DNA from: an uncultured Methanolobus sp.
GTDB taxonomy: Archaea > Halobacteriota > Methanosarcinia > Methanosarcinales > Methanosarcinaceae
DNA length: 64,000 nt
Direction: 5' to 3'
Assembly: GCA_963675495.1 (NCBI GenBank)
Contig: OY776215.1
Location: 2,048,001 to 2,112,000 of the forward strand
Shown here: piece after piece, positions 1 through 64,000 of the stretch
Numbering within the stretch: the first letter of the stretch is position 1
How the letters are laid out: every line of letters begins with the position of its first letter
Notes under the pieces: generated by a model
The model's input: the letters and a program-made list of their open reading frames with translations, nothing else
Database searches by the model: none
What the model was told of the DNA's origin: nothing
Made by a program: the position numbers and the translations under genes

Positions 1-104
1 TCATATACTGTGGGGCCGCAAACATACATATTCACTTTTTTTCCGCGAAGGGGGATAAATTCCTCCAGACTTCTTGTCAAAGTATTGTATACTTTCAGTG
101 TCAC
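1..104 (-). CDS. cysS: Cysteinyl-tRNA synthetase, N-terminal 34 codons (runs off window start)
   Basis: Manual translation from GTG at 104: [35 protein letters not shown], the canonical CysRS N-terminal motif; SD AAGGAG upstream; absent from the ORF track. Confidence 0.93.
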
Positions 105-128
105 AGTAAAACTCCTTTATAAATGGGA

Positions 129-201
129 TGCCGAGGGAGAGAATCGAACTCCCGAAAAACCGCTTTGCAGGCGGTCACATTAGCCACTCTGTCACCTCGG
201 C
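129..201 (-). tRNA. tRNA-Cys (GCA)
   Basis: Cloverleaf: acceptor GCCGAGG/CCTCGGC, anticodon arm ACCGC-CTGCAAA-GCGGT, T arm GGGAG-TTCGATT-CTCTC. Confidence 0.93.
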
Positions 202-291
202 ATAAAGGCGCAAAAAATCATTACAATTTATTATAGTCAGTTCACTCTATTTATCCGTTATTATTAATATAGGGTCAAGGGACAAGTTTGT

Positions 292-852
292 TCAATCAAA
301 TAAATAATTACTCCAGTCCACAGACCCCGGTCTGTAAGCCTGTTCGAGTTCTTCTGTTTCTCCTCTCTTAAGTCCCTTTATTATTTTCCCGATATCCTTG
401 AAGGTTCCATCCACAGTTCCTCCTGTCGTATCAAGTTCAAAGACCTTCTCGCACCAGTCCACCGCTTCCGCCAGGATGATGTCCAAGGCTTCTGCTTCGA
501 GGTTTTCCCGTACTTTTTCAACTGAATACTTCCTTTTTTCCAGTCTTCCTTTCAGTTTTGCAGGCGATGTCCTCAGTACAATAACGATATCAGCAATATG
601 GTGCGAAAGATGGCTGTCAACTATGGTGACAGAATATGATTTATCCTGCAGTTCCAGAACCCTTTTATATACCATATCCATGTCAGCAACGACACAGTCC
701 CTTTCAGTATCCACTTCGCAGTAGAGCTTCTCTTCTTTTATGAGCTCGTTAAGGTGGATTACCTGATATAACGGGTCATTTTCCATTAACCTTGTAACAG
801 ATGTCTTTCCTGTTCCCGGTGTTCCTGTGATACCGATAAGCATGATTACCAA
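292..852 (-). CDS. Adenylate kinase family protein (Fap7/hCINAP-like)
   Basis: GTPGTGKT P-loop, VDSHLSH motif, RGY/KY..KV.ENLEAE. Confidence 0.88.
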   Translation of the reverse strand: MVIMLIGITGTPGTGKTSVTRLMENDPLYQVIHLNELIKEEKLYCEVDTERDCVVADMDMVYKRVLELQDKSYSVTIVDSHLSHHIADIVIVLRTSPAKLKGRLEKRKYSVEKVRENLEAEALDIILAEAVDWCEKVFELDTTGGTVDGTFKDIGKIIKGLKRGETEELEQAYRPGSVDWSNYLFD

Positions 853-867
853 TAAGCCTGCAAACGC

Positions 868-1458
868 TTAATCCTTGTGCATACCCTCGATTACCCTGAG
901 GAAGTTTCTGATGATCTTCACTCCTTCATCGGTAAGGATGGATTCCGGATGGAACTGCACTCCATAGATGGGATATTCCTTATGCTCAACGGCCATGATG
1001 ATGTCATCATCTGTCTTCGCGGTAACTTTCAGGTCATCGGCCAGTTCCTTTATGGCAAGGGAATGATATCTTCCGCCCTTGAAACCACCTTTTAGGTTAG
1101 CAAAGAGCGTCGAATTGTCATGGCTTATATCGGACGTTTTACCATGTATCGGTCCTCCAATTGCATGGTCGATGGTCCCTCCAAATGCAGTATTTATGGC
1201 CTGGTGTCCAAAACATACTCCAAGTATGGGAATCTCTGATCCAAATTCTCTGATAATGTCAATACATGTTCCGACATCTTCTGGTTTGTGAGGTGTGCCG
1301 GGTCCAGGTGAAATGATTATCCCATCTGGCTTCATGTCCTTAACCTCTTCAATGGTAATAGTGTTGGTAACGACCACAGTGTCAGGTTCAAATATAGAAA
1401 CAAAGTCCACAAGGTTCCATACGAAGGAGTCTTTATTGTCGATGAACAATATTTTCAT
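868..1458 (-). CDS. trpG: Anthranilate synthase component II
   Basis: IDNKDSFVWN, SPGPG, GVCFGHQ, RYHSL, QFHPES glutamine amidotransferase motifs; operon context. Confidence 0.95.
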   Translation of the reverse strand: MKILFIDNKDSFVWNLVDFVSIFEPDTVVVTNTITIEEVKDMKPDGIIISPGPGTPHKPEDVGTCIDIIREFGSEIPILGVCFGHQAINTAFGGTIDHAIGGPIHGKTSDISHDNSTLFANLKGGFKGGRYHSLAIKELADDLKVTAKTDDDIIMAVEHKEYPIYGVQFHPESILTDEGVKIIRNFLRVIEGMHKD

Positions 1459-3026
1459 TATTGACCTCCTATCGCTTTTATCATTGCAGCCATTTTTCTT
1501 TCCGTTTCATTGTATTCGTATGTCGGGTCCGAGTCAGCCACGATGCCAGCTCCTGCCTGTACATAGGCTGTGTTGTTCTTTATCATCACAGTACGTATGA
1601 CAATTGCAAAATCAGCGTCGCCATTCCATGAATAATATCCTACGCCACCGCCGTATATTCCCCTTGATTCAGGTTCAAGGTCATCTATTATTTCCATTGC
1701 CCTTATCTTCGGTGCACCGGATAATGTTCCGGCAGGGAATATCGCCCTTGTGGCATCGAACTGGTCACATTCGTCCCTTAGATCACCGCTTACAGTGCTC
1801 TCTATATGTTGCAGATGTGAGTATTTCACAACACTCATAAGGTCGTCGACTTTAACAGTTCCACCTTTAGAGACCATCCTGACATCATTGCGTCCAAGAT
1901 CAACGAGCATTACATGTTCAGCACATTCTTTCTTATCTTCCAGCATTTCAGAGGCAAGTTGTTTATCCTCTTTATCATCCTTTCCTCGTGGACATGTACC
2001 CGCTATAGGATTTGTTATTACTTTCCTGTCGTAAACTGTCATAAGGGTTTCAGGACTTGCACCCACGATGCCAATGTCCTTGAAGTTGAAGATATACATG
2101 TAAGGACTTGGATTGATGTTCCTGAGCCTGATGTAGAGTTGCAGGGGTGTTTGCTTCATTTTGACAGTGTATCTTCGGGAGATCACTACCTGGAAAATAT
2201 CACCATCAATGATGTGCTGTTTTGCCTTTAGCACTGCATCCTCATAAGCTGCCTGATCAGTATTTGCAACAGGTTTTTCAGAATCGACCGCAGGAATATC
2301 TTCACTGATTCCTATGACGGATGCCATCTGCAGTGACCTTTCCATCAACAGTGCCTCGGAATACGCATGCTCGTAAACAGCATCCAGGTCACTTGTCTCT
2401 GTCACGAAAGGTGTGATCACTATATAGGTTTCGTTGGTTATGTGATCAAAGACAAAGGTCTTTGACATAATGGCAAAATGCATGTCCGGTGTGTCAGCAT
2501 CGGGCTTTTTGTCGATGTCTAACCAGGAATCATAAACAAGGTCGTAACTGTTGTAACCGATAGCTCCACCCAGGAAGGTCTGCCTGTCAAAACGCTTCTG
2601 ATTCAGGAGTGTTGTATCGGTACTTGTGGGGTATATTTTTCTAAATGCTGCAAGGGCATCATCGCCTTCGCTGATCTTTACCCTGAACTTGCCGCCAATA
2701 AGGGATTCAATGTTTCCCATGGACTTGAGTTTGTTGTAGATATGTTTTGTAAGCTCAGAGTTCATCTGGCATTCGATGGTCAGGTAGTTGTCCTTTATTG
2801 ATACTACCATCTCCGGTTCATAACCTACAAATGAATATCTGGCGTGTCTTTTTTCTTTCTCTACAGATTCAAGCAGATAGGAATGACTTGCATTCTGCAA
2901 AGTTGCGTACAACTGCAGGGGCGTACATATGCTATCCACTTTTGTCATAAGCTGCACGATTGCGGGCTTCTGTGAATTTTTAACAAGGGATGTAAAATCA
3001 TCTTTAGTAAGATCAAAATCAACCAT
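1458..3026 (-). CDS. trpE: Anthranilate synthase component I
   Basis: LLES, NPSPYMY, PIAGT, EHVMLVDLGRND, GTLSGAPKIRAMEII, QAGAGIVADS. Confidence 0.96.
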   Translation of the reverse strand: MVDFDLTKDDFTSLVKNSQKPAIVQLMTKVDSICTPLQLYATLQNASHSYLLESVEKEKRHARYSFVGYEPEMVVSIKDNYLTIECQMNSELTKHIYNKLKSMGNIESLIGGKFRVKISEGDDALAAFRKIYPTSTDTTLLNQKRFDRQTFLGGAIGYNSYDLVYDSWLDIDKKPDADTPDMHFAIMSKTFVFDHITNETYIVITPFVTETSDLDAVYEHAYSEALLMERSLQMASVIGISEDIPAVDSEKPVANTDQAAYEDAVLKAKQHIIDGDIFQVVISRRYTVKMKQTPLQLYIRLRNINPSPYMYIFNFKDIGIVGASPETLMTVYDRKVITNPIAGTCPRGKDDKEDKQLASEMLEDKKECAEHVMLVDLGRNDVRMVSKGGTVKVDDLMSVVKYSHLQHIESTVSGDLRDECDQFDATRAIFPAGTLSGAPKIRAMEIIDDLEPESRGIYGGGVGYYSWNGDADFAIVIRTVMIKNNTAYVQAGAGIVADSDPTYEYNETERKMAAMIKAIGGQ

Positions 3027-3696
3027 TGATACACCTGGCCTCTTCTATAAACCTGCATATCTTTGCAGGATCTTTTGTTCTATTTGTCTCTACACCTGAG
3101 GCAGTGTCCACGGCAAATGGCCTGACCTCTTTTACGGCATCCCGTACATTTTTGGGATTAAGCCCGCCGGCAAGTATTACCGGGATATTTGTATTTTCCA
3201 CTACCTGTCTGCTTATTGACCAGTCATGCACCGCACCTGTGCCTCCACTAGCTCCTGCTTTGCCCGAATCCAGAAGTATGCCGTCTATCAGGTCAGTGTC
3301 AACTAGTGCATCAAGTTCAGACATAATCTCTGCAGGCAGTTCTTTGCTTTCAACAGGTATGGTAAATGTCCTTATGACCTTCTGGTGTGTGCCGTTACGT
3401 ATAATTTCTATTTCTTCAGGGCTGAGCTCATTGTGAAGCTGTACAACATCAGGTTTTACCTTTTCTATAAGTTCCAGTGCCTGTTGTCCGTCAGATGGCA
3501 TTATCACAAGTACCGAGTCCACGAAGAAAGGTACTGTTTTTACAAGCTTTGCTGCTGTTTGTGCATCCAGTTTCCTGTGTGTGTTCACAGGAACCTCTGT
3601 GATAAAACCAACAGCATCAGCTCCATAGCTTACTGCCAGTTCTATGTCTTCAGCAGACTGCATTCCGCATATCTTTACTCTTGGAAGCTGCTTCAT
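3019..3696 (-). CDS. trpF: Phosphoribosylanthranilate isomerase
   Basis: VKICG, GGTG..HDW, LAGGLNP.NV, AVDTASGVE; start re-chosen at ATG 3696 (3708 possible). Confidence 0.93.
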   Translation of the reverse strand: MKQLPRVKICGMQSAEDIELAVSYGADAVGFITEVPVNTHRKLDAQTAAKLVKTVPFFVDSVLVIMPSDGQQALELIEKVKPDVVQLHNELSPEEIEIIRNGTHQKVIRTFTIPVESKELPAEIMSELDALVDTDLIDGILLDSGKAGASGGTGAVHDWSISRQVVENTNIPVILAGGLNPKNVRDAVKEVRPFAVDTASGVETNRTKDPAKICRFIEEARCING

Positions 3697-4711
3697 GTAT
3701 AACCTCATGGACGTTGCCGTTATCACTGAATTCCAGTAGTTTTTCCATGGCTTTACCACTGTCAAGTATATCTTCGATCATTGGAATGGCTTCCTTTACA
3801 GAGCCAGCTTTGCCAGCAACATAAAGGGCTGCAGCGGAGTTGACTACTATGATATCCCTCTTAGGTCCTTTTTCACCTTTGAGAATGTATATTATGTCAA
3901 GTGCATTCTCTTTCGGTGTGCCGCCTACAATATCAGTTGCTTTTGCTCTATTGATTCCCAGTTCTTCAGGAGTGAGCGTATAGGTGCTTATTTTTCCGTC
4001 CTTAAGTTCGGCAACATATGTTTCGGATATATTTGATATCTCATCCATGCCGTCACCGTGGACTACCATTGCCCTTTCAACACCGAGCTTTTTCATTACC
4101 TGAGCAAATGGTTCGCATAACTTCTTGTCAAAAACACCAACAAGCTGAGTTTTTGCATTTGCAGGGTTTGTAAGAGGTCCAAGCATATTAAAAACGGTTC
4201 TGACCCCCATTTCCTGTCTTATGTGTCCGACCCTTTTCATAGCAGGGTGAAATATAGGTGCAAACATGAACCCGATGCCATCTTTTTCGATCGATGCTTT
4301 TACTTGTTCAGGTGATTTGTCCACCTTTATGCCAAGTTCCTTCAGCACATCAGCACTTCCTGAAAGAGAAGTTATGGAACGGTTGCCGTGTTTTGCAACA
4401 GCTACACCGGCTGCTGCAGTTACGATGGCTGCTGCGGTTGAAACATTAATAGTATTGTGCCTGTCACCACCGGTGCCTACGACATCAACAAGCACACCGT
4501 CAACCTCCGGCGCAATTGTATTTGCGGCTTTTTTCATCCCGGTAGCAAAACCTGCAATTTCTTCCGCAGTCTCCCCTTTCATTTTCAGGGCTATGAGCAG
4601 GCCGGCAATTTGTGCATCAGTGGCCTCTGTAAATATCTGTGTGATGGCGTCCTCTGCTTCCTGTATTGTGAGGTTCTGCTTTTCACTTATTTTCTTTATG
4701 TATTCCTTCAT
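3650..4711 (-). CDS. trpD: Anthranilate phosphoribosyltransferase
   Basis: DVVGTGGD, NVST, AKHGNRS, GSADVL, FNMLGPLTNP; ATG 4711 has an AGGTG SD. Confidence 0.96.
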   Translation of the reverse strand: MKEYIKKISEKQNLTIQEAEDAITQIFTEATDAQIAGLLIALKMKGETAEEIAGFATGMKKAANTIAPEVDGVLVDVVGTGGDRHNTINVSTAAAIVTAAAGVAVAKHGNRSITSLSGSADVLKELGIKVDKSPEQVKASIEKDGIGFMFAPIFHPAMKRVGHIRQEMGVRTVFNMLGPLTNPANAKTQLVGVFDKKLCEPFAQVMKKLGVERAMVVHGDGMDEISNISETYVAELKDGKISTYTLTPEELGINRAKATDIVGGTPKENALDIIYILKGEKGPKRDIIVVNSAAALYVAGKAGSVKEAIPMIEDILDSGKAMEKLLEFSDNGNVHEVIHEAASKSKDMRNAVC

Positions 4712-4734
4712 GTGAGCACCTTTAAACACATTAA

Positions 4735-4750
4735 TGTATATATTTGTACA
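4735..4750. promoter_or_regulatory. Candidate tandem TRP boxes (TrpY operator) at the trpD promoter
   Basis: TGTATA-TATT-TGTACA lies between a minus-strand TATA-like element (about 4772-4785) and the trpD start; resembles the TGTACA TRP box. Confidence 0.55.
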
Positions 4751-5127
4751 ATATTGGTTAAAGATGACTAATTATATTTAATACTTATGGCTTTGTCGGC
4801 TTTGCCCATAAAATGGATTCATTTGATTTTTTTTGTGCAGTCTATTGGCTTTACTTGATTTCTTCACTTCATTACTCGAGACTCTCGCCATATTTTTTTC
4901 AGGACTTGGAACATCGTTTCAACAAAATCAAATCACTAACAAATCATTTCTTCATTTTTTTATCAGGTATTGAAGAAATTCATTTTGTAGGGACGTCTTC
5001 TTCCAATGCATCTTTTTTATTTTATCTCGTTTACTATTGAAAAAATAAGGTATAGTTAAATATAAATACATAATGTTGGGTATATCTAACATATAGTTCG
5101 AATTAGACATCTTAAAGGGAGTACACA

Positions 5128-5691
5128 ATGGACGCAGATATATTCGAGTATATGCCAGCAATTATTGGAGCTTCAATAGGAATTATGATTTTCTCCATAT
5201 ACAACATCTGGCGTAAGAGAACTGGATATTATGAGTATGGTGGCAAAAAAAAGACAGAAAAAGTGGCAGAAATAATCGTAATATGTACGATTATTGTGTT
5301 AGTAGCGTTATCTGGTTTGATTTTCTGGGATGTAATCATCCATGGAGAACCTTTCGGTTTTTTCAAATCAGAAACACGTGAAGTGTTGGCCATATTGTTT
5401 CCGGTTTTGCTGATTATTGGAGCTTCAATAGGAACTTTAATTTCCACCATTTATGATATAAGGGACAAAAAAACAGAAGAACCTGAACATGATGAAAGGA
5501 CAGAAAAAGTGGCAGGAAAAGCAGCAAGAAGTACTATTGTAGTGCTAATGGCAGCATGTGCTGTAATTCTCTGGGGGGATATTTTTGGTTTATTCAAATT
5601 CGGAGCACGTGAAACACTTGCAATACTGTTTCCTGTGCTGCTATTTTCAATGTTGGCGTTTGTTAACTACTACAATTCAAAAGAAATTTAA
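5128..5691 (+). CDS. Membrane protein, DUF2178-like, internally duplicated
   Basis: Hydrophobic helices; DERT..V..KAA motif; two copies of an ~84 aa unit. Confidence 0.7.
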   Translation: MDADIFEYMPAIIGASIGIMIFSIYNIWRKRTGYYEYGGKKKTEKVAEIIVICTIIVLVALSGLIFWDVIIHGEPFGFFKSETREVLAILFPVLLIIGASIGTLISTIYDIRDKKTEEPEHDERTEKVAGKAARSTIVVLMAACAVILWGDIFGLFKFGARETLAILFPVLLFSMLAFVNYYNSKEI

Positions 5692-5703
5692 GAAGGAATT
5701 CGC

Positions 5704-6096
5704 ATGAAAATAGAAAAAGACAAACACACGATGCAGTTTTTAGCTACAATTGTGGGAATGCTGCTGTTGGGTCTGGTTTTGTGGCAATTCCAGTTATATG
5801 GGGGTAGCGCAGCACTCATTATTATGGGCACAATGCTTACGATAATATTCCTGTACACTGCTACAAAGCCTCGTGAACACTTTATTCGTGATGAAAGGAC
5901 TGTAAGAATTAATGAAAAGGCAGGATACCATGCTTTTTTGATAGTATTAATATTTATTGCAATTTTGACAGTGATAAGCTGGCACACCGAATTACTTTAC
6001 AAGGATGTTAATGGACCCCTGACTATCATTGCGATATGGCCGTGGCTTATCCTCAGATGGTATTATGATAAAAAGGGGTATGATTCGGACACATGA
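5704..6096 (+). CDS. Membrane protein, DUF2178-like
   Basis: [17 protein letters not shown] motif, 4 TM segments, overlaps the downstream HTH gene. Confidence 0.75.
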
Positions 6097-6290
6097 AAAC
6101 CAGGATCAAAGAACTCCGAGCCAGATATAATCTTACTCAGGAAGAGCTTGCGAAAAGGGTTGGAGTGAGGAGAGAAACTATCTTGTTTCTGGAAAAGGGC
6201 AAGTATAATCCTTCTCTGAAATTAGCTTATACCATTGCAAAGGTTTTTGATTCAAAAATAGAGGATGTATTTATTTTTAATGAAGAATGA
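6093..6290 (+). CDS. XRE/Cro-family HTH transcriptional regulator
   Basis: [30 protein letters not shown]. Confidence 0.92.
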
Positions 6291-6477
6291 GTTCTGTAGA
6301 CGGCTTCAAATGAACTAAAAACAGAATCAATTAATTATCTGTTTATCTTAGTTGATGATTTCTAGCTAACTAAAAAAGGACACAGTTAAATGAAACTAGG
6401 AAATAACAAACTTGAAAAAGAATAGAAAATAGAATTGGCAGCAAAATAGCAACGAATATAGAATGACTTCAAAAGTA

Positions 6478-6783
6478 TCAGGACAATTTTCCGCAAATTG
6501 CCCTGCCTTTTTCTGTCATCCTGTATGATTTTATTTTGCTGTTCCCTGAAGATAGCTCAGGACCGGCACAGAGCTTTGAACACCCTGTGCAGTTCCCGGC
6601 GCAGCTAACCTCACCTTCAGTTGTACACTCTATGTCGCCTTTTTTTTCCATGATGTTCAGGAGGTCCCTGAACTCATCCTGCCGGAGCTTGAGCTGAACA
6701 GCAATGGTGCTGATGGTGAGATTCTCTTTGGAGTCCATCATTGCAGCTATTCTTTTCAGGAAAAAATTGTAACCGACTACCAT
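6478..6783 (-). CDS. FeoC-like winged-helix protein with Cys cluster
   Basis: wHTH pattern plus CAGNCTGCSKLC; last gene of the feo operon. Confidence 0.7.
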   Translation of the reverse strand: MVVGYNFFLKRIAAMMDSKENLTISTIAVQLKLRQDEFRDLLNIMEKKGDIECTTEGEVSCAGNCTGCSKLCAGPELSSGNSKIKSYRMTEKGRAICGKLS

Positions 6784-7244
6784 TATGCTCCCTCCCTGAA
6801 TACAAGTACTTCATTCAAGGAGAATCTGTCTTTCCAGTGTAGTATTCCTGCAAGTGAAAGTAGTCCAAGGTAGATTCCCGGTCTGAAAGTCTCCATTATA
6901 CTCCATCCTTCGTAGTCATCGGGGACTATAATGGAATCAAGCAGAGTGCCGCCCATTATCAACAGGTATGCTCCCATGAATACAAGGGACATCAATATAC
7001 CTACATAAACGAAGGAGACACCTGCGTTTATTCCCTGTTTCATTTCCTCTAGGCCGTAAAGGAATACTGCTCCTATGACTACAAGACAGAATCCGCCGAG
7101 AATGTCGCCCGAAATGAATAGTTGACTTGCTGTTCCGGTATTTATCCCAAGTCCTTCTGCAATGTGAAATAATCCAAAAATGGTGTACAGGACTCCTGCA
7201 AGTGCTGCAAATATTATTTCTTTATTTCCATGATCTTGTTTCAT
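6783..7244 (-). CDS. Hypothetical membrane protein in feo operon
   Basis: About 4 hydrophobic helices; SD GGAG; stop overlaps the next start (TAATG). Confidence 0.75.
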   Translation of the reverse strand: MKQDHGNKEIIFAALAGVLYTIFGLFHIAEGLGINTGTASQLFISGDILGGFCLVVIGAVFLYGLEEMKQGINAGVSFVYVGILMSLVFMGAYLLIMGGTLLDSIIVPDDYEGWSIMETFRPGIYLGLLSLAGILHWKDRFSLNEVLVFREGA

Positions 7245-7266
7245 TTATATCACTCTCCTATGTGGA

Positions 7267-9288
7267 TCAGGCAAGCAGTTCCATTCTGCTGCCAACCTGG
7301 TATACGACAAATGCACATCCCCATGCCAGGGAGGTTCCATATGCTAACTGGAATAGGGTCCATTTCCACGAACCTGTTTCTCTTTTGATAACTCCTATAC
7401 AGGCAAAACACGGTACATACAGAAGTGTGAACACCATCAATCCCAGGCCTACAAGTGGGGTCATTGCCCCTGCTGCAAGAACAGCTGACAAGTTCTCTTC
7501 GCTTTCACCTGCTCCATAGAGCACTCCCATGGAACCAACTACTATTTCCTTTGCAACGACACCAAAAACTAATGCAACAGCAACTCGCCAATCAAAACCA
7601 AGAGGTGCTACAAGAGGTTCAATGAGTTGTCCAATAACGCCGATTAAAGACTCGGTGGTGCCGTAGATCTCTTCCGAAGCAAAAGCAGCACTAGTTCCGG
7701 GAGCCGGGATAGCAGCCAATAGCCATACTGCCACAACACCTATGAGAATGATAGTTCCTGCTTTTTTGAGATAGATCTTACCTCTTTCCCACATGTGAAT
7801 AGTACTTCCCTTCAGTGTGGGTAATTTATATGAGGGCATTTCCATGATGAACGGAGTATCTTCTCCCTTGACCACCGTGCTTCGCATCAACTTGGCACTT
7901 AATAGGGCAACCACGATTCCAAGAGCATACATGCCAAAGATTACAAGTCCTGCGTCTCTCCCAAAGAATGTACCTGCAAGCAATACATAAACAGGAAGTC
8001 TGGCCCCACATGAAATGAAGGGTGCTACAAGTATTGTAATAAGTCTATCTCGGCTGTCCTCAATGGTACGTGTTGCCATGATAGCAGGTACGTTACATCC
8101 AAATCCCATGATAAGCGGAATGAAGGATTTTCCATGCAATCCTACCTTGCTCATTACCTTGTCCATGATAAACGCAGCTCTTGACATATATCCACTATCT
8201 TCCATAAGAGATAACATGAAGAAGAGCAGCAGGATGTTAGGGAGAAATATCACAACTGAGCCAACACCTGCAATCATACCCTCACCAACAAGTGATGCAA
8301 GCCAAGGAATGGGAATCGCATTTGCAGCTGCTTCGGCAAGCCAACCGAAGAAAACATCAATTATATTCATGAAAGGGGTTCCGAATGTGAAGGTAATCTC
8401 GAATGCAGCCCACATTAAAGAGAGGAATATTGGAATACCGAGATATTTGTTGGTGACTACACGGTCGACCATATCTGAGCCGCTAAGGTGTGATGTGTTG
8501 ATTTCACAAACCTGCTTCAGCATGGTCTGTATGGTCTTATATCGCTGGTCCGCTATTTTAGATTCAAGATTCTCTGCATCATATTTTTTTAGTACCTGGC
8601 TTATCTGAGAATAACTATCACTACCTTGCGCTTTTTTGACAATATTTTCATCGCTCTCAAGTAATTTCACGCTGAACCAGCGTCTAGGGTAGTGAGTGAA
8701 ATATGCATCATTCTTTAAGATGTTAGTGAGTTCATCTATTCCACTTTCGATTTCATCTTCATAGATGAATGCACTTTCAGCAATTCTGGTTTCATCAACT
8801 TCTTCTGTGATAGCAGTGAGAAGTTCGTCAATTCCACCTCCTCTGCTTCCGACGGTGGGTATTACTGGAACTTCGAGGTACTCATGCATTTTCTTGATAT
8901 CAATACTGTCACCTTTTGCAAGCGCAAGGTCTGTCATGTTAAGAGCGATGACCAACTTTACTCCCAGTTCCATTAACTGGGTTGTGAGGTAAAGATTTCT
9001 TTCAAGATTTGTTGCATCTATGACCTGTACTACAACGTCCGGTTTTTCTTCAATTATAAAATCACGTGCAACTATTTCATCAAGAGAATAAGCTGTAAGA
9101 CTATAGGTTCCGGGAAGGTCTTCAATTTCCATTTCAATACCGTTGTGGGTCATGTTCCCCTTTTTTCTTTCAACGGTTACTCCAGGCCAGTTGCCAACGT
9201 GTTGTTTTGAGCCTGTTATTGCATTGAATATGGAGGTCTTTCCAACATTAGGATTGCCAGCAATAGCTACCGTTATTTTTTCTGTCAT
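7267..9288 (-). CDS. feoB: Ferrous iron transport protein B
   Basis: GNPNVGKT, GNWPGVTV, DLPGTYSL, GFGCNVPA, PFISCGARLPVY; start re-chosen at 9288 (SD GGTGA). Confidence 0.97.
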   Translation of the reverse strand: MTEKITVAIAGNPNVGKTSIFNAITGSKQHVGNWPGVTVERKKGNMTHNGIEMEIEDLPGTYSLTAYSLDEIVARDFIIEEKPDVVVQVIDATNLERNLYLTTQLMELGVKLVIALNMTDLALAKGDSIDIKKMHEYLEVPVIPTVGSRGGGIDELLTAITEEVDETRIAESAFIYEDEIESGIDELTNILKNDAYFTHYPRRWFSVKLLESDENIVKKAQGSDSYSQISQVLKKYDAENLESKIADQRYKTIQTMLKQVCEINTSHLSGSDMVDRVVTNKYLGIPIFLSLMWAAFEITFTFGTPFMNIIDVFFGWLAEAAANAIPIPWLASLVGEGMIAGVGSVVIFLPNILLLFFMLSLMEDSGYMSRAAFIMDKVMSKVGLHGKSFIPLIMGFGCNVPAIMATRTIEDSRDRLITILVAPFISCGARLPVYVLLAGTFFGRDAGLVIFGMYALGIVVALLSAKLMRSTVVKGEDTPFIMEMPSYKLPTLKGSTIHMWERGKIYLKKAGTIILIGVVAVWLLAAIPAPGTSAAFASEEIYGTTESLIGVIGQLIEPLVAPLGFDWRVAVALVFGVVAKEIVVGSMGVLYGAGESEENLSAVLAAGAMTPLVGLGLMVFTLLYVPCFACIGVIKRETGSWKWTLFQLAYGTSLAWGCAFVVYQVGSRMELLA

Positions 9289-9324
9289 TCTGTCACCATC
9301 ATGAGTTGGATCTGATCTTTCCAA

Positions 9325-9561
9325 TTATTCAAGTACCTCGACCAGGATGGTCCCTGCCTCTCTTTTTCTAAGAGAAAGATTGTAACCTTTAAGCTTGAAC
9401 TCCACAGGGTCCCCCAGGGGTGCCCTGCGAATAACATCCACCCTTGTTCCCGGGGTGAGTCCCATATCAAGAATTCTCTTTCTTGAGGACTTTTGCCCTG
9501 CTACTTTCAGAACCTTCACGGATGTTTCAGGTTCGATGAAATCCAGTGTTTTTTCCTTCAT
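9325..9561 (-). CDS. feoA: Ferrous iron transport protein A
   Basis: RILDMGLTPGT.V.V.RRAPLGDP. Confidence 0.95.
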   Translation of the reverse strand: MKEKTLDFIEPETSVKVLKVAGQKSSRKRILDMGLTPGTRVDVIRRAPLGDPVEFKLKGYNLSLRKREAGTILVEVLE

Positions 9562-9587
9562 TTTGTAACCTTTTGTTCTCTTATTTT

Positions 9588-9605
9588 TTGTAGGTAGGCC
9601 TACAA
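9588..9605. promoter_or_regulatory. DtxR/IdeR-like palindromic operator upstream of feoA
   Basis: TTGTAGG-TAGG-CCTACAA inverted repeat just downstream of a minus-strand TATA element (about 9618-9626). Confidence 0.6.
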
Positions 9606-9819
9606 TGTGTAACCGGGTATATATTATTTTCTGTTGACTTGAATTAATAGGTCTATTTACAATATGTATGCATGCAAACGTCGGTTGTAAATAAGCAAGA
9701 ACAGGACTGTCCGAACGGAGTCAAAAAAGATGGCCAAGACTACAGGTTTGAAATTGAAAATTCGATGTAGAAAAAGAAAACTGCAGTCGGATGCTGCAGA
9801 TTAAAAAGAAATGAAATAT

Positions 9820-11304
9820 TTATTCCTGGCTTTCGATGAGTTCGTATATCTTATTCATGTCAAGGCAGCTTTCAACTATCTCTGCAAGCTCCTCATATGC
9901 CTCATCTTCAGTTGTAATGGTTTCAGGCTGATACTCTATGCCTTTCTTTTCAGTCAGATAGATCATTAGGGCATGCCTGATGTTCTCATTCTCAAAAAGT
10001 CCGTGAAGATATGTGCCCACTACAGTGCCACTTTCATCAATGCTGCCGTCATCACCAAAAACAGTTCTTGGTGTTTTGGTTGCACCCATGTGAATCTCGT
10101 AGCCCCATATCTCGTCACCCTTAATGTTTTTGAAAATCGGTCCATCGGCTACTACCTCTTTTTGGACCTGGATGGTCTTCTTCTTGTATTCGCCGAATGA
10201 TGTTTCGATGTCAAGCAAACCAAGTCCTTCATAGTCTGCCTCAACTCCGTTCTCTATGCCGGAATCGTGGATAACTTTACCAAGCATCTGATAACCGCCA
10301 CAAATTCCAAAGATAGTTGCTTTTCCTTTAAGGTTGCGTATCTGGATATCCATGCCGCTTTTCTGGAGGTCTTGCAGGTCGCTGACAGTATTTTTTGTAC
10401 CAGGGATTATCACGCAATCAGGTGTTCCCAGATTTTCATCAAGATCAACATACCTGACGTTTGCAATCCTCTCTAGCGGTTCAAAATCAGTAAAATTAGA
10501 TATTCTTGGCAGGCGTACTACTGCAATGTCAATATCGTTAATGTCTTCTTTTTCAACCCTGCCTTTCTTTTTCCTGATGGCCATGGAGTCTTCAGATGGT
10601 ATATTGAGCTTGTAATAAGGGAGAACTCCAAGAACAGGTACATCTGTCAGGTCTTCTAGCTGTTTTAACCCCGGTTCAAGTATTGCAGGGTCGCCCCTGA
10701 ACTTGTTAATGACGAAACCTTTGAGATTCTTGCTGACGTCTTCAGGCAGAAGCTCTTTAGTTCCATAGAGACTTGCAAAAACACCGCCTGATTCGATATC
10801 TCCTACAAGAATGATGGGTGCTTGTGTTATACGCGCGGTTCCAATATTGACGATATCCCTGTCATAGAGGTTGATCTCAGCAGCTCCGCCGGCTCCTTCC
10901 ATGACTATCAGGTCATATTCGGACTCAAGTCTTTCAAGGGCTCCCCTGAGTACACCGTGCATTTCCTCTATGGAATCGTAGTAGTTACCAGCAGTTTTAT
11001 CGGCATACGGCTCCCCAAGGACGATTACCTGTGATGTTCTGTCCCCTTTTGGTTTGAGAAGGACCGGGTTCATGTCAGCAGTTGGCTCAACTCCGGCAGC
11101 TTTGGCCTGTATTGCCTGTGCAATTCCGATCTCTTTTCCGTCTTTTGTGATCCATGAGTTGAGACTCATGTTCTGGGCCTTAAACGGTGCAACCTTATAT
11201 TTTCTGGAAAGGATCTTGCAAAGGCCTGTGACCATTATGCTCTTGCCCACGTCTGATGCAGTACCCAATACCAGTAGTTTCTTAGCTTTTTTCTTATTTT
11301 CCAT
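9820..11304 (-). CDS. cbiP: Cobyric acid synthase
   Basis: GTASDVGKS, PFKAQNMSLNS, EGAG, GICGGYQMLG, GTYLHG. Confidence 0.96.
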   Translation of the reverse strand: MENKKKAKKLLVLGTASDVGKSIMVTGLCKILSRKYKVAPFKAQNMSLNSWITKDGKEIGIAQAIQAKAAGVEPTADMNPVLLKPKGDRTSQVIVLGEPYADKTAGNYYDSIEEMHGVLRGALERLESEYDLIVMEGAGGAAEINLYDRDIVNIGTARITQAPIILVGDIESGGVFASLYGTKELLPEDVSKNLKGFVINKFRGDPAILEPGLKQLEDLTDVPVLGVLPYYKLNIPSEDSMAIRKKKGRVEKEDINDIDIAVVRLPRISNFTDFEPLERIANVRYVDLDENLGTPDCVIIPGTKNTVSDLQDLQKSGMDIQIRNLKGKATIFGICGGYQMLGKVIHDSGIENGVEADYEGLGLLDIETSFGEYKKKTIQVQKEVVADGPIFKNIKGDEIWGYEIHMGATKTPRTVFGDDGSIDESGTVVGTYLHGLFENENIRHALMIYLTEKKGIEYQPETITTEDEAYEELAEIVESCLDMNKIYELIESQE

Positions 11305-11417
11305 TGCAACCGCCCTAAATATTTTTGAATTGCTATACTATTTAGTAATAATGCAACAGTTTTATGAAGGACAACTTATATCTACTTAACTCCAGTTTAT
11401 CTTAGTTAAGGTGGAAC

Positions 11418-11972
11418 ATGACAGAACTTATGCACGTAAGTGGCGGTCCGACAAAACCGGAGATTATTGCAGTTGCCCTATCAAAACTTGATTTAATGGA
11501 TAATTGCAGATTTTTCGACATTGGTTGTGGTACGGGAGCCGTGTCTATAGAAGCTTCAAAAATGGTACGTGATATTAGTATATGTGCTATTGATGCAAGG
11601 GAAAAGGCAATTGATGTAACGAAGAAAAATTTCGAAGCATTTAAGATTACCAATGCCCAAGTGTTTTCCGGTGAATCATCTGAGATCCTGGAAAAGCAGG
11701 ATGTTGGTTCGATAGATTGTGCATTTATAGGTGGCACAAAGAATATTTCCCGTGTGCTTGAAGTGCTTGCTGAAAAAAAGACAAAGAGTATTGTGGTTAA
11801 CGCAGTCAGGATCGAAACGGTCGTAAACGTAATAAATAAGATGAAAGAACTTGACTTATTCGATGAGGTACTGCATTTAATTGTTTCGCGTGGTGCACCG
11901 ATTACCGGTGAAACCATGTTCAAACCTGAAAACCCGGTATATGTTGTTGTCGGTAGATCAGGTAAGAATTAA
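11418..11972 (+). CDS. cbiT: Cobalt-precorrin-6B C15-methyltransferase (decarboxylating)
   Basis: GPTKPEI, DIGCGTGAVS, AFIGG, NPVY. Confidence 0.92.
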   Translation: MTELMHVSGGPTKPEIIAVALSKLDLMDNCRFFDIGCGTGAVSIEASKMVRDISICAIDAREKAIDVTKKNFEAFKITNAQVFSGESSEILEKQDVGSIDCAFIGGTKNISRVLEVLAEKKTKSIVVNAVRIETVVNVINKMKELDLFDEVLHLIVSRGAPITGETMFKPENPVYVVVGRSGKN

Positions 11973-11998
11973 TCTTTAATCTTGATGGTGATAAAAAA

Positions 11999-12610
11999 AT
12001 GCTTGTTGGAGTTGGACTTGGTCCGGGAGATCCGGAGCTTCTTACATTGAAAGCTGTTGAAAGCCTGAAAAATGCATACAAGGTATACGTTCCCGGTCCC
12101 ATGGCTGCGGACCTGGTGGCACCTTATGCAAAGGCAGAGATCCTTGAATTCCCCATGTTGACAGATTATGATGTGCTAAATGCCGTCTGGAAAAAGAATG
12201 CTGACATGCTTGCTGAAGAATCAAAGGACAACCTTGTTGTTTTTGGTCTTATCGGCGATCCTAACTTTTTCTCAACATTCACTCATTTAAAGCGTGTGAT
12301 GAAAAAGTTCTATCCTGATGTTGAAACAGGAACAATTCCGGGCATCAGTTCTATTACATCATTTGCAGCACAGACCGGGGCAGAAGTTGACTCTTCTTTT
12401 GAGGTCAGCGATGGTTCAGATAGCCAGTATAAGATCAGGTTGAAGGCAAGTAAACCACTTGAGATCATCAACTCATTTGAAAAGGAAGGTTTTAATAAAT
12501 TCACATTCTGTGAACGCCTTTTCAGTGATAGGGAAGTTATTATTACAGAAAGAGAGAAGATTCCTGAAAAGGGCAACTATTTCAGTATAGTCTTCGCAGA
12601 AAAGGAATAG
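11999..12610 (+). CDS. cbiL: Cobalt-factor II C20-methyltransferase
   Basis: [30 protein letters not shown]. Confidence 0.9.
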
Positions 12611-12627
12611 TCACAAGGAGAATCAAG

Positions 12628-13371
12628 ATGACAGATAAAAAAGTCTATTTTGTAGGGTCAGGCCCCGGAAATGCGAAATATATAACCGTAATGGGCAAAG
12701 AGCTTCTTGAAGGAGCAGACCTTGTAATATATGCAGGTTCCCTTGTGAATCCTGAAGTGCTTAATTACTCTAAAGGGGAAAAAATCGACAGTTACGGACT
12801 TACCCTTGATGAAACCAACAAACTGATCGTTGATAACCTCAATGCAGGCAAGAAAGTTGTAAGGTTACACAGTGGCGATCCATCACTCTATGGTTCCATC
12901 GTTGAGCAGATCGAAGAACTGAAGAAATTCGATGTAGTGGTTGAGATCATACCAGGTGTCTCTTCAGTATTTGCAACTGCAGCTGCATTGCAGACACAGC
13001 TTACCCTAAATGACGTTTCAGAAACTCTTATTATTACACGCCCTGCCGGCAAGACCCTTGAGAAGGACCAGATAAAGGAGCTCTCAAGACACAACGCAAC
13101 AATGGCTGTTTTCCTGGGAACCCAGAAAATAGAGCAAATAATGGAAAAGGTGGAATATGCACCTGACACACCGGTTGCAGTGGTTTTCCATGCATCCTGG
13201 CCAGACCAGAAGATAATAAAAGGTACTGTGGCAGATATCGCCGGAAAGGTAAAGGAAGCAGGCATCATACGTTCTGCAATGATCCTTATCGGTGGAGTTG
13301 TTGATCCTGTGGACTATGGAAATTACGGGAGGTCTTACTTATACGGAGTGGCACAAGAACCGCTATCATAA
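12628..13371 (+). CDS. cbiF: Cobalt-precorrin-4 C11-methyltransferase
   Basis: [28 protein letters not shown]. Confidence 0.93.
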
Positions 13372-13880
13372 CCTTTGAGAGAAATCTTGAGGTTGCAGAG
13401 CGCCTGGCAGGACATCTGAACGCTGATGTTCTTATGTACGATAAAAGCGTCTTCAAAAGGGCCTTTGAGCAGTATGATGTCATCGTGGCAGTATTCGCCA
13501 CGGGCATTGTTGTGCGTGAGATCGCACCACTTATTGAAGATAAATGGAAGGATCCTGCAGTTATTGTAGTGGATTCGAGTATGAATTTCGCGATTCCACT
13601 GCTTGGCGGTCATCATGGAGGCAATGAGGCTGTCAGAAAGATAGCTGAAATTGGTCCTGTTCCGGTTGTCACAACTGCTACGGAAGTTCATAACAGAAAT
13701 TCCGTTGAGGGTATTGCCAAATCCCTTGGATGTAATATTGTGAACAAACCTTCCACTGTGCAGGTGAACTGTGCTTTGCTTGATGAGGATGTTGAGGTCC
13801 TTGAAATAAAAGGTCCTAAAATAGTCATTGTCGGGGACGATGTTTCGGTCCTGAAAAAAGAAAAGGCAGAAAACGCATGA
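13341..13880 (+). CDS. cbiG: Cobalt-precorrin-5A hydrolase, N-terminal subunit (probable ATA start)
   Basis: [28 protein letters not shown] motifs; frame is open upstream of ATG 13434 to an ATA at 13341 preceded by GGAGGT. Confidence 0.88.
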
Positions 13881-14230
13881 TCATAGGTATCGGAGCCCGA
13901 AGGGGCATCAACAGCCAGGAAGCAATCGATGCTATCAATAATGCGCTTGCTGAGGCAGGCAGAAGTATCGATGACGTGCATGCTCTGGCATCTGCTAAAT
14001 TAAAAGAGAACGAAGCGGGTCTTCATGAGGCAGCAGAAATTCTCGGAATTGGAATTACTTTCATTGATCACGATGAATTGAATACTTATGATGCGCCATC
14101 AGCTTCGCAGGCAAAACGCTTCGGGCTTAGAGGTGTGGCAGAACCTGCTGCATTGGCGTTGTCGGAAAAAAAAGAATTGATACTAAGGAAGAAAGTATAT
14201 GGTAGGGTCACAATCGCAATCGCAGAGTGA
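13877..14230 (+). CDS. CbiG C-terminal / CobE-like subunit
   Basis: [28 protein letters not shown]. Confidence 0.88.
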   Translation: MIIGIGARRGINSQEAIDAINNALAEAGRSIDDVHALASAKLKENEAGLHEAAEILGIGITFIDHDELNTYDAPSASQAKRFGLRGVAEPAALALSEKKELILRKKVYGRVTIAIAE

Positions 14231-14996
14231 AGCAAAAGGAAAGCTTTACATTATTGGTATAGGTCCGGGTTCTGTCGAACAGTTAACTGTTAAGGCAAGG
14301 GATGTAATCCTTAATTCTGATTATATTGTCGGAAACGGTACCTATCTTGACCAGATGGCAAGCCTGCTGGACAAACAGGAGATCGTTCGCAGTGCCATGG
14401 GTAAGGAAGTTGACCGTTCACGCAAGGCAGTGGAGCTTGCACAGGAAAACGTTGTTTCCATGATAAGCGGTGGGGATGCAAACATTTACGGTATGGCAGG
14501 TCTTGTCCTTGAAGTGGCAGAACACGCAGATCTGGATGTTGAGATAGAGGTCCTTCCGGGTGTCACAGCTATCACAGCAGCAGCAAGTGTGCTTGGTGCA
14601 CCTATCGTTAATGACATGTGTACAGTAAGTCTCAGTGATCTTCTGACTCCGTGGGAAGTAATTGAGAAAAGGCTTGATGCAGCAGCATCCGCAGACTTTG
14701 TGATGTCACTGTACAACCCAAAGAGCCGCCAGCGCAAATCCAATTTCTCAAAGGCTATTGAGATTATCAGGCGTCACAAGGATGATTCAGTTCCTGTTGG
14801 TCTTGTAAAGAATGCCCTGAGGGACAAGGATCAGGATTACATAGTCACAACCCTTGGCGAGGTAATGGATCACAATGACTGGGTGGACATGAGCACTACT
14901 ATTCTTATCACCACCAATGATTCCCGTATATGGGAGTCCGAACATGGCAAGAGGATAATTACACCAAGGGGGTATCATAGGAAATATGACTACTGA
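14199..14996 (+). CDS. cbiH: Cobalt-precorrin-3 C17-methyltransferase
   Basis: GIGPG, SGGDANIYGMA, SLSDLLTPWE.IEKRL, LYNPKS, TPRGY. Confidence 0.95.
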   Translation: MVGSQSQSQSEAKGKLYIIGIGPGSVEQLTVKARDVILNSDYIVGNGTYLDQMASLLDKQEIVRSAMGKEVDRSRKAVELAQENVVSMISGGDANIYGMAGLVLEVAEHADLDVEIEVLPGVTAITAAASVLGAPIVNDMCTVSLSDLLTPWEVIEKRLDAAASADFVMSLYNPKSRQRKSNFSKAIEIIRRHKDDSVPVGLVKNALRDKDQDYIVTTLGEVMDHNDWVDMSTTILITTNDSRIWESEHGKRIITPRGYHRKYDY

Positions 14997-15705
14997 ATCC
15001 AAAAAGACAGACGCAAGTATCGAAGAACTTGTGGAAATGACCACTGAGATCGACCCTGAGCTTGTGGATATCTGTACCGACCTTGGGTCACAAACCGATG
15101 AGGCCAAGGCAATTTACATGACCAGTCGCAATATTGCTAAAAAGCTCGTTGGCGATGATACTATTGAGGATAAAGTAAGGCAGCGTTGTGTTACCTCAAC
15201 AGGTGACCCTGCGGTTGCAGACCTCATGCGTTTTGTCAATGATCCTATCAAAGCAGGCGTGGAAGCTATTAAAAAAGGTGCTCCTATTCTTGTTGACATC
15301 AACATGGTCAAGGCAGGTATCACCAAGAGGGGTCATAACTGTGAGATTATCTGTGTACTCGACAAGGATGAGGATGCAGAATTTGCACGCAAGCATGGAA
15401 TCACAAGGACTGCAGCAGGTTTCCTGAAATGCAAGGACATACTTGAAGGTTCTATTGTCGCTATCGGAAACGCACCATCAGCTGCTTTTGCAGTATGCAG
15501 GATGGTTGAGCACGGTATCAAACCGGCAATTGTTGTTGGCACTCCTGTAGGATTCGTCAATGCAGCAGAATCCAAGGAAGTTGTCAGAGGCGCACCGGTT
15601 CCATCTATTACATGTGTTGGAACACGTGGTGGAACTCCAATGGCAGTTGCATGTGTCAATGAACTTGTAGCAATAGCAAACGATGATGAATGTGTCATTG
15701 ATTGA
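14986..15705 (+). CDS. cbiC: Cobalt-precorrin-8 methylmutase
   Basis: DINMVKAGI, TRTAAG, IGNAPSA, GTPVGFVNAAESK, RGGTP. Confidence 0.95.
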   Translation: MTTESKKTDASIEELVEMTTEIDPELVDICTDLGSQTDEAKAIYMTSRNIAKKLVGDDTIEDKVRQRCVTSTGDPAVADLMRFVNDPIKAGVEAIKKGAPILVDINMVKAGITKRGHNCEIICVLDKDEDAEFARKHGITRTAAGFLKCKDILEGSIVAIGNAPSAAFAVCRMVEHGIKPAIVVGTPVGFVNAAESKEVVRGAPVPSITCVGTRGGTPMAVACVNELVAIANDDECVID

Positions 15706-15762
15706 ACACATTCACTTTTTCTAATTTTTGTTCTTATTCTGACTGTTCTCTTGTTTCTGTTA

Positions 15763-17583
15763 TTACTGTTTTCTTCTGTTGGTCACAATGAATGAACATA
15801 TCAGCAAAGCAATTACTCCGATGATTCCTGTAAATCCGGGCGAATCTTCTTCATGTCTTTCCTGAGTTGCCTGTGGTACATTTGCATTTTCTGCGGCCAG
15901 CTGATAATTCTTGTTGCTGCCGATGGTGTATGAACCTGTGTCAGGCGCCCTGTCATACAGTGTACGGCTGGACTTGTCCGGATTAAGGTGAACTTGTCCG
16001 ATTCCTGTCTTTACATCTTCGCCTGAAAGCCATTCCTTTGTCTTATCAGTTTCCGGGATATTGGCACCATAGACCACAAGAGCGGTTTCCACATCTATGT
16101 TCATGTTCCCGTCATCATTGCCAAGTAACACTGATGGAATGCTAAGGTACATTTTGTTGTCCTGCATGGTTACAAGGTGTGAAACTTCCTTTACTCCGAA
16201 TTTTCCATCATAGTATCCTATCATGGTGGCAGCAAGTTTACCGTACATCAGATTGTAGACAAGTGAGTAATCTTCCGTTCCATCCTGGTTAGTATCAAAG
16301 GAAATAGTTGTGATAGCGCCATCGTCCAGACTCAGGCTGGTATAGGTGACAGTTATGAGCATTTTGTCTTCAGAGAATCCTGTATCTACGGATACGATAT
16401 CGTCCCCATCATGTCCGAAGCCTGTGGAATCAGATGCAGGGTCTGTGAATCTTGTCCTATCATTCCCATAGCTTAGTAATGCTTTTATGGAACCTTCTGA
16501 AGTATCAATTGCTCCATTACCGTTGTCGGGTATGCTGTCAATATTGCCTCCAAGGGCATCATTTATTGTGAAGGAATCAACCGTCAAGTACATTTTCCCG
16601 TCATCATTTCCAAGTAGTACAAGTGGAACACCGATGAAAACCTGGTTTCCAGAGACTTTGAACGTACCATCATTGTATGGTACTCCCAAGCTTCTTGTGA
16701 TTGTGTCAGAGTATCCCTCTTTTGCAAGAGCAGAATTTTTATTTATCATCCTTATGTCTACATCTGTGCCTGTAAGGCTTCCAACGGTGTACTCAATAAT
16801 GTAGTCCACTCCAAATGTTGGAGGAGCTTGCTCAGTATTGGTAAAACCTGTTGCTAGCTGCTGGTCAATATCAATGTTAACCCAGCCGGTGATATCCTCT
16901 CCATATGAAAAGGCGTTGGGTTCGACATTATTGGCATAGGTTATTACAAGGGCCAACCTCCCATTTCCAACAGTTGCCTCAATATTTTCTATATCTGCAA
17001 CACCGCCATTTCCTGTCATGTCGGTGATGCGTGTGTTGCTTGCAGCAGTTTGCGTTATTTTGACATCTCCTGTATTGGTGTCAATTACTCCATAATCAGG
17101 TGCTCTGTCAAAATCGAGTGCTTTTACCATCTGGTCGTGGACCGCAACGAAAACATCGGCACTTCCGTCATCATTGCCAAGCATCCACAAGGGTAGCGTG
17201 ATGTATATGGTATTGCCCTGGGCAAGGATTGTGCCTGAGTCTACCATGTCATCATTAAGTGTCGTGGTTATCATGGGGTCAGAGTAGATTATGCTCATGT
17301 AATTGAATTGGTATACATAATCTGCCCCATTGTCTGAATATCCTGTATGGATGTTCTGGTCTGTGTCAATGAAAACAGCTCCATAAAAACTATAATCTGC
17401 AATATCCTCTGTACATGTTAAGATAATATTGAGATTGTTTCCATCATTTGAAACATCCAGTGAACTTATGTCAGGGGAGTAAAAATCTCCGGTCGTATCC
17501 GGAATGGCAGCCAACGATGTAGTTAAAATGCAAGTATAAATTATAGCAATAATTCCAGTTAATATCGATTTTCTGAATTCCAC
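15763..17583 (-). CDS. Secreted cell-surface protein with three repeated beta-rich domains and PGF-CTERM anchor
   Basis: N-terminal signal peptide; C-terminal SPGF + TM + RRK; three L(L)GNDDG-containing repeats. Confidence 0.8.
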   Translation of the reverse strand: MEFRKSILTGIIAIIYTCILTTSLAAIPDTTGDFYSPDISSLDVSNDGNNLNIILTCTEDIADYSFYGAVFIDTDQNIHTGYSDNGADYVYQFNYMSIIYSDPMITTTLNDDMVDSGTILAQGNTIYITLPLWMLGNDDGSADVFVAVHDQMVKALDFDRAPDYGVIDTNTGDVKITQTAASNTRITDMTGNGGVADIENIEATVGNGRLALVITYANNVEPNAFSYGEDITGWVNIDIDQQLATGFTNTEQAPPTFGVDYIIEYTVGSLTGTDVDIRMINKNSALAKEGYSDTITRSLGVPYNDGTFKVSGNQVFIGVPLVLLGNDDGKMYLTVDSFTINDALGGNIDSIPDNGNGAIDTSEGSIKALLSYGNDRTRFTDPASDSTGFGHDGDDIVSVDTGFSEDKMLITVTYTSLSLDDGAITTISFDTNQDGTEDYSLVYNLMYGKLAATMIGYYDGKFGVKEVSHLVTMQDNKMYLSIPSVLLGNDDGNMNIDVETALVVYGANIPETDKTKEWLSGEDVKTGIGQVHLNPDKSSRTLYDRAPDTGSYTIGSNKNYQLAAENANVPQATQERHEEDSPGFTGIIGVIALLICSFIVTNRRKQ

Positions 17584-17690
17584 TGTACCACCAACAAACT
17601 CTTTAGGTCAATTCATCTCAATTGACCTTAATAAAAACAATAGTTGGTTGATATTTAATCCTTATGAAATTATTAGTTGCATTTACTGGA

Positions 17691-18344
17691 TCATACATAG
17701 CCAACAAGATGGTTAGTGTAGACCATCCATAGGCCAACAACTATCAGTATTATTCCTGCCACTTTTTTAAGTTCAATGTCAAACTCTGATAGTCTGCCAA
17801 GCCTGTTCCCGGACAGTTTTGCTGAATAGGCAATGATGGTCATTGGGACAGCAAAGCCCATGGAATATATGAATAGAAGTGTAGTGCCGTATAGTACATC
17901 ACTTTCAAGCGCTACCAATGTGAGTATGGAAGCAAGGATCGGTCCGACACATGGGATCCATACAATTCCAAGAGAAATGCCTATTGCAAGCCCGCCGAAA
18001 AGTCCTTTTCCTTCAGTGTGGATCCTCCCGGTGTATTGTGAAAGAAAAGAGAGTGTGTCCTTTTCCATTAGCATTGAAAGTCCCATAAAGATTATTATGA
18101 GTTCAGCCAGTATTCTAAGCTCATTGAGATGGGGAAGTAAATATTCTCCAAAGGCAGCTGCAGCAATGCCCATGGTCGTGAATGATATTGTAAGCCCTGT
18201 GATGATTGCAATGGGTCGGAGCTTGCTTTCTCCGGTAGAATAAGCCAGGATGATCGGAAGTAGTGGGAGCACACATGGGGAGAGCACACTCAAGATCCCT
18301 GCAAAAAAAGCGGCAATTGGTGTGAGTGAAGTAGCTTCCAGCAT
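17691..18344 (-). CDS. ccdA: CcdA/DsbD-family disulfide transporter
   Basis: SPCVLPLLP and WIPCVGPILA motifs, 6 TM. Confidence 0.92.
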   Translation of the reverse strand: MLEATSLTPIAAFFAGILSVLSPCVLPLLPIILAYSTGESKLRPIAIITGLTISFTTMGIAAAAFGEYLLPHLNELRILAELIIIFMGLSMLMEKDTLSFLSQYTGRIHTEGKGLFGGLAIGISLGIVWIPCVGPILASILTLVALESDVLYGTTLLFIYSMGFAVPMTIIAYSAKLSGNRLGRLSEFDIELKKVAGIILIVVGLWMVYTNHLVGYV

Positions 18345-18361
18345 ATTTGTCCACTGCTTAA

Positions 18362-18832
18362 TTATTGCCTGTACTCGATTGCTGCATCAAGTACACCACT
18401 TAGTGTTTTTTTGGTGGTCAGGCCTATAAATCTTGCTTTATTTCTATCTGTAGTTGCCTGTCCGTTCGCTCCCATATAAATGTAACCGTTGTCACTTCTT
18501 TCAGCAATAACAAATGAGTCAGGAATGGAATAGATGTTGAAACTAGCTGCAATAGCTCCTGTTTTCTTTGTATTTATATACATGACCGCAGCTGTGCCTT
18601 CATAATCATTTGCGATGTCTGCAATAATGGGTTTCAAGGCAATACATGCGGGGCAGGTATCCGAACCAATCTCTACCAGAACCGGGCCTTCTACGAGTGC
18701 ATCGTTCAATTGCTGGATATTGGCAACAGTGATAATTGCACTATCTTCTGCAGCTTTATTGTCTCCTATGAGCCCTACAATAATAAAAAGTACTGCGATG
18801 ATCGCTACTGCAGGCAGGATTATTTTATTCAT
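18362..18832 (-). CDS. Membrane-anchored thioredoxin family protein
   Basis: N-terminal hydrophobic anchor, CPAC active site, cis-Pro (SIP); paired with ccdA. Confidence 0.88.
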   Translation of the reverse strand: MNKIILPAVAIIAVLFIIVGLIGDNKAAEDSAIITVANIQQLNDALVEGPVLVEIGSDTCPACIALKPIIADIANDYEGTAAVMYINTKKTGAIAASFNIYSIPDSFVIAERSDNGYIYMGANGQATTDRNKARFIGLTTKKTLSGVLDAAIEYRQ

Positions 18833-18935
18833 GCTATTCTCATTGTTCGTCTACTATAAAACAATATTGTTTTGTGTTTGTGTGTTATGTTGGGACTTAC
18901 ATACAAAACTGTGCGTCATAAAATTAATTAATCTG

Positions 18936-19616
18936 TTATTTTTGAAGAACTTTCCATTTAAGCAAAATTCCTTCTTCTATTTTTTCAGCATCCATTAGCT
19001 CAAGTTTTAAAAGCTCGTTTTCCGGGAATCCTACCCCATCAACAAAAGTTGGAGAGTTTTGTCCTCCGATTATCACGTTTCCCACGAATGTGTATATTTC
19101 ATCAACAAGGCCATTGGAAAGCATTCCCCAGTTAAGTGTCGCTCCACCTTCTACCATTAATCGCTTGATGCCATGTTCTTTAAGTTTTTGCATGGCTTCA
19201 AAAAGGTGTACTTTTTCCTTTCCGGCTACAATTATCTCTGCCTTCTCTTTAAGTTCAGTTATTTTAGCTTGTGGGGCAGATTCCGAAACGATTATGATTC
19301 GTTTGCCTTTTCCTTTTTTGAAAATATCAGCATCAATGGGTGTTCTTGCATTGCTGTCTACAATAATTCTCACAGGATTTTCATCAAGACCTGTTTTTAT
19401 TCTTTTCTCCTGAAGTTCGGAAGATTTTACAGTCAGGCTTGGGTCATCTGTAAGAACCGTCCCAATACCTACCATGATGGCATCAGACCCAGCCCGCAGT
19501 TGATCCATGCGGTTAAAATCAATGTTGCCGGATATTTTAACCTGTTTTCTTTCCTTTGTGGAAATCTTGCCGTCAGCAGACATTGCTGAATTTATGAATA
19601 TGAATGGGCGTTCCAT
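18936..19616 (-). CDS. 2,5-diamino-6-(ribosylamino)-4(3H)-pyrimidinone 5'-phosphate reductase (RibD C-terminal/Rib7 type)
   Basis: AMSADGKI, VGIGTVL.DDPSL, LMVEGG; start re-chosen at 19616. Confidence 0.92.
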   Translation of the reverse strand: MERPFIFINSAMSADGKISTKERKQVKISGNIDFNRMDQLRAGSDAIMVGIGTVLTDDPSLTVKSSELQEKRIKTGLDENPVRIIVDSNARTPIDADIFKKGKGKRIIIVSESAPQAKITELKEKAEIIVAGKEKVHLFEAMQKLKEHGIKRLMVEGGATLNWGMLSNGLVDEIYTFVGNVIIGGQNSPTFVDGVGFPENELLKLELMDAEKIEEGILLKWKVLQK

Positions 19617-19675
19617 AAGAATCACTGAAATAAAAAAGAATTGTGGGTAATTAATACCCAAAAATAAATAATGCT

Positions 19676-20530
19676 TTAATTCAATTCTGCAATAGCCTGC
19701 ATGATATTACGATCACGCAGAAGTCCAAGGAATCTCTGGTTAGCATTGACAATTGGTATCTGGTCTATCTTGTTTCTCTTCATCTTCAATGCGCATTCGC
19801 TGACGCCTGATATATAGGCGGCTTTCACAATATCTGCGATCATTATGTCCTTTACAGGTATGTTAGGTACCTTTACTCTTGAAACACTGTAATAAATGCT
19901 CATGGTATCTCTCATGGATTCCCATGTCCATTCATCATCATCTGAACCATTGGACATATCAGACATTTCTACAGAATCTTCAATTACACTGGCATTTATG
20001 ATGTCTCTATCAGTAATTATGCCTACTACTTCAAGGTTACTGTCTATAACAGGAGCTGCCTTTGATTTTGCAAGTTCCATTATTCTGGCTGCAACATTTA
20101 ATGGTGTATCTGTCCACACTGGAACTACAGTTCGATTGAGGTATTGCCCAACATGATCATCAATGCCCATCTCTGCAATAGCTGCAACAATATCTGCGAC
20201 AGAAACGATTCCAAGTAATTTATCATCCTTCACTACAGGAAGTCTTCTGATATCGTTGTCCAAAAGGATCTTTGATGCAGTTGTTATATCTGAATCAGGG
20301 TCTATTACTACAGGATCGCGTGTCATTAAAAGTGCTAATTGCTCCTCTTCCGGATTATTTAGAAGATTTGCCCTGCTGACAATTCCCACAATCTTTCCAT
20401 CTTTTAATACAGGTACTCCTGATACTCTTTTATCTTTCAGGAGAGTATGGACTTCGTCCCTTGAGCCTGGAAGAGTTGCATATGCAACGTTTGTCTTCAT
20501 TATCTCTGAGACTTTGATGTTTTTTGGCAT
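19676..20530 (-). CDS. CBS domain protein (four CBS)
   Basis: SGVPV, IRRLPVV, IDQIPIV repeats. Confidence 0.9.
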   Translation of the reverse strand: MPKNIKVSEIMKTNVAYATLPGSRDEVHTLLKDKRVSGVPVLKDGKIVGIVSRANLLNNPEEEQLALLMTRDPVVIDPDSDITTASKILLDNDIRRLPVVKDDKLLGIVSVADIVAAIAEMGIDDHVGQYLNRTVVPVWTDTPLNVAARIMELAKSKAAPVIDSNLEVVGIITDRDIINASVIEDSVEMSDMSNGSDDDEWTWESMRDTMSIYYSVSRVKVPNIPVKDIMIADIVKAAYISGVSECALKMKRNKIDQIPIVNANQRFLGLLRDRNIMQAIAELN

Positions 20531-20541
20531 GTTTAAACTCC

Positions 20542-21000
20542 CTACTTTTCCTCATCGGAGTCGCCCCGTACTATAAGTACAGGTACCTTTGAGTTTCTTG
20601 TAACTTTTTCTGCTACGCTACCTAGTAAAAATCTATCTAATCCACTCTTTCCGAGGGTTCCCATTACTATCAGGTCTATATTGTTGTTGTCGGCAAATTC
20701 AATGATCTCATGACTCGGGTTGCCTTCAAGGGTCACCGTTTCAAAAGCAATACCTACTTCTTCTGCCATCTTTTGAACTGATTCGGTTGCAACATTTGCT
20801 TCCTGTTCAAGGAGCTCATACATCATTTCCCAGCCTGAATCCATTGGTATAGAGGCAAAAGCTGCAGTATCGACAACATATCCTGCATATAATTTAGCCC
20901 CACTCAATTTTGCAAGTTCGATACTGTGATGAATTGCTTTTTTGTTTTGTGCGGATCCATCAGTCGCAATAAAAATATTTTTGTACAAAGTACTTGTCAT
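20542..21000 (-). CDS. Universal stress protein
   Basis: [26 protein letters not shown]. Confidence 0.95.
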
Positions 21001-21029
21001 TGTCCCTCTCCTTTGTGAATATATCCCTA

Positions 21030-22130
21030 TTATATCATCACAGATAATATATCATCAGGTCGCCCTCTCCTTACAATACCGCTGATAGGGTCCTTTATAC
21101 CTGTGAGGTTATTTGAATTACCATTAATGATCATTATTTTTGCTATATTTCCTTCCTGAATATAGCCGGGTGCTTCCAGTCCCAATATTGTTGCACCCAT
21201 AAGTGTACACATCATAAATACTTGTCTGTCATCTATTCCAAAAATTTTCGATAAAAGCTCCATTTCAGAAAACATATTGACTGAATTCAGCATTACGTTG
21301 TCGGTTCCGACTGCAACTTTTATCCCCATATCCAGCATTTTTACAATAGGTGCCATCCCTACTCCGGTTATAAAGTTCGATCTTGGACAAACTACAATAG
21401 GTATGTCCATATCAGCAACTTCTTGAAGGTCTTTTTGGGTTGCTTGTGTCATATGTATCAGGATATCCGGGTCAAGAGATAATGCTTTGTCTATATCACT
21501 TCGACTGCTTTCACCTGCATGTACTGCAAAGGTTTTGTCCATCTTTAGAGAATAATGCCTTGCAGTTTTCAGGAGTTCCATTTCTATGTCATTTGTACCA
21601 CTCATACCAAGTCCGTCTGCGTTGTCAAGCAGCTCTTCAAGCTCTCTTGATATTTGTTTTTCTCCGGTATTGTTCGCTGGTCTTCCAAAGATCCTGGCAA
21701 GCACATCTGATGATTCTAGTGCTTCTTTTAGTGCAAGCACTCCTTTTGTGCCACTTTCCCTGAAGTCTGCAAATGCATATGTGCCGGTGTCGTTCATGTC
21801 CTGGATGGAGTTCCTCATCGCATCCACGATTTTCCAGTGTGGTGTTCTGTTCAATATCCGATGCTTCAGTCCGTGTGGTGGTTGAACCAGTTGGCTAAGG
21901 TCTCTTTCGACGTAATGTCCATGCAAATTTCCAAGTATGGGGTCTTTACAGACCGAATCTCCAATGTGGGTATGTGCGTTAACAAAACAGGGTGCAATGA
22001 TATTTCCAGAAGCATTCTTTTTTTCGTGAACTTCCTTGATGATACCATCCTCTATTACGATATAACCTTCAATGACCTTTGCTTCAGGTCCGTATATTAT
22101 TTTACCGTGTATCGTCTGTTCGCATGGCAT
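21030..22130 (-). CDS. Amidohydrolase/deaminase family metalloprotein
   Basis: NAHTHIGD, HAGE, CPRSN, GTDN. Confidence 0.88.
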   Translation of the reverse strand: MPCEQTIHGKIIYGPEAKVIEGYIVIEDGIIKEVHEKKNASGNIIAPCFVNAHTHIGDSVCKDPILGNLHGHYVERDLSQLVQPPHGLKHRILNRTPHWKIVDAMRNSIQDMNDTGTYAFADFRESGTKGVLALKEALESSDVLARIFGRPANNTGEKQISRELEELLDNADGLGMSGTNDIEMELLKTARHYSLKMDKTFAVHAGESSRSDIDKALSLDPDILIHMTQATQKDLQEVADMDIPIVVCPRSNFITGVGMAPIVKMLDMGIKVAVGTDNVMLNSVNMFSEMELLSKIFGIDDRQVFMMCTLMGATILGLEAPGYIQEGNIAKIMIINGNSNNLTGIKDPISGIVRRGRPDDILSVMI

Positions 22131-22286
22131 GGCTACTTCTTTATGGACTTTATTGTTTATAAGCATTTTAAAAGAGATCCGGGCCTTGATCCGACAACAG
22201 AATTGAGAATGTCTGCAATACTCAAATAGATAAGTTTATATGAATTAATTAAAGGCCAGTAGAAAAAAATAAAACATGTGTTGCAA

Positions 22287-22620
22287 ATGTGTAAAAGGAT
22301 TGTAATTGTATTGCTATTCGTTTTTTTTAGCGACGTTAAGTCCTGTGTGTGCAGTATCCAATGCATATGACCATATTGTTCCTTTATTGGATTACATTCC
22401 TATTTGTATTAGTGATGATATCTCTCACTTTATTGCCGTTCATCTAACAGATGATGAAGAGTATCAATCAACGCTTGAAATAATTCTAATGCTGATGTTT
22501 TATGTGGTGATTATTGCGGTATTTGCTGTGGGAGTATTGCATGAAGGCAATAAGAAAAAAGGTTCATCTAATCCAAATCCTGCTCTAGTGGAAGTTTATA
22601 AGGAAACAACTCTGAAACAG
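22287..22620 (+). pseudogene. Probable frameshifted small secreted/membrane protein
   Basis: ATG 22287 MCKRIVIVLLFV joins the FLATLSPVCA frame only if the T8 run at 22321-22328 were T7; 3' end uncertain. Confidence 0.4.
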
Positions 22621-22636
22621 TTACTTGCCTTTTCTT

Positions 22637-23227
22637 CTACAGGCGGAAATAAGTTGAGAGTATCAAAAGTAATTCTGCAACAAAACCTGAAAATATGGGA
22701 ATTGCAAGATTGTCATCTATTTTTTCAAAGCTTGTTTCTATAAGGGTGGCAACAAACGCCATGATAAGTGCAATGCTCCAGTTTGAAATGAAAGCATAGC
22801 CAATAATAATGTCCACGATGAACTCGGCAACACATCCTTCAAGGGATTTTTCACCCCTGAATATCCTTGTCCTGCCAAATTTCTTACCAATAAGTGCTGC
22901 GCTCATGTCTCCGAAAGTGGCCATCAGGATAGCAGCATAGGCAACGTGCTCACTGAAGGCGGAGACTGCAACTATGGCACCAAGTGTGAAATAAACATGT
23001 CCTGCAATTGATGTTTCTTCTTTTCGGCGCAGCAGATAATGTATGAAAGGTAGTCTGAAGCCATGGTCCAGTCTCATGTGTTCGATGAGGAGTACAAGAA
23101 TAAGGTAGACGGTCATGAAATACAGAACTATCTGTTTTCCGAAAAAGGCATAGACAAGAACAATAGCAACTGATGCCAGATGGAGGCCTTTGCGTAAGAT
23201 CTCATCAAAAAATGAACTAGGTGCCAT
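22637..23227 (-). CDS. CTP-dependent polyprenol/diacylglycerol kinase family (dolichol/phytol kinase-like)
   Basis: RKGLH, FGDMSAALIGKKFG, KSLEG, DDNL. Confidence 0.88.
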   Translation of the reverse strand: MAPSSFFDEILRKGLHLASVAIVLVYAFFGKQIVLYFMTVYLILVLLIEHMRLDHGFRLPFIHYLLRRKEETSIAGHVYFTLGAIVAVSAFSEHVAYAAILMATFGDMSAALIGKKFGRTRIFRGEKSLEGCVAEFIVDIIIGYAFISNWSIALIMAFVATLIETSFEKIDDNLAIPIFSGFVAELLLILSTYFRL

Positions 23228-23489
23228 TTGTTCTTATTTCATTTTTTTCATATATAAAAGAGTTCAATGTTATGGGGACAAACGAGCAGTGATGCCATAA
23301 TATTTTGAATCAAGATTGGATAAATGTGTTTTTCACAATATTTTGAGATGGTCATTTCATTATACCAAACTCACATCTTGTACACTGCAGTAACTATTAA
23401 GTATATTTAGCTACACTTTCTATTTGGAGGTATACGATTAATTCCCAGTCTTAAAAATAGTGGGCAATATCTATCAAGGGAGCTAAAAA

Positions 23490-24143
23490 ATGAAAGTAAT
23501 AGGAATATCAGGATCGCCGATCCCAAACAGCAACACCGACAGAGCATTGAAGGCAGCACTTGAGGCAACGGGTATGGATACCGGATTTATCAAACTCAGC
23601 AAGCACAATGTCAAACCATGTCTGGCATGCCTGAAATGCGTTGACAAGAACGTATGTATTATTGGTGATGACGGTAACATAATTGCAGAGAAAGTAAAGG
23701 ATGCAGATGCACTTATTGTTGCAGTCTACACTCCTTACTCATCTGTAGATGCCAGGACAAAAACTATTCTTGAACGCCTTTATTGCCTGAGACATAAGTA
23801 TGGCTACATGCAGGGAAAACCCGGAGGAATCATTGTAACATCTGCAGTGCTATGTATGCCTGAAGCACCACCAGTTGCAGAGTGTGTAGTCAATTCTATT
23901 GCTGCATATATGCAGGAAGAAGGTATGCAGATTGTGGGCGATGCCAAGATACTAGGGAATGTACCATGCGTTAGGTGCAAACTCGAAGATAATTGTGAGC
24001 TCAGTGGCGTAAAAATGCTCTACGGACCTGAAGCAACAGTGGATTCCGTAGGAATTAACAGCTTTGAAGATCAGGAAATTCCATTGGAAGCCGCAAAACA
24101 GCTTGGCAGGAATATAGCTGAATCCTTGAACTCAAAGAAGTAA
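23490..24143 (+). CDS. Iron-sulfur flavoprotein / flavodoxin family
   Basis: ISGSP...SNT, C..C..C.....C, plus C-terminal CVRC. Confidence 0.85.
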   Translation: MKVIGISGSPIPNSNTDRALKAALEATGMDTGFIKLSKHNVKPCLACLKCVDKNVCIIGDDGNIIAEKVKDADALIVAVYTPYSSVDARTKTILERLYCLRHKYGYMQGKPGGIIVTSAVLCMPEAPPVAECVVNSIAAYMQEEGMQIVGDAKILGNVPCVRCKLEDNCELSGVKMLYGPEATVDSVGINSFEDQEIPLEAAKQLGRNIAESLNSKK

Positions 24144-24157
24144 TTTCAAGAATCAAT

Positions 24158-24183
24158 AAAACCGTGGCTTAAATCACGGTTTT
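24158..24183. terminator. Hairpin terminator, possibly bidirectional
   Basis: AAAACCGTG-N8-CACGGTTTT after the flavoprotein stop. Confidence 0.6.
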
Positions 24184-24202
24184 GATTTCATTCAGATTAT
24201 AA

Positions 24203-24280
24203 TGCATGAGGATATCAACACTTTACTACCTCCAACCACACCCCTCCACCCCAACCACTCCAATTTGATATCCTCATGCA
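24203..24280. ncRNA. Candidate structured RNA / repeat element, copy 1
   Basis: Perfect 16-bp inverted repeat TGCATGAGGATATCAA/TTGATATCCTCATGCA around a 46-nt C-rich loop; second copy at 26138. Confidence 0.55.
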
Positions 24281-24378
24281 ATTTTCTCCATTACATAATA
24301 TATATTTTCAATAATCTCAGACGCAATACAATTTATTGCTATTTTTGACATGCGGCTGTGTTCTAGTGACTATAACCG

Positions 24379-24392
24379 GGAATAACTATTCC
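24379..24392. promoter_or_regulatory. Candidate NrpR operator
   Basis: GGAA-TAACTA-TTCC matches GGAA-N6-TTCC; next to a TATA-like GATATATAAG. Confidence 0.4.
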
Positions 24393-24452
24393 GGAATATG
24401 CATGGATATATAAGGGAGCATGGACTAGTGTAGACTCCAAAAACGAAAATGA

Positions 24453-24995
24453 GTGAATGAAATGCTTAAAATAAAAGGACATGAAATTGGTTCAGTGGTT
24501 GTTAAGGGTGCTAGTAACAGAAGAGCCATACAATTTCAAAATAACATTATTACGATTCTAAGAAAGATCGGTGTTAACGAAAATGACATTGATATCCCTC
24601 TTGAGCGCATGGCAATGAAAAAGGCTAAAGCTTCTGCAACCTGGTGGATATCAGATCATCGCATGCATTACAGCCATAGTATGCAAAAGAATTATGTAGA
24701 GAATCTCTACGTCTTATCCAGGGTAATTGAGCTCGAAGCAAACAGGGTTCTTTCAGAGGAAAACACACTATCAGAGTTCATTTCAGAGTTCAAAGAGGAT
24801 AAAGATGTTTTCAATAAACGCCTGGATGCACGAGAATTCTTTGGCTGCGACCACGATGAGACTGATTTTACAGTCATCAATGAAAAGTATAAGATGCTGT
24901 CAAAAGAGTTGCATCCGGACAAACCAACCGGAGACCTCGAGAAATTCAAGCAGCTAAATGTCGCACATAAGATACTGAAGAGAGAGTTGACATAA
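24453..24995 (+). CDS. Protein with C-terminal J (DnaJ) domain
   Basis: YK.LSKELHPDK..GD.EKFKQLN.AH. Confidence 0.85.
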   Translation: MNEMLKIKGHEIGSVVVKGASNRRAIQFQNNIITILRKIGVNENDIDIPLERMAMKKAKASATWWISDHRMHYSHSMQKNYVENLYVLSRVIELEANRVLSEENTLSEFISEFKEDKDVFNKRLDAREFFGCDHDETDFTVINEKYKMLSKELHPDKPTGDLEKFKQLNVAHKILKRELT

Positions 24996-25281
24996 CTTTT
25001 TACATTTTTTAAATATTATATTCTAATTTAATTAGTAGCTCTTGATTGTGTGGGCGAATTTTGCTTAAAGCTACATTGCTAAAAGGGTGCAAAATCATTG
25101 TTAGAACTTTGATTTTGGGTACTAGTAATTGCTGAAAAACGCAAAGCAATTAAAATCATACCTATTTATTTTTAATATCTAACAAAAGTAAAAGAATCTA
25201 ACAAAAAAAGCAGATATATCCATTCAGGTGAGTTCCTGAATGGATTGTTTCAAAGGATGAAATTTAAAGAATAATGGAGGT

Positions 25282-25425
25282 TCAGGAATCATCCTGTTTG
25301 TTCATATCAATTGCTAACAGTTTACTGCTGTCAATCCTGCCATCTGCATTAATGCTGATGGAAAAGGCAATTGCAGAGGAATCATCCGCAATTGGCTGTA
25401 CATAGAATAAAGTTGTATCTTCCAT
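25282..25425 (-). CDS. Small hypothetical protein (47 aa)
   Basis: Manual ORF MEDTTLFYVQPIADDSSAIAFSISINADGRIDSSKLLAIDMNKQDDS with GAGGG SD and a downstream hairpin at about 25218-25245. Confidence 0.4.
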   Translation of the reverse strand: MEDTTLFYVQPIADDSSAIAFSISINADGRIDSSKLLAIDMNKQDDS

Positions 25426-25479
25426 ATTAATCCCTCATTTCTTCCAAAGTTGATCTTTTAAGCTTCCTATCCTGAAATA

Positions 25480-25728
25480 TCAGTTAGGTCGGTTATACCC
25501 GTGTCCGGAATATATCCGATAAAGACGTCTTCTTCTGATAGTTCCATCATCATTCACTATCGAAGAAAAAACCATAGCAGGGTCATTCCCTACCTGTGGT
25601 TTGAATAAAACCACGTTGCTCAAAAGAGATCCATGCTTATATGCGTCTGCCATATTCCCAGGTGTATCTGTCATGTTCTTAGTCCCCAAATATTTACGCA
25701 CTATATTCTTTAAGTCAGACCGATGCAT
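25480..25728 (-). pseudogene. Degenerate hypothetical gene
   Basis: Short ORF whose tail (RRRRLYR) looks out of frame; shares a motif with the 47-aa ORF. Confidence 0.35.
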
Positions 25729-26137
25729 GCCAGCAAATGGAAATTATTAATTGAGAAAACCAATCGGTCCCCACCTGCAACTCCCACGCATTGACCTTGC
25801 TAATATGTTAACCCTTTTACTATAAATAATATTCTTATGGATAATGTATGTATTCTTTAAAACTAACAATGATTGTTCAGTTATTGAAAGCTTGAATATT
25901 CACAAAGAGGCTAATACACTCGGCAAACACTTTGCGTCCAGAAGCATGAAATTGCTCAATTTCATCCTCATTAAAAACCCCGCTTCTAAATATTCGGAGA
26001 AGGTTATCCGATTATACAAGTTTTGTATTTTGTACATTCCAGTGACGATTAAGTATATCTAGCTATGTGTCTAATGTGAGGTTATGGGATGCATTCCCAG
26101 GATGAAAAACACTACTGTGATTTCATTCATACGATTA

Positions 26138-26213
26138 GCATGAGGATATCAAAATTTTACCACCCCCCACAATCCACCCCCATCAACCCCACTCCTATTT
26201 GGTATCCTCGTGC
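26138..26213. ncRNA. Candidate structured RNA / repeat element, copy 2
   Basis: GCATGAGGATATCAAA/TTTGGTATCCTCGTGC stem with C-rich loop; flanks also match copy 1. Confidence 0.55.
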
Positions 26214-26393
26214 GACTGTTTTCATTACATAAAGATTCTTCAGGGCCAAGCATCAAAACCTGAGTTTGGTAGTTTAAATAATTTCATGCAAACTACTGCG
26301 ATATTACTCGTTTTTGCTTATGAGATCATAAATAGAACCCGCAAATGATGACGAAAAAAGAAAGGAATACTATTTTTGTGAGCATTCCAATGC

Positions 26394-27164
26394 TCAAAAT
26401 GTATCCTGATTGAAATAGTCAAAGGTTGTTGAGACTGAACTGACTATTACTTCTGAATTATTCCTGATGACATACTCGCTCAGCCCGACATCACTGTTCG
26501 GATTTCCCCAGTCGTATGTATATCCCAGTCTGCTCCACGGGTACTCGTCATAGGTGGAACTGTTAAGGGAATTGAACCATCCGGCATGTTCCGGTGCGAC
26601 ATTCTCATGAAAATCAAGTTGAGCCTGTGTGTCTGTAATCTCAGGATCAGGACTTGGTCTGAAAAGGTCATCCGGTCTGACCCACATTTCCACAAAATAC
26701 TCGTTCCCGTCATCATAAGGAAGACCTATGAGTTGCTCCAGCCGGAGTGTTAGCTCATCATCCTGGATGTCGTTTTGCTCAAAAAATCCTTTCAATTCAG
26801 GAATGACCATCACCCATGTGTCTCCCCACCATGTAAACACCTTTGAGTTGACAGGGTAGCTTTCAGGATATTTTGTCCATGTGACAACAAGGACATAATC
26901 ATTTCCTGAATCTTCCATCCATTGAAGTTCAGTATTAGATTCGATTATCGGTGACAGTCCTGTATATATCTCGTCCTCTTCGGCTACAATTGTGTCTTCT
27001 ATTGCAGCCATGTACATTTGTTCAAGGTCTGTCACTTCAGCATACAGGTTTGATTTGAAAAGTTCTCCTGTGTTTGGAACCTGTTGCTGCTGCTCTTCGA
27101 CACATCCAGCAGAAAAACCTGCTATAAATAAAATGATTAGAATAAACGTTGTTGTTAATCTCAT
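26394..27164 (-). CDS. Putative lipoprotein
   Basis: Signal peptide with FSAGC lipobox; LEQLIGLP, LFRP, YPWSRLGYTYDWG motifs. Confidence 0.8.
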   Translation of the reverse strand: MRLTTTFILIILFIAGFSAGCVEEQQQQVPNTGELFKSNLYAEVTDLEQMYMAAIEDTIVAEEDEIYTGLSPIIESNTELQWMEDSGNDYVLVVTWTKYPESYPVNSKVFTWWGDTWVMVIPELKGFFEQNDIQDDELTLRLEQLIGLPYDDGNEYFVEMWVRPDDLFRPSPDPEITDTQAQLDFHENVAPEHAGWFNSLNSSTYDEYPWSRLGYTYDWGNPNSDVGLSEYVIRNNSEVIVSSVSTTFDYFNQDTF

Positions 27165-27396
27165 AGCGTATCTCCTATTTCGCTGTTCAGTATTTGTTTT
27201 GCAGAAATAGATCTCAAATATTTATGCACTAGTATAATATATTATTATTTATTATACGACTTGCCAAAAATCTCTTATTTATCTGCCAGTCAGAGCATTT
27301 CTGCAATGCAACTATCTGATATGCTCACACACTACTCCAATCACCACAAAATCTATAATCTCAAACGTAATACTACATATTATATTTTTTTAATGT

Positions 27397-27467
27397 GCGA
27401 CTGTGGTTTAGTGGTATGACCGTGGCTTCCCAAGCCATGAACCCGGGTTCGAGTCCCGGCAGTCGCA
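27397..27467 (+). tRNA. tRNA-Gly (CCC)
   Basis: GCGACTG...CAGTCGC-A acceptor, GTGGC-TTCCCAA-GCCAT anticodon arm, CCGGG-TTCGAGT-CCCGG T arm. Confidence 0.96.
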
Positions 27468-27617
27468 TGCTCTATCGGATGCTGCTGTTTCTTGTATGAG
27501 TGAGAGCTGTTTTTCTACTGCTTTGAGTCTTGATTCTAGAGTGCTTAGTGGTTCAGAGTTTAAACTATCATGGTCTATGACTACTAAAAAGTTTGAATTA
27601 ATTCCTACTAAATACAT
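27408..27617 (-). pseudogene. Putative Int(N) fragment of an SSV1-type split integrase
   Basis: ORF reads into the tRNA-Gly 3' half on the same strand as the Int(C) remnant at the far end of the island. Confidence 0.4.
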
Positions 27618-27692
27618 AGGGAAATTAATTTATTTATTAGGTCAATAAACAGTATGAATATAAACGGCTAATCATTTGAGGAATGGTGCAAA

Positions 27693-30164
27693 GTGACAGA
27701 CACAAAAAAGGTTTATTTTGAATTCGATTCACGTATACTAACTCAATTGGGTGAAAAACTTGTTCCAAACAAAGCTGTCGCTTTAGCTGAATTAGTCAAA
27801 AATTCATATGATGCTGATGCAACAAAGGTCACAATTAGAGGGCGAGACCTTAGATATCCTGGTGGAACAATAATTGTTGAAGATGATGGATTAGGGATTC
27901 AAGAAGCAAGATTTCAAAACACTTGGATGAGAGTTGCAACTCTTGAAAAAGATGCAAACCCATTTTCGAAAAAATATAGAAGGCAGCGAGCAGGAGAGAA
28001 AGGGATTGGACGTTTTGCCTGCAGAAGACTATCAAGTAAATTGAGATTGATTTCTGTTTCTGAAACTAAAAACGGAGAAAAAGAAAAAATAAATGTTATC
28101 TTTAGATGGGATGATTTTTTACCTGGATCTGATGCTGATAAAGTCGGAAGTGACTTGACAAAAGAAAACGTCGACAAAGATACACCTACTGGAACAAAAC
28201 TAATTTTGGAAAATGTTTATGATGCATGGGATGGAAGAAACATAATAAAACTTAAAAATGAATTAAGTGATTTATTTGCCCCAGCTTCATATAGGAATAC
28301 TGTTGGCGAAACTGACCCTAGTTTTAATGTTAATTTTGATATTCCTGAGTTTGCGGGTGGAGTCATCTCAACGGATAAGCAATTTTTTGGCAGTGCTTGG
28401 GCTAAAGTCACTGGTCGCATAAATGAAAATGGTGTTGCAACTTATGATATCAAAGTTCTCAACAAAATTATAAAAAAAGTCAGCCAAACGTTTGAAAAGT
28501 CAGACTCTTTTGAAAATATAAAAAATATCACATTTGAAGCATATATATTTTCATATCGATCCGACCTTTTTAGAAATTCAGACTGGAAAATGGACAAGGT
28601 TAGAAAACTGAATTTGGAAAAGGGTGGAATCAAAGTATATGCCGATCAATTTAGGGTTTTTGGGTATGGAGGAGAAGGAGATGACTGGTTATCTTTAAAC
28701 TATGATCGTTCTAGATCATTAGCTTCCTTGGACAAAGAAATTAACCAATATTCAATGGATGAGCGTCCTGGATTGAGACTATTTAGAAATCAAAACATAT
28801 TTGGACATGTTATTTTCGGAAGGAACGATAATCCAAATTTGGAAATAACAATTAATAGAGATCGATTGCTAGAAAATAATTCATTTGAGGAACTGAGAAA
28901 ATTTGCGAGGCTAGCCATCGATTTTGCTACTGTTGTATACTCAAATGAACTTTCCAGAGAGCAAGAAATCATAAATATCGAGAAAAAAAGGGAAGAAGAA
29001 GAAAGAAGAAAAAGGGAGGAAGAAGAAAGAAAAAAAAGGGAAGAGGAGAAGCGCAGGGCTGAAGAAGAAAGAAAAAGAGCCGAAGAGCGAATTAGAAAAG
29101 CAGAAGAAGAAAGAAGAAAAGCTGAAGAACGCGCAAGGAGAGCTGAAGAAGAGAGGAGAAAAGCTGAAGAAAAAAGAAGAAAAGCTGAAGAAGAAATCCT
29201 CGATGCATTAGAAGGGCGATATAGGGACAATTTAAATAGTGCTCTTGACGAAGAAAGTGAGGCGAGAAAAAAAGAAGAAGAAGAAAAAAAGAAAGCAGAA
29301 GAAGAGAAGAGAAAAGCTGAAGCGGAAAGGAGAAAAGCTGAAGAAGAGAAAAGAAAGGAAGAAGAAAAAATAAGAAAAGAAAAGGAAGAAGAAAGGAGAA
29401 AAGAAGAAGAAAGATTTAAAAAAGAAAAAGAGAAAATTGAATTAGAAAAATCTCAATTGAAAGTTTTAGCTTCAACAGGCACCTTGGTTTTAATTTTAGA
29501 GCATGAAATGCAAGGTCTAATTAACGATATGGAAGCAATGATTCATAATTTTTCGTCTGCAATACAGAGTTTACCTGAAACTAAACAGGAAATATATCAA
29601 AAGAATCTCGAGTCTTTTTCTAATAGAACTGAGATGGTTCAAGAATTTGGAAAGTTCTTGGGTTTGACTGTTATTGGAAAAGGAAAATTAGAGAAAAAAG
29701 AATGGGTCCTTTACCCAGTCGTAAATAAAGTATACAAACCATTTGAGTGGTATTTTAAGAAGAAAAGCATTGATTTTGAGAACTCAATCCCTGAATATAT
29801 AAGAATGCCAAGCATGTATGGCTCTGAACTAGTCTCTATCCTTCATAATCTCATGTCAAATTCACTTAAAGCTGTTAAAGGCACACAAGATCGGAGAATA
29901 AAAATTATAGCATATGAGGATGATGTAAATCTTAACATCCATTTCCTTGACTCTGGAAAAGGATTAGATGAAGCATATTGGGAAGAAGTATTTCTTCCTT
30001 TTGTAAGTTACAGTGAACCAGATACAAGATTTGGAGTCGGAACTGGGTTAGGGCTAAAATTAGTAAAAGACTTTGTAGAATCTTACGATGGAACCATACA
30101 ATTTATTGCCCCTCCTGAGAATTGGAATACTTGTATTGCTATCTCATTTCCACTAGAGGAATAA
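27693..30164 (+). CDS. MORC/GHKL ATPase - charged helix - histidine kinase fusion
   Basis: N-term ELVKNSYDADA, EDDGLG, GEKGIGRFA, TGT; C-term EHE H-box, NLMSNS, DSGKG, FLPF, GTGLGL. Confidence 0.88.
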   Translation: MTDTKKVYFEFDSRILTQLGEKLVPNKAVALAELVKNSYDADATKVTIRGRDLRYPGGTIIVEDDGLGIQEARFQNTWMRVATLEKDANPFSKKYRRQRAGEKGIGRFACRRLSSKLRLISVSETKNGEKEKINVIFRWDDFLPGSDADKVGSDLTKENVDKDTPTGTKLILENVYDAWDGRNIIKLKNELSDLFAPASYRNTVGETDPSFNVNFDIPEFAGGVISTDKQFFGSAWAKVTGRINENGVATYDIKVLNKIIKKVSQTFEKSDSFENIKNITFEAYIFSYRSDLFRNSDWKMDKVRKLNLEKGGIKVYADQFRVFGYGGEGDDWLSLNYDRSRSLASLDKEINQYSMDERPGLRLFRNQNIFGHVIFGRNDNPNLEITINRDRLLENNSFEELRKFARLAIDFATVVYSNELSREQEIINIEKKREEEERRKREEEERKKREEEKRRAEEERKRAEERIRKAEEERRKAEERARRAEEERRKAEEKRRKAEEEILDALEGRYRDNLNSALDEESEARKKEEEEKKKAEEEKRKAEAERRKAEEEKRKEEEKIRKEKEEERRKEEERFKKEKEKIELEKSQLKVLASTGTLVLILEHEMQGLINDMEAMIHNFSSAIQSLPETKQEIYQKNLESFSNRTEMVQEFGKFLGLTVIGKGKLEKKEWVLYPVVNKVYKPFEWYFKKKSIDFENSIPEYIRMPSMYGSELVSILHNLMSNSLKAVKGTQDRRIKIIAYEDDVNLNIHFLDSGKGLDEAYWEEVFLPFVSYSEPDTRFGVGTGLGLKLVKDFVESYDGTIQFIAPPENWNTCIAISFPLEE
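28985..29430 (+). repeat. Purine-rich imperfect 21-nt tandem repeats (EEERRKA units)
   Basis: GAAGAAGAAAGAAGAAAAGCT-like units in two blocks inside the kinase gene. Confidence 0.85.
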
Positions 30165-30167
30165 AAT

Positions 30168-31280
30168 ATGACAATAAAGACCCTCTACATAGATGACGAA
30201 GAAATTGATCTAGCAAGAAATAAAGACTATTTTGAAACATACGCAGATAATCGCTTTGAATTAGTAACTTGTAGACCTTTTGATTTGTCTGAGGTTTATA
30301 GGTGCATAAATACCTGCTCACCGGAATTAATTTTAGTGGATCTTGATTTAAGTTCTGCTGATGAGAATGATCATGTAATTGGGCTCAATGGTTTAACCTT
30401 AATGACAGAAATCAGACAAAATTTCCAGGGAATTCCTCTTGTTCTTTTCACTAAAAAAAGTCTGTTTGAAAGTGATATCTTACCAGTTCCTGAAAGCTTA
30501 CTTTACACTATTGATCTAATTGTGTATAAAGAACAGGTGTCCAAGCATGATCCTACATTATTAGATGAATTGTACAGTCTTGCTAATGGATATCATATAT
30601 TGAGAGAACATAGCGAACTTAATTGGGAAAAAGTTCTTGAATTATTGGGAGCTGATGAAGAAGATTATGATGACATAAAAGCATCCTCACCTCCTGGGTT
30701 ATTAACAAATGTCTCTCTTTATTCAACTATTGAAATTTCAAAATGGATAAGAAAAATATTACTCCAATTTCCAGGAATTATATATGACTCATTGCATGCT
30801 GCGACTTTCTTAGGTATTTCTGAAAAGGAGTTTTTAACAGAAGAAATCCAACGTCATTTTTCAGAAGCAGAATATTCAGGATTATTTTCTACTCCGGAAC
30901 TTAAAAAATACTGGTGGAAATCGAAGCTATCCAAGATTGCCTACACAGGCATGAACGATGACGAATCAAGGATTCCACTCCGCAAAGCCTTCCCTACTGT
31001 TTGGGAAAGAATGAATTGTAGTGAGTTAGAAAAAGCAAAATGTGTCTGTAGTGGAGAGTTTCCAGCAGAATGGGTATGTTATATTCTCAAAAAACCAGTG
31101 ATGTTAAAATATTCACTTTTGTACCACCCAGATTCAAGGCCAGAAATAATGGATGAAGCAAGAGTTTCATTTAAAGCAGTTATTACTTCAAATGAAATTA
31201 ATGATGATTTAATTGATTCTATGTCAAAAGATACATTAAAAAATATTAGGCGCAGTGGGGGAAAATACTGTGGAGATTAA
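30168..31280 (+). CDS. Receiver (REC) domain protein with large unknown C-terminal region
   Basis: LYIDDE, ILVDLDL phosphoacceptor, NGL, LFT; starts 3 nt after the kinase stop. Confidence 0.82.
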   Translation: MTIKTLYIDDEEIDLARNKDYFETYADNRFELVTCRPFDLSEVYRCINTCSPELILVDLDLSSADENDHVIGLNGLTLMTEIRQNFQGIPLVLFTKKSLFESDILPVPESLLYTIDLIVYKEQVSKHDPTLLDELYSLANGYHILREHSELNWEKVLELLGADEEDYDDIKASSPPGLLTNVSLYSTIEISKWIRKILLQFPGIIYDSLHAATFLGISEKEFLTEEIQRHFSEAEYSGLFSTPELKKYWWKSKLSKIAYTGMNDDESRIPLRKAFPTVWERMNCSELEKAKCVCSGEFPAEWVCYILKKPVMLKYSLLYHPDSRPEIMDEARVSFKAVITSNEINDDLIDSMSKDTLKNIRRSGGKYCGD

Positions 31281-32055
31281 AGAATATCCCAAAAATCTAA
31301 ATCTGTTAGCGAAAAATAAACATTTATTTAGATTTTTTGATGGCCGCAGTCGATCAATGTTAATAAAGCAAGCAGATGATTTAGCTAACGCATTAAATAG
31401 AAGTGGAGCTACTAATCCTTGTTGGAGTTTTTGTATTCCAAGAGATACGCCCTTTGAGTTCATTCAGAATAATGGATTACAAGTTGACATTTCTTGTATA
31501 ATCGAAGGGAAAGGCAACAATATATCAAAGCAAAATTTTGAGATAAGAATTTGGTCACTGGACGAAAACTTAAGCTACAGAGAAGGAATTGATTCTCCAG
31601 AGCTTAGAGCTGAATTGGAACAATCTAGCTGGAAAAGAGTAGTTTCTCGTTTTCATTTTGATTTACGAGTAGATGACAGCGGAATGGAGGATAACGAAGA
31701 GAAAAGAAAAAAGAAAAAGAATAAAATTCCAGAGCCTATTTGTCATCTACAAGTGGGTGGTGATTCTGGCAGTTTTGTAACAAATGGTTACCAAGACATC
31801 AAAGAAAACTGCTGGCACCCTAAAAAAGTAGCAGTCCCTCGATTTTTCCATCTACCTTTTGATATGATACTTATATGCGAGTTTATACTAGTTAATTTCT
31901 TTCCAAATGAAACAGAAGATTTGCGCAAAAGAGACGAATGGATTCAATTGGTCAAAGATAGTGAAGAATTGTTTTTTAAACCCTATCTTGAAATGTATAT
32001 TAATTATTTTTATGATGATAGAGAGACAATGCTTGGAAACCTCATTTCAACTTAA
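31270..32055 (+). CDS. Hypothetical protein, DUF2290-like motif pattern
   Basis: RFHFD...PICHLQVGG...PRFFHLPFD..L...IL.NFF; GTG 31270 (or 31255) overlaps the REC stop. Confidence 0.7.
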   Translation: MEIKEYPKNLNLLAKNKHLFRFFDGRSRSMLIKQADDLANALNRSGATNPCWSFCIPRDTPFEFIQNNGLQVDISCIIEGKGNNISKQNFEIRIWSLDENLSYREGIDSPELRAELEQSSWKRVVSRFHFDLRVDDSGMEDNEEKRKKKKNKIPEPICHLQVGGDSGSFVTNGYQDIKENCWHPKKVAVPRFFHLPFDMILICEFILVNFFPNETEDLRKRDEWIQLVKDSEELFFKPYLEMYINYFYDDRETMLGNLIST

Positions 32056-33693
32056 GCACAATGGTTTACTGCTCCCTAACTTTTCTGCCTGCAGAATATT
32101 TAATACTATAGTATCCAATTCATTTTCTGTTAGAGGCACATTCTCCTTCACTTTTTTACCTATGAATTTAATAGTTTTGATATTGGGCAATCTTAAATTT
32201 TTGATATCAGATGCATTCACTTGCGTATGTCCATTCAAAGATCTAAAGTATTTATCTACAATAGAAGAATTAAAAAGAGATGCAAGACCCCACGCCTCTT
32301 CTTCAGTAAGTTCGCCATTTACTCTATAAATACAGTTTAAATGATTTTCAATACCAATATATTGATGAGTGCTAAATTCCGATTTATTCAATACTGATGC
32401 ATACAGCCTGCGATTTTGTTCTTTTGAACTGAATCTTTTCAATAAAACATAATTTTGAATTGGCAAAAGCATCTTCTTAGTAGATAAATTTACTTTGATA
32501 CATCTTTCTTTCTTGTTACTACTTGCAGGCCATATTATTTTTAGACCTTGGAGATTATGCATCCACAGTAATGGAGCAACATTTGATTTTTTAGAACAAT
32601 CACTGAGATTCTCTCTAGTCCTGAATGGCACAACAGCTCCAGTAGATACAGACAAACCAAAATCCTGTAAAGTATTCGGCCATTCATCTAATTCAGTTAA
32701 AATTTCTATATCTGCAGCGGATGTGGGCACTCTTATAAAAATATCATTATTGTTACTATACAAGACACTTTTCTGATTGGCTTCAATTAGTGTCAAATCA
32801 TCAAATGATTTTCCTTTACTGTAAGTAATCTTTATTGTGTCATCTTTTTTTGACTTATTATTAATAACTTTGAAGATAATATTTTCCTGGAGTATTCCAT
32901 CTTCTACAAACAAGTCCTTTCTAGATTCAAAAAGATGTAGCTGCTTGAAAGAAATAGCATTTGTGAACCATTTCCTGAATTTCTGATAATAATATCCAGA
33001 ACAAAAACTTCTAGGAGTTATAAACACCATTTCTCCATTTTTTTGTAACATCTTGACAGATAATGCCATGAAAGAAGCATAGATATTAGTGTGCCCATAA
33101 TCTTGGCATTTCATCGCTATGGACTGTGGTGAATTCTTATTCAGTTTATAGTATGGAGGGTTTGAAACGATCACATCATAATAAATTAATTTATCTTGTT
33201 CCCATGGTGCAATCAAAGATTTATTCAAGTATTTTGCATTGTGCAAAACAAAATCTTGTTCGTAAATGTTGTATTTAAAAGTATGTGATTTTTCATTTAA
33301 CAGCTTCTTACATGATTGTAGTACTCTCTTTAACAGTGGTAGTAATGAAGGATCATTTTCATAGCAATCCACAGTTAAAACAATGGGTTTTTTACGTTCT
33401 ACAAGAATACGATTGCAAATTGCTGCAATTAAAATCCCAGAACCAGAACCAGGATCCAAAACTCGTATTTTCTCCTGATCTATATCTATCAATGAAGACA
33501 TGTAACAAGCAACTTCTGCAGGTGTGAAAAATTGTCCATGGATTTTTCTATAATCATAGTCATAGAATTGTCTAAATAGCTTAGACAGACCTATAGCATA
33601 TGAAACCAAGTCATCTTCCTTATTTATTGCAGGAATATTCACTTCATTCATCGTTGTCTCCGATTCATGTTGCAGGAAATATTTGAACATCAA
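32047..33693 (-). CDS. N6-adenine DNA methyltransferase, Eco57I/PstI/BsuBI-like
   Basis: GQFFTP, LDPGSGSG, NPPY, TPRSFCSG.Y, KRFSSKE, IENHLN, NGHTQVNA. Confidence 0.92.
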   Translation of the reverse strand: MMFKYFLQHESETTMNEVNIPAINKEDDLVSYAIGLSKLFRQFYDYDYRKIHGQFFTPAEVACYMSSLIDIDQEKIRVLDPGSGSGILIAAICNRILVERKKPIVLTVDCYENDPSLLPLLKRVLQSCKKLLNEKSHTFKYNIYEQDFVLHNAKYLNKSLIAPWEQDKLIYYDVIVSNPPYYKLNKNSPQSIAMKCQDYGHTNIYASFMALSVKMLQKNGEMVFITPRSFCSGYYYQKFRKWFTNAISFKQLHLFESRKDLFVEDGILQENIIFKVINNKSKKDDTIKITYSKGKSFDDLTLIEANQKSVLYSNNNDIFIRVPTSAADIEILTELDEWPNTLQDFGLSVSTGAVVPFRTRENLSDCSKKSNVAPLLWMHNLQGLKIIWPASSNKKERCIKVNLSTKKMLLPIQNYVLLKRFSSKEQNRRLYASVLNKSEFSTHQYIGIENHLNCIYRVNGELTEEEAWGLASLFNSSIVDKYFRSLNGHTQVNASDIKNLRLPNIKTIKFIGKKVKENVPLTENELDTIVLNILQAEKLGSSKPLCLS

Positions 33694-33946
33694 GAATAAG
33701 TATAATCACATATAAACTATGATGGTTATTATTGTTATTATTATTATTATTAAATTTTTGGAATATATATCTTTGGTTTTTAGATTTCTCTCTTGGAGAC
33801 CACATCTGTCATCAAAATCACCTTTTTGTAACTCTCGTTTCAGTTGTAGAGATTATCCAAATAGCTCATTGTCCACTGAATCAGTTAAGCGTCCTCTCAT
33901 TAGCTAGGTTTGATACTTAACGACTTTAGAGACAGATTGCTATGTA

Positions 33947-34245
33947 TCAACCAGACATTACCTCGATTAGAGCAGGTCGCACTTTCTTATAGCTCACCTT
34001 TGAGTTGTTGAGCTTATCCAGATAGTTAGTCATCAACACTGAACCATTTGAATGTCCTATCATATATTTAATAAGAGATTCCTGAATCCCTGCTTTCACA
34101 CACTTGTCAATGAAGAAGTTACGACCATATTTAAGTGAAAGCCCATTTAGCCGAATGTACTTTCTTGCGTAGTTTTCACTAATTTCAGTTCTCTTTAACT
34201 GTTTTGCAAACTCGACGGGCATGGATGCTTTGAAGGCTTTTTTTG
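33947..34245 (-). pseudogene. C-terminal remnant of an SSV1-type tyrosine integrase
   Basis: KKAFKASMP.EF, KYGRNFF, IKYMIGH, ..NYL catalytic Tyr; N-terminal part missing. Confidence 0.75.
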
Positions 34246-34350
34246 CATCGAAGTATACTGAAAAAATAAACCATCACAAAAGAATACAGAATCTATATAA
34301 TCTATGGGGGAACATCATTATTTGTTCATAAATTTAGAGGAGTGGAGTAA

Positions 34351-35271
34351 ATGAAATTATACAAAATAATTGTGGCTTTGCTTGTTGCAACAACTGTCCT
34401 TTTATCAGGCTGTGCTGAGCAACCCCAGGCAGAAGAAATGGATATTGTAGAGACCGCGGTAGCTGCCGGCTCATTTAATACTCTTGTGACTGCACTGCAG
34501 GCAACAGGACTTGATGAAACCTTAAGCGGTGAAGGACCATTTACAGTATTTGCACCAACTGATGAAGCATTTGATGCATTGCCCGAAGGTACCCTTGATT
34601 CATTGTTGGAAGATGAGGAGGCACTTACAGCCATACTTACCTACCATGTAGTTGCAGGTGAAGCGATGTCAACAGATCTGTCCGATATGATGGCTCTTGA
34701 AACGGTACAGGGCGAAGAGGTTATCGTACACATAACCGACGGGAATGTAATGGTTGGTGATGCAAACGTAGTACAGGCAGATATTGAAACCAGCAATGGA
34801 GTCATCCACGTAATAGATAAGGTCATACTGCCACCATCTATGATGGAAGCCGATGAAATGGATATTGTAGAAACCGCAATAGATGCTGGTTCATTTACCA
34901 CTCTTGTGACTGCACTTCAGGCAACAGGACTTGATGAAACCTTAAGCGGTGAAGGACCATTTACAGTATTTGCACCAACTGATGACGCATTTGATGCATT
35001 GCCCGAAGGTACCCTTGATTCATTGTTGGAAGATGAGGAAGCACTTACAGCCATACTTACCTACCATGTAGTTGCAGGTGAAGCAATGTCAACAGATCTG
35101 TCCGATATGATGGCTCTTGAAACTGTTCAGGGTGAAGAGGTTATCGTACACATAACCGACGGGAATGTAATGGTTGGTGATGCAAACGTAGTACAGGCAG
35201 ATATTGAAACCAGTAATGGAGTTATTCACGTAATAGATATGGTCATACTGCCACCGTCTACGAATAATTAA
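34351..35271 (+). CDS. Fasciclin (FAS1) domain lipoprotein, two domains
   Basis: LSGC lipobox; [24 protein letters not shown] twice. Confidence 0.95.
34435..35258 (+). repeat. Near-identical direct duplication, 420-nt period
   Basis: Sequence lines at 34501-34800 and 34921-35220 are nearly identical. Confidence 0.92.
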
Positions 35272-35598
35272 TAGTTTTTTCTCTTTTTTTCTTTTTACTT
35301 CTATAAGACACTGGCTTCTTCTTCGCTAGGTTATTCAAGCTCAGGTATCCTGTTTGGTTAATTAATACCATTCCTACATTTATGATATTTATCTGGCATG
35401 AGCAGTCAGAGTTAATAGATTCAGCATCCTTCTTCTTCTTCTTCTTCATGCAATTGAGAGTACCCGTAGAGGATTCCATTTTTTTATTCTGAATAAGAGT
35501 ACTAATTGTTCGACAAGAATTCCAAAAACTCCCCACTTCCAAACACCCGCATAGTTCTTTTACAAACATAACATAATTCTAATAAAAAGGAGAATCTC

Positions 35599-35730
35599 AT
35601 GGCAAGATATTGTAAAATATGCGGAGCAAAAAGTGGAAGATGCAATCATCTGGTAGTCGATTTCGGTGCAAAGGAACAGAATACGAATGAAAAACAGTAT
35701 GAAGCTAAAAATTCAGACAACAAAAGCTAA
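35599..35730 (+). CDS. Small putative zinc-binding protein (43 aa)
   Basis: AAGGAG SD; MARYCKICGAKSGRCNHLVVDF...; CxxC...CxH; below the ORF-track cutoff. Confidence 0.6.
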   Translation: MARYCKICGAKSGRCNHLVVDFGAKEQNTNEKQYEAKNSDNKS

Positions 35731-35774
35731 TTTCAATACGCATACTTCTTTTTAATTCAAACAAAAGTGATACT

Positions 35775-36290
35775 ATGTTACTAAAATTCAAATCCACAAG
35801 TCCTAAAATCTCCTCGACAGCCTTCGTAGCCGATAATGCAACGGTGATTGGCAATGTCATCATATCAGACGAGTCAAGTGTATGGTTCAATGCGGTTATT
35901 CGTGGTGATTCTGACTTGATAAGCATCGGGAAGAGAACAAGCATACAGGACAACGTTGTAATCCACACGGATGCGCCGCATAAGGTTGAGATAGGGGATG
36001 ATGTCACAGTTGGGCATGGAGCTGTGGTGCATGGGTGCAAGATTGGTAACAACGTGCTCATCGGGATGAACGCCACGGTGCTGGGTGGTGTTGAGATCGG
36101 TGAGAACTGCATCATCGGGGCGAATGCACTGGTGCCTCCGGGAAAAAAGATACCTGCGGGAAGTCTGGTTGTAGGTGTGCCGGGGAAGGTGCAGAGACAG
36201 CTCAGCGATGAGGACATCGCTCATATAACTGAGAATGCGGCGGAATATGTCAGTTTGCTCAAAGAATACAAAAAGATGCAGGATAAGTGA
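35775..36290 (+). CDS. Gamma-class carbonic anhydrase family (CamH/YrdA-like)
   Basis: Hexapeptide repeats, IRGD, IQDNVVIH, GH...HGC. Confidence 0.93.
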   Translation: MLLKFKSTSPKISSTAFVADNATVIGNVIISDESSVWFNAVIRGDSDLISIGKRTSIQDNVVIHTDAPHKVEIGDDVTVGHGAVVHGCKIGNNVLIGMNATVLGGVEIGENCIIGANALVPPGKKIPAGSLVVGVPGKVQRQLSDEDIAHITENAAEYVSLLKEYKKMQDK

Positions 36291-36319
36291 CATGTCCTGC
36301 CAGGGTGAGTCTGCTAAAG

Positions 36320-36697
36320 TCAAATGATGGTTAATACATATGCGATAATTCCAATTGCAAACAAAGCTGTGAATATCATAATTGTCTTTTTTCTCAGTTC
36401 TTTCTCTTTTTGCGTAAAAGGTCTTAATTCGTGCTGGTGTTTCTTTTCCAGGTTAGAGCCGATGAAGGTACCAATGACCAGACCAACCAGATATCCTGCA
36501 AAGATGCTTTCAAGTACAATAGCAATAGGGATACCTATTACAATACCGATTGCAAGTCCCCGTCCCATATAATGACCTCTGGGGTACTTTCCAGTTGCTT
36601 TGAATTCTTCTCTTTTAAGCTTGAATGCAAGTAGTGACATCACAAGTCCTGCAAGCAGCAGCACAAAGATGATTATCATAACAAAAGAATATGCCAT
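36320..36697 (-). CDS. Hypothetical membrane protein
   Basis: Hydrophobic segments, G.G.AIGI..G motif, LRP.T..E. Confidence 0.7.
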   Translation of the reverse strand: MAYSFVMIIIFVLLLAGLVMSLLAFKLKREEFKATGKYPRGHYMGRGLAIGIVIGIPIAIVLESIFAGYLVGLVIGTFIGSNLEKKHQHELRPFTQKEKELRKKTIMIFTALFAIGIIAYVLTII

Positions 36698-36890
36698 GCA
36701 TCTGGTTTTGTCTCCTTTTACTTAATAGTTTACGGACAGGGGGATTTATCTGTGACTTATTCAACTGGCGGGATTTACAAATACTAGTGATGTGTAATAT
36801 AAAGTGGAGTAAATAATTTCCTGTTTTCTTCATTGGGGTGAAGATACAGGAATAAGCCGAATTCAGGCTCATTTTAAAAGGAGTGAAACA

Positions 36891-37691
36891 ATGATAGTTG
36901 GGGACATAATGACTACAAATCTGGTATGCATAAAAGAAAATGATCTGATGACACATGCCAGAAAACTATTGCGTGATAATTTCCTTCATGGTCTTCCTGT
37001 GCTGGATGATAAAAGCACTGTAGTGGGGATGTTGGATGATCAGGATATACTCCGGTTGCACTCGAACAAATCTGAAGTAACAGTTGGTGGGTATGCACGT
37101 GAGTTCCCATTGATACTTCCTGATATGGAACTACGGGACGTGGCAAAAGCGCTTGTCGATGCACAGCAACACCGTGCTCCAGTACTAAGATCATCAACGG
37201 ATAAAACAATTGCAGGCATAGTGAGCGATACGAATCTCCTGAATCAGGTCCGTCTCACAAAACTCCCGCCAAAAGAGGTAGGGGAAATTATGAATAAAAA
37301 GGTAAGGACTGCATATCCTGATGACAGTATTTCCAAGATATGGGGCAATATGCTGGAATGGGATTATACGGGCATACCCGTAATATCTCACAAAGACGAG
37401 GTCATGGGGATGATCTCCAGGGGCGATATCATAAAAGCCGGATTTGCCAGAACAGGTAACCGTTCAAATGATTTTCACGATAGCGGATCAGGAGACGCTC
37501 CGAAAGTGGAAAAACTGATGTCCACACCTCTTTATTCGATCAGTTCCAGCACAACGATATCCAAAGCCATCGAAACCCTCCTTCACTATGATGTTGGCCG
37601 TATATGTGTCACTGAAGATAAGAAGCTCATAGGCATCGTGGACAGGTTCTCTCTCCTGAAAGAATGCCTTGCGGGTCCGGGTTTTGCATAA
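36891..37691 (+). CDS. CBS domain protein
   Basis: Four CBS motifs (HGLPV, YTGIPV, VGRI). Confidence 0.9.
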   Translation: MIVGDIMTTNLVCIKENDLMTHARKLLRDNFLHGLPVLDDKSTVVGMLDDQDILRLHSNKSEVTVGGYAREFPLILPDMELRDVAKALVDAQQHRAPVLRSSTDKTIAGIVSDTNLLNQVRLTKLPPKEVGEIMNKKVRTAYPDDSISKIWGNMLEWDYTGIPVISHKDEVMGMISRGDIIKAGFARTGNRSNDFHDSGSGDAPKVEKLMSTPLYSISSSTTISKAIETLLHYDVGRICVTEDKKLIGIVDRFSLLKECLAGPGFA

Positions 37692-37801
37692 AAAATGGCA
37701 GAACCTTTGTTTTTTCAATATTAGTATGTCATTAAATAATTTCATGCCTTTAAAATTTAATCAAGGTTTAACTTAAGTACTGATAAATGGTAAATGTTAT
37801 T

Positions 37802-37901
37802 AAGGGTTGGAGGGTGGCTTACAAAAGGAATGTTTCTGAAGGAAACACCTCTATATAAGGGTGGATGTGGAGGTATTTCTTTTTAGAACATCAAACCTTT
37901 T
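37802..37901 (+). ncRNA. Candidate intergenic sRNA with G-rich motifs
   Basis: Long imperfect hairpin 37823-37901 with G-U pairs on the + strand, GGGTTGGAGGGTGG 5' motif, upstream TATA-like CTTAAGTA, downstream U-tracts. Confidence 0.4.
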
Positions 37902-38010
37902 TCTGGATTTTTTTGGAAATATGCAGAGATTGTGAATTTATTATCTATTTTTCAAACGTTGATTTCAATAAATATGGCTACGTACATTTGTAGCTCATAA
38001 ACAATTTCAT

Positions 38011-38871
38011 TTATTTCCAGCATGAAGCTTCAGGTATTCCCTGTCTCAGTCTTTCTAACTGGAATTTCTTTGCTTCGTTGTATCTTCTCCATAACAGGAA
38101 AAAACCAATAACTGCCACAATTACCTGACCCATGAATACATTTACTACTGACTGCGGGAATATGGCTAATACATCAGGCAGACCGTTCCATAGTCCATGG
38201 AGTGCTGCTACTGTCAGATATGCACCGATTACCTTGTAGTTGATATGAAAGATACGTGGTCCACTTTCCCTGAACATCACACTAACAAGGATGGCTGTCC
38301 ATGTACCATGTCCTATGGGTGCGATAACTCCTCTTATCAGTGTGATAAGAACTGTCTGAGAAAGGCTGCCACCGCTTGCCAAAAATGCTGTGAAAGCGTA
38401 ACCGGTGCTTTCAAGTGCTGCAAACCCCATTCCAGAGGCTGCACCAAGGATAAGTCCGTCCATCTCGGAATCATGGAGACAACGCTTGGCAATTACCAGG
38501 ACACCTAATATCTTGGCAAACTCTTCTATCAGTCCGACCTCAAAAGAATAGAGTAGTTCATGCTGTGACAGGAATATCGGTTCCAGTGTAGCCGCGGCAA
38601 GAACTCCCAGAAGTCCCCCGTAAAAGAATGCCCATGCCGTTGTTGGCATGTCAAGTTTGCTCAAGTGTCTTCTCTGGTAGAAAAAAGCTACATACGTGAT
38701 AGGTACAAGAAAATTACCAAGCATGACCACCGTGGGGAATATGTTTGTATTGCGGGTTGCTGCAAGCGCGAACACTCCGAATATGTACAGGAATAACCCG
38801 CCTGTGAATACCTTAAGCCAGGACAGGTTTCGCTCGTTTTTCGTTTCTTCGTAGATACCTGGTTCTTCCAT
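38011..38871 (-). CDS. PrsW-family intramembrane metalloprotease
   Basis: EEFAK, GMGFAALES, GH..WT, LHGLWN. Confidence 0.9.
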   Translation of the reverse strand: MEEPGIYEETKNERNLSWLKVFTGGLFLYIFGVFALAATRNTNIFPTVVMLGNFLVPITYVAFFYQRRHLSKLDMPTTAWAFFYGGLLGVLAAATLEPIFLSQHELLYSFEVGLIEEFAKILGVLVIAKRCLHDSEMDGLILGAASGMGFAALESTGYAFTAFLASGGSLSQTVLITLIRGVIAPIGHGTWTAILVSVMFRESGPRIFHINYKVIGAYLTVAALHGLWNGLPDVLAIFPQSVVNVFMGQVIVAVIGFFLLWRRYNEAKKFQLERLRQGIPEASCWK

Positions 38872-39127
38872 GTATGGTTACCATTAAAGGATAATTCTCA
38901 TTTTAGTTTGCATAGTGAGTGTGAGCGATATTTCCGCAAAATATTCCTAAGCGCATCTCTACTTCAGTACATATTTTCCAGTATTATCTTTTAACTTCTG
39001 TAATAATAACAAACTTAATCATTATTAAAACATGCTGGATTCTCACTTCATTCGAATTTTTAATATAGGGTATGTTCTCATATCGTAACCGATATAATTG
39101 TTCTTACTTTGCATGGAGTTATCACAG

Positions 39128-39589
39128 ATGCGAGAATCAGCTAAAGATAATATGATTACCGAGTGGGAAAGAAAACAGCTTCTTGCAGCTCTGCATGCCC
39201 GACTTTTCTGGGTGGGCGAGGAAGTACCATACTCAGTTGAGATAAAAGGCCGTAAGTGTAAGTTGCATGATCTTGTCTGGGATCTCATAAACAAGAATAC
39301 GCTATCAACTGACGATATAAAGCATATCGATATGTACATTTCTTATCTTAGGGATAAGGAAAAAGGGGATGAACTGGAGTTAGCTACAAAGAAACTCTCA
39401 CACAAAGAGGCAAAGACTCTTTTTGATGAGACTGCCGGGCTACTGCGGGCAATAATGGACCTAAAGGATATTGAAGACGGAACCACAAAAGAGAAGGAAA
39501 AGGAATTTCATGATACTTTTTCCCGGGAGCGTGTAGCTGAAGCACGCAGGTGGCTTCAATTCCTCAAAGATAGTGGGAGCTTACAATAG
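39128..39589 (+). CDS. Conserved archaeal hypothetical protein (DUF5788-like)
   Basis: ERKQLL..LH..LFWVGE..P, GLLRAIMDL, ARRW..FL. Confidence 0.75.
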   Translation: MRESAKDNMITEWERKQLLAALHARLFWVGEEVPYSVEIKGRKCKLHDLVWDLINKNTLSTDDIKHIDMYISYLRDKEKGDELELATKKLSHKEAKTLFDETAGLLRAIMDLKDIEDGTTKEKEKEFHDTFSRERVAEARRWLQFLKDSGSLQ

Positions 39590-39603
39590 GCCAAATGGAA
39601 TGT

Positions 39604-40575
39604 TCAGGGTCCCTGATAAGACCTGATTTCTACTTCCGGCATTTTTGCAATTTCAATGCTTGATATACTCCCTATGAAGATATCCTGCTCATTGGTAAAG
39701 GAAGCAAGAAGACTATGTGTGATCATGTTACTGACATGTCTTCGTTTTTTAGGGTCAACTACGTATCTAAGGTGCATTTCTATTCTGTCACCTTCTATTT
39801 GCATAAATACCCTGGTGTCAACGTCGTAAGATGTTAACAGGTATTTCCCTTCCATATTAGAAAGTTCTTTTTTGGAATGTTCAACGTAATCTTTTATGAG
39901 TTCACTCGTGGTGTCTAATGCTATTTTTTTAGCCTTTTCCCAGTTACTTCCAAGGCCCAAAATGATAGTAACTTCATCCCATATGAACGAGAAGTCACGT
40001 GTATAGTTTTTCACTGTAGTGTTCAGGATAAAGCTGTTAGGGACATTGAGTATTCTTCCTGAGTACTGATCTCCGTTAACCCATTCTCTGATCTCCATAA
40101 AGGTGGTATGGAAATATGTGATATCAAGCACATCCCCATAGCAGTCATTTACCTGTATCCTGTCACCTGCCCTGAAAGATTTAGAGAACAGGATGATGAC
40201 TCCGCCTGCAAAGTTACGGAAGACATCCTGCAATGCAATTATGATCCCTGCGCTGAAGATACCATATGCAATGATGAGGGTGGTTGTTTCTTTCAAAAAG
40301 ACTACCAATAATAATCCGACAGCAAGCATTGTGATGATTGCTGATGATACTTTTCTGAGGGTGTATCTTTCCCTGTTATCACGAACTTTGTTCATGATGA
40401 TGTTTTCAACAACAGCAGTCAGGAAATATGCAAGCAGAATTATCAATGCTGCCTGTATAAGTTTTACAAGCATAGCTTCATAGTTTGCAGCATAGTCTGT
40501 GAAGTAATTGATGTAAGAAAACATCAGAATAAGGCCTGTAAAGAATAAAATACCAATATTGTTTCTCCCACTCAC
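39604..40575 (-). CDS. Small-conductance mechanosensitive channel family
   Basis: ALQDVFRNFAGG, FRAGDRIQV, GDV.DI, VPNS. Confidence 0.92.
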   Translation of the reverse strand: MSGRNNIGILFFTGLILMFSYINYFTDYAANYEAMLVKLIQAALIILLAYFLTAVVENIIMNKVRDNRERYTLRKVSSAIITMLAVGLLLVVFLKETTTLIIAYGIFSAGIIIALQDVFRNFAGGVIILFSKSFRAGDRIQVNDCYGDVLDITYFHTTFMEIREWVNGDQYSGRILNVPNSFILNTTVKNYTRDFSFIWDEVTIILGLGSNWEKAKKIALDTTSELIKDYVEHSKKELSNMEGKYLLTSYDVDTRVFMQIEGDRIEMHLRYVVDPKKRRHVSNMITHSLLASFTNEQDIFIGSISSIEIAKMPEVEIRSYQGP

Positions 40576-40624
40576 AGAATAATCTTAGACATAATGTTAT
40601 AATAATTTTATCCGTTAGCCGGAC

Positions 40625-41464
40625 TTAGTGCTTGAACGTATGTGGAATGGTTCTGAATAGTGTGCGATAAATTCCAATTCCTGCAAGTATACAAAACATG
40701 AATGGAAAAAGCTGGGTATTGATTTCACCTGGCATGCTGGCTATTCCAAAAAAGATAATGACTGTCATTATCCTCGCCAATTGAAATCTTGCAGCATCAA
40801 GAGTTTTTCCGGTCCTGTCTCCAACACTTTTTAATTTAGCCGGTCCTACGATAGCAGGCAGGAACAAGACAGTTCCAAATACAAAAAGCAGCATATTCTC
40901 CAATTGGTATGTAAATACCACTCCACCTTTTTCAATGAGAATAACTACTGAAATAACCATCAATAGAATTCCTGTTAAAAAATGATGTTTTGCCGGGTCT
41001 TTCAGTCTACTGTCAATTATAAATCCTGTAGCTGTCAGAAAGCCATACATATGGGATGTGTAGTATGCCAGAATTATCCCGATCACAGCGATTAACAAAG
41101 AATCCATTATTCCTGCCGGCATACCGCTTGAATGATTCACTATTCTTAGGAGCATAATTAACCAGACAAATGAAAGCAAGGGTGGTATTTCTGAAAATAT
41201 GACGAGTGCAAGCGCCAGAAATATAGTTACAAAAGCACTCCAATCGTTGTCCGGGTCAAGTTCTCTTGAAATTGCCCATAGAAGAAATATTAGTAAACCT
41301 GTCCTTATTCCTGCTATCAGACTTGAATAGTTCGTTTCCCCATTAATTGCACTGGCAAGTGCAATAACAGCAAAAGTGAGCAGTGCAATGATGGATATCA
41401 ATTTATTTGTCACATAATTGGTGTCCAGAGGACGACCTATGGTAGTTATTTTGTTGATGTCCAT
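40625..41464 (-). CDS. Hypothetical multi-pass membrane protein
   Basis: Many TM segments; WAISRELDPD motif. Confidence 0.75.
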   Translation of the reverse strand: MDINKITTIGRPLDTNYVTNKLISIIALLTFAVIALASAINGETNYSSLIAGIRTGLLIFLLWAISRELDPDNDWSAFVTIFLALALVIFSEIPPLLSFVWLIMLLRIVNHSSGMPAGIMDSLLIAVIGIILAYYTSHMYGFLTATGFIIDSRLKDPAKHHFLTGILLMVISVVILIEKGGVVFTYQLENMLLFVFGTVLFLPAIVGPAKLKSVGDRTGKTLDAARFQLARIMTVIIFFGIASMPGEINTQLFPFMFCILAGIGIYRTLFRTIPHTFKH

Positions 41465-41599
41465 CTTTGTAAAGGGTGATACTATATGATTTCTAGTTTT
41501 CTGATGTTATGTTTTTCATAACAAAAGACCTCATCATTATGATAATCATTATATTATATAGTATAGATATATTTATATATTATGTTTTGATAGTTGGTA

Positions 41600-41765
41600 T
41601 TGTTGTCACACACTAAGGTGATGTGATCGAATGTCCCAAATGGTACGATATGGGCATCACTAAAACCCGCCAAAAACGGAATTGGATTACACAGGAATGT
41701 GAACGTTAGGTACTTCCCCCTCAGTATCTCTTAAAAAACGTTTGCGCACGTTCACATTTCCTCCG
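41600..41765 (+). ncRNA. Candidate sRNA/small-ORF transcript
   Basis: TATA-like TTTATATA at about 41572; AGGTGA SD and a 10-codon ORF at 41631-41663; hairpin 41693-41762. Confidence 0.4.
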
Positions 41766-41867
41766 TCGATTCATCCAGGGTGGAGTATAAGCAAAGGGAG
41801 AAGGGTATAAAAAGTGAAGAATTTGCATTCCGACTTTCACGGAATGCGGGGTTATTGTCATTTCACT

Positions 41868-44369
41868 TCACTCAATACCTTCATCTATCTTTCTGGCAGT
41901 TTCATACATCCACGATGCATCTTCTTTTCTTCCCATTAGTTCCAGGGTATATCCAAGATTTTGCAGTGTAATGGTCACATTAGAGCGGTATGCCGGGTTA
42001 TCAGGCTCTAGCTCCATAATCTCTGCATAGGTCTTCAGGGCATTTTCATAACTTTTCTTTGCATCAGTATGCATTTCCATGCTAAGGAAAAATGAACCTA
42101 TTCCATCCAGTACACCTGCATAATCAAGTTGATGTGCTGTGTTTGAAGGATCCGCATCCATCAATGACCTGTAAGTTTCAAGAGACATCTCATATCTAGC
42201 CTTTGCTTCATCACTGTTATTCTGGTTTGTTGCCAGCTCTGCTACTCTTGCATGTAAGGCTGCAATCCTTTCAATTGGATAAATGCTCTCTGGTTCCAGT
42301 TCAGCCAGTACTTTATAGGCATCAAGGGCATAGTTGCACATGTATCCTGCTTCTTCAACATCTCCTTTTTCGGAAAGGACATGCGCGATGTTCTCAATAA
42401 CAGATGCACGGTTGGTATGGATCGAAACATCATTTCCATTCATTTCCAGCAGCTTGTTATATCTTGTAAGCAGGAATTCGAGTATTTCAAGTTCTTCAGA
42501 TCCCTGTTTTGTGCCAGCTGATACTTTAAGCTTTTCAAGCAGTTTGATTATTTTAGGCAAGTATGTGGTTTCGGTTTCCTGAAGTTGCTCGTATAATTGA
42601 AGTGCTTCTATGTTTTGCCCCATTGCAACCATAACGTCAGCTATCTTTCCCTGTAGTTCTTTGATCCTGGTTACATTTTTCCCATTATCATCGGATACAA
42701 GTCCAAGTAATTCAGTTCTTATTTCCAGTATATTGTCATACTCTTTTTTCAGGGTCTCTACATTTCCTGTATTATCTGCCTGTTTTTCTTTTTCAAGCAA
42801 AATATCATCTATCTTTTCAACATACTTCCTGTCAGAGTTCCCTGTCTTTATAAGCTGAATATAACTGCTCAAAGCATCATCTATCTGTCCAAGATTTAGC
42901 TGTGTTCGTGCTATGTTTTCCAGAACTTCATTCATTTTGGAATCATCCCCTGTTGCATGTGTGACAGTTTCGAACGTCATGAGAGCTTTTTTGAAATTTT
43001 CAAGAGCTTCTGTGTGAGCATCCTTTTCGGTAAAAATCTTACCTATTTCATAGCAAATTTCTGCATTTATCAGTCCAAATTCCAGACTTTCCTGACTCAC
43101 TGTCAAAATATTTGTTTCCAGCTTTTTATATAATCCCAATTTAGTATCGATGTCATCTGTCAGTTCTACAAGTGCAAGCATGTCCTCTACAATAGACACT
43201 CCTGCCTGCAGGCTTGAACTATCCTCTAATTCATTTTTAAGGACTTTTAATGCAATGTCAACAGATTCTTCAATTCTCTGAATTGCTTCCTCAATTCTGC
43301 CTGCTTCTTTTAGCAGGTTCCCAATAATATCAAGAGAAAAAGCTACATTTAGCTGGTAAGATGTATTTGATGGCATGGATGCCAGTAATTTTCTGGACAT
43401 TTCCAGGATCGATCCATATCTTTCCAGCAATTTTTCAGATTGCTCTTCATTTTCCAGAAGCCTGTTCATGTCCCTGAGAAGTTTAGTAAGCATTTTCCTG
43501 TTAGCAGGTTCATCCGGATCTTCATCAAACTGCTTTGAAACGATTTCCAGTGTTTCCTGAAGTTTCATGAATGCAGCATCATGTTTTCCTTCGTTCTCGA
43601 GTATGCGTGCAAAATTCTGTAAAACCGTGGGCATTTTTGAAGACTCAACATTATTCTCACGTGTTTCTTCAAGGTATGTTTCCAGTAATTGCCCATACCT
43701 TTCCTCGTCCATTACGCTTGTACTTTCCACAGGAATGTTCAGCAGGTTTCCAAGTATTGTGATTCTCTTGAGTTGATATTCAACATCTCCTTTCTCGTCA
43801 TCAGATGTCTTTTCATAGAGCGTGAAAGCTTCTTCAAATCTCTCCAAAGCTTCATCATTTTCTCCCATTTCAGCAAGCAGCGCACCCATGTTGTTGAGTG
43901 TTGAAACTGCATTTGATATGTGTGATGTGTTTGAAGGCTCTTTTTCAATTAGTTCCCTGTAGATCTGTGCAGATGTCTCGTATTTATCTCTGGCTTCTTC
44001 TTTCCTTTCTAGATTCTCAAGGACAGTTCCCATATTGCTGAACATACTTGCTCTTTGTTCAGGATCCATATATTCCGGATTTTTTTCAAGGATATCAGAA
44101 GCTGCAATGTATCTATCAAGTGCTGCTTCTTTTTTGTCATGTGAATACAACAGGTCTGCGTATGTCTGCAATACTGCTACCAGTATCTGAGGTGATTCTG
44201 CTTCCTTTGCCTGCTCTTCAGCCAGTTCAAGGGTTTCAAGCGCATCTTCATGCAGTCCTTTCTCAATGAGGCTTACTCCTTTGTTGAAGTGCCTGAATGC
44301 CATATCTCTTGCTCTTTTGGACATATTGCTCTCGGTTCTTTGATAATGATGGTTAACAAGATAGCTCAT
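41868..44369 (-). CDS. Tetratricopeptide repeat protein
   Basis: Repeated helical TPR-like units (LNNMG.LL..MG...EA...FEEA); start may be 44324. Confidence 0.88.
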   Translation of the reverse strand: MSYLVNHHYQRTESNMSKRARDMAFRHFNKGVSLIEKGLHEDALETLELAEEQAKEAESPQILVAVLQTYADLLYSHDKKEAALDRYIAASDILEKNPEYMDPEQRASMFSNMGTVLENLERKEEARDKYETSAQIYRELIEKEPSNTSHISNAVSTLNNMGALLAEMGENDEALERFEEAFTLYEKTSDDEKGDVEYQLKRITILGNLLNIPVESTSVMDEERYGQLLETYLEETRENNVESSKMPTVLQNFARILENEGKHDAAFMKLQETLEIVSKQFDEDPDEPANRKMLTKLLRDMNRLLENEEQSEKLLERYGSILEMSRKLLASMPSNTSYQLNVAFSLDIIGNLLKEAGRIEEAIQRIEESVDIALKVLKNELEDSSSLQAGVSIVEDMLALVELTDDIDTKLGLYKKLETNILTVSQESLEFGLINAEICYEIGKIFTEKDAHTEALENFKKALMTFETVTHATGDDSKMNEVLENIARTQLNLGQIDDALSSYIQLIKTGNSDRKYVEKIDDILLEKEKQADNTGNVETLKKEYDNILEIRTELLGLVSDDNGKNVTRIKELQGKIADVMVAMGQNIEALQLYEQLQETETTYLPKIIKLLEKLKVSAGTKQGSEELEILEFLLTRYNKLLEMNGNDVSIHTNRASVIENIAHVLSEKGDVEEAGYMCNYALDAYKVLAELEPESIYPIERIAALHARVAELATNQNNSDEAKARYEMSLETYRSLMDADPSNTAHQLDYAGVLDGIGSFFLSMEMHTDAKKSYENALKTYAEIMELEPDNPAYRSNVTITLQNLGYTLELMGRKEDASWMYETARKIDEGIE

Positions 44370-44439
44370 ACTATTTATTTTCTGCCGGGAAAATAATAAT
44401 GAATGATTGCATTGGTTCTGCTTTTTAGGTGGAAGTATC

Positions 44440-45036
44440 TTATTTAATAGTAACCCTGTTCTTAGTTACATTGATAACCTTTTCTATAAATTCATCTTTG
44501 AACTCTGAATAAACCTCTAATTTAAAATGCACAACATCAGAGTAATCAATTTCATCAATTGTTCCATATTCAGGCATCATCTTGTTGATAGTGTCAATGT
44601 CCGAATAATCTGAATCTATATGTATGCTTGTCGTTTCGTGGATCTCTATGATCCCGGCACTCTCTATGGCTTCGATCGCAGTTTCCCTGTATGCTCTGGC
44701 AAGCCCTCCAAAACCCAGTTTAACACCGCCAAAATATCTGCTTACGACCACAGCCACATTGCTTAGTTCCTTCATCTCCAGTATCTTGAATACTGGTTTT
44801 CCTGAGCTTCCTGCAGGTTCTCCGTCGTCATCATACTTCATAGCAAGCACATTATCCGCATTTATGAGGTATGCGGAAACGTTATGATTTGCATCACTAT
44901 GTTTATTTTTGATCAGATTGATGAAGTCCTTCGCTTCACATTCATTCTTTACAGGAACTGCGGAAGCAATAAAGGTCGAGTTCTTGAAATCCTGCTGTGA
45001 ATGACCGGTTTCTTTCAATGTCCTATGACTTGGCAA
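44440..45036 (-). CDS. IMPACT/YigZ family protein
   Basis: S.FI, ANHNVSAY, DDGEP.GSSG.P, RYFGGVKLG.GGL.RAY. Confidence 0.93.
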   Translation of the reverse strand: MPSHRTLKETGHSQQDFKNSTFIASAVPVKNECEAKDFINLIKNKHSDANHNVSAYLINADNVLAMKYDDDGEPAGSSGKPVFKILEMKELSNVAVVVSRYFGGVKLGFGGLARAYRETAIEAIESAGIIEIHETTSIHIDSDYSDIDTINKMMPEYGTIDEIDYSDVVHFKLEVYSEFKDEFIEKVINVTKNRVTIK

Positions 45037-45167
45037 TTAAATTCTCCACAACAAATATATACTAGGTTTTATAAATGTCGGATTGAATTAGATAAAAGTA
45101 AATACTTAAAAATGCTATATGATTACTTATAAGTGTTAGCACCTTATTATTTCTCTCAGGTAATGTC

Positions 45168-48100
45168 ATGCTCGTTAAAAACCTTGCTCTTTATGTAATA
45201 ATCCTTCTGGCAGTATTTTATATCTGTCCTTTAGCTGGCAGTTTAGGACAGGAAGCCAGTGGCTTGAATTCGATTGGAGTTTCGCTTACTAAGAATGGGA
45301 CTTATGATGAAGCCCTTCTATATTATGATAAAGCGCTTGAAGCAGATCCAGATTATATTCAGGCACTGGACAATAGAGGTTCGACACTTTTTCTGATGGG
45401 GGATTATACTGAAGCATCAAAGACGTATGACCGAATACTTTCCAGTTATCCTGATTCCCCAGTTGCTCTTTTCAAAAAAGCTCTTTCACTGTCAGGGCAG
45501 GAAGACTATGAAGGGGCTCTCATTTATTATAACCGGTCCCTTCAATTGCTATCAAATGAAAGTGTTTCAGATTACGAAACAATTTTTGATATTGGTCTTT
45601 TTTCCTTTGAGGAAGTTTCCCTTAGATCAGAAATAAATGGTGTAGATCATGACCTCAGAATTCCAAGTGTATGGTATCAAAAAGCACTGACACTTGAAGC
45701 TCTTGGAAGACACAATGAATCTCTTTATTATTATGACCAGATACTGGATTTTGCAAATTCACATTCAGGCGAACTTTCAAGGCATGCCAGCAGTTTATAT
45801 GAACTTGGCAAATACAATGAATCCATAAGTGTTTATAATGAAGCTCTTGGGGTCGAACCTGATAATACTGCTTATTGGTATGGAAAAGGTCTTGCCTACG
45901 ACGCCCTGGGTGATTTTCAGAATGCTATTACATGTTATGATCGGGCTTTAGAATTCGAACCTGACAATATCAATGCACATTATAATAAGGCCCTGGACCT
46001 TGAGAATATGGGGCAACTTGAAATTGCAGTGAAGCAATACGATTCACTGATCACGGTGGACCCATATGCAGTTGATGCATGGTACAAAATGGGAAAAGCC
46101 TATGAGCAGCTTGGAAATTTTGAATCGGCCCTGAAAGCCTACGACCAGTTCCTCATTTATCAACCTGAAAATGCTGAGGTATGGACTCGCAAAGGTGCTG
46201 TCCTTGATATCATGGGAAAGTATTCAGAGGCCATAGAAGCTTATGATAAAGCATTGAAACTTGGACCCGATAGTACAACAGTAGAGGCTTTTGGTTCGGG
46301 AGCTGCTTTATTCGGTGTTCCTGTGGGAGTTTTAGATTGTTACGGAAGTACTCCTGAATTCAAATCAGATTCTGCTTTGCTGTGGTTCAACAAAGGTCTT
46401 GCCTTCTATAAGATGGCTGACTATGAAAGTGCGATAGTGGCACTTGATAATGCAGGTGAAATTGAACCTGGTTTCCCACTTATCTGGTATAAAAAAGCCA
46501 ATGCATATGATAGTCTTGAGTTATACGATGAAGCCATTGATGAATACGAAAAGGCTCTGAAGATCGATAGTTCATGTTCAAGGGTTCACTATGATCTTGC
46601 CCTTGACTACGATCGACTTGGTGAATACAACGCCGCACAAAAAGCATATTCCCGAGCTGTAAAGCTGGAGCCAAACTTCACAGCAGCCCTTTATAATAGG
46701 GGACTTGATCTTGATAATCTCGGTAAATATGATGATTCTGTTGAAGTTTACGACAAAGTGCTTGAGTTACATCCTGACTCTGTTGATGCATGGCTCAGGA
46801 AAGGCAATGCTTTGCATGAACTCCGCAGATACAAAGAAGCCATGGTATCCTATGAACAGGTGCTTCAATTGGATCCGACCCATTCAGTGGCCAGATTCCA
46901 GTTGAGTACAAATCAGGATTTACTTGGGGACACTAAAAGCTCATTTTCGCACTATCCGAGGACTTCCACGTTCTTTGGGGTAATGGACGAAGATATTTTC
47001 AGTTCGGACATATTGATCTGGTATACTTCAGATTCGTTTTCAAATGGCAACACCAATAGTCTGGCTCACGCAGAAATACTTGGGGATGTCATCAGTTACG
47101 ACAAAGTGTGGGTTTCAAGGGGCTCTACCTTTGAAAATATGTTGATGACGGACAAAGCAATTGATTCTTATACAAAAGCCATACTCCTTAACCCCGAATC
47201 TGCAGAGGCATGGGCAAGCATGGCGGCATCCTATGATCAGCTTGGTAATTACGCTGATGCGGTTGTCTGTTATGAAAATGCAGTATTACTTAAACCTGAC
47301 AATTTACAGGCCTGGTACAAGAAAGGTCTTTCACATTATAATAACGGAGATAATGAAATGGCAGTTGACTCCTTCAACAAGGTACTGGAGAAAGAACCTG
47401 CAAATTATGATGCTCTTTACTTTAAGGCTTCAGCCTATGATGATCTCGGCATGTATAACGAGTCTCTCCAATCTTACAATACCATACTTCAGAAGGATGC
47501 CCAGAACACGGATGTCTGGTACAGGGCAGGCTATGCTGCATACCAGCTTGGAACTTATGACAGGTCGATAGACGCTTTCAACAATGTTCTAAAATATGAT
47601 CCGACAAATGCCACTGTGCTTAAATTCCAAAGCAGCTCCGCTGTGGGGCTTGGAAGATACGAAATTGCACTTAGTTTCTACGAAAGGATGCTTTCTGTCA
47701 CTCCTACGGATTCTATTGCAATGTTCGGGCAGGCATCAGTCTATGAAAAGCTTGGTAAATATGAGGAAGCAATTGAAACTTACGACAGTATCCTTGAATT
47801 AGAACCTGATAATTCCAGGGCTCTGAACAGCAAAGGTTTTACTTACTATCTTATGGGAGACCTGGCAAGTGCTTCGTCAACGTTTGAAATGGCGGCAAGT
47901 TCTGATCCGACCAGTGCATCTGCCTGGTATCATCTGGGTATGCTGTCGTACCTGAGAAGCAGTCACACAGGTTCCATCCACTATTATGAGAAGGCACTGG
48001 AACTTGACCCCACATGTACTACTGGCTGGTATAACAAAGGTTTCATCCACAATATCCTCGGAGATGCCGATGCTGCAGTGGAATGCTATGATAAGGTGCT

Positions 48101-48329
48101 GGCCATAGATCCAAATTCCACATCTGCCTTGTACAACAAGCAGTTTGCACTGTATCGTATTGGTAAATCCGTTACAGCAGATGCAACAAAAGAGCAACTG
48201 GATGCAATTGATCCGGGTTTTGTAGCTTCCCTTGATGACAGAGGTACTAAATTCTTCCTGCCGTCTGTTTATAGTGATACACTGGATTATGAATTGCCTC
48301 ACAGGTGGTACAACAGTTCACTTGCATGA
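45168..48329 (+). CDS. Large TPR protein with signal peptide
   Basis: More than 20 canonical TPR motifs (W..KG..L..LG.Y.EA...YD.AL..DP); hydrophobic N-terminus. Confidence 0.92.
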   Translation: MLVKNLALYVIILLAVFYICPLAGSLGQEASGLNSIGVSLTKNGTYDEALLYYDKALEADPDYIQALDNRGSTLFLMGDYTEASKTYDRILSSYPDSPVALFKKALSLSGQEDYEGALIYYNRSLQLLSNESVSDYETIFDIGLFSFEEVSLRSEINGVDHDLRIPSVWYQKALTLEALGRHNESLYYYDQILDFANSHSGELSRHASSLYELGKYNESISVYNEALGVEPDNTAYWYGKGLAYDALGDFQNAITCYDRALEFEPDNINAHYNKALDLENMGQLEIAVKQYDSLITVDPYAVDAWYKMGKAYEQLGNFESALKAYDQFLIYQPENAEVWTRKGAVLDIMGKYSEAIEAYDKALKLGPDSTTVEAFGSGAALFGVPVGVLDCYGSTPEFKSDSALLWFNKGLAFYKMADYESAIVALDNAGEIEPGFPLIWYKKANAYDSLELYDEAIDEYEKALKIDSSCSRVHYDLALDYDRLGEYNAAQKAYSRAVKLEPNFTAALYNRGLDLDNLGKYDDSVEVYDKVLELHPDSVDAWLRKGNALHELRRYKEAMVSYEQVLQLDPTHSVARFQLSTNQDLLGDTKSSFSHYPRTSTFFGVMDEDIFSSDILIWYTSDSFSNGNTNSLAHAEILGDVISYDKVWVSRGSTFENMLMTDKAIDSYTKAILLNPESAEAWASMAASYDQLGNYADAVVCYENAVLLKPDNLQAWYKKGLSHYNNGDNEMAVDSFNKVLEKEPANYDALYFKASAYDDLGMYNESLQSYNTILQKDAQNTDVWYRAGYAAYQLGTYDRSIDAFNNVLKYDPTNATVLKFQSSSAVGLGRYEIALSFYERMLSVTPTDSIAMFGQASVYEKLGKYEEAIETYDSILELEPDNSRALNSKGFTYYLMGDLASASSTFEMAASSDPTSASAWYHLGMLSYLRSSHTGSIHYYEKALELDPTCTTGWYNKGFIHNILGDADAAVECYDKVLAIDPNSTSALYNKQFALYRIGKSVTADATKEQLDAIDPGFVASLDDRGTKFFLPSVYSDTLDYELPHRWYNSSLA

Positions 48330-48384
48330 AGTGTGACTCTGTTTATCACATAAGATTTATCGTGTATTGGGGCAATTACGCCCC

Positions 48385-49041
48385 ATGCTAAATTCCCTTA
48401 TTTTTGACATGGATGGTGTACTTGTCGATTCCATGACATACCATGCACAGGCGTGGATACAGGTTTCAAGTGAGGTTGGTGTCAATGTCACGCCTGCAGA
48501 TATATTTGAGATAGAAGGTGCCAATCACAGGCTTGGTCTGCAGTGGCTCTTCCAGAAAGCAGGCAGGGATTTTGAGCCGGAGATGTATGAAAAGGTTCTT
48601 CAAAGGAAGATCGAGATATTTACAAGCATTGCCGATGTGAAAGCTTACGATGGTATGGCAGATTGTCTCATGGCACTTAAGGATAATTTCAGTCTGGCAG
48701 TGGTTACAGGTTCCGAAAGGGCCACTGTTGAATCTTTCATGGATCAGTTCTTCCCGGGCATCTTTGATGTTGTGGTCTCTGGTGAGGATGTACACTATGG
48801 AAAGCCGTATCCTGAACCTTACCTCAAAGCTGTTGAGATGCTTGGCATTGCAAAGGACGAGTGTATTGTAATAGAGAATGCACCCATGGGTGTTGAATCT
48901 GCAAAAAAGGCAGGTCTTTACTGTGTAGGTGTGCCAACGTATGTCTCTCCTGATAAACTATCTGAGGCAGACCTGATATTGGGAGACCATGGAATGCTGC
49001 AGAACTATCTCTATAATATTCTTGAAGACCAGGATTCGTAA
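48385..49041 (+). CDS. HAD-family phosphatase (beta-PGM/CbbY-like)
   Basis: FDMDGVLVDS, VTGS, GKPYPEPY, IENAP.G. Confidence 0.92.
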   Translation: MLNSLIFDMDGVLVDSMTYHAQAWIQVSSEVGVNVTPADIFEIEGANHRLGLQWLFQKAGRDFEPEMYEKVLQRKIEIFTSIADVKAYDGMADCLMALKDNFSLAVVTGSERATVESFMDQFFPGIFDVVVSGEDVHYGKPYPEPYLKAVEMLGIAKDECIVIENAPMGVESAKKAGLYCVGVPTYVSPDKLSEADLILGDHGMLQNYLYNILEDQDS

Positions 49042-49073
49042 GTTTTTAAAACTAATCTTCCAATATACTTAGC

Positions 49074-49796
49074 ATGGAAGAAAATGCTGAAGCTGATATG
49101 AAAGAGATGCTTGCAAATAACATGCACAGTCTGAAGGAACTTTTCCGTGAGACTCCCAGTATGGAACACCTTCTCCAGATAGTCGCTACTTATCATGGGA
49201 TGGAGAAAACCGAACGTGGTATTGGTTTTGCAGAAGCTTTCATCATGCAGATAGATGATGAAAAGGACAGGCTGGTGCAAACCTCTATGGTTCTGGAAAT
49301 GGTGGACGAAAATGAAGAGGCACTTTCTTATCTTGATGAAGCTGAGAGCAAATTCCCTGATGATGCTCAGGTGAAAAACCATCGGGGCATGCTTTTGAAC
49401 AAGTTGACGGAATTTGAGAAGGCTCTCCCAATATATGAAGGTCTGCTGGAAATAAGTCCTAAATCCCTTGAATCACTTTCAGGTAAACTGATAGCATTGA
49501 CAGGACTTGAAAGACATGGGGATGTGCTCAAATTGTATAAAACGTCTATTGCTATAACACCCTCAAATCCCCAGGATTGGCATTTCAAGGGAGTAATTGA
49601 TGGAATCCTCAAGGATTATTTTGAATCTGAAAAAGGCGATTCTATTACTGAAGGCCAGGCTGACAAATTGTCTCAGAGTTTTAATTCTATCGACCATATA
49701 ATAGATGGACTTGGACCTGAGGTTCGTAATTTTTATATGATGGGAAATTTTGCAGGCAAAGACATATATCATGAAATACTGGAAAACAAAGGCTGA
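49074..49796 (+). CDS. TPR-containing hypothetical protein
   Basis: TPR-like segments in the centre. Confidence 0.75.
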   Translation: MEENAEADMKEMLANNMHSLKELFRETPSMEHLLQIVATYHGMEKTERGIGFAEAFIMQIDDEKDRLVQTSMVLEMVDENEEALSYLDEAESKFPDDAQVKNHRGMLLNKLTEFEKALPIYEGLLEISPKSLESLSGKLIALTGLERHGDVLKLYKTSIAITPSNPQDWHFKGVIDGILKDYFESEKGDSITEGQADKLSQSFNSIDHIIDGLGPEVRNFYMMGNFAGKDIYHEILENKG

Positions 49797-49930
49797 GTTT
49801 TCCAATATTTTTATTAAGAAATCCCTTTTTATTTCCTTTTTGTATGTTAATTGCTTGTATTTTATCCCTATTGGGATTGTTTTTCTCTTAAAAGGGTAAC
49901 TTTTATAATGGTTTTTTCCACATTTGCTAT

Positions 49931-51181
49931 ATGGACAAGTACAGTGTGAAATGCCTTCAATGTGGCGAAGTTCATGATTCTTATTCACTAAACTGTAAAA
50001 TGGATGATGATTCTCTCCTTCGTGCTTATTATGCATCAAAACAGTTGATTCCAACAGATATGCCAGGTATATGGAAATACTACAATTGGTTGCCTGCCAC
50101 TGGTATTATAGAAGAAGGTTCTGGAAGAACGGTAACTTATAAAAGTGAGGGTCTTGCTTCAGCCATCGGCCTTGATGACCTTTGGATTGCTTTTAACGGT
50201 TACTGGCCGCAGAGGAATGCATACCTGATGACATGCACCTTCAAGGACCTCGAGTCATTCCCGACCATGCAGAGACTCAGAGAACAGGAAGATAAAAGAA
50301 TAATGGTTGTGGCATCTGCAGGTAACACAGCCAGGGCATTTGCCCATGTATGCAGTATAACCGGACAGCCACTTCTCCTTGTGGTCCCAAAGGAAAGTGT
50401 TCACAGGTTGTGGACATTACATGACGATAATCATTCGGTTTGCCTTGTAACTGTGGAAGGTGACTACTTCGATGCCATAGCTCTTGCAGGCAAGATAGCA
50501 TCCAGAAAAGGTTTTGTGAACGAGGGCGGTGCCAAAAATATTGCCAGACGCGATGGCATGGGAACTGTAATGCTGGATGCGGTCCTGACTTCCAATGAAC
50601 TGCCTGCTCATTATTTCCAGGCAGTGGGAAGTGGTACCGGCGGTATCTCCGCATGGGAAGCATCCATGAGGTTACTTGAAGATGGAAGGTTTGGAAAGAC
50701 CCTGCCAAAACTTCATCTGGGTCAAAGTCTCCCATGCGCTCCGCTTTATTCTCTGTGGCATGATGTTGATGCAGTTGATGCCACATGTCCAGATGGAATG
50801 TATGATGATGTTCTCTTTAACAGGAAACCGCCTTTCGTTGTAAAGGGTGGCGTAAAAGATGCCCTTGAAGCAACTAACGGCAATATCTATGCTGTGAGCA
50901 ACAAGGAGGCATCCGATGCTCAGGAACTCTTTGAGACTTCAGAGGGTATAGACCTAAACCCGGCTGCTGCAGTCGCAGTTGCTACACTGATGCAGGCTGT
51001 AAAAGCTGGTAATGTAAAGTCCGACGAAAAAATAGTTCTCAATATCACAGGTGGCGGACAAAAACGTTTGACGGCGGATCATGAATTAAAACAACTACCT
51101 GTTTGGCTTGCGGTATCGGCAAAAGATGAAGATGCAGAGAATAAGGTAGTAAAAAAAGTAGCAGAAAAATTTGGTGTATAA
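49931..51181 (+). CDS. Cysteate synthase (coenzyme M biosynthesis)
   Basis: Threonine-synthase-like fold: [49 protein letters not shown]; upstream of comDE. Confidence 0.92.
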
Positions 51182-51183
51182 TT

Positions 51184-51948
51184 ATGACTGAAATAATCAC
51201 TCTTACTATACTAGGCGGCGTTGACAAGGACGGTGTTGATGAGCCCATAAGATCAGTTGACATCTCCCGCGGTGAGATCGTGGGCATTGTAGGCCCCACA
51301 GGCTCCGGAAAAAGCACACTTATTGATGACATAGAGCAATTGGCCCAGGGAGACACTCCAACCGGCAGGACACTTCTTATAAACGGTGAAAAACCGGATG
51401 CAAATATACGTGTGGACCCGCGCAAGAAACTCGTTGCCCAGCTCTCACAGAACATGCATTTCCTTGCGGATATGACAGTTGAGGAATTCCTGCAGATGCA
51501 CGCACGCAGCAGGGGCAAGGATGCAAGCCTTGTCGCAAGGGTCATCGAGCTTGCAAATACACTTACAGGCGAACCCATCGCTGCACATCATCATCTGACC
51601 GCTCTTAGCGGAGGTCAGTCCCGGTCACTCATGACTGCAGATATTGCAGTGATCAGCGATTCCCCAGTGGTACTCATCGATGAAGTAGAGAATGCCGGTA
51701 TTAAAAAACAGGAAGCTCTTGAGTTACTTGCAGGAGAAGGCAAGATAGTTGTCGTTGTTACACATGATCCTGTGCTTGCCCTGATGTCATCCCGCAGGAT
51801 CGTTATCCGAAACGGTGGCATGGTGGATATAATCAGCACAAGCTTACAGGAACAGGATGTTTGTGACAGGATCACAGAGGTCGATAACTGGCTCATGTCC
51901 CTCAGGGAAACCATCAGGCGCGGGGATATCGTTGAGGGCGTCGCATGA
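51184..51948 (+). CDS. Soluble ABC-type ATPase
   Basis: [21 protein letters not shown]; no permease nearby. Confidence 0.88.
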
Positions 51949-52643
51949 AACTGGTTGTAATTGCAGGGACTCCTGGCTCTGGAAAGACATCTGTGCTGCT
52001 CCACGCCATCAAAGCTCTCATGAAGCACGAAAAAAGGCCAGCTGTTGTTAAAGTAGACTGCCTCTGGACAGATGATGACCAGCGTTTCAAGAAACTGGAT
52101 ATTCCGGTTCATGTGGGCCTTGCCAAGGACATGTGTCCTGACCACTTTACCATTTACAACACCGATGAAATGCTCAAATGGGCAGAGGACGAAGGTGCCG
52201 ATGTCCTGCTAAGTGAAACGGCCGGACTTTGCCTGCGCTGTGCTCCGTACCCGGATGAGTGTCTTGCAGTTTGTGTAATAGATGTAACCACAGGTCCGAA
52301 CACTCCATTGAAAGTTGGTCCTCTTCTTACAACAGCTGATGTTGTTGTCACAACAAAAGGTGACCTTGTATCTCAGGCAGAGCGGGAGGTTTTCAGGGAA
52401 CGTGTGCTTGAAGTTAACCCCGGATGTAAGATCGTGGAAGCCAACGGACTTACCGGTAAAGGCTCATTCGAGTTTGCAGAACTAATACGCTCCGGTCCTG
52501 ATGTCTGTGATAATATGATTTTACGCTATAATCCTCCACTTGCAATATGTTCCCTGTGTACCGGGGAAACCCGTGTTGCAAGGAAACATCATATGGGTGT
52601 CCTCAGAAGCCTTGATGGCTTTATGGAATACAAAGGAGAATAA
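51945..52643 (+). CDS. G3E-family GTPase (HypB/UreG/CobW-like), Cys-rich
   Basis: [26 protein letters not shown]. Confidence 0.85.
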
Positions 52644-52645
52644 CT

Positions 52646-53281
52646 ATGGATGAGATTGAAAAAATGCTTCCTGGTTACAATTGTGGTAGTTGCGGGTATC
52701 GCCAGTGCAGGGAGTTTGCAGCAGAGATCAAAAATGCGGAAGACCTGCAGAGATGTCCTTTCCTTTCCCGTGATAATTTCCAGGACAATGTGAAAAATAT
52801 ACTCCTCCTTCTGGGTGAAGATATTTCCAAAGATGAAAAGATAATTGGCATTATTGACGGTATGGAAGCGGATTTCACACTGGCTCCTCTTAAGGCCGAG
52901 TGTTCATGCAGGGAAGACATCCATCCCTTTGATACTTCTATAGAAGTGGAAGTCGGCGACATGCTTCGATACAGACCACTTGGCTGTCCTGTGACTCATT
53001 TTGCAAAGGTCATCGATAAAACTCCCGGTGCAATATATACAGTGCACATGGTAGGGCCACTTCATAGGCTAGGAAATGAAGACTTTAAGTTCAAGGATAT
53101 CGGCTTGTGTATGATACTTGCTTTTGATGGCAAGGTTGCAAAAGGTAAGATCCCAAAAGTAGCTCAGACCGTAAAGTTCGTTCCTGAATACTGTATGATG
53201 CAGAAGGTCCATTCAGGTATGGTCGTAGGTGTGGAAGGCAGAAGCGTTCGTATTGAAGCGATCGATCTTAAAGTATGGTGA
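52646..53281 (+). CDS. Fe-S binding protein (RnfB/CdhE-type N-terminal 4Fe-4S domain)
   Basis: LPGYNCGSCGY..C...CP plus GCPVTH and CMMQKVHSG. Confidence 0.85.
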   Translation: MDEIEKMLPGYNCGSCGYRQCREFAAEIKNAEDLQRCPFLSRDNFQDNVKNILLLLGEDISKDEKIIGIIDGMEADFTLAPLKAECSCREDIHPFDTSIEVEVGDMLRYRPLGCPVTHFAKVIDKTPGAIYTVHMVGPLHRLGNEDFKFKDIGLCMILAFDGKVAKGKIPKVAQTVKFVPEYCMMQKVHSGMVVGVEGRSVRIEAIDLKVW

Positions 53282-53284
53282 AAA

Positions 53285-53809
53285 ATGACTCCCTCTTTAT
53301 CAGGTGACCCAACTCCTTCAGAATCCATATTCAAAGGCATCAGGGATGCAGGCATTGATTTTATTGTCAGTGTACCGTGTGCCAATCTCAAAGAGCTTAT
53401 CCCAATGGTAGATGAATCGCCAGACATCATTCACTTACCAGTGACCCGTGAAGAAGAGGGTGTGGGTATATGCGCAGGAGCTTATATGGGAGGTAAAAAG
53501 CCTGCAATGCTCATGCAGAATTCAGGCCTTGGAAATTCGATCAATGCGCTTGCTTCACTAAACATGCTCTATGAGATCCCACTTCTCATGATAATTAGTC
53601 ACAGGGGTGTGCAAGGAGAACCAATAGTTGCACAGGTTCCAATGGGTGAACTTACTTCGAAGCTGCTGGATACAATGGATATCCCGTATTTCCTTCCGCA
53701 CAAAGGTGTCGATCCGGCAGATCTTATCGTAAATGCCTGGAACGAAGCTTCAGAAAAGAAAAAACCGGTTGCGGTACTTTTACCCATACTATTCTGGAGG
53801 AAGCAATAA
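53285..53809 (+). CDS. comD: Sulfopyruvate decarboxylase alpha subunit
   Basis: SVPC, TREEEGVGICAGA, MQNSGLGN, SHRG. Confidence 0.93.
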   Translation: MTPSLSGDPTPSESIFKGIRDAGIDFIVSVPCANLKELIPMVDESPDIIHLPVTREEEGVGICAGAYMGGKKPAMLMQNSGLGNSINALASLNMLYEIPLLMIISHRGVQGEPIVAQVPMGELTSKLLDTMDIPYFLPHKGVDPADLIVNAWNEASEKKKPVAVLLPILFWRKQ

Positions 53810-54372
53810 TGAAACGCATAGATGCCATCAATGAGATTGCTGCAAAGGCACAGGAAACCGATGCATTGCTCATAGGCAATATTGGTATTCCCTGCAAGGA
53901 ATTGCACAATGCATGTGATATGCCTAATAATTTCTACATGCTGGGTTCCATGGGACTTGCATCCTCAATAGGTCTTGGTCTTGCACTATCAAGGCCTGAT
54001 AAGAAGGTCATTACAATAGATGGGGATGGTTCCATATTGATGAATATGGGAACTCTGGCTACAATAGCTTCACAGGAGCCGGATAATTATCTTCTGGTCA
54101 TTGTTGACAACCGTGCCTATGGTTCAACTGGAAATCAACCTACAGCCACATCAAAGAACACAGATCTTGCAGAGGTTGCAAAGGGTGCAGGGAACAAAGT
54201 AGTATGTGTAGTTGATACTCCCGAGGCTCTGAAAGAAATCCTAAAATCTATGGATCGCGGGATAATTGTGGTAAAAGCAGAACCTGGCAATACTGATGTT
54301 CCGGTAATTGCATTGACTCCGCAGGAGATACTGAAAAGGTTTATGGATATATCTTCTCAACCATCTCATTGA
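53809..54372 (+). CDS. comE: Sulfopyruvate decarboxylase beta subunit
   Basis: NFYMLGSMG, GDGSILMN TPP motif, DN.AYGSTG.Q. Confidence 0.93.
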   Translation: MKRIDAINEIAAKAQETDALLIGNIGIPCKELHNACDMPNNFYMLGSMGLASSIGLGLALSRPDKKVITIDGDGSILMNMGTLATIASQEPDNYLLVIVDNRAYGSTGNQPTATSKNTDLAEVAKGAGNKVVCVVDTPEALKEILKSMDRGIIVVKAEPGNTDVPVIALTPQEILKRFMDISSQPSH

Positions 54373-55624
54373 GCTTGAACTCTCCGTCTTCAACTTTCTT
54401 TTTAAGCTTCTCCGCAAGTTCCTCTGATCGTTTACGATCAGATTGTCTCAGTACGATGGGCACATCATACTGTTTTTTATCGATTTCAAAGTGCAGGTCT
54501 CCAAGTTTGGCAGTGAATACTCCACCGGGACAAAGTGTTGAGCAGAGCCCGCAATTGAAACACAGATACCTGTTAAGTATCAGTCTGTCATTCTGGCGGT
54601 ATATTGCCTCCATTGGACAATCTCTGACGGGTTTGCATACTTCACAGTTGAGGCATGCATCAGGATCAAAGCTGACCGCTGTGTCCGTATTTTTCCAGGC
54701 ATCAGCGTATGTGCTACTGCCTATCATTACTCTTTTGTCAACGTCATTTATGACCATTGGGATGTCACGGTCTGTTTTGAGTACCGCATCAAGCACAGAC
54801 TGGCTCGTAACCGGTATTGCAATAGCCCATGATGCGATACACTCCGGTCCGGCAGATGTCTTAAAGCCTCCCATGAGTGCCGGGTCCATATCATGCATGT
54901 CTGCGACTCCTGCAAGATTTGGTTTCTCCGGGCTGCTGCGTGTTCCTTCTCCAATAACGAAACCTTCAGCTCCATTCATAAGCATGCGCGTTCCTATGCC
55001 AATGGTGTCCATTTTTTGGTCGTTCTGGATAGGGTTGATCTCGCCACATCCTGAAAGTGTCGCACCGTTCATGTCAGGACTGAATTGCGTAGCATGAAAA
55101 ATAGTATTGACAGGCTTTGTTGAGCAATTCACAAAAGCCGCGTAATTCTTGAAGGTATGGCGGGTAGCATAAAGCTTCGCATAAGGCATGTCTTTCAGTT
55201 TTATCTCACATTTAAAGGATACATTTTCGTCTGTAACAACTGATACTTCTATATCCTTTCCTTCCACCATTTCCCTGAACAGGTGGCCTGCACCATAACT
55301 GTGTTTCTGGGTTGAGTGCGCCGTACCGAATACTATCAGGTCAAGCATTCCGAGGCTTTCATTAGGACAGGGTCCTACATGTGCCGGAACTCCATTGAGA
55401 AGCACTTTCGATGCTCTTTTGAAACTAAGGGGGGAATTCACAGGAAATGAAAGAACTGCATATGTTCCGCTCATTATTGCTCTTGTTGCAGTTGTGACAA
55501 CATCGACATCCATTATGCCAACGTTCTCTTTTCTGTCCACAAGTTTGGAGACTTCCTGTGCTGTCATGACAACAGCTTCCTTTTTCTCCAGTTTTTCCCT
55601 TATATCAGCAACAGAGCGTTCCAA
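54341..55624 (-). CDS. Methanogenesis marker 16 metalloprotein (DUF39-like plus ferredoxin domain)
   Basis: VDVVTTAT..IMSGT, GPCPNE.LG, SGCGEINP..ND, C-terminal C..C..C...CP / C..C..C...CP. Confidence 0.85.
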   Translation of the reverse strand: MERSVADIREKLEKKEAVVMTAQEVSKLVDRKENVGIMDVDVVTTATRAIMSGTYAVLSFPVNSPLSFKRASKVLLNGVPAHVGPCPNESLGMLDLIVFGTAHSTQKHSYGAGHLFREMVEGKDIEVSVVTDENVSFKCEIKLKDMPYAKLYATRHTFKNYAAFVNCSTKPVNTIFHATQFSPDMNGATLSGCGEINPIQNDQKMDTIGIGTRMLMNGAEGFVIGEGTRSSPEKPNLAGVADMHDMDPALMGGFKTSAGPECIASWAIAIPVTSQSVLDAVLKTDRDIPMVINDVDKRVMIGSSTYADAWKNTDTAVSFDPDACLNCEVCKPVRDCPMEAIYRQNDRLILNRYLCFNCGLCSTLCPGGVFTAKLGDLHFEIDKKQYDVPIVLRQSDRKRSEELAEKLKKKVEDGEFKLNEMVEKIYP

Positions 55625-55692
55625 AAATATCCCTCGAATTTAGTTAATTGTAAACGTAAATTCAAAAAAAAAAGAGTCAGCATTAACTGCAT

Positions 55693-56826
55693 TCAGTCAA
55701 CACCAAGTATACTTGCCAGTTCAAGACCTTCACTTCCAAGTCCAGCGAGCTGGTCAAAAGCCTCTTCCTTGGTGATGTATTTCTCAGTACGGGTGCCATC
55801 GGTTGCTTCTATCTTGATGGTTATCTCGTTCTTTACATAACCTTTCTCAAGTGACTCCCTGACAATATCTCCATATTGTTCCGCAATGAGCTTGAGGCAG
55901 TCAAACACTTCATTATTGCGTACGGCATCCTTTCCATCAAGCATTATGTGCGTGAGTTTCTGGTGTTTTATGAACATTTCCATATACTTTTTGAGATCAT
56001 CAATAAGGCCTGCTACCTTGTCCACTTGAACTGATCGGAGCAGAGTTTCATCAGAAGTTACGTCGAGTTCCCCATGATATATCTGGTATGTGTCATTGTC
56101 AGAAACGATCTTGAATTTATGGTCACCTTTCTTGTTCTCAAAGCTTACATCAATATGCTTGTTACCGTCATAATTCATGGATGTGATGGTGTGCTCGGAC
56201 ACATCTATCATTTTGACCTTGTTCTCTTTTGAGAATATGCCGGACTTTGTCCATGTTGGGAGGGACAATTCTCCGTAAACCTCTCTGAGCGTGAGTATCT
56301 CATGGGCATAGGTCAGGTCACATGTATATTCCATGCCGGAAAAAGATGCTTTTAGTATTCCTTTTAAGGCACCTTCTTTCATGGAGATATGATATGCTTT
56401 ATTTGCTCCATAAATGCCGGATTCAAAAAGAGGATTCAGGTTGTTCAGCAGATCCATTTCAATCTTGTAGATTCCACTTTCAGACTGGCGTTTGATCATC
56501 TCCAGTTTTTGGTTAAGCTCCTTGAGTCCGTGGTTGCTTGTTTCAATACATGCATCGATAATCGCATTGCGACATTCAAGTATTTCCTTGTCTTCTGCAC
56601 CTTTTGCACGGTCGTCTACATATTGCTGTATATCCTTTCTGAAGCTTTCAATTTCCTCTATCCTTGCTTCAAGGGAGGATATCTCTCCTGTTTCTTCCTC
56701 GCTAAGCTCAATAGCAGAATTCTCAAGTGGAAGGACCTTCTTTGCCATTTCTATGAAATTGTTAAGGTCCTGAATAAAATCTCTTTGTAAAGGTAATTCT
56801 GTAGAATCTTGAAATGTGTATTTCAT
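55693..56826 (-). CDS. Hypothetical protein with N-terminal coiled coil
   Basis: 377-codon ORF with host-like composition and SD; no motif recognised. Confidence 0.75.
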   Translation of the reverse strand: MKYTFQDSTELPLQRDFIQDLNNFIEMAKKVLPLENSAIELSEEETGEISSLEARIEEIESFRKDIQQYVDDRAKGAEDKEILECRNAIIDACIETSNHGLKELNQKLEMIKRQSESGIYKIEMDLLNNLNPLFESGIYGANKAYHISMKEGALKGILKASFSGMEYTCDLTYAHEILTLREVYGELSLPTWTKSGIFSKENKVKMIDVSEHTITSMNYDGNKHIDVSFENKKGDHKFKIVSDNDTYQIYHGELDVTSDETLLRSVQVDKVAGLIDDLKKYMEMFIKHQKLTHIMLDGKDAVRNNEVFDCLKLIAEQYGDIVRESLEKGYVKNEITIKIEATDGTRTEKYITKEEAFDQLAGLGSEGLELASILGVD

Positions 56827-56906
56827 CCAAATCCCTTCTTACTTTTTAATAATATATTCTTGCGGACCGCATATATAAATTCTTATTCAGAAGATGCCGT
56901 CTTGTT

Positions 56907-57857
56907 CTAGAGCACACTTCTGACAACATCAAGTATCATGTTCATGTATTTTGCAGCCCCGTTCTTCAGGTCCATTGGGTGAAGTTCTCCTGAAGCAAAC
57001 ACTTTCTCAAGTTCTTGGTAGCTCTTACAAACAAGGTTACCACCGAATTTCTCAGGTCTCTCAAAAACAATTTCTTCATATCTGGGGCATATGTGGTATT
57101 TGAACAGTTCCATCACAGGGTTGTCGTTAACTTCTTCAGCAGGACAGAACGCCTTCTTCATCTTCTTCTTTAGGTCAGCTTCGGTGTCGTCAACGGATAT
57201 GAAGTTGTTATTTGAAGAGGACATCTTTTCACCGTCAAGTCCCAGAAGTATTGGTGTGTGGATGCACAGGGGTGCCTTGAATCCAAGGGATGGAAGTCCT
57301 TCCCTTCCAAGCATGTGTATCTTCCTCTGGTCAATTCCGCCAACAGCGACGTCAACACCAAGCATTGCAATGTCAATTGCCTGCATGATAGGATAGACCA
57401 TCTGGGAAACCGATGGATCTTCCATTTTCCTTCCTACTTCATCCATGCTCCTTGTTGCCCTGTTCAGGGTTGTGATACGTGTAAGTTTGAGCACGTTGAG
57501 GATGTATTCCTGACCGAGCTGGTAATCTGATCCATATACGAAATTTGTGTTCTCTTCATCAAGTCCCAGGGCAATGAAGCATCTTTTATTATAATCTGCG
57601 ACTTCCTTTACTTCTTCAAGTGTTCCTTTTTTATTGAGGTAGGCGTGTACATCCGCAAGAAGGACTGTTATCTTAAAACCTGCGTTCTGAAGGTCAAGGA
57701 GCTTGTTGACCGTAAGTACATGTCCCATATGGATCTTACCACTTGGCTCATATCCTACATAGGCTGTAGGGTGTTCTTTTGTTTCCAGAAGGTTTTTCAG
57801 TTCGTCCTCTGTTACTATTTCCTGCACATTTCTTTTTATAAGCTCAAGTTTATCCAT
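56907..57857 (-). CDS. tyrS: Tyrosyl-tRNA synthetase
   Basis: GYEPSGKIHMGH, YPIMQAID, GGIDQRKIH, KMSSS. Confidence 0.97.
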   Translation of the reverse strand: MDKLELIKRNVQEIVTEDELKNLLETKEHPTAYVGYEPSGKIHMGHVLTVNKLLDLQNAGFKITVLLADVHAYLNKKGTLEEVKEVADYNKRCFIALGLDEENTNFVYGSDYQLGQEYILNVLKLTRITTLNRATRSMDEVGRKMEDPSVSQMVYPIMQAIDIAMLGVDVAVGGIDQRKIHMLGREGLPSLGFKAPLCIHTPILLGLDGEKMSSSNNNFISVDDTEADLKKKMKKAFCPAEEVNDNPVMELFKYHICPRYEEIVFERPEKFGGNLVCKSYQELEKVFASGELHPMDLKNGAAKYMNMILDVVRSVL

Positions 57858-57919
57858 AGGTTCACCTTAAAAATCGTGGTTTGTATAAACACATCCCTCT
57901 TTAAATGCTTTTTCTTGTG

Positions 57920-58660
57920 TTATTCGCTTACTTGTGGCGCAAGGATCTTTTTGAGAAATGCTTCTCCCTCTTCTGAGCTGAACAACGGGATCTCACGGTC
58001 GCTGAAAATTTTCGTCCGGGTACTTGTTGTTCTCACATTGAGGTGAGGGTTGAAACCTTTAATCTCTATTTCTTTTCGCAGTATCATTATTCCGCGTCTT
58101 TGCCAGGCAGGAACTTTTGATATATTGATCCCTCTTTCAAAAAGGATCTCATGCATGTCTGAGGACTTTTTCTTTTTAAGATACATAGCAGCTTCTTTCT
58201 CATCCATACCTTCGGACAGGAGGGTGTAGTAAGCATATGAGTTGATGCAATTGCGCCATGCTTCATCCTGTCTCCAGACGAGATACTCGTGAATATCTTC
58301 TTCATGAAGGGGAATTACCCTTGAATCAAAAGAGATTGGCTCCTCTGGTTTGAGGGCCATTGTAAAAGCACTGCTGATGAATGAGGGTACTACGGAATCG
58401 ATCTTCTCTATCCGGCTTTCAAAAGCATTATCTCTGAAAAGAAAACTTATCTCATCCGAAAATGTATATGCAAAAACAGGGCTCAATCCGCTCTTTTTAA
58501 AAAACGATTCTACTGAATCGACAATAGCAGATGTGAACCTTTTATCATAGGGTTTTTCAAATCCCATGCGTGATAGCGCATTCTTGAAATTTCTTCCATC
58601 AATGCGCACAATTACAGGCGGTACACAACGCAGATCTGAATAGATCTCTCGCCTTTTCAT
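57920..58660 (-). CDS. tRNA(His) guanylyltransferase Thg1-like protein
   Basis: RIDGRNF, KPYD, SDEIS, FDSR, WRQ.EAWRN. Confidence 0.93.
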   Translation of the reverse strand: MKRREIYSDLRCVPPVIVRIDGRNFKNALSRMGFEKPYDKRFTSAIVDSVESFFKKSGLSPVFAYTFSDEISFLFRDNAFESRIEKIDSVVPSFISSAFTMALKPEEPISFDSRVIPLHEEDIHEYLVWRQDEAWRNCINSYAYYTLLSEGMDEKEAAMYLKKKKSSDMHEILFERGINISKVPAWQRRGIMILRKEIEIKGFNPHLNVRTTSTRTKIFSDREIPLFSSEEGEAFLKKILAPQVSE

Positions 58661-58663
58661 AGG

Positions 58664-58933
58664 TCAGTCTTCTTCTATCTCTTTCTTTTGCTTCTTGAAT
58701 TTGTTCACAACATTCCTGATAAGCACTATGTCTCCTGAAGTGATGACCCATCTGTATGGAATTATTATTCCTTTGGAGGTGACATCAAAAACATCTCTGT
58801 TGATGTCTGAAATAGCCAATCCTCTGACAATCCTCTCGTCAACATCCAACACAAGGTCAGCTACTTTTCCTATGTATGTGCCTGTATCAGTATAAACGTT
58901 TAAACCGAAAAGTGAAGTTATGTCTGCACGCAT
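58664..58933 (-). CDS. PRC-barrel protein
   Basis: VYT..G.YIGKV.DLVLD, IIPY.WV...GDIVL. Confidence 0.9.
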   Translation of the reverse strand: MRADITSLFGLNVYTDTGTYIGKVADLVLDVDERIVRGLAISDINRDVFDVTSKGIIIPYRWVITSGDIVLIRNVVNKFKKQKKEIEED

Positions 58934-59012
58934 GATATCCTTTCCCTCTTTTATTTTACTTATATATGAATATTTGTATGTAAATCGGTAATTTCGTATG
59001 TAAATGGCATGT

Positions 59013-59948
59013 TTACAGCTTCATTCCGGAGTGGATCTTTGCAATTCCTTCTTTGACTGCACTAGCAGATCTTTCCAGAGCTGCCATTTCCCGGCTGCTA
59101 AGTTCCAGTTCAATGATTTCCTCAACACCTTCTTTTCCAAGCTTAACAGGTACTCCAAGGCATATATCGTGCTGCCCGTATTCCCCGTTGAGGAATGCTG
59201 AAACCGGTACTATTTTTTTCGTGTCGTTGAGTATGGCTTCAACCATGGATGCAATTGCTGCAGATGGTGCATAAAAAGCACTGCCATTTTTCATATATTC
59301 AACTATCTCAGCGCCTGCATTGATTGTCCTGTTCACTATTTTCTCAATAGTTTTTTCGTCCATAAGGGCGTTCAGCGGTATGCCGGATACTGTGGAATAT
59401 TCGGGAAGTGGGACCATCGAGTCACCATGTCCGCCCAGTACCATTGCATTTACGTCTCTTACGGAACAGTTCATTTCCTTTGCAATGAACGATGCAAAAC
59501 GGCTTGAATCAAGCAGTCCACTCATTCCAAACACTCTGTTCCTGTCAGATTGTGTGCATCTCAGGGCAGCATAGGTGATAATATCAAGAGGATTTGTCAC
59601 CGTTATAATAATGGCATCAGGTGCATATTTTTCTATATTTTCGCATACCTGTTGCGTGATCTTGATATTCGTTGCAAGCAGGTCATCTCTCTCCATTCCG
59701 GGTTTGCGTGCAATTCCTGCGGTAACTACCACAACATCTGAACCACTGATGTCTGCATAGTCATTGGTTCCGATCACATCGACATCGTAACCTATAAGTG
59801 GGGCAGCCTGGAGTATGTCCAGTGCTTTTCCCTGCGGCATTCCTTCAACGATGTCGAGCATCACGATATCTGCAATATTAAGTTCCGCAAGTCTTTGAAC
59901 TGTGGTGGCACCTACATTGCCTGATCCGATAACTGCAACTTTGCTCAT
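59013..59948 (-). CDS. mdh: Malate dehydrogenase (LDH-like)
   Basis: GSGNVG, TAGIARKPGM.RDDL, LDSSRF, LGGHGD. Confidence 0.93.
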   Translation of the reverse strand: MSKVAVIGSGNVGATTVQRLAELNIADIVMLDIVEGMPQGKALDILQAAPLIGYDVDVIGTNDYADISGSDVVVVTAGIARKPGMERDDLLATNIKITQQVCENIEKYAPDAIIITVTNPLDIITYAALRCTQSDRNRVFGMSGLLDSSRFASFIAKEMNCSVRDVNAMVLGGHGDSMVPLPEYSTVSGIPLNALMDEKTIEKIVNRTINAGAEIVEYMKNGSAFYAPSAAIASMVEAILNDTKKIVPVSAFLNGEYGQHDICLGVPVKLGKEGVEEIIELELSSREMAALERSASAVKEGIAKIHSGMKL

Positions 59949-60106
59949 CTTTCTCTCCTGATTACAATTAATTAAAAAATTACTATATTATAAGTGTAGG
60001 GATTGAATCCAACATATATATATCAAACCTTATTTTATTTAGCACTTGCAGGTAGAACATCATAGTTATCAATATCATCTATCATAATTGAAAAAGGGAA
60101 TTTATC

Positions 60107-60862
60107 ATGCTTACAAGTACATACATTCATATGCCACGGATTGGCACAACTGTGGAAAAAAGGATATGGTCCGGCGGTGTCAGGACCTGGGATGACTTCA
60201 TGGACAAAAGAGATGAGCTTCTGATATCTCCTTCTAAAAAAGAAATGATCATGACTGGCATCAGGGAATCCGCTGAAAGGCTGGAGTCAAGGGATTTTGA
60301 ATTCTTCGCAAGGTCGCTTCCAAAAGCAGAGCATTGGCGTGCGTTCAGGGAATTCTCAGGAAAGGTTGCTTATGTTGATATAGAGACCACCGGTCTTTCC
60401 CCTGGCAGTTCATATATCACAGTTGTAGGTGTCTACGATGGAAAAGATGCCAAAACATACGTTAAAGGCATAGACCTGGATGAGGTCGTGGATGTTTTTT
60501 CCAAATATGAATTCCTTGTGACCTTCAACGGTGCAAGGTTCGATCTTCCTTTCATCAAGCGTGAGTTCCCTGAAATCGAATTCAACCAGTTACATGCAGA
60601 CCTTATGTATCCACTGCGCCGCATCTCTCTTTCAGGAGGCCTGAAAAAGATAGAATGTGAACTTGGCATTTCAAGAGCTGAAGAAACGGTTGGCATAAGC
60701 GGATTTGACGCTGTGCGCCTCTGGCACCAGTATGAGCGCGGGGATGAGGATGCACTTGACCTGCTACTGAAATATAATCGTGAGGATATTGTGAATCTCA
60801 AAACTATAATCGATATTACACTTCCACGTTTTATAGACAACAAATTCTCAGAATGCATTTGA
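60107..60862 (+). CDS. YprB-like RNase H-fold exonuclease
   Basis: DIETTG, TFNG..FDLPF, GGLK, YN.ED. Confidence 0.88.
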   Translation: MLTSTYIHMPRIGTTVEKRIWSGGVRTWDDFMDKRDELLISPSKKEMIMTGIRESAERLESRDFEFFARSLPKAEHWRAFREFSGKVAYVDIETTGLSPGSSYITVVGVYDGKDAKTYVKGIDLDEVVDVFSKYEFLVTFNGARFDLPFIKREFPEIEFNQLHADLMYPLRRISLSGGLKKIECELGISRAEETVGISGFDAVRLWHQYERGDEDALDLLLKYNREDIVNLKTIIDITLPRFIDNKFSECI

Positions 60863-60863
60863 T

Positions 60864-62660
60864 ATGGATTTCGACTTAAAAACACTTCCTGCATTGCCCG
60901 GCGTCTATCTTATGAAAGATAGTTCCGGTGATATCATATATGTTGGCAAGGCCAAGTCCCTGGATAAGAGGGTACGCCAGTATTTCCAGTCTAAGAGGAA
61001 TCTCTCTCCAAAAACAGTGACACTGGTCAGGCATATCGATGATATTGACTATATTGTTACTGATTCTGAGATAGACGCTCTCGTGCTTGAAGCAAATCTT
61101 ATCAAAAAGTACAGACCTCGTTATAATATAAGGTTGAAGGACGATAAACGCTATCCTTATGTCAAGGTTACTGTTAATTCTGCGTTTCCCCGCATATTCC
61201 TCACTCGAAAAAGGCTAATGGATGGGGCTCTCTATTTCGGTCCTTACACTAATGCAAAGGCTATCCGAACAACACTTGACCTGATCTCACGGATTTTCAT
61301 GCTTCGACGCTGCAGGAAGAAGATAGAGCCGGGAAAATCCCGTCCCTGCCTCAATTACCATATCAAACGTTGCATGGGTCCCTGTAGGGAAGGGCTAGAT
61401 AAGGAAGAATATCGCAAAAGGGTGATGGAGGCAGTTCGTTTTCTGAAAGGTGAGACGTCGGGGATCTTAAAGGAATTGGAAGCAAAGATGAGATCACTTG
61501 CTGAGGCACAGGATTATGAATCTGCTGCTGAGGTACGGGACCAGATCGAATCTGTAAAATATCTATCAGAGCAGCAGATTGCAACATCTGGGATTGACGA
61601 CCGTGATGTACTGGCTGCAGTATCTGACGGGAAAACGATATACATACAGGTTTTCTATGTGCGCCATGGTAGTATGGTCGGCAAGGCGGACTTCACACTT
61701 CTTGGTGCTGATGTATCCGAAAATATTGAAGAATCCATGGCTCAGTTTGTAAAGCAGTATTATCAGGACTCTCCAATTCCTCCGGAAATACTTGTTCAGT
61801 ATGAGCTTCCTGAGAAGGAACTCATAGTAAGGTGGCTTTGCCAGCGCTCCGGCAGGGATGTGAAGGTACATGTACCACAGAGGGGTGAAAAGAAAAAACT
61901 CATTGAAATGGCTGAAAGAAATGCTCATATGTCCATGAGGATGGCACAATTAAAGCCCGCACCTTCAGAATCAGCAATTACAGCACTTGAGGAATTGCAA
62001 AAGGTCTTGTCTTTGGATTCCCTGCCCCTGCACATCGAAGGCTTTGACATTTCAAATATATCAGGCACTAATGCGGTTGGTTCAATGGTCTATTTTGAAA
62101 ATGGCATACCTGCTAACAACAAGTACAGGCAGCATAATATCAAAACAGTGAAGGGTATCGACGATTTTGCCATGATGGCTGAGGTCGTGCACAGGAGATA
62201 CTCACGTTTGATCAAAAATAATGAACCAATGCCTGACTTAATTCTCATAGACGGAGGTCCGGGCCAGGTGAGTGCAGCCAAATCCTCTACTGATGCTCTT
62301 GGTCTTAATATACCCTTGATTGGTCTTGCAAAGAGATTCGAGCATATAATCACCACCAAAAAAGGTCCCGATGAAGTTATAATTCTCCCACACACGTCAT
62401 CTGCCTTAAAAATGCTGATGCATATTCGTGATGAGGCGCACAGGTTCGCAGTAAGTTCCCACAGGCGAAGGCGGTCTGCCAGTCTTACGCATTCGGAACT
62501 GGACTCCATTCCTGGTGTGGGGCCTTCCAGAAAGCGTGTTTTACTTGAGAACTTCGATTCCATTGATAAGATAAGGTCTGCTTCAGTGGGGGATCTGTCT
62601 GGTCTTGATGGTATAAGTGAGCAACTCGCAAAAAGGATACTTGAACATTTGGGGAAATAA
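60864..62660 (+). CDS. uvrC: Excinuclease ABC subunit C
   Basis: PGVYLM, YVGKAK, FGPY, EGFDISN, LILIDGG.GQ, RDEAHRFA, HhH. Confidence 0.97.
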   Translation: MDFDLKTLPALPGVYLMKDSSGDIIYVGKAKSLDKRVRQYFQSKRNLSPKTVTLVRHIDDIDYIVTDSEIDALVLEANLIKKYRPRYNIRLKDDKRYPYVKVTVNSAFPRIFLTRKRLMDGALYFGPYTNAKAIRTTLDLISRIFMLRRCRKKIEPGKSRPCLNYHIKRCMGPCREGLDKEEYRKRVMEAVRFLKGETSGILKELEAKMRSLAEAQDYESAAEVRDQIESVKYLSEQQIATSGIDDRDVLAAVSDGKTIYIQVFYVRHGSMVGKADFTLLGADVSENIEESMAQFVKQYYQDSPIPPEILVQYELPEKELIVRWLCQRSGRDVKVHVPQRGEKKKLIEMAERNAHMSMRMAQLKPAPSESAITALEELQKVLSLDSLPLHIEGFDISNISGTNAVGSMVYFENGIPANNKYRQHNIKTVKGIDDFAMMAEVVHRRYSRLIKNNEPMPDLILIDGGPGQVSAAKSSTDALGLNIPLIGLAKRFEHIITTKKGPDEVIILPHTSSALKMLMHIRDEAHRFAVSSHRRRRSASLTHSELDSIPGVGPSRKRVLLENFDSIDKIRSASVGDLSGLDGISEQLAKRILEHLGK

Positions 62661-62756
62661 GTAATCTAATTAATACTGTTGCGGCAAAAATAAATACTGT
62701 GCGTCAAATATACCTTAGTGGATTTATTTTTGGTAAAAATGGTAAAGTGTGATTAA

Positions 62757-63488
62757 ATGGGTAACGAGTTAGATTTTTATGGGAATATTCATCATCCTGA
62801 CATCAGGATGCTTCATGATATGGACGAGGTAGTGCATGATCAGGCATGGCTGCGCTCGCAGGACAACATTGAACTTTATTACATGTATCGTGACCTCTCA
62901 AAGAATGGGTCTGACCACAAAATAATAGAAGAAAACGGTCTCAGGTATGACATTACTATAATTCCTCCTGCAATGTTGGGTGATGAATACGTCAAGACTG
63001 CCGGTCATTATCATCCTGCGGTTCCGGGGCAGAATGTGTCATATGCTGAACTCTATCAGGTACTGGAAGGCGAGGCTACCTACCTTCTTCAGAAGGCAGA
63101 AGGTGACAGGATCGTCGATGTAATTGTTTGTGAGGCAAAGGCAGGGGATCTTGCTCTTGTTCCGCCGGGTTATGGTCATATAACCATCAATAATTCAGAC
63201 GATACGCTTAAAATGGCTAACTGGGTATGCCGTGATTTTGAATCTCTTTATGAGCCTATTAAGAAACTCTTCGGTGGGGCATACTATCTTCTGACCGGTG
63301 GGTTTGAAAAGAATCCGGATTACAGGGAAGTACCGGATATACGATTCATAAAACCAATGGATTATCCCGAAGCTGGTCTTTTCTGCGGCGAGGATATGTA
63401 TGATATCGTGAACGATATAGGTAAACTCGATTTCCTTGTTCATCCGCAGGACCATATGGAAATATTCGGGAAGATAACATCTCTTTGA
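62757..63488 (+). CDS. Cupin-type glucose-6-phosphate isomerase
   Basis: LRYDITII, KTAGHYH, ELYQV..G, VPPGYGH.TIN. Confidence 0.88.
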   Translation: MGNELDFYGNIHHPDIRMLHDMDEVVHDQAWLRSQDNIELYYMYRDLSKNGSDHKIIEENGLRYDITIIPPAMLGDEYVKTAGHYHPAVPGQNVSYAELYQVLEGEATYLLQKAEGDRIVDVIVCEAKAGDLALVPPGYGHITINNSDDTLKMANWVCRDFESLYEPIKKLFGGAYYLLTGGFEKNPDYREVPDIRFIKPMDYPEAGLFCGEDMYDIVNDIGKLDFLVHPQDHMEIFGKITSL

Positions 63489-63554
63489 ATAGTATCTTTT
63501 TACTATGAGAAACTATAAATGGTTGGCAGCTACTAAACGGTTAGAGGTATATCT

Positions 63555-64000
63555 TTGCAAAGGAATAACCAGATTCAATTCACGTCATCGAAAATAGAGG
63601 ATTTGATGTTCAGAACGACGTTCGATCCTAAAACAATGGAAGGAGACGTGATTGTAAATCTCTCTCTTGTAAACAAACAGGATTTTGATGATGTTCTCAA
63701 GATATTCACCATGGCCATCAATAGCGGGCTCTCTGTAAGTCCGTTGCTAAAGATCCTTCATGAGGGGGATTCGATTGGTGACCGTAAGATCGGTGAAGGC
63801 GAGGTTGGCTTTGCAACTGTGTGCAGTATCACTATTGATGGGCTCCTTTTAAAGGCTGGTGTAATGGTTAAACCACGTTTTGGCGGTCTTGTTGAAATTC
63901 GTGATGGTGACCCTATGCGTTTCACAAATGTCCTGACATATCAGAGTACTACAATAGATCCTCTTGAGGTTCTGATGTCACAGGAAATCACATCTGTCAT
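63555..64000 (+). CDS. NrpR regulatory-domain protein lacking the N-terminal HTH (NrpRII-like), partial
   Basis: Manual translation from TTG 63555: [17 protein letters not shown]...G.VIVNLSL...[16 protein letters not shown]...FGG...TIDPLEVL; runs off window. Confidence 0.88.

Follow-up and report, generated by a model that had tools for sequence, protein, structure and literature searches.

In Pseudomonas aeruginosa, Ambrosia (AbrR/A/B/C/D) has been validated as a defence against phage, and its published description names an N6-adenine methylase, a histidine kinase/HATPase protein, a receiver (REC) protein and an HNH protein among its parts (bioRxiv 10.1101/2025.09.30.679545). According to the same preprint, defence is lost with the receiver mutation D60A, and infection induces reporters placed at the positions of methylase and nuclease; the authors favour transcriptional induction by the wHTH receiver AbrC, not direct activation of the effector. 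A paraMORC-type kinase with the domains HATPase_c_3, HEF_HK (PF19191) and HATPase_c has been described as the partner of Response_reg_2 (PF19192) proteins near restriction-modification (R-M) genes, and this kinase family was reported to be enriched near R-M systems in a survey of bacteria only (Bellieny-Rabelo et al. 2021, PMC8011034). ParaMORC ATPases have been characterized as typical of R-M operons, and MutL-type ATPases as acting in repair too (PMC2292703). Rousset et al. (2022, PMC9122126) reported that Helicase+DUF2290 protects experimentally against phage.

The window, by which we mean the whole 64,000-nucleotide stretch of Methanolobus DNA analysed here, carries a four-gene cassette (g1, g2, g3 and a methylase) that is likely to be an anti-virus system and a relative of the one lately validated in Pseudomonas, because the cassette recurs en bloc across many bacteria and archaea. 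The original prediction knew of no characterized system of such composition in methanogens, a claim that is unsupported or outdated now that a system of analogous make-up, Ambrosia, has been characterized in Pseudomonas. Nor is the composition without precedent, as g1 has its homologues in the paraMORC-kinase family and the logic of the cassette is that of Ambrosia. We consider it somewhat favoured, at a probability of about 0.55, that the cassette is a mobile anti-MGE (defence) unit in which a restriction-modification-like pair is combined with a cytoplasmic two-component relay.

The cassette and its island at tRNA-Gly

The features of the region, in coordinates of the window, are as follows.

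27396..27468, + strand: tRNA-Gly (CCC), found by ARAGORN; integration site and left boundary of the island
27469..34238, no strand: low-GC island carrying the cassette, ~6.8 kb
27693-30164, + strand: g1, 823 aa; soluble fusion of a GHKL (MORC/MutL-type) ATPase, a coiled coil and a histidine kinase
30168-31280, + strand: g2, 370 aa; receiver protein
31270-32055, + strand: g3, 261 aa (P0005, the recorded product); distant DUF2290 relative, presumed effector
32047-33693, - strand: Eco57I-type (gamma-class) N6-adenine DNA methyltransferase, with Pfam Eco57I and N6_Mtase
~33819-33900: second, more decayed integrase copy (72.6% identity over 84 nt, E 5e-10)
33947..34260, - strand: what is left of the C-terminal part of an archaeal phage-type integrase (profile positions 77-158 of 161 in PF16795, E 1.7e-11)

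Between 27001 and 34000 the 1-kb bins have a GC content of 0.31-0.36; elsewhere it is mostly 0.37-0.48. In two genomes of the genus, too, this tRNA-Gly gene is a hot spot for insertion, each genome having a 44-48-bp copy of the 3' half of the tRNA. In the relative G001 other cargo fills the ~2.5 kb between the two flanks, the right flank resuming at ~34239-34261. In another genome of the genus, G006, a cassette of 68-70% identity is carried by an element of ~14 kb, with the tRNA at one end and a 44-bp repeat of it at the other. The DNA of the integrase remnant is 84% identical to part of a 270-aa ORF within this G006 element, which we take, only by likeness of the DNA, to be an intact integrase.

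The three genes on the + strand are tightly coupled, as originally described from the ORF map, with 3 nt between g1 and g2 and an overlap of g3 with g2. The longest ORF of g3 opens with GTG at 31255 (266 aa), and the overlap is 11 nt from the start at 31270 or 26 nt from the longest start. The 3' end of the methylase does converge on the trio, overlapping the 3' end of g3 by 9 nt. It is noted that the longest ORF of the methylase opens with TTG at 33693; judged from the translation, an ATG 14 codons downstream is the likelier start.

The reading of g1 as a protein with two GHKL modules, a complete C-terminal kinase with an H-box and neither TM segment nor PAS sensor is confirmed. In Pfam, residues 29-128 matched HATPase_c_3 (E 6.5e-22), and residues 712-822, the CA domain, matched HATPase_c (E 6.2e-22); the Bergerat motifs of both modules and the H-box residue H604 are invariant in 24 homologues. 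In comparisons with PDB profiles, the g1 family profile aligns with the DHp and CA core of HK853 (E 3.6e-19) and also matches MutL (E 2e-06). Residues ~420-590 form a coiled coil rich in E, K and R. No PAS family was matched in Pfam, and no TM-like stretch is present, the top 19-residue hydropathy being 1.02. The Pfam HEF_HK model gave no match to g1 at E<=0.1.

The methylase matches Eco57I (E 1.9e-16) and N6_Mtase (E 2.5e-09) in Pfam. It was also expected to be the only gene flagged by PADLOC, and the sole strong match was indeed MTase_II (E 1.8e-127); the PADLOC models gave weak MzaB, REase_II and JetC matches only for g1, and none for g2 or g3.

Recurrence of the block and its described relatives

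Two scans were carried out, one of genomes seeded with g2 (29 loci) and one of metagenomes seeded with g3 (48 loci). Among assessable genome loci, g1 lies directly upstream of g2 in 27 of 28, g3 directly downstream of g2 in 25 of 27, and an Eco57I/N6_Mtase methylase adjoins the cassette in 23 of 26, in varying orientation and once upstream. In the metagenomes g2 is upstream of g3 in all 41 assessable loci, and the methylase adjoins in 37 of 38. The question of co-occurrence raised with the prediction is thus answered: the genes are a conserved system and not a chance neighbourhood. Both scans used family-derived patterns, and distant g3 relatives with other partners lie outside the sample. The exceptions are a locus that keeps g1 and g2 and lacks g3 and methylase (L001), a lone g2 homologue in a different context (L016), a locus with g3 and methylase intact and g1 and g2 broken, which also fits a plain R-M pair (L028), and two short contigs on which the methylase was not seen (L027, L091).

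The hosts of the genome loci comprise nine archaeal lineages and, among bacteria, Pseudomonadota, Chloroflexota, Acidobacteriota, Verrucomicrobia, Desulfobacterota, Planctomycetes and WOR-3. A cassette specific to archaea or methanogens is ruled out, 20 of the 29 genome loci being bacterial. R-M genes of type I, III or ISP adjoin the cassette in three loci (L002, L015, L024), and housekeeping genes flank it in many.

The background on which the prediction drew, MORC ATPase-kinase fusions near R-M genes, exists in the literature, and g1 shares with the kinases described there the three-part architecture and the absence of a TM segment (PMC8011034). The g1 profile matches all four HATPase_c_3+HEF_HK+HATPase_c proteins fetched, at E 1e-33 to 2e-45. 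As in the HEF_HK operons, the receiver follows directly downstream of the kinase, and the remaining members are a methylase and a small fourth gene. In two of the four operons fetched (L045, L048) the C5 methylase is followed by the kinase, a Response_reg_2 protein, an HNH_2 nuclease and Vsr, from which it follows that g3 occupies the nuclease position. However, g2 is not a Response_reg_2 protein: the two are unrelated in profile comparison and differ in length (370 versus 530-565 aa). The published kinase type is described with C5 methylases, HNH_2 and Vsr, whereas the present cassette has an Eco57I-type N6-adenine methylase and a DUF2290-like gene.

With Ambrosia, as far as its published description goes, the cassette has in common a type II-associated N6-adenine methylase, a cytoplasmic histidine kinase/HSP90-like ATPase, a receiver and a small effector gene, and both are R-M-like rather than classical R-M. 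They differ in the effector, a type IV-like HNH nuclease in Ambrosia and a DUF2290-like protein without HNH here. In addition, Ambrosia is described with an XRE (HipB-like) regulator, for which there is neither a gene nor room here, and AbrC is reported to have a wHTH while the C-domain of g2 matches no family. Ambrosia was reported from Gammaproteobacteria only, in contrast to the many bacterial phyla and archaea of the present family.

A likeness of g1 to restriction enzymes is also seen in NCBIfam, where residues 11-195, with the N-terminal GHKL ATPase, align with positions 5-187 of 659 of NF050001 (BbrUII/HgiDII; E 9.8e-19). The score of 67 bits is far under the cut-off of 550, and the rest of g1, coiled coil and kinase, is unlike the C-terminal part of those restriction enzymes.

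The receiver protein, g3 and their predicted contact

The g2 protein has the intact receiver aspartate that had been claimed for it. Its REC domain covers residues 1-150 with D58 as acceptor; D10, D58 and K121 are invariant in the family alignment and T95 is kept in at least 90%. In the model of g2 (pLDDT 89.7), residues 2-150 match the receiver fold of 3bre_A with Z 16.1 and rmsd 2.2 over 128 aligned residues. The remaining ~220 residues matched no family and have no PDB sequence relative, and no HTH family was matched in g2 in Pfam or NCBIfam, in line with the original description of a large extra region without recognizable HTH. This C-domain, seen only as part of whole g2, is mostly helical in the model and shows no recognizable nuclease or other catalytic fold; residues ~208-222, read by eye from the sequence and the model helices, resemble a helix-turn-helix. 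The C-V-C-x9-C string pointed out earlier is present, but it is no conserved cysteine cluster, since only C304 is invariant and C292 kept in at least 90%, while C294 is not conserved.

No family in Pfam, PADLOC or NCBIfam was matched by g3, and the PD-(D/E)xK, HNH, GIY-YIG and PLD families of Pfam gave no match. Its model (pLDDT 90.9) has no recognizable nuclease or other catalytic fold and no fold relative among solved or viral structures (best Z 4.4; Foldseek empty at E<=0.001). The g3 family has 1131 representatives at E<=0.001. Although g3 falls below the Pfam threshold for PF10053, hhalign relates it to DUF2290 with a probability of 94.3% (E 9.8e-08, 56 columns), so the label "DUF2290-like" is justified as a distant relationship. 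The shared core reads R-F-x-x-D ... P-x-x-H-L ... G ... P ... (E/D)-F-(I/V)-L-x-N-F. In Helicase+DUF2290, too, the small protein is described as following the gene of an NTPase-bearing partner; that partner is a UvrD/SF1-type helicase with no methylase reported, as against kinase and receiver here (PMC9122126).

The direct signalling from g2 to g3 that was originally proposed is backed by a fusion protein and a complex prediction, and the overlap of the two genes also speaks for their coupling. One natural g2-g3 fusion of 608 aa, a single representative, is present among the 150 relatives listed; because the g2 and g3 genes overlap, it could be a frameshift or assembly artefact. The predicted g2-g3 complex scored 0.66, and the best of three controls scored 0.02; 116 of 157 solved complexes and 2 of 215 mismatched pairs attained that mark of 0.66. 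At least 96% of contacts agree between runs, and the partner has pLDDT of at least 80. The predicted interface involves g2 residues 270, 301, 312-318, 326 and 350-356 and, on g3, the conserved R224, E228 and W229. The C-domain of g2 is, in silico, the predicted docking site for g3.

Proposed working and alternative readings

The domain make-up, the intact catalytic residues, the conserved gene block, the island setting and the homology of g1 to the described kinases are observed here, and g2-g3 binding has in silico support. For the cue sensed, the phosphotransfer, the way g3 acts chemically and what methylation does, we infer the following scheme. The Eco57I-type methylase would mark host DNA. 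g1 would be the sensor, its N-terminal paraMORC-type GHKL ATPase engaging DNA or an infection cue and, through the coiled coil, governing whether the C-terminal kinase core autophosphorylates at H604. The phosphoryl group would pass from H604 to D58 of g2, the C-domain of which may hold g3, and phosphorylation would turn the g2:g3 unit on. Finally g3, alone or with the g2 C-domain, would damage the invader or the cell. The cue may be unmethylated DNA or R-M inhibition and the outcome abortive infection, as was suggested originally. The same idea is known from Detocs, a two-component-like defence system in which infection is sensed by a histidine kinase and the receiver switches on its attached effector post-translationally. 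Unlike the cassette, Detocs combines a sensor kinase of the TPR type with an Hpt-like buffer protein and a receiver-fused effector (mostly PNP), and it is not known to include a methylase.

It is possible, although rather unlikely, that phosphorylated g2 instead binds DNA and induces g3 and the methylase, a mode of transcriptional control that would make g3 an inducible effector or nuclease and needs no direct contact between g2 and g3. The infection-induced reporters, the D60A phenotype and the wHTH of AbrC, as described for Ambrosia, speak for it (bioRxiv 10.1101/2025.09.30.679545), as do the helical g2 C-domain with its HTH-like segment and the methylase, which is often on the opposite strand with space for a promoter of its own. 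However, g1, g2 and g3 run in one direction, neighbours being separated by 3 nt or overlapping, and g3 would therefore be co-transcribed with its own regulator g2. The g2-g3 fusion and the predicted interface, the lack of an HTH family match or Response_reg_2 kinship in g2, and the missing XRE gene also argue against this control.

We regard as improbable an ordinary type II R-M pair, with g3 as a divergent endonuclease beside the methylase, acting mainly as a selfish addiction module in which the kinase and receiver are accessories that tune or assist restriction, for example by the ATP-dependent DNA looping proposed for paraMORCs. Such a pair would account for g3 and methylase being adjacent and often convergent, with 3' ends overlapping as in many R-M pairs, and for L028 keeping both where g1 and g2 have decayed and L001 lacking both; the BbrUII/HgiDII-like N-terminus of g1 and the described place of paraMORC ATPases in R-M operons fit as well (PMC2292703). 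Yet g3 has neither a nuclease family match in Pfam nor a solved-chain fold match at Z >=5, and its sole detectable relative, DUF2290, is described as working with a helicase, methylase unreported (PMC9122126). The catalytic residues of kinase and receiver are invariant across phyla, which argues for a core and not an accessory role.

Very doubtful is a role outside defence, as cytoplasmic two-component control of adenine methylation, DNA repair or carrier-element maintenance, which the housekeeping flanks and the repair function described for MutL-type ATPases (PMC2292703) would allow, but against which stand the patchy, domain-crossing distribution, the island at a tRNA with integrase sequence, the three loci beside other R-M genes, the kinship of g1 to R-M-enriched kinases (PMC8011034) and of g3 to DUF2290, and the Ambrosia analogue.

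What is new in the cassette is a receiver of a different family, a DUF2290-like presumed effector where the HNH protein would stand, the absence of an XRE regulator and the reach of the family into archaea.

The four-gene cassette and its distribution

The original prediction placed a candidate archaeal defence system at 27693..33693 of the window, and the ORF coordinates confirm the four-gene arrangement that it described:

27693-30164 (+): g1, MORC/MutL-type GHKL ATPase and histidine kinase, 823 aa
30168-31280 (+): g2, receiver protein, 370 aa, beginning after a 3-nt gap behind g1
31255 (longest ORF) or 31270 (recorded product P0005) to 32055 (+): g3, DUF2290-like presumed effector, overlapping g2 by 26 or 11 nt
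32047-33693 (-): Eco57I-type N6-adenine methylase, its 3' end sharing 9 nt with the 3' end of g3

The co-occurrence of these genes elsewhere, on which the proposal of a system depended, was found in scans of both genomes and metagenomes. A genome-collection scan seeded with g2 yielded 29 loci, in which g1 lies immediately upstream of g2 in 27 of 28 assessable cases (L008 begins at g2; L016 lacks g1) and g3 immediately downstream in 25 of 27 (L010 and L029 stop too early; L001 and L016 lack g3). An Eco57I/N6_Mtase methylase adjoins in 23 of the 26 loci assessable for it, being absent from L001, L016 and L027. Its orientation is mostly co-directional, with five loci convergent like the window. 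In the Anaerolineae locus L023 (6141-7655, +) it lies upstream of g1 and not beside g3, which implies that the place of the methylase in the cassette is not fixed. Because the metagenome scan was seeded with a narrower alignment, that of the closer g3 subfamily, its 48 loci sample that subfamily only; g2 is upstream of g3 in all 41 assessable loci, and the methylase adjoins in 37 of 38. The hosts of the 29 genome loci are bacterial in 20 cases, from many phyla, and archaeal in 9, including Methanoperedens, ANME-1, Methanotrichaceae, Methanoregula, Methanomicrobiaceae, Parvarchaeota and Woesearchaeota. The 110 ORFs that flank related loci yielded no further conserved gene; three loci have restriction-modification (R-M) genes of type I, III or ISP as neighbours, and transposases occur in two flanks. 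The four genes form one unit.

L016 carries a lone g2 homologue (10001-11053, +, E 5e-54) without g1, g3 or methylase, and its flanks (3998-18273) hold large genes that encode Hsp70-like, GrpE-like and zinc-ribbon domains. This suggests that the receiver family serves in another context too. A decayed copy of the cassette is seen in L028 (7436-13418), in which g1 and g2 are broken into several fragments and g3 (211 aa) and a convergent methylase (521 aa) are still open.

The cassette stretch in the window has a GC content of 0.31-0.36. The island that holds it is bounded by tRNA-Gly(CCC) on one side and by two decayed C-terminal fragments of an archaeal phage-type integrase on the other; no att repeat of the tRNA was found at its right end. 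In the same-genus genome G006 (L097, G006:C1:2149500-2167500), an element of ~14 kb (2552-16595) lies between tRNA-Gly(CCC) and a 44-bp duplicate of the tRNA's 3' half. The element carries a 68-70% identical cassette, in the opposite orientation to the tRNA from that of the window, together with ORFs of 168, 356 and 717 aa and a 270-aa ORF that is integrase-like by DNA likeness, its DNA being 84% identical to the integrase remnant of the window. At the tRNA-Gly site of a second same-genus genome, G001 (L098, G001:C1:1309000-1319000), ~2 kb of other cargo (4119-6315; ORFs of 145 and 410 aa) is flanked by a 48-bp tRNA repeat. The presence of this different cargo without the cassette marks the site, within the genus, as a hot spot for integration. 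Just left of the tRNA in the window is a 256-aa ORF (26394-27164, -) with no Pfam family and 83-87% DNA identity in same-genus genomes. Beyond the methylase, a gene for a two-domain fasciclin protein (34351-35271, +, E 8.3e-87) contains a 300-nt direct repeat with 94% identity between its copies (34429-34728 and 34849-35148), and a related stretch is present elsewhere in the genome.

The kinase, the receiver protein and the methylase

Both GHKL modules that the original prediction assigned to g1 were recovered by Pfam, as an N-terminal HATPase_c_3 domain (residues 29-128, E 6.5e-22) and a C-terminal HATPase_c domain (residues 712-822, E 6.2e-22). Invariant in 24 homologues are the N-terminal GHKL ATP motifs (E33/N37/D40, D64/G66/G68 and G101/K103/G104/G106) as well as H604 of the H-box and N723, D753/G755/G757, F767/F770 and G781-G787 of the N, G1, F and G2 boxes. 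A profile of the family matches HK853 (2c2a) over its DHp+CA core (E 3.6e-19) and, in the N-terminal part of the profile, MutL (E 2e-06). Judged from its sequence, g1 is a putative class I histidine kinase, with a DHp histidine followed by a CA domain bearing the N, G1, F and G2 boxes. As predicted, neither a TM-like stretch nor a Pfam match to PAS was found in it. According to NCBIfam, the N-terminus resembles the BbrUII/HgiDII restriction enzymes (E 9.8e-19, far below the model cut-off) and the C-terminus many sensor kinases. Residues 130-420, after the GHKL domain, are conserved in the 24 sequences, and residues 420-590 are rich in E, K and R (127/171 residues). The long coiled coil is limited to the closer g1 subfamily (10/24 sequences) and is ~100 residues shorter in the distant subfamily; in the window it is encoded at 28956-29454 by 21-nt periodic repeats, with 14 registers at 21-nt spacing.

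The search for g2 relatives gave 183 at E<=0.001, of which 30 were aligned. D10, D58 and K121 are invariant among the 30, so that the receiver Asp is intact as originally read, and for D9 and T95 conservation reaches at least 90%. In the AlphaFold model of g2 (pLDDT 89.7), residues 2-150 have the receiver fold (Z 16.1, rmsd 2.2, 128 aligned), and Foldseek returned 455 matches at E<=0.001 which, among the matches listed, are all receiver domains or receiver-bearing response regulators. The match to Pfam Response_reg is sub-threshold (E 0.013, 16.1 bits versus a cut-off of 30.2). Residues and model both mark g2 as a receiver: it has the acidic pair, the acceptor Asp, the Thr/Ser and the Lys, on a predicted (beta/alpha)5 fold.

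The remaining ~220 residues of g2 are strongly conserved. This C-terminal domain has no family match in Pfam and no usable match in the ESM Atlas; against the PDB, phmmer gave nothing below E 0.1 and a profile search gave weak receiver matches alone, and receiver matches filled both fold searches with the whole protein. The C-V-C-x9-C string noted in the first reading is real in part, as C304 is invariant and C292 nearly so. C294 is not conserved, and a conserved Cys cluster or zinc site was therefore ruled out.

The methylase matches Eco57I and N6_Mtase in Pfam, and its match to PADLOC MTase_II (E 1.8e-127) is the sole strong PADLOC match of the four proteins, which is the outcome that had been anticipated. 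For g1 there are weak PADLOC matches alone, to MzaB (E 2e-05), REase_II and JetC, and for g2 and g3 none, which rules out a listed PADLOC system.

The presumed effector and its predicted coupling to the receiver protein

The g3 family is large. A word-indexed search found 14 relatives; when 1.84 billion representatives were searched with a profile, 1131 passed E<=0.001 and 637 of these also E<=1e-10. g3 itself has no match in Pfam, HNH included. Its model is confident (pLDDT 90.9), and no fold relatives were found among viral models (BFVD) or in the PDB, where Foldseek gave none at E<=0.001 and the best Z of the wide VIA-align search was 4.4, with no chain at Z>=5. Missing relatives of a predicted fold are no proof of a new fold. 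The possibility of a membrane protein was also considered and set aside, since the one hydrophobic stretch (198-216, hydropathy 1.69) contains two acidic residues, D203 and E209, and forms a helix in a confident globular model, so that it is treated as a core helix.

The label 'DUF2290-like' holds at the superfamily level. A language-model lead from g3 to DUF2290 scored 0.89. In hhalign, a profile of 53 g3 relatives against one of 20 DUF2290 proteins gave 94.3% (E 9.8e-08) over 56 columns, in which the most strongly conserved residues of both families lie, and the g3 family against a single bona fide DUF2290 protein gave 83.4%. Against the Pfam model of DUF2290 (PF10053, gathering threshold 25 bits), the g3 record P0003 has no match; sub-threshold matches were obtained for 2 of 33 family members (best E 0.025), 2 of 28 further relatives match (best 21.2 bits), and five cassette-carrying genomes have no PF10053 match. 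The sequence comparisons thus place g3 with DUF2290 as probably sharing its core, in a superfamily-level relationship below the PF10053 threshold.

A natural fusion of the two proteins was found in the 608-aa metagenomic representative P0147, the single case among the 150 matches listed, in which a full g2 part (1-358; 41% identity across 362 residues) is followed directly and in frame by a full g3 (368-606). The protein may be a genuine fusion or may reflect a frameshift where the two genes overlap. Complex prediction for g2 and g3 gave a score of 0.66, compared to 0.02 for the best of three controls; this mark is reached by 116/157 solved complexes and by 2/215 mismatched pairs. Contacts agree between prediction runs by at least 96%, with a partner pLDDT of at least 80. 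The predicted interface pairs g3 221-232, including the conserved R224, E228 and W229, with g2 312-318 and 350-356. The prediction supports binding of g2 and g3 and does not amount to a demonstration.

Related systems, the proposed relay and its significance

Bacterial proteins with the composition HATPase_c_3+HEF_HK+HATPase_c have been described in the vicinity of type II R-M genes, where they are linked to Response_reg_2 proteins (PMC8011034). Of the features of this paraMORC-HK/Response_reg_2 kinase, which has no TM segment, g1 shows HATPase_c_3 and HATPase_c, and no TM-like stretch was found in it. Four HEF_HK loci (L045-L048) were fetched for comparison. L045 and L048 have the gene order C5 methylase, kinase (~985 aa), Response_reg_2 protein (547 and 565 aa), HNH_2 nuclease and Vsr; L046 and L047 have the methylase and the kinase, with an order past the kinase that is only partly readable. 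The g1 profile matched all four kinases (E 1e-33 to 2e-45), which puts g1 in that lineage, though outside the Pfam HEF_HK model (PF19191), to which it has no match at E<=0.1. The partner proteins differ. For Response_reg_2 (PF19192), g2 has no match at E<=0.1 and the whole genome of the window none at E<=10, and the g2 family, when compared by hhalign to three Response_reg_2 proteins, reached a probability of 0.1%; membership of g2 in this family is ruled out, as the two are not detectably related. The HNH_2 nuclease of L045 and L048 occupies the place that g3 holds in the cassette, and the g3 profile has no match to the HNH_2 proteins of these operons.

The original prediction knew of no characterised system of such composition in methanogens. 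An analogous system has by now been characterised in a bacterium: Ambrosia, a validated phage-defence system of Pseudomonas aeruginosa (10.1101/2025.09.30.679545), comprises an XRE regulator, an N6A methylase, an HK/HATPase, a REC-wHTH protein and an HNH nuclease. The cassette therefore belongs to a kind already known and not to a new kind. Compared by description, both unite an N6-adenine methylase, an HK/HATPase and a REC protein in one cluster. They differ in the fifth Ambrosia gene, an HNH (type IV-like) endonuclease, instead of which the cassette has g3 without an HNH match, and in the HipB-like XRE regulator, for which no counterpart was found in the cassette; the 224 nt that separate the tRNA from g1 contain no ORF of at least 80 aa, and neither does the stretch from the methylase to the integrase remnant. 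According to the same preprint (10.1101/2025.09.30.679545), every Ambrosia domain is required, the acceptor Asp included; infection induces expression at the positions of the methylase and the nuclease; methylation does not protect the phage; and the system is reported by its authors from Gammaproteobacteria alone. A further relative is Helicase+DUF2290, which protects E. coli against T7 and has DUF2290 as its second gene (PMC9122126). Its partner is an SF1/UvrD-type helicase, whereas Pfam and the flanking ORFs gave no helicase for the cassette; in front of the bona fide DUF2290 gene that was fetched lies an ORF that is helicase-like by reading of its translation.

We propose that a phosphoryl group would pass from H604 of g1 to D58 of g2, the natural reading since these residues are intact and invariant, and that g3 may be controlled directly by g2, in view of the overlapping genes, the one natural fusion and the complex prediction. 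What signal g1 would sense, what chemistry g3 would perform and what purpose the methylation would serve are matters that we infer. The main alternative is transcriptional control in the manner of Ambrosia. By analogy it would have the cassette's receiver protein act on expression; the available Ambrosia data favour it for Ambrosia itself, and the overlap, fusion and predicted docking of g2 and g3 are the features that speak for direct control. Second to this is a plain R-M pair with accessory genes, consistent with the survival of intact g3 and methylase beside broken g1 and g2 in L028; of the type II R-M features, the methylase is present, and Pfam and fold searches gave no known nuclease family or fold in g3.

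The cassette is a widespread, mobile, Ambrosia-like unit of archaea and bacteria, in which the receiver family is new and the presumed effector is DUF2290-like. The original prediction has thus been confirmed in its observation of the genes and their arrangement, and in part in its interpretation. To the fuller reading, an immune family spanning both domains whose DNA-engaging paraMORC ATPase would act by direct, post-translational His-to-Asp phosphotransfer on a receiver with a bound DUF2290-class effector, we assign a tentative probability of roughly 0.3. If true, it would give a first mechanistic handle on the licensing of DUF2290 effectors and the first two-component immune relay of archaea, and the fold of its effector would be one without a solved relative.

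Two-component signalling in R-M-like immunity was shown to work recently, in one Pseudomonas preprint (10.1101/2025.09.30.679545). The cassette indicates that this logic is far more widespread, extending in bacteria over many phyla and in archaea over several lineages, methanogens and ANME among them, and that it is modular, with the kinase constant and the effector, the class of methylase and the receiver protein exchanged. A DUF2290-like protein in the place of the HNH nuclease, with predicted docking on the receiver protein, offers a testable route to the function of the DUF2290 superfamily, and it is chiefly for this function and for two-component immune signalling beyond Proteobacteria that the cassette is worth experiment. 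In genetic work on methanogens, a barrier to transformation may also come from the methylase and the effector.
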